From Blasia pusilla (Eukaryota), in assembly GCA_050084515.1 (NCBI GenBank), contig CM114271.1:12648001-12712000 (forward strand): a stretch of 64,000 nt of DNA. Reading direction: 5' to 3'. How positions within the stretch are numbered: position 1 is the first letter of the stretch; every line of letters begins with the position of its first letter. Shown here one piece after another: positions 1-64,000 of this stretch. A program made the translations under genes and the position numbers. A model generated the notes under the pieces. The model searched no databases. It was not told the DNA's origin and saw only the letters and a list, made by a program, of their open reading frames with translations.

Positions 1-305
1 TCGCGCCCCACGGACCAGCCTGCCATCAACTTCCCGGTCTGAGTTTCAACACTCAAGGGCACTACTCTGCATCCACCACACCAAACCACACACACCCGCA
101 CCTTCAATGGCCGTCTCTCTCTCTCTCTAAGATGTACTCTTTCTCAGAGATGAAACGCAAACATCGTCTGTAGGGGGGAAATTTTAAGAAGATGTTGGAT
201 CATGGGGCGTGTCCAGAACAAATTGCGGAATGTCTGGGCAGAAAAGACAGCGCCAGAACGCGGATGGGAGTAAGCCGTTAGAGGAGAAGAAGAGAGTCTG
301 AGCTC

Positions 306-340
<35 letters not shown>

Positions 341-3300
341 GGGAGAGAAAAGATATGTGCAGGAGAAGTAGCAGAGCAGAGGATGTGATGTACGAGATGA
401 AACCCGACTCCACAGTCCAAACCACATCCAATTCCGCACTGGTGGGGACAAGACGGCCCTGAATCGATCACCCCTGAACTGCTGATCCCCAGACCGCTCC
501 ACGAATTCCTCGTAGCACCGGAAGCGCTCTTTGAATCACCGCCCAGGCAAAACCGGTCCCGTCCTAAGTCTGCCTTGGTGAACTGAAGTGAACTGAAATT
601 CCGCGAATTGGGGCTAAAGGAGGGAAGATGAGATGGAATGTTGCAAGTCTGCCTCACGTGTCGGTCAAGGAGTGGTGTGATTTTGTGTTGCTCTTGCCAA
701 TCCTCGGTGGACAGAACAGGGTGTCTATCCGTGGGGCTGTCAAGAAAGCTCCGTCCGCCATAGCTCTGTTCGACGTGGCATGGCCTCGAACGCCGTTTCC
801 AACCCTAATCTACGCCTAACTCTATCGCCCGGGCTGGCGGAGTTATTCTTGCATCAGGTTACTTCGCTCTGGTTACCAGACCTACGTCGCTTCCATTTTC
901 ACCGAGCCTCCGTTCTCCTTTTGGTCCTGTGAATCACAGAGCATTTCCTTTTGTGGAGAATATTCTCCTGCGAAGGTGCGCCTATGCACGCTTGGGGATC
1001 TTTTACCTACTTCACTCTGGAAGACGTGTCAAAAGGTGGGGGAATTTAGGCTACGGGAGGATTCTATGAGCATTAAAATGGCGATCCGTATAAGATACCG
1101 AGATGCATTTCAAATTCATTAACAGTAAAGTAAATAATATTTCCATTAGAAAGAATTCCTTTGTTTAAAGACGGCATGAGAAATATTTTTTCAACATTAT
1201 TATCATTACTTTTTTAAGATGGTGGAATAATTTTTTGAGGAGCTTTCCTTTATTTTGGTTTTGGAGTTTCATTGGCTGGGTCGACTTTTCATTGGTTTAT
1301 GACTATTCCAAACTTATTTTTACTCCAGCTGTCTGCCTTGTTGAACAATGGAGACCGTCAATGCGAAGCTGTGTCTAGATCTACCATGACCAAGTTCTTT
1401 AGTGCTAGCCCTGGTTACTAAAACCTAGGACAAGATCATATGTACTCTTAACAAAAGATGGGGTTACATAGGCCTTCCTCTTGGTTTTGACACCATTCAT
1501 TCGAGGGCCTCTCTATTGCTTACACATGTCAATTTAATTGAGAGTGTTATGTTACGGGGTAGTTAAGTTAAGAAGAGAAATCATGAACAAGGAAAGCGGG
1601 GAAAGACAATTCTTTTCCCATGGTGCAGGCAACGCACTAGTAGTACAACTAAGGAATATCTCATCCAAATTCTCTCCATGTCCTGATTACGTTACAAGTT
1701 CTGCTTTTTTTTTCCTCTCCACCTAGCCCATCCATGTGCCCTGCACACATGATAAAGGGTTGCACATTGGTTATATGTGGGCCACAAACTTCACTTCCAT
1801 TTTACAAAATCCAACCCAAGAGGGCATCTAGCTTCCTCTTTTGGGACTTGGCATAAAGTTAAATGTTCTTGTGCCAAGAAAGATCCTATGTGGTATTGAA
1901 ATAACTTGCCAATTAAAGAACCCATAACCCTTACGGAAGAGACGATTCGGTCGAAAATTTGGCTATCACATAAGTAAATACTACCTTAACTTAGTAGTTT
2001 AATTTACTCTCTGGCACATTGGGCTTCTTCTTCCTCTTGAGCATGATTTACTCTACCTTTTCTGTACTTTAATCATCATGTGAACAAAATTTTATTTCAT
2101 GAAAAAGTTTCCAGAAATTATTCTTATAATTCCACTTCTTTTTTTTTTCAAAAGTATCCTCATTATTTCATGGGGAAATTCCGAAGGTTCCTTGGAGACT
2201 AACGATTTTCCAATATATGTTTTCCAAAACTGAGAATCAAAATTCTATGCAATATTCTCTAAATTTCCTCAAATCAAGAAAAAAATCCATTATACATTCC
2301 CGAAAAATCATTCTCATGATTTTATGGGATATTTGGGAGGTTTCCCAGAACCAAAGTGGCAATTCGGTTGACCACACGTGGCTCATGACTAGCATCTAGA
2401 TTGTGAGTATAAGTGTGACACCTGTAAGTTTGGGAGTGAGCTTTAGAGGAAGACGCGTGGATTTCCGGAAAAGTCACCCTCGTATATTTTATTTCAATAC
2501 GATTTTCAGTGTAGTTCTGATCACCATAACATAATTTTTAATCCGGAATCTTGTCTAAATAAGTTTTTGAGGAACTCTTAAAATTAACCATGTGCGTTTT
2601 GCAAATAAGAACAGGGCTTTTATTCGAAAAACATTTGTCTACGCTTGGATTTGTAGAGTTGAAAGGAGGTTCTACAACCCTTTCCAAAATCACCAACATC
2701 CTAACGTAAATAACCTTTTAATAACTTTTCCCCTTATGATTAGTTTAATATCAGGATTTTCTCTGAAATTTTTGAAATACTACAAATTTAAGTTTTATAA
2801 AGTATTTTTATTCATAAAATACTGCAAATTTGGATGAAAATGAATTTGGTAGAAAAATGAATCCAAACTATTTTCTATAAATTCTTTCTCTTATGGGACC
2901 AAAACTTATGACACATTGTGTTGGGTCTAAACATATCATTCATGTAGAAAGTGAGGCCATGAAGTGGAAATGAGTTATTTCTAATTTTAAGTATTGTGAT
3001 GGAAATTTCATTACAAAGTAGGTTAAAGACGTAAAAAAAGAACAATGGTAGTCTACCATACTAAGGTTGGATATTATGTTAACAACCTATGAGCAAACGG
3101 ACATGCTCTCATCCCTTTTTTTTTCTTTGACCCTTTTTTTGGTTATCACACAAGAAATTCACATTTCTTATTATTGACATAGGTGGATGTTACAAGTTTT
3201 CATAAAACTCATGAACAAAAAAAATCCCAAACAATGGAGATTATTCTACAGAGGCAAACTATTGTATGGAAATTTTAAAAATCTTTCCAGAATTACATCA

Positions 3301-6300
3301 AAGAATACATAAACTTGCATTTGAAATTATACTTGTTCCACTTCAATATATTTTGGATAAAATTTTGCTAGTTCTTATAATTCTTGAATACCATATATGA
3401 TTGAAGTACTTCTTAGGATGGAAATAAAATCACTTACAAATAACCTACAAAATGGAGCAACTTCATTTATCTCTTATCGGACCACTCTAAAAAAAAATAC
3501 ACTTATGCAATAAGACTCGGTGTAATTGAAAGACCAGAATCCAAAGGCACCTGCTGCCTTTGGACAAGAAAAGATGGAATTATAGTTACACTCATGACAA
3601 GTAGAGTAAGGTGCCCTATGGATGGTACCTAACCAGGGATCAAATTAGAAATTAGAAGGGATTCCAAATCTATAGTACAATGTGCAACAACCCTTTCATC
3701 AACAAGAGCATATGGCATTCGGGTTGGCATCCTAATGTGACACCTGTTTCAGCTAATTAGTTAGTTCCATTTAGCTGATATAAAGCAAATAGATGTAAGG
3801 AGTACTCATCATTGACTCGTGCATGGCATGGGCACCGACTAGTTGTGATTAGGAACATTATTCTAAATCGGAGTGACCATAACCTACAAGTAAGATGTTC
3901 GATATCATACTACTATGGGCCTTAGCTCGCATGGAGGACTTATGAAAGAAAGCCACCGGTGAAACCTATCCCTGGAACCTTCTTTATTTTACCTCATACT
4001 AACATGAGAAGGAGAATGAGAATAAGGTTTCAATAATCAGATTACTTCATTCTATTTGAAATTAAAATTTATTTCTTATGTGTTTCAAATTTTATCAGTA
4101 AATTATATAATTGATATATATTTACTATTAATTAGATTAAAACATATTTTATTTTTAAATCCTATTCTTCACAAAATCTTCCATTATTAAATATTTCCAA
4201 GTCGCTACACTCGCCCAAAACGTGATAACCTGTTAAATTTGACAAACACAAGTCTACCACGTATCCCGACATACCTTAAATCCACCGGGGTCGGCTTTGG
4301 TATTCAAACGCTCACGGGGTAGCCTGAGTTACCTGACTATTTACTCTTTACTCTAACCGAGCCGCGGAATTCCTGAAGGATACGGCACAAGATACTGGGA
4401 TGCCGCTACTCTAGCTGCCACGCGTCCAGTTCTTATCATCTACAATCTGAGCCGCCAATACGTGCCAGTATAAGCAGCGAAGAACTCGGCCAAGTCAGTC
4501 AGGTTTTCGAGTCACCAGCTAATCTAGCGGCGTGTCGCGTAGATTGCCTGTCCTGCTCGACCGGGAAAGTGGTCCGCAAGTCGTCCGGAACCACCTTGCA
4601 GGCTATCCAGATTCCAGTATCACAGTCTTCTTAACCTGAACGCCATGTTCTTGGCTGCCCTTAAAGTTGGACACTAGGATTATGCACCTGGGGTTAGTTT
4701 AAAGTATCTGTATGGGTTTCGAGGTAGGGCAACGTGGCCTGTGGGCAAGTAAGCTTATCTGCTTATCTTCTCTTGTACATCCACTTGTCTTGTCCTCCGT
4801 CGATAGCTGTGGACTAATACGCACACGCCCTCGATCTCTAATCGACGGCTGATACCTCCCTCGATCATGTAGATGAACGTTTGGATGGAGGTGAACGATT
4901 TCTGTCTCTTATTTTCTGGATAAGTTATTATTAGAGGGAAAGAGGGAGATATAATATACGAATAAAATAAGATGGGGAACTCATGGGAGATTATGGAGTC
5001 GGGAAAAAAGAGGCACCTCCATGTAGAGGCCAAAAATACTATAGGAAGGCCTCCTTCTTACAAGTATAGAGTTACTAGTAAGGTGCCTCTGCGATGCACG
5101 GGTATGTGTTCGCCCGCTTCAGGTTTGGGGCCATGTGACATGGGGCCTCCGCAACATTCTTTCTTCTCCTTATTTTTACTCCTTCCTTGCATATCACTTT
5201 CGAGTTTCAATTCCCATTCCAATATTCCCCAAAGCACCAGGACGGTAGAGAGATCATGTACAAGGATCTGCCCGCCCGAGACTTGTAAGTTCAAGTGCTC
5301 ACGTTTCAGGGTTGAATCGGACAGTACCGCCATCCATTCCGAGGTTTGTCAATAGATGCCGAGGATACTTTCCCACTGCCCATAAGTCTGGATTATTTTC
5401 ACCGTATATCCTCCACTACTAAAGATCTTTCGATCCTCGGTTCAGGTGGCAAGTTCTCGAGTTTTTCTCGACTTTCTTCATGCTCGAATCCGGTTTCTTA
5501 TTCTCCTTTTGGCGCATGATATTGCTCCACTTGAGGAGCTTCCGTAGTCATCTTTTGTTTTCCTTCCTCGAGTGTGTGTGCGTTGTAATCGTAGGTTGCC
5601 CTTTTATTGAGACTGAGTTTTAGTCTTTGTTGAAGTGCTTAGATTATTTCTTTCTTTTTCCAAGGTTGCCTTGAGGAAAAAACAGAGATTGGATCATTAT
5701 TCCAGTTCAATCAAGTTTTACGTGTCTCCAGAAAATTGCCAATAGGTATGCTTAATGGGGGTTCTTCTCGAGAGCAATCTAGCTATAATTCAAGATTCAA
5801 TAATTTCTTTCCTCATCATCCTGCTTATCAATTGATGCACTTGACAGCTTACAAATACAAATGGACCATTCTATACATGCACAGAGAAGTGTGCATGTAT
5901 CGAATTTTTCCAATGAATTTCTTCATTTCCCATAAATGGTAAGGGCATCACAATTCTCTACATCTTTTTCCAAAACTCCCGTATGAGCTCTCTTAGCTTA
6001 ATTGAATTATAGATTTGATGTAAGTCCATAAATACTTTTAGCAAACGCGTGAATTTGCCATTTATGTTCATTTCCGGTTTCGGCCTTCATGAACTACGAG
6101 GATACGAGGATTTACTTCAAAAAATGGGCGACAGTATAAGCTTTTGGGGTAGAAGAAGTGGAGGGGATTTGGTGTGAATTTTTTTGTGGTAAGGTTAGTA
6201 CCGGTCATACACATGGATGGTGTCGTCGCTACCATGTTTCAAGAGCATGATGCCGCTTACTTCCATGCCAACTTCCATATTGGTGTCCACAAAGAGATGA

Positions 6301-8099
6301 TTAAGGCATTTCCTTTTCCCGCATCTCTCGCCCTTGCCAATTACACCATCGTGTTCCTCATGATAGCTTGAATGCTCCATTGCCTTTGATCCAAAATTAC
6401 CGATTCTAAGTTTCCATTAGAGGTGCTTTGTTTGTTCTATGAGAATGCTCTAGATGTTGTTTTCTAGTAGGCAAGAGATTTTCATGAAGATAGAGTGAAG
6501 GAGCACATTCATTTTGATGCCGCTCTTTCTGGTCACAAGATTCTTTCTCACGTATGAGAAGAGATCTTCTTCTTGCCTCCTACATTCCGTATCCTTGCAC
6601 ATTTGTGGGAGGTGCATGTAACAAGTTTCTTGGTTGGGTCTGTCCATACTCCCTACTCGCAATCATGTGAGATCCAAAAACTTAGGAAAATCATCAAAAA
6701 TTTGGATTACATACTTATTGATCTCGGAGCTTAACGTTGTTGAGCGGTAAAAAATGGTGGTCACAAATGAAGCTCAAAGTGAACTCGGGCGGGGCACATC
6801 ACTATAGAACGTAAGCCTTGAGGTCTGGAAATATGGATCCCTATTCATACAACACACAACAATTCTCAATGTTCGTTTTCCATTGAGTGCTAAAATTGAC
6901 TAAGGATTCAAGTGAGTAATGTTGAGTGGATGCAAGGATCAAAGATTTCAACCTAGGACCTAACAATTAACTGAAAATCCAGCATTCATGGAATTCTTTT
7001 GCTTGTTTACATTTTTAGTGCAATTCGATGCTAGTGCTTCTGCAGATCTCTCCGCATTGAGATATCTAGTTCAAATTCAGTCCATCAATGAACTCATCCG
7101 CTCCTGGAGCCATGGCCAGACACAAAGGACTCGTGGGCTTAAATGAAATTAGCCCAATGATCCAAAGGTAGTGGATCTCTACCCACTTCCGTATCTTCAG
7201 CTTCATTGAAGCGCCCTGCTATTCTCGCTAATGGTTCTAACGCTAGCCGGAGTTTAGCTATCAATTAAGCATGCATACGATTGCAAAAATGAAAGGGCCC
7301 ACGCCCTAGGGTTTAAGGAACCCATTCACATATTGAGCTCAAAATCTACTTGAACCAGCATCGGCAGAAACTATAAAAGCTCATGTGCGTTCAAACTCCG
7401 TCACTGTTGAATTGACTCAGTGATATGTACATATTCTAGCAAGCTCATCTTAACAATCACACACAAGAAGGAAACGGTAACATATCCGAGTATCCGATTG
7501 ACAACATCTTTTCACACCTCCAACAACCTCCGATAAGTTTTGCTCACTCACTTCTAGACCTGGAAGATCTCTCAGTCCTTGCAGTTTGCCTTGAATATTT
7601 ACCTTTCAAATTCCTTACTACCAAGATGTCAGTTGAAGGTTAGCTTATGTGCCAACACATCTACCTTTCGTGGATGAAATCGAAGACCAAAGTTAGAGGG
7701 AACAATTGATTGGAAGATGGGCAACCTCCATTGTTTATGGGCCAAATGTCTTTCATTCTTAAGAGGTTCCACTAAAGCCACACTATCCCAGTGCATGATC
7801 AACCAACTCATTTCCTCTTTTTGAAAGTCACACTTGTTTCCTACGAGAGAGGCCAAAGCGCATAAATATATTTCAAAGCTTCACTCCTAATAGATGCAAT
7901 ACAAAATTTATTTATTTTCTTCCTACTTATAGTAATCCCTCTATACTCAATTAATAGTATAGATGGACATTATAATGCAAGTTAAGCCTGTGTAGGTATA
8001 TAGGTTTGCAACCATGCTATGTGTCACTTGAGATGACTTGAGTATAATTTCCATAATTGAAGATGAAAGAACTACTAGCCCGCACGATAGGTTGGGTAG

Positions 8100-10100
8100 C
8101 TCAATCAATGGGTATACTATGAATATAGCTCATTCACTTGGAGATTAACAAACAACACATTTATCTTACTTGTCTATATAGAGAATTTGCATTTGAGATG
8201 TTGGAATGTTGCATATTCCACCCAACAAGAGGGATGTAAACAATTGAGTTAACTTGGAAGAAACCCTTGTGAAAGCAATTGTACTTTGTCTCGATATTGA
8301 GGATTGTGTCAACAAGGGACAATATATGCAGATGGAGTGGATCTACTAATAGCACATCCCACATATAAGTGAGGGACATGTAGACATTGTGCATCATTTA
8401 ACCACCGACGGCTTGACAATAATGGGAGACATGAAATTTTCCAAAGGAGGGATCATACCAGGTAATATATATCCGGTGCACAGAGCCTAAGGAGGGGTTT
8501 TGCAACAACCTTCAATTATTTGCAATTCTCATCTTTACGTGCATTCTACATATGCGTAGTCAAGACCAGTTTAACAGAGTGCACCACTCCCTATTATTGC
8601 TCCCAATGGTGGGAGCCATGGTGCACAAGTACCTAGAAATAACTAAGGAACAAGCTTTGAATAAGCGATGGCTCCATTAACTCAGTTGCATATGATGGTG
8701 GGTTCATAGGGGCGGCCTGAAACAATGGACAAGCTTATAGGAAATAGCAAACAAACATCTGGTGGAATTAAGAGATGATTAAAAGTAAAAGTGGCTAGAA
8801 CAATGCTTTGGGTAGGCTTGTTATGAATGAGCTGCACCAAGAATATATAAGTAGATAAGTAGTGCGAAGCCAAAAATAGCACACTGAGATTTTGAGGTAA
8901 GTGCCAAGGGTAAGTGCATTGGATCACACACCTTAAATGTACAACACTATTGCAATATAGTGCACAAAGCATGTTGCAACCAAGCAAGTCTGACGTCGGC
9001 GAGGAGCACGACCCTTCTAGGATAAGATAGGAATGCGTAGAATATGTGCAATGCTTAGTCACAAAGAAAGAAAACCAGTATCATTGATAACTAGTTGCTT
9101 GCTAAAATTTTAGGATACAACGAAGCCAACAAATTTTTACTCCCTACATGCACACTTGTGAACGGGCATAGGTATATCGGCTGTGAGCAACATGGTGGTG
9201 GGCACGGTAGTAAAATTACCTCAATGTAATAGGTACCCTTGAGGAATCGATGCGCATGTGGACCACATGTGCTTATGATACTCATTGACTCATAGGCGTA
9301 GCACACCATGGGAAGGAAGGTTGACTAGAGAGTGAGAAGACATAGTAGTAGGATATGCACACTAAGCAGGTGCACTATGAAGAAATTTCTAAATGCAAAT
9401 AGACAAACTAAGTAGAAAGGTGGTTGAAAAGTAGAGGGTGGCAATAGAGATAGGAAATGAGCAAGGCTCCCCATGGGTTTGTTTATGGCTAATTAATATC
9501 TACGACATGAAGTCACATGGATCTCATATGCACATCAAGGTTTTATACACTCAAAATCATTGTCACCTTGCAAGTTGCTCCATTCTGAAACAACAAAAAT
9601 AAGTACATCAAACAAACAACAATGACACATAATGGATGCGTAGCCCATAATCCTGTTAGGAAAATAAAATCTGACGTAGCTCCAATCAACAAAGCCTACA
9701 ATCCCAACAAGACTCAACCACGTAGATCAAGCAAATAAGTATCTTTTAACACCAATTCCGTTGCATTGTAGGATTGATTAGCCTTGATTTCTTCTTCACT
9801 AACACCTTGCATACTTAACATGAAATCACACGAAAAGTTGTTCCCACTTGTGTGGCCCTTAAGTCACATGATCTAACTTGATAAGCCAAATGAGAGGGTT
9901 GCGCAACTTGACTGGGTTGACAAATATTTGGGGAGCGGCATCCCCTTGCACTTGGTATGTGCCGAGATTAATCTTAACGCACCTGAGCATGTGCATTATA
10001 TCATGAAGCACAGAAGAATAAATAGATTGGCTTGAGGTAGGCACTACAATCCCTAAACGTCGTAGGCAACATGCTATTTTTATGCAATTTACGTTATTTG
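8100..10100 (-). mobile_element. Degenerate Helitron relic (N-terminal part of RepHel), boundaries approximate
   Basis: ORF 8161-8397 (DPLHLHILSLVDTILNIETKYNCFHKGFFQVNSIVYIPLVGWN) aligns by eye with ORF 38028-38333 (DPLQLQLLSIVDSRTSIIQKYNGFHKGLFRPASLIDSALVEWN), which lies upstream of clear Rep/Pif1 motifs. There is a weaker PNRI match near 9650 vs 37500. Confidence 0.6.
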
Positions 10101-13100
10101 CTTTATAGCACAACCCTCCCCCCACGGGCGCAGTCGGCTCATAGAGTCAACCGTTTGTATCATTGTGCATGGTGTTGGAAATTTGTGTGACAGGCGCTAA
10201 GGTAGTGTAGGATAAGTTGTATGTCCAATTGTGTGCACAAGCAAGTGAAATGAGCTCCATCAAGAAAGAGGTGGCAAAATGGGTCAAAAAAATGGAAAAG
10301 CGCACAATGAATAAATCAATTTCGGAGGTTTAGTCTCTAAACAAATCCCAAGGTTGGCTTGCGCATCTGGCTACCATCCAACGACGAAAAAAATGACACA
10401 TTTTCATTTTGTCACATTGTCGGTGTTATCTTTATGTGCACTCTAAGGAGACATGGTGCCACCAAATCTCAAGCCAAAGATTAGGCACTTATAGCTAGTA
10501 GGGGTTGTAATGAACATGACTACTAGCAAGACCCAAACAATTGATCTGAATGTGAGGTCATGTTACAAATCTTATGTGAGATTCAGTTTGGGCATATATG
10601 GTTGCACAAGGTAGATTGCTAAAAGGAGCAATAGTGCATGCTGCAAGGAATAAGACTCAACTTTACAATCACCTTTACAAGGAATATCGCTTTGTCTTAT
10701 TAAATATTGAGATGGATGGGGCTATAGACAAGCAAGAGGTTTGATACTTTCCTTAATGAGGTTGTCCATCATTTCCACTTGAGAAATGAGTTTCCTTAAG
10801 AAATTTTGTTATCACATAATAAACATTTATTTTTCATTACTATATAGTGTGCCTAAGCTAATGGGATTTAGCGACTTATTCAAACTATGAGAGTCATCAT
10901 GGCATGAAGTCCTTATATATATATACACGTTTGCAAGAATGAGGGAATACCACGTGGAATAGTGGTGCTACTTATGAAAATCACTCTCGCAAACAGTGCA
11001 AAACATGAAATCTCAATCAACTTCATGAATGGCTATCATCTCCTACCTAAGTGGATAGTGTACCACATACAAACCTATATAATTTAAGCTTTGTCAACAC
11101 TATAAATGTGTTGAACTAACAAAAAATGCTTGGGAAAGGCCTAGAAAAAGCCCCATCATTGGGATAAAGGTTAGTTATAAGATATAGAATTATGAAATGA
11201 GGGGGCAAACACCCATTGATAAATCAACCACCTTCCCCGAGTAGGAGCAAGTACATACCTCAACCACCACCAAAATACTTTGTTGAACATAGTTTCTCTA
11301 AAACGGCCTCTAAGTCACCATCCATCAAAGAAGATTGGATTTGAGACTCATCAAAAAGATAGCGAGGGAGGAACAAATTGGGAGAACCGCCTATCCTTGT
11401 CTAGAAGGAAACTCTATTTGTATTCTGCAAGAGAGTATTGTGTGGGGAAAGAACCATCCCCTACGTGAGAGGCATATTTTAGTATGAGGGGTCTATGTTT
11501 CATAAAGAACCTAGAGGAAAGAAGGGATGCTCCTACTTTCCAACTCCCTACAGAATCCAAAGGGGTCATTGACTCTATTGACATAAGACTTGCACTACCA
11601 AAGGCCATGAGCCAAGAAGACAATGAATGAGCTTGCACACTCATATGGCACTCAAAGTAGCCAAGTACTGAAATATTTCCAAACACTTGTAGGATACTCT
11701 TATCAAACGATCTAAGTGTAAGGAAGTGGCTAGACATCCACACAATCCTAATGAGGTCATTCAAAGGAAAGGTGGTGCTCACATAAAACGTGTTTGGGTG
11801 AAGCAACAATGTTCTCGTTTTCATATGACGGTTGAGGAGGGTTAGCTCTTTCTAAAGATGTAATTGGCAAGCACAACAAATATTCAAAATTGTAGGAGGT
11901 AGTGCCCATGACATGAATATTGGGGATTGAAGTCAGCAACAAACTATACCTAATTATAGGCTATCATTTGGCATAGGACACTAGAAATCCCAATTAAGGA
12001 TTCCATGAGAGGTGTTGGAAGGGCCACATGTGATCCTTTGAGTGTATCATCAAAGTCTATAGAAAGAGATTATATTGAGCCTACACGAGAATGAAAACCA
12101 AAAACATTCATTGGTTCTTTTGGCTCTTCCTAATAATCTCATAGATAAGAATATGGTTTCAATAATCATCTTTCTCGTGTTGAGCTTAGGAAGCATCTAC
12201 TTAATTATTGGGTTTGGTAATATTTAGTGCGTTCAAGTCAAGAGTCCCTCATGGTGGAGATAGTTATACATCCGCCAAGGTAGAGATAAAATGATGCTTA
12301 TGGATTTGCTCAACGTGGTGATAATCCACATGGAGATATCGTGCCCTCTTTGGAAATATTTAGCAGTAATATTAGTTGGCCATGAGGGCTTCAAGGATCT
12401 CAATACAACATGTAGTGATACTTGGTCCAAGAATGTCTCGAGTTGTTATGTATATGGGAAATATGTAGATATTAGCATACATTACTCATTAATTGATTTA
12501 ATACGGAAATTATGAGATCTGCATAGGGTTGGTATAATTAATTTGGTCAATTGATCATAAGATGGTCCTGTCAAGGTCATTCATCAACTTCATGATTATT
12601 AAATTTGCAACATCCCAAATAGATCCTATTTTAGGACACACTACAAGTATTATAACACTTGCAAAAGAGTTATCCAGGTAAATTTTGGATAATTTGTTAT
12701 TGTTGGATGATACTTATATAAGAGTTATGATGAGTATGCATCAAGTGTTGTCTTGGTTATGATAAAGAATGTTGTTACATGCAACCATTTTTTTTATTGA
12801 TTGCGTGCACATCATATGTAATATTGTGGATAACCCTTCTACCATTAGAGATGCTCAAACAAGATTATGACGGAATCTTATAAGCATCCCACTTGATAGT
12901 TGCTATGATCTTGGATCCATGGAGATGAAATGAATCATAATGATAGATTACTCTTGCTATTTCTTATCTGATAGGAGAGTAAATTTATAAGTTATACGTA
13001 TTGAATTTATGTATATGTTATGTGGGTGCTCCAAGAGTGAAGTCCCTATATTCATTTATGATGGTAGATATTGTGCTTGACATCGCCTCTTGACAAGGTC

Positions 13101-13688
13101 CTAAACAACAATAAGTGTCTCAAAGATGTGTATAGAGTAGTGAATTACACGAGGTTGAATGTAATAGGCGCAAAATTGGAGTTAGGAGATAGAATAATCG
13201 ATCAAGGGGGTTGTTGTATATATGGTCTCAAAGTATATATGTAAGGTTACTTATGTATGTGAATATTTCATTTAGTCAAAAGATGAACATTATGCTTGAT
13301 GTATATGAACAATGAAGTGCATTAGTCTAACATCCATTCACCTTCATTCGAAGTGACCTATCATGAGGAATTGTATTTATTTTATAAAAAATCCCTTTGA
13401 CTCGAATACAACCAACAAAGAATCACTGACGACATTTGATTTAAGGAGACAACCAACCTATTTTTTGGAGTAGAATAAGGATGTTTCGTATAATTTAAAA
13501 CTTAGGAGGCCTTGGAGTTGTACATTTAAAAAGGGGGAGGGGAGTTTTGGTAAAACTTGGAAAATAATATCTTAAATTAAAATTTGACTTACTAGAGGAT
13601 AAATGTATGAATGGATACTAATGAAAGATCCAAACGTCTCTCTAGGCATTGTTGATATTTTCTCTATTGTTGATGAGTTTAGCCACTA

Positions 13689-14045
13689 GGGGGGTGCCTC
13701 CTTTGGCTATTTATAGGCTAGTTGTGGCCTTCACGGACTCGAGTCTTTGAACACCTTTTTCCTATATTTCGGATGGGTTTTCCATTAACCGATTTTTATT
13801 GAGGCCTCGTATTCCAATGAAAGAAATTGCTAAAACACACTATCTACGTTATTTAAAAAAATTATCTCATAGTATTAATACTTAGTTGTTTAAAAAAACA
13901 TGAGTGGCTTATGTGATGAAAAAAAAATAGCCTCAATGAAAGGCATGTAATAGAAAACCCATCGGAAGTACAAAAGAAAGGGACTCAAAGCGTCCAGTAC
14001 GTGAAGGCCACAACCAGCCCGAAACAAGAAAAGGGTGAGCCCCCC
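13689..14045. mobile_element. MITE-like foldback element, ~115-bp diverged terminal inverted repeats, TA flanks
   Basis: Left arm GGGGGG...GTTGTGGCCTTCACG...GATGGGTTTTC...ATTGAGGC is the reverse complement of right arm GCCTCAATG...GAAAACCCATC...CGTGAAGGCCACAAC...CCCCCC. TA lies on both sides (13687-88, 14046-47). Confidence 0.75.
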
Positions 14046-14049
14046 TATT

Positions 14050-15260
14050 GACTTAACTCACCAAGAGTAGAGACACTACCAACAACACCTAGATAGACAT
14101 GACTAGCACTAAGTGGGCCTTTAGCGTTAGTGTCTCCCAGAGTACGAGTCCGCTGCAAAGTCTGGGCATGTTGCAAAGCTATGGAGATTCGTTGACTACA
14201 ATAAAGAATTGCAGTAGTCAAGGAAGAAAACCTATTTCTCAACTGGAGATGATGAGTGCGAACCATAAGGAATGAGTCAAACCTCTCTCCCCATAGTCCC
14301 ATACATCTCTATGGCTAGGGGGACGAATAGATGTCCATCATGAAGTCAACTATATATGTGGGTCTTTTTGAAGGTTGCCGTTGCCTCCATTCCTTGTAGC
14401 GATCTCCCTTGTGCCACCACTCGGGCTCACACAACCTCCCGTATAGCATATATCACTACAATATCAGCGGCCACCACCTTAACCTCTTGCGTCATATAAA
14501 GAGCAACACAAATAAATGAATCTCACATGGATTAGTGCCTCTCTATCTACACGTGGAAGCCACTCTCATAAGTAATACTAAACATGATGTCATGAAAAAC
14601 ATCATGAGTGGAAATCCTCTCACCCTTAACTAGACAACGTGCCACATGGATCGAGACTCCGACGACACTCATGGTGTGTCAAAACCAACCACCGATGGTT
14701 AGGGGAGGCAATCAAGACTTCATTATTGTAGTGTAGGTAAGTAATGCAATACATAAAGTCGGGATGATGGGGGAGCCCCATGAATGTGCCCCCTTTCCAA
14801 AGCAAGAGCAAGTACGGGCCAAACCTCCATGGAGATATCCTCGTTTGACATAAATCCTCTATAAAGTGCAAGGATTTTGAGGCTATAAACTTCTATCAAT
14901 GAAGATTGGAGCCCATACTGACTAAAGGTAACTAAGGGGGAGAAAGCGAGGGGAATGACTCTGGCCTCAACTAGCATAGAATCTCTACATGCTCAGAGGG
15001 AAGACTATAGTAGGAAAAGTCCATTGTCAACCTAGGAATCCCATTATAGAAGGAATGGGTCTATCCCTTATCATAAATTGAGAGCAAGGAAGTGGTTTAG
15101 CAATAGCCCAACTTAAAAAGCAGAGGGCAACACTAACTTAGTCAAGAGAAGACCTACTCCGCCAAAGGCAATCAATCAAGAATCATGTCTACGAACTAAC
15201 TCCCCCATGGGCCACTCCAAGGAGTCCGGTCCTATAAAATCCCCGAACACTTATATGATC
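14050..15260 (-). mobile_element. 3' fragment of an RLE-endonuclease non-LTR retrotransposon (CRE/R2-like), pseudogenised
   Basis: Minus-strand translation across stops and frameshifts gives ECRRSLDPCG..KGERISTHDVFHDI...GFHV.IE (degenerate CCHC), VAADIVV, KKTHIY, DGHLFVPLAIEMYG and QRISIALQHAQ, the usual zinc finger plus restriction-like endonuclease C-terminus. Confidence 0.7.
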
Positions 15261-18200
15261 TTCCTATCAAAGGATTGATAGAGGATAGAAAGTTGACTAG
15301 ACTAGATGCAAAAAGAAGATGGTACCTTAAAAAAAATCTAATCAAAAGAGAGCATCATATATTTTTATTTCTTAATTTATTAACTAGAGAACCAAAGATT
15401 TTTTGAAAAAAATTAAAATTAATATCAACATTTGAAAAACAAGACACATGGTTGTCACAAAAAGTATAACGTTCCTAAACCTCTACCTTTGTCCTCTAAT
15501 TAGAGGTTTGTTATTCAAACTTTGATTAGAGTATGAGTTAATAGTCAACATAAGAAGTAATAATATCCACCCTCTCATTTATAGAAAATATGTCTTTTCC
15601 TAAAATTGACACATCTTACATACATGCCCTTTTTCTTTAGAATTTGGAAACGTCTTTCATTTCGCCCTCCCATATTTTTCTCTTCTCATTTGAAAACCTC
15701 CCTACTCTCTATGCTCGAAAAAAAATCTACCCATGCACTTAAAAAATAATTAAAAATCCCCCTGTGAACACTATCATGGGTATTGTGTGTAAAAGCATTA
15801 AAATAGTTATCTTATCCTAAAAAAGCAGGCGGTGATACAATCTCCTATAGAAATATCATGGTTGTCACTCGAGTATTCGTAGGCCTCTCCTCAGTACCTT
15901 GAAACTCTTCTTTTACATGATCTAACGAAGTAATGGAAAATCCCTCATGCTATAATAATTCTTATCTTATTGCCATTCTTTACTAATTCTTCACCTTATC
16001 CTAAAGAATTATTTAGTTTCAATGGGAAGGGTCATCAACACATGTCCCATAGTGTTTGTAGTACCTTGTTGAACCATCAATCTACTAGGGTAAAACACAT
16101 GGCCAATTAAAAATAGGTTTTGATAACGTAAAGAAAATCAATTCACCCCATTCCTCCAATTAAAACCCCACTCCTCCATTTTTTTAGCAATAAAACATCT
16201 ACCAAAATTTTTGTCACTAATATGGCTATTGTAAGGTTCTATTATGAAAAAAATTATAGAAATGTTATTAATTTATTTTATTAGTTAGCATGCTAGTGCT
16301 TGCGTACCGAAACAATTTATAGAATAATCTATATATTTGTACATTGCAATATTTAAAGATAATCTCCACTTTCTTAAATCTGGAAAGAATAATAACATTC
16401 CACTCTTCAATTAAAATTTAAATAATACCCCACTCCACTTAATATTTTCATCCCTCCATGTAATGTTAAACAATATCTATTTTACCCACCCAAATAAGTT
16501 TCATAAATAATTAATAAAATTATTTCCTTGTTCCATGCAAACTCATATTCCTTTCCAAAAGTATCAAGTCTGAATTAAGAGACAACGTTGTAAAATATTT
16601 TTCCTTATGTGCGTCAAAGTTCGCCAATAATAATATAACTAAACACATCTAACGTATGAAAAAATCCAGTTTTTAAAGTGTACTTTACAATTATTTTGTA
16701 GAAAAATGAAGTATTTTAATCAAACTAGGAACTTGTGACGGAGTATTAACAAAGGCTTTCCAAAGCTTATAATAGGAGTTCTTTCCTAAACGTATGTGGA
16801 AGCAATCCGAGGTTACTAAATATTTTGAAAGGGAATATTCGAACGCCCCGTTGTATAAAAAAAGTGGCAGCCACGGAAGCGGTAAAGTCTGAAACCATGA
16901 CAGCACACGGGACACGTGAAGAAGTCGTGAAACCAATTGACTAAGCGCAAGAACAAATAAAAAGGAGATGCGGAGAGGGAGAACTGAAAAAGATACCGGA
17001 ATCTTTGGGACGTGGGGACCAATTTATTGGAGTTTGCATAAATGGAAACTCGCGTAAAAGAATAAAAACATGGATAAATTGGAAATCGTATGATTTTGGT
17101 GCTCAAAGCAACACGTGTCGTCACCGTATCACTTTACAGCCTGATAGCATACAGTGGGGACGACAAATGGAGTCCGGTCGATTAATACATGCGCACACGA
17201 AAATGGGGGTTAGAAAAGAAACGAGACCAATGAAGTGGAGCTCGAACACACTTTCTCCGCTCTTCCTGGGAAACACTAAACTTTGACCATATCATGGTCA
17301 CCCTGAGATTTATTTACCATCGTTTCTTAGCTATAGGTGCGTTCGTTCATGGACACTTTCTTTCCAACTTTGGGAAGCTATGACCTACTAACAAGTTGTC
17401 GTGCTTTATGTGTACGAAGATCTAGGGAGTTTAAGAGCTATCCACACATTTAAGAGATATGATATGGGATGATGTTCACGAAAAGAAATGGTAGTTATCA
17501 CAACCATGACCACTAGTTTAAAAGATGGAGATATAGATGAGGCATATTATTCTAGTGAAAGTGAAGAGAGGTTATCACATTCATAATCCATTTGTGTGGG
17601 AATAAGAAATTCTGAATGTATGTCTATATTATCATAACAACAAATGTCTCCATCCAAGATCAATCAAAAAATTGTCTTTCCTCTTTCTACAATTGGACAT
17701 AACCTATGTGTTTTTTTTCTTTTTATACTTCTGTTCAATATTATCGATGTCAAATACTCAATTTAAGAAAAAGTATAAATTGTAATAAAATGTTTTTTTA
17801 ATTATTACATGAGTTGCACTAAGTTACACCATATATCTTTCAAAATTGATTCTCCACAACATATTTTCTACCGCAAATGCTCCCACCTAAAGAAATCATG
17901 TGTTTCATAAATCAAAACCACACATTATAATCATCGTCACAGCCTCTACAAGCACTTTTTTCTTTCTTTCTGTCCATCTAACTTATCTTACACACATGTC
18001 TTGTAAATTCTTAGTTTCACGCTTACTAATTACTTTCTTTCCCACCCTTTTAAGGTCTAAAGGCAATACTTTGATTTAATATGAACACTTTACTTCAAAT
18101 TTAACTTTTGTAGGGATAGTATAATCCTCACCCACATATGTGTTTACATTATATATCCAATTCATAAGAGTTTAATGACTAGTTTTTTTTTCCCTTCTCA

Positions 18201-19805
18201 AAGTTCCGGTACATATGAAGGTCGTCGTAGGGCTCACTTTCCACGCCCATCTGAAAATGTTTCTGACTCTCCTCCGAGGGCCATCGCTACGGACCGAGCA
18301 GGACACGTTGTGCTGGCGTCGTCTTCCGGAGTAGCCCTGCGCGTGTTTGCCGTGGACAGAGGAGAGGACTCCAAGATCAGCATTATCCATCCGAACGCGA
18401 GAACGTGGGGACATAATGAAGACGGAGGAGGCGGCAAGTCTGTGGCGAAACTTCTCTGTTGAGTTTTCCTGGGATGGATGGATGGATGGATGCTATTGCA
18501 GGCGTGTGGCCTGCAACTCAGTCGAGCGAATATGTCCCGACTCCCACACGACTGAGTACCCGGTCAACCATTCGACCAGCCGCAGTTCAATTTGATACGA
18601 ATGTGGCAACCGCGCCCGTCCACTTCTTCATATTTTCGTCATTATTCTCCTGAAAACGGCGAAAGAAACGGAATGTGAAAGCCATTGTAATGGATGTTTG
18701 AGGAAGGAAGAAAAAGTAATCTATCTAATACTTTCCCACTCCATATGACAAAATAGTGAGATAATACGACCAAAAAATAATATTTTTGAATTCTGTTCTT
18801 TTAAAAATAGAGAAGAATAGAAACAAACTTTTACTATCAATTAATATTTTTATTTGATATTATAATGGGTGATTATAATTTCATAAAATATAAAAATGAT
18901 TATGAATAACCAAAATGTTGAAATTTGTGTCTTGACTCGTAGTTGATGGAAAAGGAAAATAGATTTGAATGGAGAAGGATCAGATTTTCTTAAAAAAATT
19001 TCTGGAAGGATAAAATTACTTATGGCATTGGAATATCATTTAAATTTGAACATAGAATTGTAATTACTTAGAAGGGTGGAATTTTTTTACTCTTCTAAGA
19101 TTTTAGAAATTAGAAATTATATTAAAATTTTGAAAATGAAAATTTGATTATTTAAGAAAAGAATTTATTAATTCACATGTGATATTTTGGGAAAGGATAA
19201 TAAATTTTAATCGAAAAGGAAAAATATTTTGCTAATGAAAATAAACTAATAATTTAGTTAGTGATTGTTATTTTGGTGGGAAGAGTGGAAGGGGAAGAAT
19301 AGTTATTGTTCAAACTTTTACGGAGGACTGTATTTATTTTAGGGGAGATGGGCATTATTTAAAGGTGATTTTTTCTTACGCTTTTAATATTGGAAAATAT
19401 AAATGATACTTAAAATTTGAAATTACATATAATTTCAATTTTTTAAGTCAATTTTTAAATTTGACACCTGATTTTTTTTAAAGCCCTTCTATTGAGGAAA
19501 TTATGTCACGTATACATCTCACGGACAACATACTAGTTAGTAAAGAGGGAATACCTAGATGGGGAGGAAAAAAAGAGATTGCTTGCAGGGCATATGCATA
19601 ATAATAATGTGTAGGCATATCACACACCAAAGACAAGCAGACTCGAAATGCACATAGGGGATGAAAGAGCAACGGATGTACTTCAAACATTGGAACTCCT
19701 TCGTGGGATTTGGCATAAAATATCTATTTATGTATTATCATACTTTTTGAAATGTTTTTTCATGTTAAATGAATGTACTTACAAGTCTGTACATGTGCAC
19801 ACATG

Positions 19806-22800
19806 TGTCACATCTGAGTAGCCGATAGGCCGAGATCTATCGTGGATAGGGCGTAGGAGCCAGCGGACTATCTTGAGTGTAACTTTGTCCCATGGTGTTG
19901 GATGAGGTTGAGGATAGGTCCATTGTGTCAGGAACGTCGTTCCTGACAACTTTCATGTTGAGGTCTTTTACAGCCATGTGACTTGTTGACCAGGTCACCC
20001 GCCCCTGGTAACCTGTGCTCGCAGGTTACCAAGGGAAGGGCTATTTTTAGGGGAAGAGCCTTTTGGCTCTTCCCAACCCTATATAAGAGAGGAAGATGGC
20101 TTTCCTAAAGCCATCTTTCTCATGTTGGGCCGTTGGAGCATCTCCCTTGTATGTGTGTGAGCTAGGACTAGGGTGCTAGCGTCCGGATTCCTTGATAGCA
20201 CAGGGTGGACGAGGCTCAATATGCCGATGTAGATTGAGGAGTGGAGTTTTAGGCCGGGTGTGCCGTTTTTACTACTCTTTATTATTACATGAGAAAGATA
20301 TTAGGGGGCTGGTGGGAATTTGTTATTTGCAGGTAGGCAAGCGAGTTGCCTTGGTCGGGAGCCCCTGGAGACGTGTGTGTGACATTTGTGTCATTTTTCT
20401 ATTTGGAAGGCCGTGGGCGAAAGCGGTGTCCGTTTTTCTCAGATTTTGTTGGTGCGGATTGATGGGGGACAGCAGCAAGGTGTAGCGCAGGTTGTGTCGG
20501 CAGGAATAATGTCGTCTTATAGCGCGTGGAATGTCGGGAGTACCGAGGGAGAAGAGTTGGAGCTTGCAGGCGCCAGGGGGTTGTCAAGTAAAACGGCCGG
20601 TCTAGGGTTAGGGCGCGGCGGCGAGGGGCGACCGACGGGCGTGGACGGCCCCCCCTCTCATAATTTCTCTCCCCAAAAGTTGGGGAGGCCCATAGGGGTG
20701 CGGGCCAGGCCCTCCCCCCTGCATTTAGGGCCCAAGGGGCCCGCATAGGGCCGCGGACCCAAGTTTTCTCCAAGTCCCCCCCCCCCTCCAACGTGGTAGA
20801 CGGACCATAGTCGGTCGAGCAGTTGTAGCATACGTGGTTGGCAGGACGGACGAGGTTAGTCTGGGGAACGTGAGTTGAGATTTTCCGGATTTGAGTGGGA
20901 GCCGACCAAGGTGAGTTACGTTATATGCCCCGCGTGGGGATAGACAGAGGGGTTTGCGCGACATGACATTTTGGGGCGTGACAGGGCGTTGCGAGAGTTG
21001 ACGATGGAGGGGCAGTGTGCATGATGCCGACGGGTTGTCCGCATCTGTTGACGGGAGGATCAACATGTTGGTCGAGGGGAGTGTTATGTTGCGGAGATTG
21101 TCATATCATGTGGAGGAGTGCATGTTGACGGTGCAGCAGGTTAGAGGGCGTGATCAGGTTACCCATTCGAGTCCCTTTTCTCGCACTTGTCGTGTGTGAT
21201 TGAGAGTGCTGGGTATCGGGTAGTAGCTGGTGCTAGATGGGTGCAGTGATGGTGATGAGTGTAGATTCTTTTCATGTGTAGCATGTTGGTGGATATACGG
21301 CGGTTGCCGAGTAGGGGTCGCGTGTATGACCCGAAAGAGTGTCGCTAGGTTAGGTGAGTCACTTGGGAGGCTCATGGTGAGCCCGAGTGTTGAGCGTGCG
21401 TGAGGCCGGGTATGTCATCACGGGATTGACGTTAGCATAGGTGAGCTAGTGAGGCATGTGGGAGACTCTCGGTGAATCTGAGTGCTTGAGCGGGTGAGAC
21501 AGGGTTTGTCATCACGGGGTTCTTCCAGGGTTCGGAAGAACGGGGTAGTGCGAGCAGTGGTAGTGGTATGACACGGAGTGGAGTGAGATACCGAGGGGTT
21601 ACCAGTGAGGAGCTCCCTCGACATCCATCCGTGACTGGATCGTCATCACTGGACACTGGGTGTGGTGACGAGATCACCGACAGAGACAATAGTACTTGGC
21701 AGGAGATGGACGACAAGGGCCATCGGGGCATGCGTCGTTTCTCCGGTGCAGTGGGCACCATCGACTTAGATGATTTCATCCAGGAGTTCGACACATGGTG
21801 AGACTTCCAGGAGATACGGACCTCGACACGGTTCAACCCTTTCATGGCATGGAAGGGGTTGTTCCAACACTTGGAGGGTCCTCCGATGGATGACTACATG
21901 GAGTTTTGATCACTATATTCAGTAGAGATCGATGCCTGGAGGATGTATTGGGCTCTAGGGTATGTGTCCACTAGTGGTCGCGAGGCATATGATGGGATTG
22001 TGAGAGGAGAGAGACCCAGACCATCAGCCCGGAGACTAGATGGAGAGGAGGGCAATGAGACAGGCAATGTGGCAGAGACCTCTGGTGGTAGAGGGCCACC
22101 CAGCTTCAGCCCCACAGTGGAGTTCTTCCGACAGGTTGGGAAGAGCTACGTAGGCGTCATTGATCGACAAGTGAAGAGTCTATAGGATTTTCAGCGCCCG
22201 ATCGGGTGAGAGTCCGAGAGAGGCATTCACACGCATGAGGAGGCGATCATTGCTACGTTTGGAGTGACTCGAGGCGCAGTCACCCAAAGATTGGTCTGGG
22301 TTCTAGACCGGAACTACGGAGGAGAGTCCGAGATGCGGTCTTTGATTCACACAATGAAGCCCACATTGAAGGTGGTCTTTGAGTTGTCTGAGCGTATTGA
22401 GCTCAACATGAGTGAGGAGCAGGTAGTGACTGCTGGATTTTCTTGATAGTCGACGGGTCCACGAGCGACGGTGACCCCACAGGTGCCACAACGAGCACCA
22501 GTACCACGTGAGCGGGCCTGTGTGCCTAGAGGGCAGGGCGGGTACCGTGAGCCTATGAGGCAACGACCCGCACCTACATATGTTGCCCAGCAGGGACCGA
22601 TGTGGTCTTGTTGGACGTGTGGAAGGGCCCATAGGCAGAGAGACTGCCCACAGCATGAGAGAGGACCACCAACGCCTCCGATTGCTTAGGAGCCACAGAG
22701 GATGGCCCCACCACAGCACCAGTGTGACCATTGCCATAGATATGGTCACACTAGGGATAGATGTTTTGACCTTCGCCAAGGGGCACGTCCTGAGGTAGGC

Positions 22801-23458
22801 CGAGGGCCTGGGGGCGGTCGTCCTAGAGGAGGTCGGGGAGTTCTTCCTGGACGTGGTGGTAGAGGACCACCACCAGCCATAGGAGATGGAGCAGGAGCAC
22901 CAGAGCCGGCCCTTCTCTCACGCATCGATCAGTTGGAGCAGAGGATTACTGCCATGGCGATGATGCAGCTTAGGGAAGGCACGGAGCTGCGAGCAGCTAG
23001 TGTGACTCCAGTCTCTATCTCTTACCCTGACTCGGGTGAGGATCTCTCCAGTATGGGATTTATGTGTTATGCAGCCCAGGTTGAGGCAGCTGCAGTGGTG
23101 ACTCGGGGTGTTGTGAGAGGCACCGAGCCATCGAGAGGTGGAGTTGAGATTGACCCACCAGAGGGGACCGATGGGCGGCAGGCCAGGGTTCCATAGTCGT
23201 TCACATTGTCGGAGGCACTACGCACACCATCGATGGTGCCTCGACAACCAGCGGTGCCTATAGTTCAAGCACCTACGTCGACGTCACGAGGAGTTGGAGT
23301 GACAACTCCTATGCCGGCTCGAGTGGAGTTCTTCATGTATATGTATGAGTTGATTTTTGTACATGTGTGGATCGACCCGTGTGTGGGGAAGATCGGTGTT
23401 GTATGGTGTAGATGTGACGAGCGATGTATGTTGTGTAGCGATATGTATGCGCACGACA
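19806..23458 (+). mobile_element. Internally deleted relative of the split-direct-repeat retroelement (5' repeat, leader, gag, B-type 3' end)
   Basis: Starts TGTCAC and ends GATGTATGTTGTGTAGCGATATGTATGCGCACGACA, near-identical to the 3' terminus of the 25895-35849 element. Flanked by CATG (19802-05, 23459-62). Its gag is homologous to 33052-33597. Confidence 0.85.
21514..23330 (+). pseudogene. gag pseudogene with two CCHC zinc knuckles
   Basis: RRFSGAVGTIDLDDFIQEFDTW matches RRFLGAIGTIELYDFITEFRSW in the other element. Knuckles CWTCGRAHRQRDC (~22608) and CDHCHRYGHTRDRC (~22723). Multiple stops and frameshifts. Confidence 0.85.
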
Positions 23459-23869
23459 CATGCCTACAAATTCAATTTTAATTTTGATGTTGCCAACACA
23501 TTTTTTTTTATCCCACTATCATATATCAAGTAGATAATGTTCAAATATGCAACTAAAATGTAATAGGGCTACTTAAATCCGGATTATAGCCAAGTTCGGA
23601 GACCCTTGGATGCCCTTCTTATGGTGGAGTTTTGTTTGGAGAAAACATCATCTTTTTTGGTGTAACATTCTTTCAAACGACACTCCCATAGGGATATCCG
23701 AAAGAGCATTTATTCCTCTTTTGCATGATTAAAAAAAAGCAAAATAAATTTTAAATTAATATTATTAAATAAATTCCACTAGTGTGAACTCAACAATGAT
23801 TCCTAGCTTCCTAAAACTTATTTCCCCGTGGGGAAGAGTTGAGTGGCCCTAGTAGTCACTTCATATTAA

Positions 23870-24479
23870 TGTCATGTCTTTTATGATCGATTGATAAATG
23901 ATCAATGGCCTTCTTATAAATTGTACATGCTCTTTCAAGGAGATCAGAGGATAACCTCAATATGTCAAGGATGAACAACTGAGATCACGAGTAGCCTAAG
24001 ATGTCAAGTTTTCTTTTCCTTTTTTGTTTATTTGAAGTCATGTGGAGGAATTTACTAGTAAGTTGTTATTATGAATATTGTTGACTTTGCACTCTTGGAA
24101 TTGGGCCCTAACCTCCTACAACAAGTCAAGAGCCTAGGAGGTAACCTATGAGCAGAGGTTACTGGGAAGAGAGTTTGGGAAGAAGAAAAGTGTATACCCA
24201 AAGAGAAAGAGCTATGGAGCTCATTCTCTTTTTGTTAAACATTTTGGCATGAGATGGGGGACTTATGGTCCTCCTTACCTAATGAGTCTCTCATTAGGTG
24301 AGTGATTTTGGTTTGATATGATACGAGTACGAGAGAGAGAGAGAGTACCATTTGGAGTGATCTTGATTTATTGGAGATATTTTGGTATATGATCATCGGT
24401 GTTCAGATGCCATTAGTGAGTATGATATCTTGTGTTTATGTGCTTGTAGTTAGTGATAGTAATTTATATGTGCACGACA
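23870..24479 (+). repeat. Solo A+B terminal unit of the split-direct-repeat family (diverged)
   Basis: Begins TGTCA and carries A motifs (TTGTTGACTTTGCACTCTT, GAGCTCATTCTCTTTTTGTTAAAC, TCTCATTAGG), then the A/B join TTTATTGGAGATATTTTGGTA, and ends TATGTGCACGACA. Flanks are TTAA/TCAA. Confidence 0.75.
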
Positions 24480-25039
24480 TCAATCAATAGCATCTCTTTT
24501 CAACAACATGCATGAGATTTATGATTATAATTAATAGACATCAAAAGGTGACTATTATGTTGCAGTTGGTATTTGAAAGAAAAAGTTTACATGTGTATGT
24601 ACTTGTAAAAGAGAAGTACTTGGAGCTTGAGAGATAATTAATTATCTTTTTCAATCCAACCTAAGAGTGTGGTAGTTGGAGCAAACCTACAAGTGTAGTC
24701 ATACAATCTTATCCAAGAGTATGGGAAATTGATAAAAGGTTTAACTAGTCTTATAGTGTGATACAATTTTGTGGAACCCATGTGATACTTCTCTCCAATA
24801 TGTCTCAAACTAGGATTGGAGACATTACCAAATTCTAGCATCTACCTTCATGTGTGGAAGCATACAGTAACCTTGTTACTAAGATCCTAAAAGTTGTTTG
24901 GGATAGTCGATGGAATTATACCCAACCCTTTCACTCCTCCACCTTCTCCTATGGGCACTATAACATATGTTCATAACATATAGCGACGAAGGAGGAGTGG
25001 GAGCATAAGGATGCATCAAGTTTGTCAACCAAAACAATA

Positions 25040-25890
25040 TTTTTGGAGAATAAGAGGTCTCACATGTGAGTGCTTGCAACCATGCTTATGAAGCTTGGCG
25101 TGCCCTAAATCATCTTTTCCAAGCTCAATATATGACCACGGAGATGCACTTAATGGACAAGTTTTCATCCATTAAGATGGTGGAAGGCGAAAATGTTGCA
25201 AAAAACATACATATATTTAGATCTATCTTGGAGCAACTTGGGACAAACAAAGTAAAGATATCATAGAAGGAAACTTGACCATCACTTGTGAGGAATATGC
25301 CTTAGTGATGTTGATATTTCATGAGTATGTTCCTTGAAAGGGCAACAAGATCTAACTTTAGAGAGTCGCACCTGAAGTCTTCTGCAAGAAAAGACAATGC
25401 AAAAGAACCATGGGGGGGATAAGAGAGGCTTCTATGGCACGTATATCTCAAGCATCTCAAGAAAAATTCCATGGAACGAAGAAGAAATACCTCAAGCATC
25501 TGGATCAAAGAAGACTACAAAAGAAAGGAAAACTAAAGTGCTTCTATTGCAATGAACCTCGTTACTACATCAAAGATTACTTTAAGAAAAAAGGCCAAGG
25601 AAGGAAATAATTTTCTCAGGGGAGGAAAAGAAGAGGAGAAACCTCAATACCAATAAGGAAACTTTTTGTAACATCCGCTATTTTTTATGACGATGGTTAG
25701 CTAAGGAGAGAAAGAAAATTGTTGATATGTTGATTCTATTGTCATGCTAACACATGGGGAAAGTAAGGCAAAGGTGAGGCTCACGGATGGAAAGGAGATA
25801 ACTTCTGCATATGTATTTTATGTACCTAAACTTGCAAGGAATATCTATCTTCTCCATCTATCAATTAGATGCAACCAATGGGCAGATTAG
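25040..25890 (+). mobile_element. Ty1/copia gag-protease relic, interrupted by the 25895-35849 element
   Basis: UBN2-like gag (AYEAWRALNHLFQ...LMDKFSSIKMVEGENVAKNI), degenerate knuckle KCFYCNEPRYYIKDY, decayed protease region (*YVDS, YVPKLARNISIFSIYQL). Confidence 0.75.
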
Positions 25891-25894
25891 CATG

Positions 25895-26024
25895 TGTCGT
25901 GCGCATACACATCGCTACACAACATACATCACTGTTATCGAACACACACACACAAACACACACGATCCCATGCTAACTCATGGCATCCATACACAAAGGC
26001 AAGAAATACCAAAATATCTCCAAT
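25895..26024 (-). repeat. Repeat B2 (3' terminus)
   Basis: ~130 bp, differs from 26539-26666 by about 7 substitutions and a 2-bp indel. Confidence 0.9.
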
Positions 26025-26536
26025 AAAGTAAGATCCAATCTCTCTCTATACCATCTCACACCATAGCTCTCAAAGGTGTGCACTCTCTCTCATGTCAAAC
26101 CAAACCCACTCTCCTAATGAGAGGCTTGGGTTACACTCACAAGGCAAGGGACCATAGCTCCGCCGCCTTATGCCAAGAGGTTCAACAAAGAGAAAACGAG
26201 CTCTCTAGGTCTCTCTCTTGGTGGTACACCCCCTTCCCTCTCCCAAGCCCTCTCGTCGGTAATCCATGCTCGCAGGTCATCTCCTTGGCTCTTGACGTGT
26301 TGTAGCGAGTCAAGGGCCACTTCTAAAAGTGGAAAGTCAACAATCCATTACATGGAAACTTACTTGAAATAGTAAGTTTCTATATATGGCTCCAAATGAG
26401 TCGAAACGAAGGGGGAACCTGCTCTCTTAGGTTTCTCGGGGCCTCAACAGGTCATCCTCGATCTCCTAGGTATGTCCTCCCCTACTCGTGCAGACGTTTT
26501 GCTAGATCCCACCGATCTATCCTAACAGTCGCGACA
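26025..26536 (-). repeat. Repeat A2
   Basis: Direct repeat of 35276-35849; element-sense start TGTCGCGACTGTTAGGATAGATCGG. Confidence 0.9.
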
Positions 26537-26538
26537 AC

Positions 26539-26666
26539 TGTCGTACGCATACACATTGCTACACAACATACATCGTTGTCATCGAACACACACACAAACA
26601 CACACGATCCCATGCTAACTCATGGCATCCATACACAGAGGCAAGAAGTACCAAAATATCTCCAAT
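26539..26666 (-). repeat. Repeat B1 (internal copy of the 3' terminus)
   Basis: Copy of 25895-26024, preceded in element sense by a short purine-rich tract AGGGGGCG and joined to A2 through 2 nt. Confidence 0.9.
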
Positions 26667-26857
26667 CGCCCCCTAGCTAGTGGTTAGGTCCCTCTAACTC
26701 TAGATAGCCATCTATCCCTACCTACCACGATATACATCTCTAAGACGCTAAGAGTAGAAAGGCCGGGCGCTCATATGACCTCATCGTTAGTCGCCTTCCT
26801 GTCATCCATGTCAGAGAAAAAGTAAGAATTGAAACCTACCTAGTATCTCCTCTATGT

Positions 26858-26992
26858 ATATTTGGGATACATCCATCGTCCCCGAGGAACCCTAGTGAGA
26901 GGTGGCGTCAGACATGCCATATGCCAACCTCTCGAACATCCATCACAGACTAGCATCGTGGCCGCACTAGGAGTAGAACCACACAACATACA
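26858..26992 (-). pseudogene. PHD finger at the C-terminal end of pol, downstream of the integrase core
   Basis: CMLC...MLVCDGCSRGWHMACLTPPLTRVPRGRWMYPKY fits C4HC3 PHD spacing, with the last two Cys read as Tyr. Confidence 0.85.
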
Positions 26993-27229
26993 ACGCAAGC
27001 CTGCAAGAGCTACTGCTGAGCTCGGATCTATTGTACCATCAATGTTAGGAAGGTGACATGGCGCACAATTACACACATGGTGCTTCCATACCATACCATC
27101 GCATCCTTCCAGCAAGAGAACACTGCATGGCAAAATGTCACGCAATCTCTGGATAGTGCGCCCTACAATCACATCCAACGTCATCGGTGCCATTTGCTGC
27201 AAGTAGACATAATCTCCCTAATGAAACCT

Positions 27230-27960
27230 CCGCATAGTTGGTCAATAACCACCACCCCGAATAGTCGCATGTCTCAACATATCCCGATGTTGCGCAATCG
27301 CCAAGTTCTCGAATGCCATGGGCATCACTCTCTGAAACAACTCAGCCCTCTGAGAACATGCTCGCATCCATACATCTGGGTCATCAAGGTCCAAAGACAC
27401 ACTCAAAGATCTCGACAAATGGCCGCAGGTAAATCAGGCTCTCGGCCATAAAGTAGCAAGTACGGTGAAAAAGACGCTAAGGATGTCTGCCTGCCAAATC
27501 TATATCCCATCACCAACCACGGCAACCGGAGGTCCCAATCTCCTAGGCGACCTCTGTGTAAGCCATACTTGCGTAGACCCCTCTTCACCATCTGCACAAC
27601 TCTCTCCGCTAATCCATCCGCCTCAGGATGATCTCGCGAAGTCGTGCGGTGGTCGATCAGTGCCTGATCAAACAAGGCCTGGAACTCATCGCAAAACTCG
27701 GTACCCTTGTCTGTCAACACCTCAGCCGGTGCGCCATAATGACTCAGTACTTTGTCAAGGAAGGCATAAGCTACTCCCTCTCTCGCTTTGTCAGGCAATG
27801 CAACCAACTCGATCCACTTTGAGAAGTGTTAGACCATCACTGACACATAATGACTATGACGCTCCGTCAAAGGCAAAGGTCTTGCAAAATCCAAACTCTA
27901 TCTATACCCTAAGCCCATGGTCGGTAATGGATGCAACTGTGGGGTCGGAGCATTGAACAA
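27230..27960 (-). pseudogene. DDE (rve) integrase core; N-terminal HHCC region not seen
   Basis: LHPLP..GLGYR*SLDFA (D1), HFSKWIELVALP, GAPAEVLTDKGTEF (D2), HPEADGLAERVVQMVK (E), SPYLLLYGREP. Confidence 0.9.
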
Positions 27961-28119
27961 TGCTCGGACACACTAGACCTCGCCATCGAAGTCTCCACAC
28001 TCTAGCTCTCCATAGCCAACATGCCTAAATAGGCTGACACGTGCCATCCTCGCACTAACTCCTCATCACTCTCTCCATGCCATCGAGCTCGAGTCGCATC
28101 TCCTTGACTCGAGCATGGG

Positions 28120-29400
28120 TTATGACTCAACCCATCTGCATCGTGGTTGAGCGTCCCACATCTATGTACCATCTGAAAATCAAATTCTTGCAACAACAAA
28201 GCCCATCTGGCAAGCTTCCATATAAGCTTGTCGGACTCCATCAACCACATATGTGGTCGATGATCAATGATGATGGTAAAGGGATTGCCAAATCAGTATC
28301 ACCTAAAATGCGCGACAACCCACCCTACAGCCAAACACCCATCCTCATACGAGTTGAACTTTGCCTCTGTAGCGTTGTTCGAGTTGTGAGCGTAAGCCAC
28401 CACGAACTCTCTACCCTCATCATCATGCTGGATGAGCACCGCTCTGGGCCCCAACATTCTCTAATCTGTGTGCAACTCGGAAGGACGCCCCCGGATCGGT
28501 CTCCTCAAGATGGGCGCAGATGTCAACTTGTCCTTGAGCAACTGAAATGCTCGCTCTTGCTTATCCCCCCAGTGCCACTCATGATCCACCTTTGTCAGCA
28601 AGGTCAAGGGCTTTGCAATCGAACTGAATCCCTTGACGTACCGCCGATAGAAGTTCGCCAATCCCATGAATGCACGAACACGGCTCACATCTGTAGGGCG
28701 TGGAATGCGTGAGATAGCCTCTACCTTTGTATGCTGAACACCAAGGCCCCTTGGGTATATCGTATGACCAAAGTACTCAATCTGGTCGTAGAAGAACTTG
28801 CACTTTCCTGGATGTAGCTTCAGCCCATGTAATTGCAATCGTTGAAACACCTCCTCTAGATGTCGCTCATGCTCCTCAATCGCGGCACTAAAGACTATGA
28901 TGTCATCAATATAACACCTAGAAAAATCCACACCAGCCAAGATCCTATCCATGACCCTTTTGATACTCAGTTGGGGCGTTCTTTAACCCAAATAGTAAGA
29001 ATCGCCACTCGTACAAACAATTATTCTCGTGAGGATTGATGCCCCAAAATGCCGTCTTCTGCATGTCCTCCAATCTACTAGGCAGCTCATGGTATCCGAC
29101 TCGCAAATCCAATGAACTCAAGACCTTTAGGTGACCGATCGCATCAAAGATCTCTTCAGGGGTGGGCATTGCATACCTATCGTCTGCCGATTGATAGGTT
29201 GGTAATCCCCACACAACGCCTATCCGTCGAGTTGCCATGCACATCCTTCTTGGCGGGCATGATAGTGGCAGATGCATACTCCCCATGCGACATCTCCACT
29301 AGTCCTGCTCCAACCAAGTCCTCGCTCCTACTCTGAATCACAGCCCTCTCCATATCACTGTACCTATAGGGTCATCGGAAGATTGGTGTATCACTCGACA
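28120..29400 (-). pseudogene. Ty3/Gypsy reverse transcriptase and RNase H
   Basis: YAMPTPEEIFD, LDLRVGYH, KTAF, FGLKNAP, YIDDIIVFS, LKLHPGKCKF, VRAFMGLANFYRRYV, ELHTD, KLARWALLLQEFDF...DADGLS. Frameshifted. Confidence 0.92.
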
Positions 29401-29889
29401 ACTCATTTTGGATCTCCGGTCCCTTTAGCGTACCAAAATCCTCCGTGCTAAACGCAAAGCAGCTCCTATAACTCCTGAGGAATTGATATATTCGGCGCCG
29501 CTCTCCTCCTATCAACTTAGGGCCCATATCTCGCTCCCAAGTCTCCATCGTGACTACGGTAGGACTCTTCCGCGTAGGTATCGATGGTTGCTATGGTGCA
29601 ATCCCGTCTCAAACAACAAGACTCGGCCGCTCTCTTGCAGTCAACTGCAAACTCTGAACTCCTCCACGTGGAGTGCTCGGAACCACGCTCAATGTTGTGG
29701 TTATCATCTCTTGACGTACCTGCAAAACATCCCAAGAAGTCGAGGGGTGTCTCTCCTGATCTCCCCTGGGGTGTAGAACTCCTCGGGTCTCACCCCCACC
29801 CACTTCCTCCATCGTCTCGGTAGGCATGGGGCTCACCAACGAAACCGCAGGGATCTGTCCTGGTCTCATCCGACACTGCTCAGCCACTC

Positions 29890-31030
29890 CCAAGCTGAAG
29901 ATCCATGTCAAGCAGTTCAGGTCCATCGCCTGACCCAAAACAAGACATCGTGATGCCTCTAACACTGACGGATTTTCCGTCACTACTGTGGGAAATCCCA
30001 TCTCTCCTCGGCGTTGGGCTACACCAACGTCTGAACCTGGTCATCTCAAACCAAGCCAGGACCGGCCTCCTTGTATGCATAGGAAGCGGGAAAACTCACA
30101 AACGTGGAAAAGGCTGCCCGCAGCCGACCTACCCTGTTGACCACAGTCAACGGCCGTTAATCATCGTGCCTCATTGCCTGTGATTGACGACCCGAATCCA
30201 TAATATAATCCACTAATAAGTGAGAGGGGCGTTCCACTCTTGCATACGCCCTCCGCAACATCTCGTGTGGTACCATGTTGGTACACCATAGACGCGGGCG
30301 ACGTGCAAGAGAACCCACACTCGCCGCATCCAAAGCTAATGTTGGGCCGATCCAGGACGCACCTGATGTGTCATCGTCACCATCCGTGACCTGGAATCCC
30401 CCAAGATCGGTACATTCTCCAGAATGTAAGCCGGAGAACGAGACTGTTGCTACTACAAATATCTTAAGACCCTCAGCATCTCCCAAAATAACCTGGATCG
30501 AGTGTCAGCCAACCCGCTACCTCGTCTAGCACTCGATTCGTCCTGACAAGGCCAATCGAGTGCATCTGATGTGCACTTCTCACCACACGGGACCTCGAAT
30601 CGCCCAAAATTGGCACATTCTCCAAAATTTATGCTGGAGAACGAGACTGATGCTCTTGTAAATGTCGCAAGATCCGCATCATCTCCCAAAACAACCTGGA
30701 TGAGTGTTAGCTAAACCGCTACCTCGAATAGCCCTCAATTAGCCTTGACATGACCAACCAGCAATGACCAAGTCTATGGTCCCTACCCGCTCCAAGTCCT
30801 GCGCCCCCAACAATGAAATGTCCCTCGATAGGGAACTCTGGTAACCCTGAATGGCGGACGCACACAACCAGTCGGGAAAACAGAGGCGTAATGGCGCCAC
30901 ATGGTGAAGTGAAGCGCACCTCGTAACATCATCAATCTCCACATACACGTACTGATGCATGCGCACTCGAGCATGCAAAACAACAGCTAACCCAGTGCTG
31001 ATCCCTCCAAAAAGATCCAACACCCAAATA
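29890..31030 (-). pseudogene. C5 cytosine DNA methyltransferase domain (DNMT3-like) embedded in pol between protease and RT
   Basis: Motifs in order: I VLDLFGGISTG; II YVEID; III RDI; IV DLVIAGWSCQG, with a second copy WPCQD; VI YILENV; VIII LDAASVGSLARRPRLWCTN; IX PNAEER..MGFP; X SRCLVLGQAMDLNCLTWIF. Contains stops, frameshifts and an internal duplication. Confidence 0.88.
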
Positions 31031-31089
31031 TCCTTCTCTAAACCCTAAATGAGCTAAGGCGCCCATCACCTGACTGCCATCTTGGTTTG

Positions 31090-31440
31090 TAGGATGCTCA
31101 CTCCTCCCAGTAATCCAGGGGAAACCCCATCGGTTTTAACACTACTCCACTAACCAAGACGTCGTAGGACTCTACATTAGTCACTATCGCCTTGGCTCGC
31201 ACCACAGACTCATCTGTAGGTATGTCCCGAGCGAATCCTCACCACGACCTCTTGTCGGGTGATATACTGTATGATACTCACTCACCCAAAGATGTGTGTA
31301 TCCGGAATGGACAACGCTCCACATCGGTTCTTGTCAAGCCCAATCCTCTGAATGACGCTTTCCCCAACATCAGGGGTTGCGCTCCTGAATCCAACAAGAC
31401 GCGTTGCGGACTAAAAGCTCTACCTCCGAGACTCACCAAC
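31090..31440 (-). pseudogene. Retropepsin aspartic protease
   Basis: Minus strand reads PQRVLLDSGAQPLMLG (active-site DSG near 31383-31391) and later ESYDVLVSG. Confidence 0.8.
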
Positions 31441-31899
31441 TAGAAGACCGCTCCTCAATTATCCAGCAACACAACACCAGGAGAAGCCATGGCACGCTCT
31501 ATCGCGGGTTTAGCGGACATCTCCGCCATCCTAGCAGCCGCAACTTGCCATGAATCTAACGTGGACGGCCGAAGCATCTGCTCCAAGGGCATGTCCATCA
31601 CCTCCTCTGCAATCACCTCTGAACGTGATGCAAGAACTCCAACTCCGCACTCACATAGTGAAGCGGCTAGTTGAAAAGCCTCGGCGCGCGTACCCCCCAA
31701 CGTCATCACATCGAAAGCAGAAAATAAAGGAGTGCGATACACAATGGTGTGCTCGACACATGCCCCTCTTGAGCATCAGTAATAGGAGTTGTCGCACTCG
31801 CTTCTCCCATTGCCCTCCGTGCCGGCACAACAACAACATCACCAACTCTCCACGAACTTTGATGAGGATCCATCAATGGGGTCCTCATCATTGTTGATC

Positions 31900-33597
31900 C
31901 CATGAAAGACTAAGGAAGCCTAGTTTTTTTCTTGGTCTCTCCTCATTGTGGATCCCACTCTACAACTGCTCCACGCATCACAACTGCAAAGGCCTCTATT
32001 TGGGCAACCTCGCACATCCAACCACGATCCTCCATGTCTCTGGCTGCTCCATATGATGTCGATGCCACGGATCGGGCATCCGGTAACCTCAATGCCATAG
32101 CGGCAATCTCCTCCTGTAACTGTTGTATCTGAGCAACCATCCCAACCCCATGCCCTGCGTCTCCCTTGACTCGTCTAGGTGGTGTGACTCTTCCTCCTCC
32201 ACGGGCAGCTCCACCATCCTGTCGAAAAACTCTAGCTCCTCGTCCCCCAACTGGACCACCTGGTGCACAACCTCTAGCCCCACCTGGACCGGTTACTTGC
32301 TCTAGTGCCCTCTCTGGCCCTCGGTCCGGTCGTTACTCCGGATGTAAATTGAAACACCAAGCGCGTGTATGACCATACCTCTGAAAATACTCACACTAAT
32401 AACCTCTTGGTGCATCACCATCTCCTCCTCCATGCTGAGGCACACGTCCATGACCATGACGAGTGCAATCACTCTGATGATGGGCTCCACCACATGACCA
32501 ACAAGTAATAGTAGGCGGCTGCTACTGAGCCGCATATGAAGGCGCAGGTCTCTATGGCATGGCCTTCCGATAGCCTCCCTGAGCTTGTGGTGCCACAATT
32601 GACCTATCTCGGAGTCCATGTTGTTGCACAGGTGGTGTAGACAATCGTGACTGATGTCGCCCATAACCCATGGTGGTTACAATCTCATCCGCCATATTGC
32701 GCTCAATGTTCTTGGAGGTCCTTAAAAAATCTCTCAAAGTAGGGGAGATGTTCATAAGAAGCACCCCCTCCGCCACCCATGTCCGCACGGTCCGGTTCAA
32801 CACCGCGTACCATGACTGGATAGCCTGAGCCTCCGTCACCCCCTGAGTGATGTTGATCAATCCACACAAGCGAGTCTAAGCCTCACGCAAACCCTCACCC
32901 GAGCGCCTCTGGAAGTTGTGGATGCTCCGAAACTTCTCCGTCCGTACTCGCTGGTAGCTCGCCCTCAACTCATCAAAAAACTCAACCACGGGGTTGAACC
33001 TAGGACGAACCCGACTAGATGGTGCAACTGCTCCAATGCAAGTGACATCTCCTAAAACTTCACTAGTGGAAGAGGAAGTATCCTCTCATGCCTCCTCCTC
33101 CTCATCGGGAACGCTTCCGTCCATGACACATAGTGTGGGTCATAATAGTGTCGCCATGCCTCAATCTCGTGGGCATATCTGTGGGAGAACTCATGGTAAT
33201 TGTCAATGGGCATTCCCTCTAAATGTTGGAACATACCATTCCATGCTGTATACTGGTTGAACTCTCTAGAGTTCTTAGCCCGCTGTGAGTCACACCAACT
33301 TCTAAACTCCGTAATGAAGTCGTATAGCTCTATAGTGCCTATAGCACCCAAAAACCTACGTGGTCCTCTAGCTCGGTTGTCCATCTCGTACGCCCAATTG
33401 GTAGGACCACTCAATGTGTACGGTGGATCACTAACACACTCCTCTACACACTCACTCTTGTCTAAAGATAACAGAGAGGGACATCGAGGTGGTCTCTCAC
33501 TTGGAGACCCTCGAAACCTCACACCACTCCACGTAAACCCTCCATAGCTACTCTTAGGTCTACTACCTCGCCTCTCAAAATCCTGAAAGGACGCCAT
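31900..33597 (-). pseudogene. gag pseudogene with two CCHC knuckles
   Basis: ORFs 33052-33597 and 32552-32869; knuckles CWSCGGAHHQSDC (~32465-32502) and degenerate CEYFQRYGHTRAWC (~32360-32395). Homologous to 21514-23330. Confidence 0.85.
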
Positions 33598-34494
33598 GAT
33601 GGCCCTCGTGCCCCTCTCACACGATCACTCTCAATCTTGCGAGTAATCCCTCAATCACTCAAACTAAACATGCAACACACAATCTACACTCTCTCATTGA
33701 GACGTGTGTTGTGCGGCAAGAAGCAGCGTGATGCGGCAAATCACTAATCTATCGTCTCATCGACAAACCATCCTCAATTTTGGACATCCCACACAGGTCT
33801 ATGTCCCCTAATCCCTTAAATCATCGATGCTCCTAGCATCAACACAAAACCCAATATCCCAAATAACTTCCCAATATTCGGAAATCCCTCACACGTGCAA
33901 GGTAAAAGACTAGAATGGGTAACCTGACAATAATGTCGATGTTGCTCCTCGACAATTGAATATCTTGACCCCAACTCGGTCATGAAGACAACTCCTCCAA
34001 TCAGCAAGTCGTACTCCTCTCGTACTGACGTTGCTGAACCTTCTCGATGTGCGGTGCAGGTCGAGCGGTCCGGTGCGGCACTGGCGGCACGGAACGGCTA
34101 CAAAAAACATGGCACTCGGGAATGGGGTGTGGCACTCGACGGCAGACCCTCCTCAATCAGCAATTCACGCGCTCCGCTCCTTAGTGAAGAAGCGGTTCTG
34201 CGATCGAGACGGTGCGGTGCGGCCACGAGCGGCACGGCGCAGCAATCGGCGGTGCGTTGCAGCTATGGGCATTACGGCACGGTACTCTATCATCGTTGAG
34301 CTACTACCAATCACAACATAGCAGCATCAAATCAAAACTCAAACACCATATTTGGAGGTCATCTGCCATCATTGGTTGATGAAGAAATTGCGATGACGGC
34401 CAAAACAAAGTACGTGGTGGTGACGCAAGTCAGAGAATCAACGAACGTCGTGGAAGACCCTCCACTTCGTAATGGCAACAATGACAACCAAAGG

Positions 34495-34700
34495 GTGGAC
34501 AACTGACAGTGGACCGTTGACGGTAACGATTGACCGTTGATGGTGACGGCAGACCGGTGATGATGACGGTTGACGGTTGACGGTTGACCATCAATGGTGA
34601 CGGCGGACCGGTGATGATGACGGTGGACCATTGACGGTGACGGTTGACGGGTAACCATCAAGGTGACGGTTGATTGTCGACGACGGACCGTTGAACGTGA
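34495..34700. repeat. Degenerate tandem repeat (TGACGG/TTGACGG units) in the element's 5' leader
   Basis: Repeated TGACGGTTGACGGTGACGG...GACCGGTGATGATGA blocks. Confidence 0.7.
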
Positions 34701-35275
34701 CTATGATGGCGACGGCCGCCGCCGCGGTGGCGGCTAGTTTAGGGTTTGAAAATTTTAACCCTAAAAATCACCTAGCAATGGCAGTTTTGCAACATTGACC
34801 ATCACTTTTTGCTCGCAACTCTAAATTGCTCACTTTTTGTTGCACAGCTTCACAATCTACAACAACGTCAAAAAATATTTAGAATCAAACATTCTAGTAA
34901 GAACTGATGGGGACTATCGTAAATCCCAATGTCTCTTTCTCCTACACAAAATTTGACAGCGCTTTCGCGCTGATTTCTCCCAACAAAAATATAAATTTGT
35001 AAAAATACAAATCAGCAAGCTACATGGTGCTCTCGAGAGCATCGGCATGGGGCAACCGCCCCCATAATCAATCCCTATCAGAAATTGAACAGCGCTTCCG
35101 CGTGCCACTCTTCCACACAAAAAATCGATAAATGCAAAGAACAATCAAAGCAGCCCTTTCTCCGGTGAGCACTCCCATGAGCCGCTGAACGGGGAATACA
35201 ATCCCTTACCTGCAAAAACAACGAGTGACCAACGAGCTCCCTATGAAGCTCTCTCGCTCTCTCATTCTCTCTTTG

Positions 35276-35849
<574 letters not shown>

Positions 35850-35853
35850 CATG

Positions 35854-36200
35854 AAATGAAATTTTTGTACATTATTTTACCCCCAAGGTTTAGAGATATT
35901 AAAGTGGAAGACTTTGAGCAAAATATATGTGACCAGATGAGAGGGTTAATGCGGCTCCTACTTTTATAAAAAAATCTCTCTTGTAGCATGAAAGGCTCGG
36001 CCATATCAACTACAAAAAACCTGTGCATATGGAAGAGAGAGGAATGGTAAAAGGTAGAGCATTTGCCTATGTTCTTAAATAAAATAGAGCAAAACGAGAT
36101 GCATTGTCTAATGAATGCATATTATTGAGGTTTGATGAAGGAGCAAAGGCCTAACAATTTGAAGGGGAAAACAAATCACATAACTATAAGTAAAGTTTGA
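35854..36200 (+). mobile_element. Continuation of the copia relic (post-integrase SH3-like region)
   Basis: AFAYVLK*NRAKRDALSNECILLRFDEGAKA resembles the copia motif AYAHVPKEKRSKLDAKSKKCIFLGYDEESKAY. Confidence 0.6.
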
Positions 36201-37099
36201 AGAAATCAAATTATTTGTGTGGGTTGCCATTGATCAACCTTTCAGAAACTTCGAGTCTTTTGACTCCCTCTTGAACTCTTCCTCTTAGTCCCTATGTGCA
36301 CGAAATTTTGTTCTTGACCCATCCCCACATGCAAAAGAGCAATGACATCCTTATTCCTTTCATGAGTGTAAGATTCAATTTCAGCATCCCATGAAATCCA
36401 ACATCTTCCTCTGTTCGTCACAGAAAACTAATAGCTTTCTCCCTCTTTAAGCGTGAGATTCAATCTCTGGGTCCCTCCATTCAATTACACACATTGAGAA
36501 TCCTGTGAAATATCTTTCTTTTTTTGGCTTCCTATTTTTCTCCCAAATTCGTTGCATACGAGGCAACTTTCTAGCTACGACTAAGAAAGACAACATTAAT
36601 GATCCCTCACTCTGACCTTTTCGTGTGCAAAATTCTAGTCCATCAATGAATAGTGTGCTACTAAATCTATTGGCATGTCTCTATGCATATGAGATTGTTT
36701 CTTGGGTCATCAATTGCATTATGTCCTCTTCATAGATTCCGCTCCACCTCTCCCAACTACAATACCCGCCCCCCACCCTTGCCAAACCGTGCAAGGGTGC
36801 GTTGTGTCAGTTTAGATCTCTCCCATTGCTGTTAGTAATCACGAGTTGTCTCATACCAACTAAGCAAGGAAGCCAGATCCCATCACCACCAAGCTTTGTA
36901 CCCATGTGCCTCACGTGTGTGTTAATGAGAGAACTTTGTTGTTGCTCCTTGGAAACTCTATCGACACTCCCATAATAATCGAGTATAATGAATTTTGGGG
37001 AAAAGCAAAATGGCACAAGGTGATTGTATTTTTTGAGAACCAAATCCCCAAATGGTTGGGCTGGGAGAAGATGTGCTCTTTATTTTTCAGACTCTTCTT

Positions 37100-40000
37100 G
37101 CTTGCTTTCTGATCGTTGGAAATATTGGTTCAAGTTAATTTAAAATACCACATGTACAAGGACCTACAGAACAACACTTTCAAAGACTTCCATAAAACTC
37201 TTACCCCCGTAAGATTCATGACACATTATCAGTTAGAAACCCACACAACACATCCTAATCTTCATACAATAACATTCACTAGATCACGTCACCCGTCTAG
37301 AATTCAAAAAACCGTTGTTCATCATCCTGACTCCAACAAGCCCGAACATACCCAACCTGATAGTACCAGCTATCATTTATTTTGAAACCATTACCAAAGG
37401 AGTATTATTTTCTCAAACACCACTATAGGACTCATCGTGGACATTAAGGTTTTGGATATTGCACACTGCTTAGGTTGCTTCCATCCTATCCCCAGTTCCT
37501 AACAGAATTACTGTTCTACTCTCACCAAAATACTAGTGTATCCTCCAGACTGTTCAATCACTTCTACCTGCGTCCACACTATTTAGCATCATGCCTAATC
37601 ATACAAAGTAATCTACAAAGTCTAGACTTAAGAACGCTCTCAGCAAAATACCATCCGCTCATAAGAGATCTATTCTTGACAAATGCCGACTATAGATCTA
37701 TAGATCACAAGCCTGCCACCTAAACATATCTAAACAGAAACTACTTTGCAAGCCAATCAGTTACTACTAGCATCTAGCTAGTACATTTTTGTCAAAGTGG
37801 AAATCCATTTGTAACCTTTTCATACAGAAGATGCAATGTTGTGGATTCCATGGTTGTGTCCTATATTGCACTCCCCGTAGTAGAATGTGCACAATAAAGT
37901 ATGAGAAGTATCCATCATATGCTCTATGGAATGAATTTCTCAAGACTACATTATACCACTTCCTCGCCACTTCTATGCTTGTGATCAATGTACTACTTCC
38001 AAACCACGTACCAACTTAAATGTCTCTATGATACCAACATACATTAAAGAACTCCTTACATCTGATCCTCTCCAACTCCAACTTCTCTCAATTGTCGATT
38101 CGAGGACAAGCATTATACAAAAATACAATGGATTTCACAAAGGTTTATTCCGTCCAGCCTCTCTAATAGACTCTGCTCTTGTAGAGTGGAATACGAGTTT
38201 ACCAACTCAACCCACTATAGACTCTATTCAAGAAAATCTTGGCAACGTGCTTGCAACTAACTTAGCTATAAATGATTTATACAAAGACTATAAATGCTTG
38301 TTGGAACTTCCGAACCCATCTTTGGTTTTATAGTACTTCCAAGAAACTCAGTCTCCCCCATTCTCAAAAAAATCCAAGAGAAAGGTCAGGTAACTTATAA
38401 CATGTCCTTCAACCCCTATCATCCATAATTGAATGTGTTACAAGATGTAACATACTCTCTTCCCGTCCAACGTCGCCATACATATGATATCTTCAACAAC
38501 GGTAGTATCTTCCTTAAGAGACAGGAATTTTCCAGAGAATCATTCTTAACATACTCAAGTGGAAACTCCCTTGATAGTAAGCTCACAATTGAGACATGTA
38601 TCTTTCCTTTTCTTTTAGGTTACTTTGGTGGATCCATATCATTTTTGGACTATACGAGACAAAGGACAAAGTAACTCTTTAGTCCATTTTCCCTTTTCAA
38701 ACCATATCCACTAGTCATGCACCACATACGAAAGTCAAATTCCTTATGTTCATCCTCTCAGTCATTCATACTCAACAAAGATCTAGATAAGTTGAGAAGA
38801 AACAAGCCAAATTTACCTGAAGAAGACTTGTATCGCCACTCGTCTAAGCATTCTCTTAGTTGCTAAGTCGCTGGTACACTAGGATGGCATAGGAAAGACT
38901 TGAAAGACATTAAAGCCATGGTATAAAAGTGGGGTATGCCCCACTTTTTCTTAACACTCACATACAATGAAGTCTCTCCAACAAAATGGCCAGAGGTAGA
39001 CTCAATAGAAATGGTCTCACATACATTCAACCCTAACTTCACCTGGCACAATGGACGAGTTGAATGTGCATAGCTTTTCCATACTCGCCTTCACATATTC
39101 CTATCTCAGTTCATCTTCATTGGCCCACAAATACTTGGTAGAGTTCTCAATTACGTCCTAAGAACCTACACCTAATCTATGTGTAATCTCTATGTCAATA
39201 TCTGATTCGGATATTGACACCAAGACTGCACATTGTTTAGGACTAGATAGTTTGGATGAAGTTAAGCTTAAGCTTATATATGGAGTTGTGCTTAATCGTT
39301 CTATATCATCTACATAAGCTTCTTCTCATGTCCATACAAATTCCAATCATATTCAGATCCCAATCCGTCAAGTACATAAACTCTAATCCATCAACATGCC
39401 GAACTACATCATATAAAGAATGCATCAGTACCATGGATTCACCTTATTGTAGTATATTGTAGTAGACCATAATTTTTAGAATCTATCATATTGACACATC
39501 ACTGGACCTATTATACTATTGTAAAAAGTGCCAAACACTCCGCTGCTACAAGAACCATAGGAGTTGATTTGGTAGGAAACATTATTTGCAAGACCTCTAA
39601 ACTCATTTGTTTTACTGAATTCCATCCACTTCACGAGTGGAATGAGTTCTTTTACAATCAAATTCTTCACCATGTGCCATTCAAGTCAGATAACGACCTT
39701 GTTTCCTCAAACTTACCCCGTTGGTAATATCTCCACGAGTGTCTTCTATGAGGTGTTATAACTAGTATAGAGTCAATTGATACACTTATAAACACACATG
39801 CCACTTTGAATCTATGGAGCTCAACACATACTTTTGAAATACTAACTAAGACCTATGATATTCTCAGACCCTTGCTCCAAGACAACCTATCTGAGATATG
39901 AGCAAAAATTTCACCTAACCCATCATCTCATGATATTATTAAAGACGATGCATCTGATTTTGATATGACCATCCTCAACAACGAGCAACTACAGTTTTTT

Positions 40001-41185
40001 CACAAACTCAAAATCAAATCATATGGCTTAGTTTTATTATAGGGCTCTCTAGGTACTGGCAAAACTTTCTTTATCAATTTTAAGTGTAAGTTTGGGAAAT
40101 CCTTAGGGTTACATGTCCTACTTGCAGCCACAATAGGAATTGCAGACGTTAGATTGCACCCAAAAGCCACTATTGTTCACCCATCTTTTTGCATTCCAAT
40201 ACGCGGGGAAGTTCCATACTTGCACGCAACCTCGGACGCTAGTATGAAACTTATGGAATGTAACGTAGTTATTATAGTTGAATATTCAATATTAACACCT
40301 CATATACTTCAAATTATACCCATGAGGCTAAATGAAATAACAACTTCTTCTACACGTGACCCATTTGGTGGACGTCTCGTAGTTTTGGCCGACAACATGT
40401 GTCACTTGCCACATGTTTGCAAGCATAAAACAGATAGCACATGCTCATCTTGTCACCTACTCTCTTTGCAACTCATCTGTTTGGCAGATAAATATGAGCT
40501 TCTAACATCTATGTGTCATTCTAGTGATATTCACTACTTAAACTTTATGAATACAGTCAAAAGTTGACTTCCTTATTTTCAAGAAATAGATTATTGCCTT
40601 GGCATATGCTTTGTCTTTAAGAATGATGCAATTGACTTCCTCATGGAAGACATAACTGTTATTTGTTCCCATCGCGAGGATGTGAAACTTTTCACCGATG
40701 CTCCTCATATTCATGAATTAGAAACATGGATACTTGACCTTGATTTTCATTAGTTACTTTTCTTTGCTATTGGTTAATGTTAGATGACATGCTGACATCT
40801 AACATTAACCTCAAGATTCAGGCCGCAAACGACTTTGAAAGTGTCATAAGAAATTTACATTATAGAGATACTATTTTTATATCTATATCTGTTAGAATTA
40901 CTACATCTACACGAATTGTATGAGTAACTAGGATCAATTTTCCACACTCGAGTATGGTTCTGACTTTATATATTACAAAAAATCATTCCTACTAATACTT
41001 GGTTATGCCATGACAAGTCATAAAAGCCAAGGCCTTACAGTAAAAGGAAAGTGCTTACTTGTTATTAAGTCTACTTTTGCACATGGTCTAGTTTATATTA
41101 TGCTTTTGTGTGCCCAATTTGGAGATCAGATCAGAATTCTTGGAAGTTTGCCTCCGTCTGACTTTTTCACGTTTGGACAATCTTG
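37100..41185 (+). mobile_element. Helitron RepHel pseudogene (Rep plus Pif1-family helicase)
   Basis: ETCIFPFLLG...SFLDY (~38590); Rep motif 1 KWGMPHFFLTLTYNE (~38925); Walker A GSLGTGKT (~40042); IIVEYSIL; DPFGGRLVVLADNMCHLPHV; FLLILGYAMTSHKSQGLT...FAHGLVYIML (~40985-41105). Many stops. Confidence 0.85.
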
Positions 41186-44100
41186 AATATCCAACATGAT
41201 ATCTTCCACATTACTAACAGTTCAATTTCACAGTGGCATCTCATGATAATGCTTCAAGGATAAAGGGTAAGGAAAAAGCAGTTTAATCCTTCCAGCCACT
41301 CACCTATATGCAGCAAGTACAACACGCTCATTTCCGGAGTCTTACATCAACTCCATACGACTCACTACTTGCAGCTATGCCACCATCTTCACCAAATGCG
41401 TCCCATCCTCAGGTAACTTATATAGCTTCTAGTGCAATTTATTTCCCTCTTTGCTACTTGTTGCTTGCACTAACATCTTTACAGACCCCAGTAACCTACA
41501 TGGACTTCGCGAGTGTGTTCGTCAATGACATTCAGACAATGCCAGAGCCATATGCAGTGCGCCGCACTCACACATCCAAAAACCTGATGAGATTCTCTAA
41601 CAATCTCGGACTCTCTCCACCATTATGGGAGAACGGTATTAGTAGTCGTCAGATACAAGGAATCATAACAGAGGGCAAGTCATGGGATGAGAAATTTTGA
41701 CTTCACAACAAGGATGCTCCTACTACAGGTACTTCCCAGTACAGTCATCCACTTCATGTTCCTTATGATTTAATTTCTCTACTTCTGTTCTTGCTGTTTC
41801 TTACTCCTTCTATGCGAGTCTTCTGGTATTCAGAAAGAGGCGCTTCGCTACAAGAAGATCGAATTCAATGAGACAACACTCACGCACACTCAAGCAAACA
41901 TGCTTTTCTCTATATCTTCAGGAGGCATAAGATTAGACTAGCTCCGAACTCTCAGACATGAGTTCCATCTACCATTAACCATGATAATATATCTTACCTC
42001 ATCAAGGGCATCTCACCTCATAAATAGGATGAAACTTGCAAGTTCCAATTGGGAGCTTCCTGATTATACCCCACCAGGTTCTGAGGATGACACTCCCCAC
42101 CTGGTTCCTATCCTACTTGACTTTGACACTATCAGTGTCAAATCTGAACCCAACTCTTCCACCTCACCAATAGATCTTACTACTTATGAGCCTGCAACTC
42201 AGATTACTTCTCCAGAAAAATGCAAGTGTGCATAGTAGACTCAGATATTTCAGTCTTTTCCAGAATTATACTTTCAGCCTTTCAGTTTTTTAGTATTTGT
42301 TACTCATATTCTAATGTTGTATTTCTCATCCTTTTTTGCAGGCACACTTCTTGAGTAGCACTTGTTACGACTTTTCCACCAAGTACCTACCACTTTTACA
42401 CCAGCACCAAGAACATCACAATGACCCTCGTACGCTTGTCATCCAAAGTGTTTGCAAGAACTGAACATGTGCCAGTTTTCTTCTTTTCAACTTGCTTTTT
42501 TTTAATATTGCATAATTTTTACTGCAATTCGTTGCACTTCTGATGTTCAATACAACTTCTATGGATTTTGAAACTCTTCTACACACTTTTCTGTTATTTC
42601 TTCACCTTTTTTGTATTATCTACTCACACTTTACAAGCATTGTTTTAAGTTTAATCAACTCTCCATTATTGTTTCTTACACAATGCACTTTATTTCCAAT
42701 CTCTCAAATTCTTTCCATTTCCACAGTACTCCTCCATACCATTCTAAAATTTTATCATAAGCATGTCCATGCAGATCAGGACAAGGATTTTGTGCCGCCG
42801 TCCTCCATTCAATCACCATATACATGGAGCTTCACGAGGTTCATAATTTAACCAGCGCCATAGTTGAACCACACTTGCATCAGTCTTCTCAAGACTCACA
42901 TGTACCACTTCACGTCTACACTAGGCTGCTTGAGAAACTAGACCAACTTCAGGACCATAACCATGCTATGAGTTCATATATCACAACGCTTACTTACTAA
43001 GTTCAAGAAGCTATTGCAAGGGTTGCGACAGCAGAATCAGCAATAGACACTTACAAGATCAACCTTTCAAGTGCTTCTGAATACTTCAAAGACTTTCTCA
43101 AGTGTAGTCCAGATCTTGTAGAAGGCAATCCAAAGTTAGAACTTGAGGCTCTCCTTATTCAGTCTCTATCGCGCACTTTCATTTGATGTAGGTAGCTACG
43201 CTACCAATTCATGTTCTATTTGCGCTTCTACATACATCATAGATATACGTCACTTCAACTATTTTCAAGTATACTCCTAGCCTACTACTTCACTATTACA
43301 GCAGACAACTTTATAGTATGTACACATATTGTACATGAATTTTGTTCATTATGTTTTCAGAGCACTATACCTTTTTCAACAAGCTTTTCATACAATGTCT
43401 CTTATATGTTTCATTATCTACTACATTCAGGAATGATTTCATTCCCTACTATTATACTTTACTTCTTACATTAAGTAATCCTTACTCCTAATTTTTCTTA
43501 TGTTATCGCTGTTTGAACTTTGCTGTCCATATTTTCCAACCTGATTATGCACACTTAACCCTGCACTTTGTACATTGCAAATTGATTTACATACTATGCA
43601 AATTGAACTTAGTCTTTTATCTTAGTGTCTTGGAGCTCATTGTCCATATCCCATGTGATGCAGGTTACAATGCATGTTTCCATTCCTACTTTACAACTTC
43701 CACATTCCAAAGAACCTGAACCTTGTCCACTTACTACTTTAATCTTTCTCTACAATATCACTTGCTGAATTACACCATACAAACCTCTCAACACTACCTA
43801 CATACTCTAGTGGTCTATAAGGAGCTATTCATCTCACTTCACAATCTTCATATCTTCCATGTCTTAGATTCCTTTTTCTATACACAATTACTTCATGAGT
43901 TTTATTATAAACCATTTCCCCCCTCTATCATATTTACATAGTTGTCGTTGTACACACATATTATATACAACCTTATAATCTTTATTTTTACTACAAACTA
44001 CACTTCAATGATCCCTTCGATATCACCTTCAAATTAACATTATCAACTTAGTATACGTGATTAACTGAAAATACCTTTCCGATTAGTTATATTTTATCTT

Positions 44101-44585
44101 GATCACCTTTTCACCGGCTTCAATTAATTTTATCCCACACAAAAAATATTTACAAACTCCATCAAAATTACCCACCAACAACTCAAATTCATCCACCTCC
44201 TTACTTTTCTAGTTCAAAACTATTTTCATATTTTCTCCCAACACAATCAAGTCCTTATTAAACAATTTATTACGAACCTACCATCTCTAGCCTTATGTCA
44301 ATGTAGTGGCCGCACACTTGTTAGTAATGGGTGGACGGAATGAGGAAAAAAGACGAGTGTTTGTAGGGGCGTATTTGTAAGTCAATACACATTTCGGAAG
44401 GGTTTTAGGGGTCGGAGGTTTAGGGCTTGCTTGCAAATGCAAACCGAGCACAACAGTTTGCTGAGCAGCGGCAGGCTGGAGAGGAATTGAATGAGCAGGA
44501 AGGAGGAAAGAATACTCGCGAAGACGGAGAGAGAGAGGGAGAAGGGAATCGAATTTGAGTGCTAGAGGCCGTAGTGATTGTCGAG

Positions 44586-47500
44586 ATGACGAAGAGGGCG
44601 AAAACGTCCAGGAAGGGGAAGAAACAATGGCGTGCGAATATCAGCACTGCGGAAACGGACGAGTTTTTAGCCAAACAAGCACTGGAGGATCGAAGCGGAG
44701 GGCCCGTCGAGTCGCTTCCCAGCGACTCGCTTTTCTTCGTGGATAAATCCAAAGGTAATTTGTCTATCTATTGTTTTCGCTTGCTGCCCTCTGAGAGTGG
44801 CACTGTTTCTGGGGTTTGGGGTTAAACGGGAGGGACTGCACATCAGAGCATAGCAGTTTCAACGTGAATTTCTCTGTGGAATTTTTGTACATTATAGTCT
44901 AAGCTTCGACCTTCTCTAAGACCTCGAATTGGGGTCGTTAGCTCGGTAGTTAGGGGTAGCTGCTTGGCTTTGATTGGCTGGTATCGATATATTTTATGAA
45001 TCTCCTGAGAAATTGGGGGCAGTTTCTGGTCAATACCAGAAGCAATTGTTCCTCAGTCATTCCTATGAATTTCATCAGTAGCATGGACTGTCATATTTAC
45101 AACTCCTTCTGGGACAAGATTTTATCTCCGGGGAGACGGCTTATCTCCATCATGTTTATCGATGTCTGAAATTGTTGGGATCAGACACAACCATCGAGAA
45201 GAAGACGAAGAAGCACCAGAGTAAGACACTGCATTTCGAAAGTATTTTGCAACGGAATTCGTTAATATCACCGTTACGGGCGGCTCTCAAGTCAAAACAT
45301 AAGCGGAAAGATCGCGATGTTGCCAAGCCTCCAAGGAAGGACAAGCCTGTACCTATGCCAGTTGCCAATTTGGTAGGTGGGAACCTGTCAACTTAATTTT
45401 CTGTTTTAAGTCCATACTTTTAGGATCCCCTGTCAAATGGAATGGGTTTGCTGGTCTTCCTCTCAGCATGCCTGCAAATCTGCTCTGGGTGATTTAGTGG
45501 ATCGAAAGTAAGTGTTCTAGACACTCCTGTATTGCTCCATTGCATGATAGATTGGATGGTGGCCCTTTGACAGGATAATACGGAAGTAGTGAAAGGTGTC
45601 AGTGACGCATGGGAGGATCAAGGTTTGCCTCTAGCTCTTTACCTTGCTGGACATCCAGGGTTTGGAAAACAATAGCTCAGTTTTCATCCTCATCTTCTTA
45701 CAGAACAAATGCAATGTATGTCCTTGATGAGATAAAAAAATTCCTTCTGCTTCAAGAGGATCATCAGAGTTCCTACTACACATCTTGACTGCATATCATT
45801 TTGTTACAGGTGACAAGATTGATAGCACAGAATTGGGCACATCAAATTCAAAGGTTTGTGTTCTACTAGAAAATATATCAGGATTATCATGGACTTTGTT
45901 AAAGTGCATTCCAAATCAATCTTGCGTTTTTATATCTATTTGCAATCATACCAACTGTAACAAGTGCTAGGTTGTTTATGTTTCAGCAGACTAGGAGTAA
46001 GAAGCATCCTGCCTCAAAGAGGGCCCGAGTGGAAGCTCCTGCAGTTGAAGTGGATGCAGCAGGGTGCTCATATAATCCAACATTTAATGACCATCAGGTA
46101 GGGAAAGGTCAGAAGATTTTGAACGTTAAGTCCATAGACGCTCAAAATGGAATGGCATTGTGTTTAGGCAGAATGAAAACCTTGAATTGATGACCACTCT
46201 GATTCTTTCCTCTCTCTGCCAGGAAGAATTTTTTTTTGGGTTGTTTTCAATGAAAGTGGGTTGCCATGGTAGTGAATGCCATGGAAACTATAAGTCATGG
46301 CTGGTATTCATGAAGTAGATTTGAAGAGCATCTTACCCAAATTATGGTGGGGCTAGAAGGTGAGACCCAACTATATCATATTATGTGTCATTTTTATGGA
46401 AACAGGAAGCTCTAGGGTTGGCAGTAGCTCATGAGATGGAGAAGGTGTTCAAGAAAGAATTGGAGCCTAGAGGGGTCCCGAGAAGTGTGGCTGGCTTACC
46501 AATTGATGAAGAGGAAGTAAGTAAAGCACAAGTTCTATCTATTTACATGTCAATGAGGTGTTTGTGTTTGTTCTTTCAGGCTCTCCATCACATTTGTCTT
46601 TCTGTTGCAGTTCCTTTGAGTGTGATGAGATAATATGTTTGTAATCCATGCTGGTGGAATTGCTGGCAAACCATCAATGGAACATGCAGGCATTCTTTCT
46701 TGATGTCGATACTAGGGAGGGAGATGATGAGGATGACGAGGAAGGATCTTCTGGAAATGCTGACGGGCAATCCTCAGGGTCCAGGTTGTTTCCAGATTCT
46801 CTTGCAACATAGATAAGAAATTTTAAACAAGAACTCCGTGAAGGTGTTCATCTGTAGACGTTTTCATTGTGGATGTCGAACTCACATATGGGAGAGATGT
46901 TGCTGTTTCATATCATTTATTTGTGTCCAGGGCATTTGGCCTGATTTTGATGTCATTGGGTTGGGATGTCTCTTCAGCAAGAAGGCCACTGGCAAAGCTT
47001 CAAGTAGGCTCTCAAGGTCAGACAATATGTAGATGAAACAAAGTTATTCTATTCTCGTGCAAATGTAATTACTCAAATGTATTCTTGTGGTGCAGGGCAG
47101 TGAAGCTGAAAAAGTTGACTCGCGCAGAGCTCAATAGGAAAGAGAGGAGACGGCAAAATTCTCGGGTGGAGAGTCAAAAGAAGAAACTTTTGAAACTCAA
47201 GAAAGATATTCTTAGGTAAGCTATTCGTTAACCTTTCCCTGAGATTTGCTCAAAATTTCTGCAGAGTGATCGTATGCCACATTGCTTGTGCAAATGTTCA
47301 GTTAGGTTGTCTCTTGCAGCCACCAATTTTTCTCTGAACTTAGACTTCATTAGGTGAAGTCTTCAGTGAGAAAAGATCCATGAGCATTGTATGATGTGTC
47401 ATTTCCATGTTTGAAACAGGTTACCAGAGATTGAAGAAGACATTGCTGCTGAAATTCAGGAGAAAGAAAAGCGTTATGCCCGCAAGACTATCTCTAGAGA

Positions 47501-50500
47501 AGAGAGGCGGGCGCAAGAGCCTCCACGTCTCGGAAAGTACAAGTGCGTCTCCTATGGTTTAGCTCACAAATAAAGCTCACATGCCTTTGTCTTCTCTTGT
47601 TCACTTTTTGGGACTATTCTGTAGGTTGTCGTAAGATCACCTACTTACTATTCATGAGTGGTGTGTACCAGGTTCACTCCAGAGCCTGTTCAGGTGCTCT
47701 TGACAGAGGAGGTGACTGGTTCCCTGAGACAAATAAAGGTGAGTAATTCCCCACTGGTTTTGTTTAGATGCAAGTATTGACAATTCTCTGAATTCACCCA
47801 CCCAAATTCTGTTATTTTGAAGCATTGAATGTTGTGGTTCTCCTCTTGGTGGTATTCCAATCAGTTTCTGTGCTTTGTGAACAGGGCTGCTACACTCTTG
47901 CAAGGGAGAGATTTAAAAGTTTTCAGCGACGGGGTATTCTGGAACCACGTGTGAAAGTCAGGTGAGATACAGATCCTGACAAAGCAGGATATGAAGCAAA
48001 TACACAGCTGGTGTTGGAGAGACTGTACTTTTAAGTAGTGCCTGTCATAGCCTTGCGACCATAGACCCCGTGCCCTGGTTGGGCGGTGCTTGAGACTGGG
48101 ATGGGTGTAAAGAGAGGAAGATGTGAGGAAGGTACCATATGAGAGGAGGGAGACACTCTCATATAGTGTGAGTGCTGACCAAACAACGTGTTTGTGCGGA
48201 GCTTCCAAGTGTCAACCAAGAAACTCTTCACCACAGTGAGCGCAGCGGTGCGGGGGGCGGCTGCTGTGTGCGTCTCACCGTGGGGATCGATCGAGAGCGC
48301 GCTCGCTTTCTTCATACACGAACGTCCTGACTGACAGAAGATTTTGGATCGGGGTCGAGATCTAGATACCGAAAGACAGAGAAGAGAGAAGAGAGAGACG
48401 CGAAGAATTAGGTGAAAGGGAAAAAAGTTTTCGAAGAGGGAGAGAAAGAGAGAGAGTAGACCTAAGTGGTGGAGGTGGAGGCGAGAGGGGAGAATGAAGG
48501 GGTAAGAGAGTGGAGTCGAGGAGGAAGAGGAGGAGGAGGAGGAACCATCTACTTTACCTGATTGGGATCCCCAATAGACATTACTTACCAGTGCAGCAGA
48601 TTTGGGCAATGAATCAAGGCTACTGAATGTGGTGAACAACTCTGGTGTTACCAGCTTAGCAATATCAGCATATGGTCTTGCTCTGCGTGTTGTGAGTTTT
48701 GTGCAGGAGACCAAGTAGTGACTAGAGGTTTCATCCCCATCGTCACACAAGGCGCAAGAGATTAGTTGTGTTCCCATCCTACTTTTCTTACGCGTCAAGG
48801 AGATGGCCCCTGTTAACTTGAACTTCAGCCGGGTTCCCAAGCTAGGGGTTCCCCACGAATAGTTCTTCAGTTCTGCCTTTTCAGGATACACCGTCAAGAG
48901 AGACTCTACTCATTAAGTAGTGCCTGTCGTAGCCTTGCGACCATAGACCCCGCGCCTTGGTTGGACAGTGCTTGAGACTGGGATGGGTGTAGAGAGAGAA
49001 GCAAGTGAAGAAGGTACTATATGAGAGGAGGGAGACACTCTCATATAGTGTGAGTGCTGACCAAACAACGTGTTTGTGCGGAGCTTCCAAGTGTCAACCA
49101 AGAAACTCTTCACCACACCATCTACTTTACCTGATTGGGATCCCCAGTAGACATTACTTACCAGTGCAGCAGATTTGGGCAATGCGAGAGAGAGACTGTA
49201 CTCATTAGGTAGTGCTTGTCGTAGCCCCTTGCGACCATAGACCCCGCGCCCTGGTTGGACGGTGCTTGAGACTGGGATGGGTGTAGAGAGAGAAGCAAGT
49301 GAAGAAGGTACCATATGAGAGGAGGGAGGCACTCTCATTTAGTGTGAGTGCTGACCGAACAATGTGTTTGTGCGGAGCTTCCAAGTGTCAACCATGAAAC
49401 TCTTCACCACACCATCTACTTTACCTGATTGGGATCCCCAATAGACATTATTTACCAGTGCAGCAGCTTTGGGCAATGAATCAAGGCTACTGAATGTGTT
49501 GAACAATTCTGGTGCTACCAGCTTAGCAATATCAGCATATGCTCTTGCTCTGTGAGTTGTGAATTTTGCGCAGGAGACCAAGTAATGACTAGAGGTTTCA
49601 TCCCCATCGTCACACACGGCGCAAGAGTTTAGTTGTGTTCCCATCCTGCATTTGTTATGGTTCAAGGGGATTGCTCCTGTTCTGAACTTGAACTTGAGCC
49701 GGGTTCCCAAGCAAGGGGTTCCCCGCAAATAGTTCTTCAGTTCTGCCTTCTCGGGATATACCGTCAAGAGAGAGAGGTCAGACATTTTCATGGTTTCCTC
49801 CATGCTGTTCTGCTGTGAGCGTTTGCCCTCTGCTTTGGTTATGGTATCCACGAATGCTTTCTCATTTCGCTCCCACAGTTCAGGCCCTGCTGGGAGCTTG
49901 GAAGCTTGCACAATCTCTTGAACCTTTTTCGTCCAAGATTTGGCCTGCTTTACGGGTCTTCTTTGGGTCCAGGTTTTCCCCATCACCTCTTTAGGATAGC
50001 GATGGGAGTCCATTGTCTCCAGCTGCCTCCGCCATTTCAACTTGGCAATGTCACGTCTATCCTCCAAGGGTTCCACACCTAGTTCTGATCTCACACCAAC
50101 TCGGAGTGTTCGTGATGAGGTTGACATCATACCCCGAAACGCCTTCAGCTGCACAGCTTCAAGCCTATCCCTTTTTTTGGTGTTGGCATCCCACACTGCT
50201 GCCCCGTATTCCAGCGAGGGACAAACGGTATGCAAAATGACAGAGCGCTTCACTTCTGATGTGATATCCCGGCAGTGTAGGAATCTGGACAGACCGTTCA
50301 CCTTCTTGTGGCCTTTCTCAGTAGTCTTCTTAATGTGTACATCCCACATGCAATCTTCCGAGAATTCTATGCCCAGATAGGTGTATGTAGCCACACGGGG
50401 GATCTCTTGTTCGCCCCAGTACCACTGTTGGTCTTGGTCCTCCTCCTTGCCATTGAAAATCATCACACCGCACCTCAGTACATTTGCCTCCATGCCCCAC

Positions 50501-53500
50501 ATGTCACACCAGATTTTGGTCAGGGAGATCATCTCTTGGAGTTTCTCTCCTGTTTCCTCGAGGCCACCAAAGTCAACAGCAAACATGAGGGCAACAACAG
50601 AGCGGTTACCTACCCGTATGCCTAGTCCACTATCCTCCATTTCTTCCAATAGGGTATTCACGAAAATGTCGAAGAGAGTGGGGGAGAGCGGGCATCCTTG
50701 AGCCACTCCTTGCTTGATGTCGAATGTCCCACTCTTTTGGCCATTCACCAGAACTCTACTCCTTGTGTTCTGGTACATCTTCTCCACCACCCTCCACATT
50801 TTCCCTCTCAGCCCCGCCTTCCACAAGCTATAAGCTAGCCCATCACACCATACAGTGTCGTATGCCTTCTTGAGGTCCAAGAAGAAGCAATAGGTGGGTT
50901 TCCCCTTTTTTTCCCTACCCTGGATAATCTGACCGAAGGTGAAGATGTGATCCATGCATCCTCGGGCTTGGCGGAAACCAGCCTGGCCTTCTTTGATGAC
51001 AGAATTCTCCTCCAGGTACACAGAGATCCTATTGTAAGTATACGGCAGAGGAGCTTCCCGACTTCACTCAGCAATGTAATACCCCTGTCGTTTGCAGGGT
51101 CTTCTTGCTCACCCTTCTTGACGAGGTTCACAATGACTCCCATCCGCCACCTTTGTGGAATGACTTCTGCCCGCCAGACCATGTTGAAGAGACTCAATAG
51201 AGAATGAGCCATATCAGCGTCACACTTCAATAGCTCATTCACAAGCTCATCACCACCGCCTGCTTTGTGGTTCACAAGTTCTTTGATCGCTGCTCCCACC
51301 TCAGCCAGGGAGAACCAAGTGGTATATGGGTTTCCCAGCTCAACCTCATCATCTACCTTCTCCCGTTGTATCTTAACATCCTCCACCACCTTCTCGAAGT
51401 TCTGCTCTTCAAGGGATGTCTGAGGGGGCTTCCTGCCTGCCTCCTTGTAATGGTCTTCCATCACATGTCAGATCTGTTTAGCAGCAATCACCATCGCACG
51501 GTCTTCTCTTCAGGGCCTTTAGGTCGTTTTGGTCCTTGGCCTTGCTCAATTTATGCACTTCCATGGAGAACTTTTTCTGATTCTCAGTGAAATTCTCATT
51601 GATGGATGAGTAGGTCGCTTGGTAGAGGAGACAGGTTTCTTGCGCAGGGCCACATATTCTGCCCACAAGGATGCATTGTCCTTGGCCTTGGCACATGCGA
51701 CATGTGCTTCTCTTTGTTTGGCAATGGCTGCCTTGAGTTCCAAGGACCACCATTGGACGGCTCTGCCACAGATAATCAATTTCCTGCCAACAGCAATGTC
51801 AGTGGCATCTGTCACTCCGTGCGACCACCATACCAGCACCATGTCCACAGTTGTTCTTGTGAACCCAAAGGTCTTGATGGTAGATTCAATGAAAATGTCA
51901 AATGCCAAGAGATTTTGTTCCAGCTTCCTAATGTACACCTTCTTGTTCCCCTCATGTTGGAAGTCCTCTATCCTCCATTTCTCAATCACTCTCTTTACCA
52001 GTTTGGTCGAGCATTTTAGTCTTCACTGCAACTCTGTCCAGACCAACGAATGATCTGATCTTCCAATGTCTGTCGCATCCACTGTGATCTTCCCACTGCG
52101 TGTGTTGAGTTCCTTATCCACAGCTATCTAGTCCACAATGGAGCTTTCATTCTCCTTGAAATCGACCGTAGTCCAAGCTGGGGAACCCAGCTTATGCCTA
52201 TCATTCTGTGCCATCAGTTGAAGTTCCCTCAACATCGTGATCAGCCGCGGCCACTGCCATTCACTCTCACATCTCCAAACATCCCGATCTCCTCTTGGGG
52301 ATCAGTGCCTTGCCCCACCCAGTTGTTGAAGTTTCCCAGCAAGACTATGTTCCCCTTAGTCTGAAACCCAAGGCAATCAGTTTTCACACTATCAAAGGTT
52401 GCCTCTGTTACAGCAGCAGATTCACTGTTTGTGGGCATGTAAATACACCCAATATACATATCCCTCGAGTTGCACGCTGCTCGGACTTTATGCCATATGC
52501 TGTGTTCATACTCGAGCCCTGTGTGCTGATGATCTCACAAGTGTCCACCATGAAGTCTCTGATGAAGAAGCCGACACCCTTCATACCTCTATTGTTGCCG
52601 GCCTGGGTGCTGCACATCTTTCCAAACCAAGCATAGTGTGGTACAGGGGGTATCTCTATTAACTTGGTTTCCCAAGTTTCCTGACCACTGCATGTATGGA
52701 TTTGATTTTTCAGCAAAACACCAGCAACCTCAAGCTACTTCATTGGATAGGTCTGTCCACAAAAGTTCCAGGTGCCCAAATGGAGACCTGTCACAAGTGG
52801 GTTGGGGGTTGGCGTGCACTCTTTTGGCGTAGGTGTGTCTGCTTGCAACATGGAACCTCTTCATGTGTAGGCTCTTCATTGCTGGTTCCTTGGAGAGCAC
52901 TAAAGATATTAGGTGTGTAGATCACCAGCCGTTTTGTGGAGATGGGCCTTTCCTTCAAACTGGAACCACCCTCAACTACCACAGCCCTCCAGTTGTAGGG
53001 ACGTCTCAGTTCCGGAGACATCTGGTTTTTGTGGCAAGCCAAGTATTGGCCTCCTCTGCCCTTGATAGTCACCTGGAAGATACATTGACTGCCATTCATC
53101 ATCCCAGTAACCCCAGGTCTAGCCAAGAATTCAAAGCCCAAAACTGCGGACATTATCTTAAATGAGACGAAGTCTACTGTGGGACGTACACGGAAAATGA
53201 TCATGTTGAACCGTGGTCTCCTCCCAGAGACCACTTAGAACTCTCTGTCAGATCCAGACCGCAGGGGGCCTTCAAGTGTCTCACATAAACATGCCGGTAT
53301 TCCCCACCCAGCTTGGGGATGCCAAGCTTTGGTATGCACCTTTGATAGGTGACCTGATACTCCTCACAATCTTGATAGGACGGAGATATGTTGGGCTCAA
53401 GGCCGCTGATTATATGTTGAGGTCTGGCAAGCAACTGATTTAAGATTTGGGGGGAATGTTTAGGGAGAAACAGTCAGAAATTGATTTTTCTCAATAAGTT

Positions 53501-53685
53501 TTGATAGAATGGTTTAGTGCTTCCTGAGGACAAGTCTGTATTTTCTTTCTTGCAGCAAAAAAGAGCGAAGGAAAGGTGTTCTTTACGAGCAGGGCTCCAG
53601 GGGTGCCAAGGAGCGTGAGATGCATGCTGCAAGGGAGGCAGAGCGTGCGGCTGGCAAACAATCACTTGCTGTGATTCCACTTTAG
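44586..53685 (+). CDS. NOP53: Ribosome biogenesis protein NOP53 (GLTSCR2/PICT1 family), 12 exons
   Basis: GT-AG exons with consistent phase: 44586-44754, 45185-45372, 45574-45622, 45810-45853, 45987-46097, 46406-46516, 46690-46784, 47096-47215, 47420-47542, 47672-47738, 47885-47961, 53556-53685 (TAG). Hallmarks: SRKGKKQWRANI, LFFVDK, PAVEV...SYNP..DHQ, PPRLGKYKF, LTEEVTGSLR, RERFKSFQRRGILEPR. Confidence 0.93.
48019..53450 (-). mobile_element. RTE/RTEX-type LINE (APE + RT + CCHC) antisense in the last NOP53 intron, with three tandem 3' ends; 5' boundary approximate
   Basis: APE motifs GTWN, QETW, LLGNFN, GRSDH (52030-52790); RT in ORFs 50835-51464 and 49339-51021; 3' UTR/tail repeated at 48019, 48900 and 49190. 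Confidence 0.9.
49339..51464 (-). pseudogene. LINE reverse transcriptase with C-terminal CCHC finger
   Basis: RGITLLS, QAGFR, FLDLKKAYDTV, GVAQGCPLSPTLF, YTYLG, CAVCDDGDETSSHYLVSC. The catalytic F/YADD reads FAVD and there is a frameshift near 51030, so it is probably inactive. Confidence 0.9.
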
Positions 53686-54916
53686 GACTCTTCTGGAAGG
53701 ATTGATGGCATCAGTCAATGACGAAAGTGGTTAGGGGATATGGGCTCACCCAAAGGAGCTGAGTTAAGATGCTCCCTGCACAACTTGCTGACAAGGCAGC
53801 AGTGGGGACCTTGCTTACCTACAGAGGTGCCTTGAAATTATTTGTCAGTAGTATTTCAGTTCTCTTAAAAGAACCTTCAGTTTAGTGAAGAAATTTGATG
53901 CCATAGTTTATATTGGCGCCGGTTTCTGTTTCATGTCCTTACAACTCTACACTTGTTTACCAAGTCAAAATTTGGTTTTCTGGTAACCGAAGAGGCAGTA
54001 TTAACCTTTGCTGACACCCAAGACTAGCTTCTGAGTTTAGTGAAGTAAAATGTAGTGATAGTAGAGTTCAATGTTCTGCGTTTATTATGATGAAGGCAGA
54101 GCTGCAATTTTGTTAGCTGAGGATTCTTCTGAGATGAAAGTGTTATTTAAAGGTTTGAAAGTTGAAAGCTGTCACCAGATCTGGACCCTATTTGTAATCC
54201 TGTGGAAGAGGGTCGTGGTGGAAATGCTTGAATGTACTTCTCTCAACCCAATTCTAGGCTATCCAGCACTCCAACAGTGGTGGATATACTTCAATGGAAT
54301 TCTTCCCACAGTTAAGAAACTTCAACGCAGAAGGATTCCCCTGGATCTTCAAGGACGTCAAATTTGGTCAAATCCGAGAATCCTGCTAGTCATCACCCTT
54401 TGCCCTCCCGTAACGAATGAGCAAATGTATCCATGAATTCGGGTACGTATCATTCTGTGTAGTAGTGAATGATTTCAACATTATGGACCAAATCGTGGGG
54501 ACTAGAGGACTAAACCCCTAGTGTAAAGGAAGACCCTTCACCTACCGTTAAACACTCTTCAAATTCGGTAAAACACTTCCCTCCCACGATTATCTTCAGT
54601 GTCCGTTTTTGACAGGGGAGTACTAGATGCACTGCGTATGTGCACCACGCAAGCGCATCTCTGTCTAGTACGTGGAAACGTCTACCAGTCACATAGGAGT
54701 GCAAAGCTGTCACTAGTAAAGATATATTCCATATGTAGTACGGTGCATGATCATATCTAGTCGCCATAGACCTGACTTCTTACTAATGTGTGTTCCATTG
54801 CGAGCTGAAATATAGAGGTGTACTACGACGATTCTCCGGGTGTGGCACCATAATAAGGGTGTATCTTTGTCACTTTGTGTACTATGTCAAGCTTTTACAT
54901 TGTCTCTTTTTGGTGT

Positions 54917-55316
54917 GGAATTATACTTGCCTAGGGTTGCAATCTTTTATGATTTTTGGTGTATGGTGAATGGAGACGGTGATCTTGTCGGTAGTCATGC
55001 TTTCTTAGTATTTGCTGATATTGTCTTCCTGGTTGGTGGAGTTAGGGTTTAGGGTTAAGGTTGAATGGCTGCTCCTTTTTCCTCATCCTCCGGCCAGGAT
55101 GGGGTCTTAGAGATTACTCACTTTTTGAGTTCGACCTTTTTGTCATGTCAAAAAGTCCTCCCATCCCTAAGCCTTAATCCTTAATCCTAACTCCCCCAAC
55201 CAGGAAGAAAATATTAGGAAATACTAAGAAAGTATGACCGCCAACAAGATCACCATCTCCATTCACCATACACCAAAAATCGTAAAAGGATTGAAACCCT
55301 AGGCAAGCATAGTTCC
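54917..55316. repeat. Long inverted repeat (~145-bp arms, ~110-bp spacer), foldback/MITE-like
   Basis: 54917-55060 is the reverse complement of 55172-55316 at roughly 85% by eye; inner ends are TTAGGG/TTTAGGG-like. Confidence 0.85.
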
Positions 55317-55780
55317 AGACCGACAAGTGATGAGAACCTTCGAAACGTGATTGGCTTGTAATGAGTCATTGTAATTAGGGAAGCTTCATAAGCCTAAATT
55401 TGGGTTTGAACTAGTTCTCTACCAAGCCTTCACGAGAAGCATTGAAACTTACAAAAGGTAATTATGATTGAGAACCAAAGATGGGTTTTGGGTCATTGTG
55501 TACCCTAAGGCACATGCCACACTTGTAGGTATTTAACGCTTGAGGTTCTCACCATATCATCCAGGTGAGAGAGCAACAAAGACCATTCTTGGTGTTTTAA
55601 CCTCTCCTAGCTCACTTCAATTTGTTTGAGCTCGATGCTTCTATTGTTAGCCGCCATACTCAACTTTTGGTTGATATTACTTTCTTGGAAATGGATGAAT
55701 TATCATCATTATATAGTGAGTGGATTGATATGTCGCCACTTTTACAATTGTATGATATAATCAACGAGAATCACCACTTC

Positions 55781-56070
55781 TATCGCGACCCTCATAACCA
55801 ATCGAGCGCCAAGTGGAACATGAGAACTCTAGCAAGCTCACGCTAGGATAGTTTGCATGTTGGAGAGGTCTCTTGGAAGAGATGCAAGAGATACAAGAGA
55901 TGAGACGCGAACAAGGTTGAGCGTTGATGGTCACAACTAGGAAACGTGAACCAAACGTGAACCAAGACTTGAGAGGAGTCGAGTCTAGGAAGTGTGGTTG
56001 CCAAAGAGTTGAGAACCGAATTTTGAACGTGACTAATGTTTGGGGTTTCGAATGTATTTTGGACCATAAC
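55781..56070 (+). repeat. LTR-like repeat with an inverted homologue at ~58320-58609
   Basis: TATCGCGACCCTCATAAC..GCGCCAA..ACTCTAG..TAGGAT..GTTGGAGAGGTCTCT matches the reverse complement of 58320-58609. Confidence 0.65.
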
Positions 56071-57776
56071 TTTTAGTCCCAAGATGTGTTTAGAACAAGT
56101 AACGTGACGTTGAAAAGCTTATGCAAAGCGAGCTCAAATGTACCAAAGATCTTAGCAAACGCACAAGCAAAGGCTGAGAAACTTTCCGAAAATGACTGCA
56201 TGGGGAGTTGGGTTGAGGGCCAAAAAGAGTGGCCCGAATGTCTCTTCCTCCATAAATACTAGTAAGCGAAAAGGTCTCCAAGAGTGTTTGGGACTCGAAC
56301 TCTAGTTTGGGGCACTATCGGACGATCCAAGGGCAAGGAATGGATCGGGAGTTTGACGTTAGGATTTGAAACCCGAACCAAATCCAACAGAGTGGATTCC
56401 GGAGGTCCCTCTTGGATTCCAACTCGCAACTTATTTAGTTGGGTCAGATTTAGGGACCGCTAGGCGTGTGAACGCCGTTTTAGAAGCTTGGGCTAACCAG
56501 AAAAGTCTATTCCAAGTCTCAGAAGACTTGTCGGTGTTGGGAATTGAGGAACTAAGAAGGTTGAGCTTGATGAGATGCCGAGTTGAGAGCTTGGTGGGTT
56601 GGAAGGCCGATTGACCCAGACATGACTAACGTTAGTGTGTTTGGGTACGGATTAGCAGTGAGATTATGTCCTACTGAATGAATTCTTTCCCAATACTAAA
56701 GATTGACATTCAAGAGGCGCACGAGAATTTCATCTGATCCTCATGAATTTTTTCCTTCAATGCACCTCTTTGTGCATATTTCTTGCAACCCATTATATGA
56801 TGCAATTGAGCTAGCAACGACTAGCAAGAGTTCTAAATTTTAAGGATTGTCAAGATTTGGGAAAACCTAATTTAAGACAATTTTCGGATATGGAGAGCCA
56901 CAGAGAAATTTTGCTCTTGAAAGTTGCACAATGAAATGGAGAGCTTCAAAATTTTTGCGTTACTCCATGGCTAAAAATTGCAACTTTATACAAATGTTTG
57001 GTTGTTGAGAGTTGCATATTTTTTTTATGGCTTTCCATATCCGCAAATTGATGCAGAAAGTCTTTTATTTGTGGATGCCTAGTGGGTATCATGGGAATGT
57101 AAGAAATTCGACCCAAAACCCAAGATTGCCACATGATATCGGCAAGTTGTTACATTTAAAAATTTCTAATTTTCTTTCTTTCTGTCTCTCCTTTGTTTTT
57201 TTTTGAGTCTTTTTTTACAAAATTTCCATCGAGATTTTTATCTTGTTTAGCACCATAGATGTTTGTGCCAACCAAGAAGAAGCAAGGGGGATAGGGGTTT
57301 TTGGACAAGGGAGCATCATATGCAAAGGATTCAAAGGGGTTTGTTACGTATGGATGGAGGAACAATTCCATCAATATATTCGAATGATATTTGACATGAT
57401 GGTTGCCAACATGGATAAGTAGATCTAGAAGTTGGTGGATGCATCCTTGATCCTTAGGTCATTTGAGGATAATAGTGGGAGCCATAATAAGTATTTGATA
57501 TTTGAAGTGGCTTATGGAATTTTTTGGTAGTGCTCATCTTTTTGATTTTCCTAGTTAAATAGTTTTGTGAATGGAAGAGTAGGTCTTTGCGGCAATGGAT
57601 GAGTTAGTCAAGACCTTATTATGTGAGAATATGACCACTCACGCTATATTAATGTTCTTAAGTCTGTATTTTTATCTTTGAAGTTCATTCTGAGGTTTTT
57701 TAGAAGTCTTAGTTATGATTTTTTTCCATCTTGGAAGAGCTAACATTGTAGAGAATATGGTTTTATCCATCAACCA

Positions 57777-58128
57777 TATCACGTCTGTAGGATAGATCGA
57801 CGAGATCTAGTAGAGCGCCTTTGGAGATACTAAAGGACAGCCTCAGGAGATCGAGAATGATGTGTTGAGAGTAGGGGTAACATGAGAGAGCAGGTTTTCC
57901 TTTCGTTTCGACTCATTTGAAGTCATATTGAGAAACTTACTATTTTGGGTAAGCTACCATTTTTGGTATAGTAGACTTTCCATTGTGGGAAGTGGCCTTT
58001 GACCTGCTATAGCAGGTCAAGATCCAAGGAGGTGACATGCAAGCATAGGTTATTGTGGAGAGTGCTTCGGAGAGGGAAGGGGATATACCTCCAAGAGAGA
58101 GCTTGAGAGCTCATTCTCTTTTTGTAAA
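57777..58128 (+). repeat. Diverged truncated copy of repeat A
   Basis: TATCACGTCTGTAGGATAGATCG...GAGAGCAGGTT..TTCGTTTCGACTCATTTG...AGAAACTTACTATTT...GAGAGGGAAGGGG matches A2 in element sense. Confidence 0.8.
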
Positions 58129-58172
58129 TCACGTGGATCTCTCCATCATAATGTCTCACAAATGTGAGTACT

Positions 58173-58273
<101 letters not shown>

Positions 58274-60083
58274 TTATAACGCCATCTTGTTTGTCTCAAA
58301 CGCATATTGGGTCTGGCCAATATGACCTACAACATAGTGAAACATCAAACGCCAATCAAGTTCCAATTTCGATTCTCATCCTCTTTGGGAACGCACTCTT
58401 CTAGACTTGATTCTTCTCAAGTCCGGGCCTGCATTTGGTCTAGGTTCCCCGAGTGGAGACGGTTGAAACATGTTATCCTCAACCTTACTCGCGTTTTACA
58501 TCTCATGTCTCCTTTGAGAGACTTCTCCAACGCACGTCCATCCTAATGTGAACCTACTAGAGTCTTGATGTTTTGCATTGGCGCACTTTCCGTTATGAGG
58601 GTCACGATATTATCCATATGGACTCCATTCACCATTTGTTATATCGTCTAATCCTTGTGATGGTGCTTCCTCTATAAAAGCCCTCTTAGAAGGGAAAAAA
58701 ATTCATGGAAAGATTCTACTATACGCCAAAATAGGGCCAATATTATCGATCAAATTGAAACTTTTGTAATAAAGCACTTTCTTATGTGCCACTGACCACT
58801 CAAATCTCTTCGCACGGAAACGGAGAAGTCCGTCCATGGGACGGTCATTTTAGGGACGGACATCGGGTGTTCCTGGCTTACCTCGGATGGATTCATAGCA
58901 CAAGGCCAAAAATGTAGGGTCTGATATGATATGAATCAGCCCATTGTACCTATTGTCCGGGCCTAAATAAGCTGTTCCGAAATGGACATACGGACACGGT
59001 CGGACGATCGACTTTGAAATGAAGTGGCGGAGCCGTTGGAATGAGACGATGTTTCGTTATCCGAGACCTCCGGGATAGAAAAATACGATCGAGAGCTAGG
59101 CTCCTTAACTGCCAGGCTGTTTGGATCTAAAAACTAAGAAAAGAGAACTTCTCCCGATGGTCTTCGCACTACGTGCCTTTAAAATCTTTCTAAAACTGTT
59201 TTATCAACATATTTTACTCAATTTAGCGTCAACTTGAGGGGTCATGCAAGCCCCATCGCGCGCGTCTCAGGAACCCACTTGTTGTGTGTGCTTTTTAATA
59301 GTTGATTATTGGGCACATTAGGGTAATTAGCTCAGTTGGTTTTTTTTTATTTTGCCGCTTGCCATTTTTTTTATGGAATTAGAAAAAAAGAGTCAATCTA
59401 GCCACAAGTGGACAGCGTAGCCCGGGCTACCGGCCTCATATTAGGTGGGAGATAATCCGGTAGGACTCTCGTAATTGGATTGCATAGACTTCAAACCTAC
59501 CTAGCACCCCCTCAAAAGATGCGGGCGCCTTTGGTCTTCGCGCCTCTCTTCTCTTCTCCCTCTAGCACTCGCGCGTGGAAATTGTAATGCCATTTCCAGC
59601 CTGCGCACATGTCGCAAGCTAGCCTCTTAAAACTCTCACAAAATAGCTTCTATGAACCCCATAAAAAAGAGAATAGGGGGCCACGCCGGAGTGAACTTTG
59701 GCCGAGGCTTTGTACTTGCTTTGTATACCATGACTTTGTCATGACCTTCTACTTGCTTAAGGTAGGTTTGCTCAGCCCTAGCAAAGTTATCCTCTACGGT
59801 TCAGCGTTGGATCGAGGCTCCAACCTTGTTCATCATAGATTGGTACTTCTTATGTGCGGTCCATCAGATTGGATAAAATTTCAGCAGCTTTCGTTGAATT
59901 CTTCATTTTCTTTGCAAGTGTACACAGATGATTTCTTCATGTGAGCTATGCCTGCCCTTGAATGAATGGGGGGAGGGGGTTACAAGCCCTCCAACATTTG
60001 AAGCGCGGGAGCTTTGTGTACAAATAAAAAAAAGTCTAAATAAGGCAAAGTAAGAAAGGGTTTAGCTAATAGTAAATTAAATA

Positions 60084-60121
60084 ATCATACTAAAAAAAAA
60101 GAGTTTGATCCTGGCTCAGAA
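60084..60121 (+). pseudogene. rrn18: 5' end fragment of mitochondrial SSU rRNA
   Basis: ATCATACTAAAAAAAAAGAGTTTGATCCTGGCTCAGAA resembles the plant mitochondrial rrn18 5' end; similarity stops after ~38 nt. Confidence 0.75.
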
Positions 60122-60314
60122 AAAAATCTTAGGTTGTAACTTTATTATAAGTAAATTAGTTGATGTTGTACTTAATTTGTATAAAAAGTGCCAAACATTG
60201 GGAACTACCCAAAAAAAAGTGATTGTATAACATCCTTTAGTTCTTGTTCCGCACGCGTTACATTATTATTAAGATAATCGCGTACATCACTCTCCTACTA
60301 ACTTTCAGCTGAGA

Positions 60315-60360
60315 TAGGCTTAGTAGGACTCGAACCTACAATATCACCGTTATGAGCGGT
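60315..60360 (-). pseudogene. trnI-CAU: 3' portion of mitochondrial tRNA-Ile(CAU)
   Basis: Reverse complement ACCGCTCATAACGGTGATATTGTAGGTTCGAGTCCTACTAAGCCTA gives an anticodon arm (CAT), T arm and 3' acceptor strand; the 5' part is missing. Confidence 0.8.
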
Positions 60361-61002
60361 TCTAATTTAATTTTACCCAATGCAGGTTCGCATAAGATCA
60401 TGTAGTGCTTTAGATCGCAGTACTGATTCCATAGTGTATTTGCCTTTTTTTATTTCATTTGAAGCATCAATAACACCGAAAAGAGCCTTTACTGCCTAAA
60501 AAGATAAAGCTATTGACGCCTGAGCGACCTTTGGCCCAGACGAGTATGACATAGATTTAAAATCTATTGAAATCCGCCGGAAACCAAACTCAAAAAAAAG
60601 GGCAAAGCCTACCAAAAACTAACACCAAATCCAGGGTCAACGAGCCCTGGGACTGATGGCCTGAATCAGAAAAGGTTTTGTTGTAAGCCGCTTCGTCTAC
60701 TATACAAAAAGTCCCAACACATAACACACAAAATTTAGCTACTTCCCATAGCTTTTGATAAGGTGTATACTAAAGAAGTATCACTTGGGCATCCTCAAGC
60801 GTCGGTCTAGTTTCTATTTTCGTTTGTTTCTGCAGCTTACTCCAAGTACCGAGGGATTTTGTTTTTAATGGAGATTGTGGGTCTATAAGTTCTATTTGCA
60901 TATCTATCTGAGGCCATTAGTGCTATAGTCCAAGTAGATATGAAATATCTAGGTAAATTTGACTTATTATGTGGTTGCACATTTCCATTATGTTCTTTCT
61001 CT

Positions 61003-61062
61003 GGGGCCGGATGCGAGGAAATCTTGCACGTCCGGTTGGAAGGAAGGCCAGTGATACCTGAC
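61003..61062 (+). other. Group II intron domain V/VI fragment
   Basis: GGGCCGGATGCGAGGAAATCTTGCACGTCCGGTT...GG...CCTGAC fits the domain V consensus and ends in AC. Confidence 0.75.
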
Positions 61063-61242
61063 GAAAGGCTCGCGGCTGCCCTCAAGTCTTTTGACGGCGA
61101 ACTGTAGTTGTGTCTTTGGAGGGATCCGCCGATTATCTTGCGTAACCCCGTCCAAGAATTTGGCATGGCCTACCAATTTACGTTAGAGGGCGTGCATCTC
61201 TTAGTACTTCTCTTCCCGACTTAGCTTGAAAATGAAAGGTTA

Positions 61243-61281
61243 GCTCACGCTTTTTTAATGATCTTCTTTATGGTTATGCCG
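61243..61281 (+). pseudogene. cox1: cox1 fragment
   Basis: Translates AHAFLMIFFMVMP. Confidence 0.85.
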
Positions 61282-61855
61282 CATATCTGGGCCATCGGAT
61301 ACCAAATTCTGATTTTCAAGGATATTTATATGGATTTAGAAATGAAATGGCTATTATTGATTTAGCCCTCCCTTTGGCACTCTCCACGAGGCCCATAGGA
61401 GGGGAATTCCTCAACTCACAGCCCGGGTCGAGGTCGGTCCTACGGAAAAGTCAGCTCCAGGGTGCTATTCAACAAGAGTTGGACGGCTACAGGGAGAATA
61501 TTGAAGAGTTTATAGGGTCTTTTGTAAATAAACTATCAAACAAATCCTCCGTGACCTTCCCATTTTTTACACAAAAAAGGACTTTTGCTATTGTACAACA
61601 AAAAAAATCACTGAGCAAACTCGAACCTAAAAATGACACTGACCTAAATATCGGAACTTGGGATCCGCGGTATTCGCCGATGGGGATGGATGCCTAATCC
61701 TTCGGGAACGCCCAAAAACTTCCATCGTGGAAGTGACATAGGAACTCCGAGCGGGGGTCATGGCACTTTTCATAGCCAACGCGAAACGTTATATGCATCC
61801 TTGTAATGTCTTTCAGCCTAACGTTCATTACTTCTGTCCTACGGGCTAGTTCTAC

Positions 61856-61916
61856 AACACAAGGTGGAGACGTATCTGCTTATATTCCTACCAATGTGAT
61901 TTCCATCACAGATGGA
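61856..61916 (+). pseudogene. atp1: Mitochondrial atp1 61-nt exon with flanking group II intron ends
   Basis: Translates TQGGDVSAYIPTNVISITDG; preceded by ...TTCTAC (intron 3' end) and followed by GTGCG (intron 5' end). Confidence 0.9.
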
Positions 61917-64000
61917 GTGCGACGTGACGTGTGTGGGATCGATGAATGCCGGCCTGCATCCTGAGGCCGCCTTGGAGCCCATCGCATAGACGTGGGCTGA
62001 TGGAGCCCTCACCCATTGCGTGGCCCACCATGGCTCGCATGAGCACTTACGGTCCTTATTTTTGTCCATTAGGACAAACATAAGTCTACGGACATGGACA
62101 TGTCCGCGGACGCAAACTTTGTTCGTGTGCAACCTTGCAACCGATCATCAAGGCTCAAGACCCTGGAGGTAGAATCCAACTATAAAAATTGTATGGAAGT
62201 CTACAAGCTTAGAGGACTTCTTTTTCGCTCTTCTTGAAATCTCAACATCAATCACTTTGAAAACTCATTAAGGCATCAAGCATATATTCTCAAGTCTCCA
62301 AAATCTCTAAGATGAGATCAATATACCCCTTCAAAATCCTCCTTGATCTCTCTTAATTTCAAAAACCTTCAATCAACAATCAAAGTTTTCCACAACACCC
62401 TTGCGCGTTTGACTTCACTTTCTGAGAGTTAAAGAAAGGATATGATAAGATTCAAATTCTGAAAGAAAACGCAACTTCCTATATTTCCAATGTTGTCTCA
62501 ATCTCTTTACGCTCACATATAGAGCTCTCTCAAAGCTCCAAAATTTCTTCTTCAACTTTGTGCAACAGAATTCTTATGCCCCATTTCACTTCACAACGTC
62601 TTTTGTGCTCTCTATTTTTTATCGTGATCTACAACCTAGTGTTTTGGAAGATTTTTTCTTCTTGGCTTTCCAATGTGCCTTTGATCTCCCCAAAAAATTT
62701 CCATTTGCTCCTCTAAAAGGTGTTTTACTCTCGCTGAACTTATCTTTTCAAATCTATTTTAAGGAGCTCTTGCCATTTGACTACTTTTGAATGGTAAAGA
62801 CTTTTAAAATCATCCTTGGTCAGTGTTAATACCTTGCCAATTTACTCAAGGTATTACGTTCTCTTTCTTTGAGATTTATTCTTGATCAAATCTTTACCAA
62901 GATTCTTCGGCGGTCGACAGGGTAACATCGACACTGTTATTTTTTGGACGGCTGCTATGATGATTAACCTCCACCTTTTATCTTCTTTCCTTTTAAACTT
63001 TAGAAATCTTGTTTCTACTCTACGGGAGTATAGCCTTCATACTTGTTATGGGCTTCAACATCTTCTACCTTAGGTTTCAAAGGTTAGAAATCTCAATTTA
63101 GATGATCAAATTTACTTGTGGATTTAATCTTTAAAACCCATGTAAATTTAGAATATAGCTACACATTTACAATGCTATGATAATTAGACCGTATTGTTTT
63201 CTGAAGAGCTCAGCTACTATTTCATAGGTATAATCACTTGGAGACATACAAGGGTTGATTATAATGGCATTTGTTACACCCTAGTGTATAACTTCCTAAG
63301 ATGCTTAGAATCCAATAGCACCTTAAATTCCGTGTCATATTATAATTAGTACGTGGGCCAACACATAAGATGTTCGCCCTTTCCCCTAGGGGAAAGGTAA
63401 TCACTCGTAAAGGGGGCCGAGAGAATTTTTTTTTGGGGTTAAAAAAGCATGGTAAAACGTATTTACGAGAGAGGAGGAAACTCCTAAAGAGAAAAGAAGA
63501 TGTTTCTTTCTAATTCTAAGACTAAAATGAACAGGCGGGCCCAACTACGGTGGCGGTCCCACCGTAAGGCGAACTACTCTCTTCGTGGACGGAGGCGCTT
63601 GTCACGTGTCGTAGGCGAATCGGCTGATCCGGTTCAGCCGTAATCCGTGGCGGGAAGTGGTGGGTCCGGTGGGGCCCTCAGGGAAAGAAGCGAGGGGTCG
63701 TTTCATTTCATTTGACGGGGACAGTGACTGGCTACCACCACCTGCAGCTGAGCACATTTGCCTTTCATAGCAAAGCATGGAATCCCCGCCTTTCGTGCCG
63801 TATCTATGTCCGTATCTGTGCCCATTTATGAGCCTCCCTGCTACGACTAGCCTTGTGGCTTTCTGCGATTCTTCAAGCCTTTGGTTTGTATTCCGTTCCG
63901 GTCGGGACCGCACTCGCTTCATCTCACTCTGGTGGTTCGTCTCTTCTAAAATAATGAACTCTGGTGGTTCGCCTTTCTGGCCTGCAACGCTCCGCCTCGT

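What the first reader, a model, noticed from the sequence alone, without database searches (positions are those of the whole stretch)
29890..31030. DNMT3-like cytosine methyltransferase built into the retrotransposon polyprotein
Seen: C5-MTase motifs I, II, III, IV (PC), VI (ENV), VIII, IX and X in correct order, same strand, between protease and RT. Wording and spacing resemble DNMT3 (VLSLFDGI, DLVIGGSPC, DA..VSAAHRARYFWGN, ERVFGFP, RQRLLGRSW). Established: retrotransposon-encoded DNMTs have been reported in dinoflagellates and in Gypsy elements of the charophyte Klebsormidium, but are not a standard feature of land-plant LTR elements. Inference: a land-plant lineage of elements that could methylate their own cDNA or target chromatin. 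This copy is dead.
Basis: partly seen in the sequence, partly recalled or inferred. Interest (0 to 1): 0.88.

Follow-up and report, generated by a model that had tools for sequence, protein, structure and literature searches.

The report
Dead retrotransposon carrying a DNMT3-like methyltransferase
This is a decayed copy of a jumping gene whose polyprotein includes its own DNMT3-type DNA cytosine methyltransferase, a kind of element first described in a green alga and here shown to be abundant and transcribed in bryophyte land plants as well.

Summary
On the minus strand, about 31029-29837, lies a C5 cytosine methyltransferase (MT) domain between protease and reverse transcriptase of a Ty3/Gypsy-type element spanning about 35849-25895. 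It is read in three frames, holds several stops, a private 203-nt tandem duplication and a linker deletion, so this copy is dead.

The domain is not a one-off capture. Proteins of Marchantia, Calypogeia, Sphagnum, Closterium and Klebsormidium carry the same MT in the same place. So do 72 of 80 metagenome loci. Whole-genome reads labelled as the same species (coded label) show roughly a hundred or more sister copies that cover the MT region. RNA reads from sister copies are strand-biased.

A profile search of solved structures and a fold search both rank DNMT3A/B/C first, then DRM, then M.HhaI. In a tree the window copy falls in a well-supported clade with the bryophyte sequences. That clade lies inside a larger clade holding the Klebsormidium proteins, which I take to be KnitGypsy-Dnmt3 (de Mendoza 2018). 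The unusual A-coding-B-A-B repeat layout is shared too.

Verdict: a new (land-plant) member of a known kind, Gypsy-DNMT3. Enzymatic activity and purpose remain unproven. Interest is moderate.

The parts
35276..35849 (-). Repeat A1, the 5' terminal repeat of the element. It begins TGTCA at about 35849 and holds a (CT)n microsatellite at about 35470-35560.
   Evidence: Direct repeats with 26024-26536 at 85-93% identity; boundaries read.
31865..33369 (-). gag, degraded and read in two frames.
   Evidence: tblastn to Marchantia P0009 residues 9-490, 36-56% identity. No Pfam hit on the two window ORFs tried.
31041..31742 (-). Aspartic protease region (LLDSGAQPLMLG).
   Evidence: tblastn to P0009 residues 524-755, 45% identity. 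Weak Asp_protease_2 hit, E 0.032, below the cut-off.
29837..31029 (-). DNMT3-like C5 cytosine methyltransferase domain, broken: three frames, in-frame stops, motif IV read SCQ plus a stop in the first copy.
   Evidence: tblastn to P0009 residues 881-1243. PF00145 20.5 bits on one fragment, cut-off 22. Family profile against the PDB.
30359..30701 (-). Tandem duplication of 203 nt (30359-30498 and 30562-30701) covering motifs IV to VI. It is private to this copy or to few copies.
   Evidence: 79% identity, spacing 203. DNA reads from sister copies skip 202 nt at 30535-30738 (10 reads) and 30551-30754 (8 reads).
28461..29554 (-). Reverse transcriptase.
   Evidence: PF00078 E 5.5e-14; tblastn to P0008.
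28002..28460 (-). RNase H.
   Evidence: PF17917 E 6.3e-8 and 1.3e-5.
27403..27828 (-). Integrase core (DDE, rve).
   Evidence: PF00665 E 8.6e-8, 32.8 bits against cut-off 32.6. 786 and 890 DNA reads have loose ends at 27969/27971, which suggests an indel here relative to sister copies.
26852..27217 (-). C-terminal PHD finger after the integrase, in place of a chromodomain.
   Evidence: PF00628 E 4.3e-9. Nearest solved PHD fingers are PHF12, KDM5B, CHD4 and DPF3. A PHD hit is present in 22 of 23 relatives with at least 900 nt after the INT.
26539..26666 (-). Repeat B1, directly preceded by a G-run (PPT-like) and directly followed by A2.
   Evidence: 93% identical to 25895-26024; boundaries.
26024..26536 (-). 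Repeat A2.
25895..26024 (-). Repeat B2, the 3' end of the element, ending ...ACGACA.
   Evidence: A candidate 4-bp target duplication, CATG, stands on both flanks.

Best explanation
The stretch is the methyltransferase domain of a dead, old copy of a Gypsy-DNMT3 retrotransposon. This is a Ty3/Gypsy-type element with the order gag, protease, DNMT3-like C5 cytosine methyltransferase, RT, RNase H, DDE integrase, PHD finger, bounded by split direct repeats (A, coding, B, A, B).

Shown:
- The domain order.
- Homology to the same domain in the same place in bryophyte (Marchantia, Calypogeia, Sphagnum) and streptophyte-alga (Closterium, Klebsormidium) proteins.
- DNMT3 as the nearest solved family, by sequence profile and by predicted fold.
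- Conservation of the catalytic motifs, and purifying selection on the domain in deep comparisons.
- Many sister copies in whole-genome reads labelled as the same species, and strand-biased RNA from sister copies.

Inferred mechanism (about 0.35 that it is right in outline): in intact family members the MT is translated inside Gag-Pol and is either released by the protease or stays fused upstream of RT. It then deposits 5mC on the element's own new DNA or around its insertion site. The integrase-linked PHD finger steers insertion towards chromatin with unmodified histone H3 tails. The element thus enters the genome already marked in a way that limits harm to the host or escapes other silencing routes.

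The window copy itself does nothing.
For: Anatomy.

Relatives by protein search:
- 30 hits among 603 candidates scored (17 Marchantia, 3 Calypogeia, 3 Closterium, 7 unnamed); 23 of the 30 carry PF00145.
- 82 hits with the family profile, among them Sphagnum fallax P0132 (PR-MT-RT-INT) and Klebsormidium P0123 (PR-MT-RT-RH-INT).
- P0053 is Klebsormidium GAQ93235.1, with gag, PR and MT.

Metagenome loci: 287 of 393 pattern-matched stretches encode a relative, and 80 were kept. In 72 of the 80 the MT has PR or linker upstream and/or RT downstream (52 have both).

Single open frames across domain borders: P0009 gag-PR-MT, 1278 aa; P0008 PR-MT-RT-RH, 1190 aa; the L049 ORF MT-RT-RH, 847 aa.

DNMT3 affinity:
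- PDB profile search: DNMT3A 2.3e-25, DNMT3B/3C 1e-23 to 1e-18, DRM 1e-15 to 4e-13, M.HhaI 1e-9, DNMT2 1e-6. No DNMT1 or chromomethylase among the 59 matches.
- AlphaFold model pLDDT 80.6, pTM 0.84. The top Foldseek hits listed are all DNMT3A/B/C, E 1.6e-17 to about 1e-15, TM (target) about 0.8.
- The first non-transposon hits in the 5.8-billion-protein search are fish DNMT3B, 1e-18 to 1e-14.

Motifs invariant or nearly so across 10 sequences at 33-80% identity to the first: F18, G20, C105, Q106, E148, N149, V150, R188, R190, E286, R287.

Selection: in deep pairs (pS > 0.6), pN/pS for the MT is 0.54 against 0.95 and 1.20 in the two shifted frames, lower in 906 of 906 pairs. RT gives 0.47 and RH 0.45. 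Pairs of open copies give omega 0.12-0.17.

Tree: the window copy sits in a 99%-supported clade of 14 with Marchantia, Calypogeia and Sphagnum. All 33 MT-before-RT rows form one 96% clade that includes both Klebsormidium proteins.

Repeat layout A-coding-B-A-B is seen in the window and in 4 relatives (L047, L049, L060, L067) of the 18 other loci examined. It matches the legend for KnitGypsy-Dnmt3.

Reads:
- 30144 WGS reads were laid at 90% or more. Only 130 are 99% or more alike and 27862 are 90-95% alike.
- Summed depth in the six MT bins is 145, 233, 32, 197, 277 and 384.
- The three RNA runs laid 1379-1577 reads each, with first mates about 10 to 100 times more often on the + strand.
Against: Function:
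- No activity is shown for any member of this clade. The Klebsormidium domain gave no methylation in yeast; the authors call this inconclusive because human DNMT3B also failed.
- One branch of relatives has ECQ instead of PCQ in motif IV.

State of the copies:
- Most metagenome copies are dead. Only 7 of the 55 loci with a near-full single-piece MT match have the MT open; the median is 3 in-frame stops.

Selection:
- Among recent pairs (pS < 0.15) the MT shows no more constraint than shifted frames (0.52 against 0.46 and 0.61). The same holds for RT and RH.
- My first NG86 medians (MT 0.48) cannot stand alone, because a shifted-frame control gave 0.52.
- Within clades the third-to-second codon position ratio is lower for the MT (1.27-1.33) than for RT (1.5-1.6) or RH (1.75-1.82).

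Classification:
- The placement in DNMT3 rests on rankings against solved structures, and the tree was rooted on fish DNMT3B only. I had no plant DNMT3, DRM, DNMT1 or bacterial sequences for it.

Expression:
- RNA depth over the MT bins is low (0.2-15) compared with the INT/PHD bins (40-87).
- Nearly all RNA reads are only 90-95% alike, so they come from other copies.
Confidence: 0.85

Rival explanations
1. A host DNMT3 gene fragment was captured once and passively by this one copy. Alternatively, the transposon landed beside or inside a host methyltransferase gene, so the association is accidental.
For: The window copy is broken and its PF00145 score is below the cut-off. Transposons do pick up host fragments.
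Against: The same domain stands in the same position in 72 of 80 metagenome loci. It also does so in named proteins of five genera. It is in frame with PR and RT in single ORFs. Reads from about a hundred or more sister copies in WGS reads labelled as the same species cover the MT region. Deep-pair pN/pS is lower than both shifted-frame controls in 906 of 906 pairs.
Confidence: 0.02
2. The element-borne domain is a true family feature but is no longer a DNA 5mC writer. It may methylate RNA, for example the element's own transcript or a tRNA primer. Or it may serve as a non-catalytic DNA- or chromatin-binding module, as DNMT3L does.
For: The Klebsormidium domain gave no DNA methylation in yeast. 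The same paper raises RNA methylation as a possibility for its LINE-borne DNMTs. Motif IV varies (ECQ) in one branch. Constraint on the MT within clades is weaker than on RT or RH.
Against: Motifs I, IV (PCQ in 7 of 10 aligned sequences), VI (ENV) and VIII (RxR) are conserved from Klebsormidium to bryophytes; these motifs serve catalysis (from general knowledge of C5 methyltransferases, not tested here). The nearest solved relatives are DNA enzymes (DNMT3A/B/C), with DNMT2, the tRNA enzyme, far behind at 1e-6. The DIRS-borne DNMT3 domains of Symbiodinium did methylate CG in yeast.
Confidence: 0.2
3. The domain descends from a bacterial or viral C5 methyltransferase rather than from eukaryotic DNMT3, and its likeness to DNMT3 is convergent or reflects shared ancestry at a deeper level.
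For: Motif IV reads PCQ, as in M.HhaI-type and many other enzymes (seen in the alignments), not the PCN seen in the DNMT3A rows. No PWWP or ADD domain accompanies it. Pfam PF00145 matches only the motif IV-VI stretch of most relatives.
Against: The profile E-value to DNMT3A (2e-25) is about 16 orders of magnitude better than to M.HhaI (1e-9). The DNMT3A alignment spans chain residues 6-278 of 287, that is motifs I to X. The fold search lists DNMT3A/B/C as its top hits. De Mendoza 2018 place the Klebsormidium copies as Dnmt3-related by maximum-likelihood tree (passage read).
Confidence: 0.07

Closest known systems
KnitGypsy-Dnmt3 of Klebsormidium nitens (de Mendoza et al. 2018, PMC5890265; passages and section 10 read)
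   Same: A Gypsy-type Pol with a DNMT3-related, unpermuted methyltransferase inside the polyprotein. The repeat layout is A-coding-B-A-B. Two K. nitens proteins share the MT-before-RT order: P0053 (GAQ93235.1) has gag-PR-MT and P0123 (KFL_009030040) has PR-MT-RT-RH-INT. Both fall in the same 96% clade as the window copy.
   Different: MT identity is only 35-43%. The present family is from bryophytes and, in WGS reads labelled as the same species, is present in roughly a hundred or more copies; the paper stresses few copies in K. nitens. The paper's main text does not mention a PHD finger (0 occurrences). I assume, but could not confirm, that P0053 and P0123 are the paper's elements, because its supplements are closed.
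Animal DNMT3A/3B/3C catalytic domain (solved structures such as 6f57, 2qrv, 6u8p)
   Same: Best sequence-profile and fold match. Motifs I-X stand in the same order. The target-recognition region is short. The ENV and RxR-WxxN motifs are shared.
   Different: About 20% identity. Motif IV is PCQ, not PCN. There is an insertion of about 40 residues before motif IX, modelled at low confidence (residues 231-267 of the model). There are no PWWP or ADD domains; instead the domain is embedded in a retrotransposon Pol whose integrase carries a PHD finger.
Plant DRM methyltransferases (4onj, 7l4c)
   Same: Second-best solved family (E 1e-15 to 4e-13).
   Different: Only profile positions 9-138 (motifs I-V) align as the best stretch, to the C-terminal part of the DRM chains. 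That DRM has a permuted motif order is recalled and is consistent with this. The window domain is not permuted.
SymbioDIRS-Dnmt3 of dinoflagellates, and DIRS/Ngaro-type elements
   Same: A retrotransposon-borne DNMT3-like domain and the A-coding-B-A-B repeat layout.
   Different: Those elements use a tyrosine recombinase. This one has a DDE integrase (rve, H2C2 in relatives), TG...CA ends and a possible 4-bp target duplication.
Chromoviruses (Ty3/Gypsy elements with an integrase chromodomain)
   Same: A histone-reader module at the C-terminus of the integrase. One unnamed relative (P0125) has both a PHD finger and a chromodomain.

Membership tests
C5 cytosine methyltransferase (Pfam PF00145) | Score at or above the Pfam gathering cut-off (22 bits). 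| tested here: inconclusive
   Window fragments: the best is 20.5 bits, E 3.6e-4, and 7 of 8 fragments gave no PF00145 hit. Intact relatives pass: P0009 35.6, P0008 35.1, P0053 58.4, P0047 45.5, P0061 46.1 bits. Some relatives fall below: P0017 none, the L080 ORF 19.2.
C5 cytosine methyltransferase (Pfam PF00145) | Catalytic motifs I (FxGxG), IV (PC), VI (ENV) and VIII (RxR), plus IX and X, in order. | tested here: met
   All are present in order in the window read in three frames. In the window, the first copy of motif IV is SCQ plus a stop and the second copy is PCQ. They are invariant or nearly so in the family alignment.
DNMT3 subfamily | Closest to DNMT3 among the methyltransferase classes. 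| tested here: met
   Ranking against solved structures by profile and by fold. The first non-transposon hits are fish DNMT3B. This is a ranking, not a phylogeny with all classes.
DNMT3 subfamily | Phylogenetic nesting inside DNMT3, apart from DRM, DNMT1, CMT, DNMT5 and bacterial enzymes. | not tested
   No sequences of plant DNMT3, DRM, DNMT1 or bacterial enzymes were at hand for a tree; only fish DNMT3B was used as the root. Reported for the Klebsormidium copies by de Mendoza 2018 (passage).
DNMT3 subfamily | Accompanying reader domains (PWWP and ADD in animals; DUF3444 in plant DNMT3 according to Yaari 2019, passage read). | tested here: not met
   Pfam finds none of these in the relatives. 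The domain sits in a Pol polyprotein.
Gypsy-DNMT3 retrotransposons (KnitGypsy-Dnmt3 type) | The DNMT3-like domain lies inside the Pol ORF of a Gypsy-type element. | tested here: met
   Window order PR-MT-RT-RH-INT. Single ORFs span the borders in relatives.
Gypsy-DNMT3 retrotransposons (KnitGypsy-Dnmt3 type) | Repeat layout A-coding-B-A-B. | tested here: met
   Window: A1 35849-35276, B1 26666-26539, A2 26536-26024, B2 26024-25895. The same layout is seen in L047, L049, L060 and L067. Of the other 14 loci examined, most do not reach both ends.
Gypsy-DNMT3 retrotransposons (KnitGypsy-Dnmt3 type) | MT domain homologous to that of Klebsormidium nitens elements. | tested here: met
   P0053 and P0123 (both named K. 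nitens) fall in one 96% clade with the window copy. blastp of the P0009 domain against P0053 gives E 2.5e-54.
Ty3/Gypsy LTR retrotransposon | Pol order PR-RT-RH-INT with a DDE integrase. | tested here: met
   The MT is an insertion between PR and RT.
Ty3/Gypsy LTR retrotransposon | Two identical full LTRs, a PBS, a PPT and a target-site duplication. | tested here: inconclusive
   The repeats are split (A ... B-A-B), not two full LTRs. A G-run stands directly before B1 in 5 of 5 copies examined. The ends are TG...CA. A 4-bp flank match was found in 2 of 5 copies (window CATG, L049 GGTC). No PBS was identified.
DIRS/Ngaro-type retrotransposon | Tyrosine recombinase instead of a DDE integrase. 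| tested here: not met
   Pfam finds rve and Integrase_H2C2, and no phage-integrase family, in the window ORFs and the long relatives scanned.

The most novel reading that the evidence does not exclude
A single ancient lineage of PHD-integrase Gypsy elements with split direct repeats has carried a DNMT3-type methyltransferase through green-plant evolution. In chlorophytes the MT lies between RNase H and integrase. It moved once to between protease and RT in streptophytes. The lineage is still transcribed, and possibly active, in bryophytes, where its hundred or more copies make element-encoded DNMT3 a real, unrecognised contributor to de novo methylation of new insertions or of the host genome.
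Probability: 0.2. Interest if true: 0.75.

Novelty: new member of a known kind. Interest (0 to 1): 0.45.

Why it matters
Retrotransposons that carry the enzyme normally used to silence them are a paradox. So far they are documented in print for dinoflagellates and one streptophyte alga.

Here the same lineage is shown to be common in liverworts and a moss, including the model plant Marchantia. It is multi-copy and transcribed in reads labelled as the window's species, and it has relatives with another domain order in chlorophytes. This makes the question of what the enzyme does for the element testable in genetically tractable land plants.

It also warns annotators that many 'DNA (cytosine-5)-methyltransferase' gene models in bryophyte genomes are transposon polyproteins rather than host genes.

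The window copy itself has no function.

Tried and rejected
- The single job against protein representatives, sent with a 115-aa window fragment, gave only 26 short unnamed hits. It was useful mainly as a source of diverged relatives.
- NG86 dN/dS medians (MT 0.477, RT 0.390, RH 0.329, PR 0.665) looked like purifying selection. A frame-shift control on disjoint pairs gave 0.52 for the MT, so I do not rest on them. I replaced them with stratified pN/pS and two shifted-frame controls and with codon-position counts.
- No host gene was found in the window to place the organism. Of 10 long ORFs sent to Pfam, 3 matched transposon-type families (RVT_1, zf-RVT, PIF1) and 7 matched nothing. Organism names of the sequencing runs are coded.
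- No RNA holder was listed by the index search. RNA evidence comes only from laying raw reads.
- CpG observed/expected for the element (0.80) is not lower than its surroundings (0.45-0.72), so it says nothing clear about methylation history.
- A target-site duplication could be read in only 2 of 5 copies.
- A tree with plant DNMT3, DRM, DNMT1 and bacterial enzymes was not made, for lack of such sequences. The third protein search was not spent on this, because transposon fragments would crowd the list.
- Print searches for this family in land plants found no statement about Marchantia, liverwort or moss copies in the texts I could read (passages read).
Full report
**What is in the window**

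Translating the minus strand of 26700-35300 in three frames, with Pfam scans, shows a degraded Ty3/Gypsy-type element. In element order it reads:
- gag, about 33369-31865
- an aspartic protease region, 31742-31041
- the methyltransferase-like stretch, 31029 to about 29837
- reverse transcriptase, 29554-28461 (PF00078, E 5.5e-14)
- RNase H, 28460-28002
- a DDE integrase core, 27828-27403 (PF00665, E 8.6e-8)
- a PHD finger, 27217-26852 (PF00628, E 4.3e-9)

Taken as isolated fragments the MT is weak in Pfam. One of eight fragments hits PF00145, at 20.5 bits against a cut-off of 22. Against the Marchantia polyprotein P0009 the window aligns over residues 881-1243 in five pieces, at 51-61% identity and E 1e-48, 4e-42 and 3e-22. 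This is far beyond chance.

**State of this copy**

The copy is dead.
- The MT is read in three frames with several in-frame stops.
- Motif IV reads SCQ followed by a stop.
- A 203-nt tandem duplication (30359-30498 and 30562-30701, 79% identity) repeats motifs IV to VI and shifts the frame.
- The roughly 125-residue linker that relatives have between protease and MT is missing.

Whole-genome reads labelled as the same species (coded label) agree. Ten and eight DNA reads skip 202 nt at 30535-30738 and 30551-30754, and 749 reads run on into unlike sequence at 31048. Both lesions are therefore private to this copy or to few copies. The terminal repeats are 85-93% identical, so the insertion is old.

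**The domain is a family feature**

A search with the 101-aa motif I-IV fragment found 30 longer proteins among 603 candidates: 17 from Marchantia polymorpha, 3 from Calypogeia fissa, 3 from Closterium and 7 unnamed. Of these, 23 carry PF00145. P0009 is gag-PR-MT in one 1278-aa model, and P0008 is PR-MT-RT-RNase H in one 1190-aa model.

A profile of ten MT domains (A1) found 82 longer proteins. Among them:
- Sphagnum fallax P0132: PR-MT-RT-INT, 51% identity
- Klebsormidium nitens P0123: PR-MT-RT-RH-INT
- Chromochloris zofingiensis P0119: RH-MT-G-patch-INT-PHD
- as the first non-transposon hits, fish DNMT3B at E 1e-18 to 1e-14

P0053, found earlier, is Klebsormidium GAQ93235.1, with gag, PR and MT.

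In metagenome contigs, 287 of 393 pattern-matched stretches encode a relative, and 80 loci were kept.
- 72 have the MT with protease or linker upstream and/or RT downstream (52 have both).
- 4 have it between RNase H and integrase.
- 4 show the MT alone or otherwise arranged.
- A PHD hit follows the integrase in 22 of the 23 loci that reach far enough.

In WGS reads labelled as the window's species, 30144 reads were laid on 26700-33700 at 90% likeness or more. Only 130 are 99% or more alike, and 27862 are 90-95% alike. Summed depth over the six MT bins is 145, 233, 32, 197, 277 and 384, against roughly 3 expected for a single copy (a rough figure). Sister copies with the MT therefore number on the order of a hundred.

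Three RNA runs laid 1379-1577 reads each, nearly all 90-95% alike. First mates lie 10 to 100 times more often on the + strand. In the usual stranded library this means sense transcripts of the minus-strand element. RNA depth over the MT bins is 0.2-15, against 40-87 over the INT/PHD bins.

**What kind of methyltransferase**

The A1 profile against all solved structures ranks as follows:
- DNMT3A first, E 2.3e-25, aligned over chain residues 6-278 of 287
- DNMT3B/3C, 1e-23 to 1e-18
- DRM, 1e-15 to 4e-13, best stretch over profile positions 9-138 only
- M.HhaI and M.HaeIII, 1e-9 to 1e-7
- DNMT2, 1e-6
- no DNMT1 or chromomethylase among the 59 matches

An AlphaFold model of the Marchantia domain (pLDDT 80.6, pTM 0.84) finds DNMT3A/B/C as the top listed Foldseek hits, at E 1.6e-17 to about 1e-15 and TM about 0.8 on the target.

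Differences from DNMT3:
- PCQ instead of PCN in motif IV
- an insertion of about 40 residues before motif IX, modelled poorly
- no PWWP, ADD or DUF3444 domain

I could not make the full-class tree for lack of plant DNMT3, DRM, DNMT1 and bacterial sequences.

**Relation to the known Klebsormidium elements**

De Mendoza et al. 2018 (PMC5890265; passages and section 10 read) describe KnitGypsy-Dnmt3. It is an intronless Dnmt3-related domain in the Pol ORF of a Gypsy element, whose repeats have the DIRS-like layout A-coding-B-A-B.

The window element has exactly that layout: A1 35849-35276, coding region, B1 26666-26539, A2 26536-26024, B2 26024-25895. So do L047, L049, L060 and L067, out of the 18 other loci I examined, most of which do not reach both ends. 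In all five copies:
- A begins TGTCA
- B ends ACGACA
- a G-run stands directly before B1

A 4-bp flank match is seen in two of the five.

In a tree rooted on fish DNMT3B, all 33 rows with the MT before RT, including both Klebsormidium proteins, Closterium, Sphagnum, Marchantia, Calypogeia and the window, form one clade (SH-aLRT 96). This clade is nested in a grade of rows with the MT after RNase H, which includes the chlorophytes. One change of position suffices on the tree. The window copy sits in a 99-supported clade of 14 with the bryophyte sequences (quick search, no bootstrap, several long branches).

The window element is thus a land-plant member of the published Gypsy-DNMT3 kind, not an independent invention.

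**Selection**

My first NG86 medians cannot be trusted alone, because a shifted-frame control gave 0.52. Stratified pN/pS with two shifted-frame controls gives:

| Pairs | MT | Shifted frames | True frame lower than both | RT / RH |
|---|---|---|---|---|
| Recent (pS < 0.15) | 0.52 | 0.46 / 0.61 | no constraint shown | RT and RH also show none, as expected for decaying dead copies |
| Intermediate | 0.48 | 0.58 / 0.78 | 153 of 267 | RT 0.39, RH 0.35 |
| Deep (pS > 0.6) | 0.54 | 0.95 / 1.20 | 906 of 906 | RT 0.47, RH 0.45 |

Pairs are not independent. Pairs of open copies give omega 0.16-0.17 (L004 and L006 against L018) and 0.12 (L074 against L080), but 0.97 for the recent pair L004-L006. Within clades the third-to-second codon position ratio is lower for the MT (1.27-1.33) than for RT or RH.

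Only 7 of the 55 near-full metagenome MT domains are open. The catalytic residues are invariant or nearly so across sequences down to 33% identity.

Taken together, the MT was kept by selection along the active lineages, somewhat less tightly than RT.

**Mechanism**

Shown: a DNMT3-type catalytic domain with intact motifs is translated as part of Gag-Pol in intact relatives, next to a DDE integrase that carries a PHD finger.

Inferred: it writes 5mC on the element's new DNA or near the insertion site. The PHD finger steers insertion. Its nearest solved relatives are PHF12, KDM5A/B PHD1, CHD4, DPF3, KAT6A, AIRE, PHF21A and UHRF1, several of which I recall as readers of unmodified H3 tails.

Against the inference: the Klebsormidium domain gave no methylation in yeast. 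The authors call this inconclusive because human DNMT3B also failed, whereas the dinoflagellate DIRS-borne DNMT3 domains methylated CG. I put about 0.35 on the self-methylation outline and about 0.2 on an RNA-directed or non-catalytic role.

**Novelty**

Seven full-text searches and passages of six papers gave no statement that liverwort or moss genomes hold such elements.
- De Mendoza 2018 does not mention Marchantia or liverworts (0 occurrences).
- Later papers speak of 'streptophytes (Gypsy-DNMT3)' with reference to that work.
- Supplementary trees that I cannot open may already include bryophyte sequences.

I rate this a new member of a known kind. Useful extras are the land-plant distribution, the second domain order reaching chlorophytes, the PHD finger, and the DDE integrase combined with split repeats.

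Noticed in passing
window 21724-23319 (+): A second, related gag (42% identity to Marchantia P0009 residues 9-516) lies on the other strand in a GC-rich block (20-24 kb). It has no protease, MT or RT after it, so it is a truncated relative of the same element lineage.
   Followed up: partly
window 49339-51063 (-), with 48031-48909 (-): An open 574-aa frame with RVT_1 (E 2.7e-22) and a weak zf-RVT match (E 7.5e-4, below the cut-off): a LINE-type retrotransposon that looks younger than the Gypsy copy.
   Followed up: no
window 40043-40567 (+): A PIF1-like helicase fragment (PF05970, E 1.5e-11), probably part of a Helitron-type element. The window as a whole looks transposon-rich; I found no host gene.
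   Followed up: no
L070, L074, L079, L080; proteins P0051, P0059, P0099-P0117, P0119, P0125: A second architecture of the same MT clade: RT-RNase H-MT-integrase-PHD. Two metagenome ORFs of about 2010 aa are fully open (L070, L080). It occurs in named chlorophytes (Chromochloris P0119, with a G-patch domain; Monoraphidium P0133). One unnamed protein (P0125) carries both a PHD finger and a chromodomain.
   Followed up: partly
window 25895-26666 and 35276-35849; L047, L049, L060, L067: Split direct repeats (A ... B-A-B) occur in an element that has a DDE integrase, TG...CA ends and a G-run directly before B1. The B|A junction (…ACGACA-GT-TGTC…) looks like the joined ends of a two-LTR circle. How such a layout is copied by a Gypsy-type element is unexplained.
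   Followed up: partly
window 26700-33700, reads of run X16: Where this copy differs from sister-copy reads, it far more often has A or T where they have G or C (A>G 155 and T>C 186 places) than the reverse (G>A 54 and C>T 60). This is the pattern expected if this dead copy decayed mainly by C-to-T change, as methylated DNA does.
   Followed up: no
L049, L070, L080, L006 coding regions: Relatives with open frames are strongly CpG-depleted (observed/expected 0.31-0.59), more than the dead window copy (0.80).
   Followed up: no
metagenome loci L001-L030 and protein P0132: The largest metagenome clade of copies is nearest to a named Sphagnum fallax protein (branch 0.04 in the tree). In the MT tree Sphagnum sits among liverwort sequences rather than outside them, but the supports there are weak (88-93).
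   Followed up: no
window 35470-35560: A (CT)n microsatellite lies inside repeat A1 and is absent from A2.
   Followed up: no
window 27969-27971: 786 and 890 DNA reads, and 28-64 reads in each RNA run, have loose ends on either side of this point between RNase H and integrase. This copy probably lacks a segment there that sister copies have, likely the integrase zinc-binding region.
   Followed up: no
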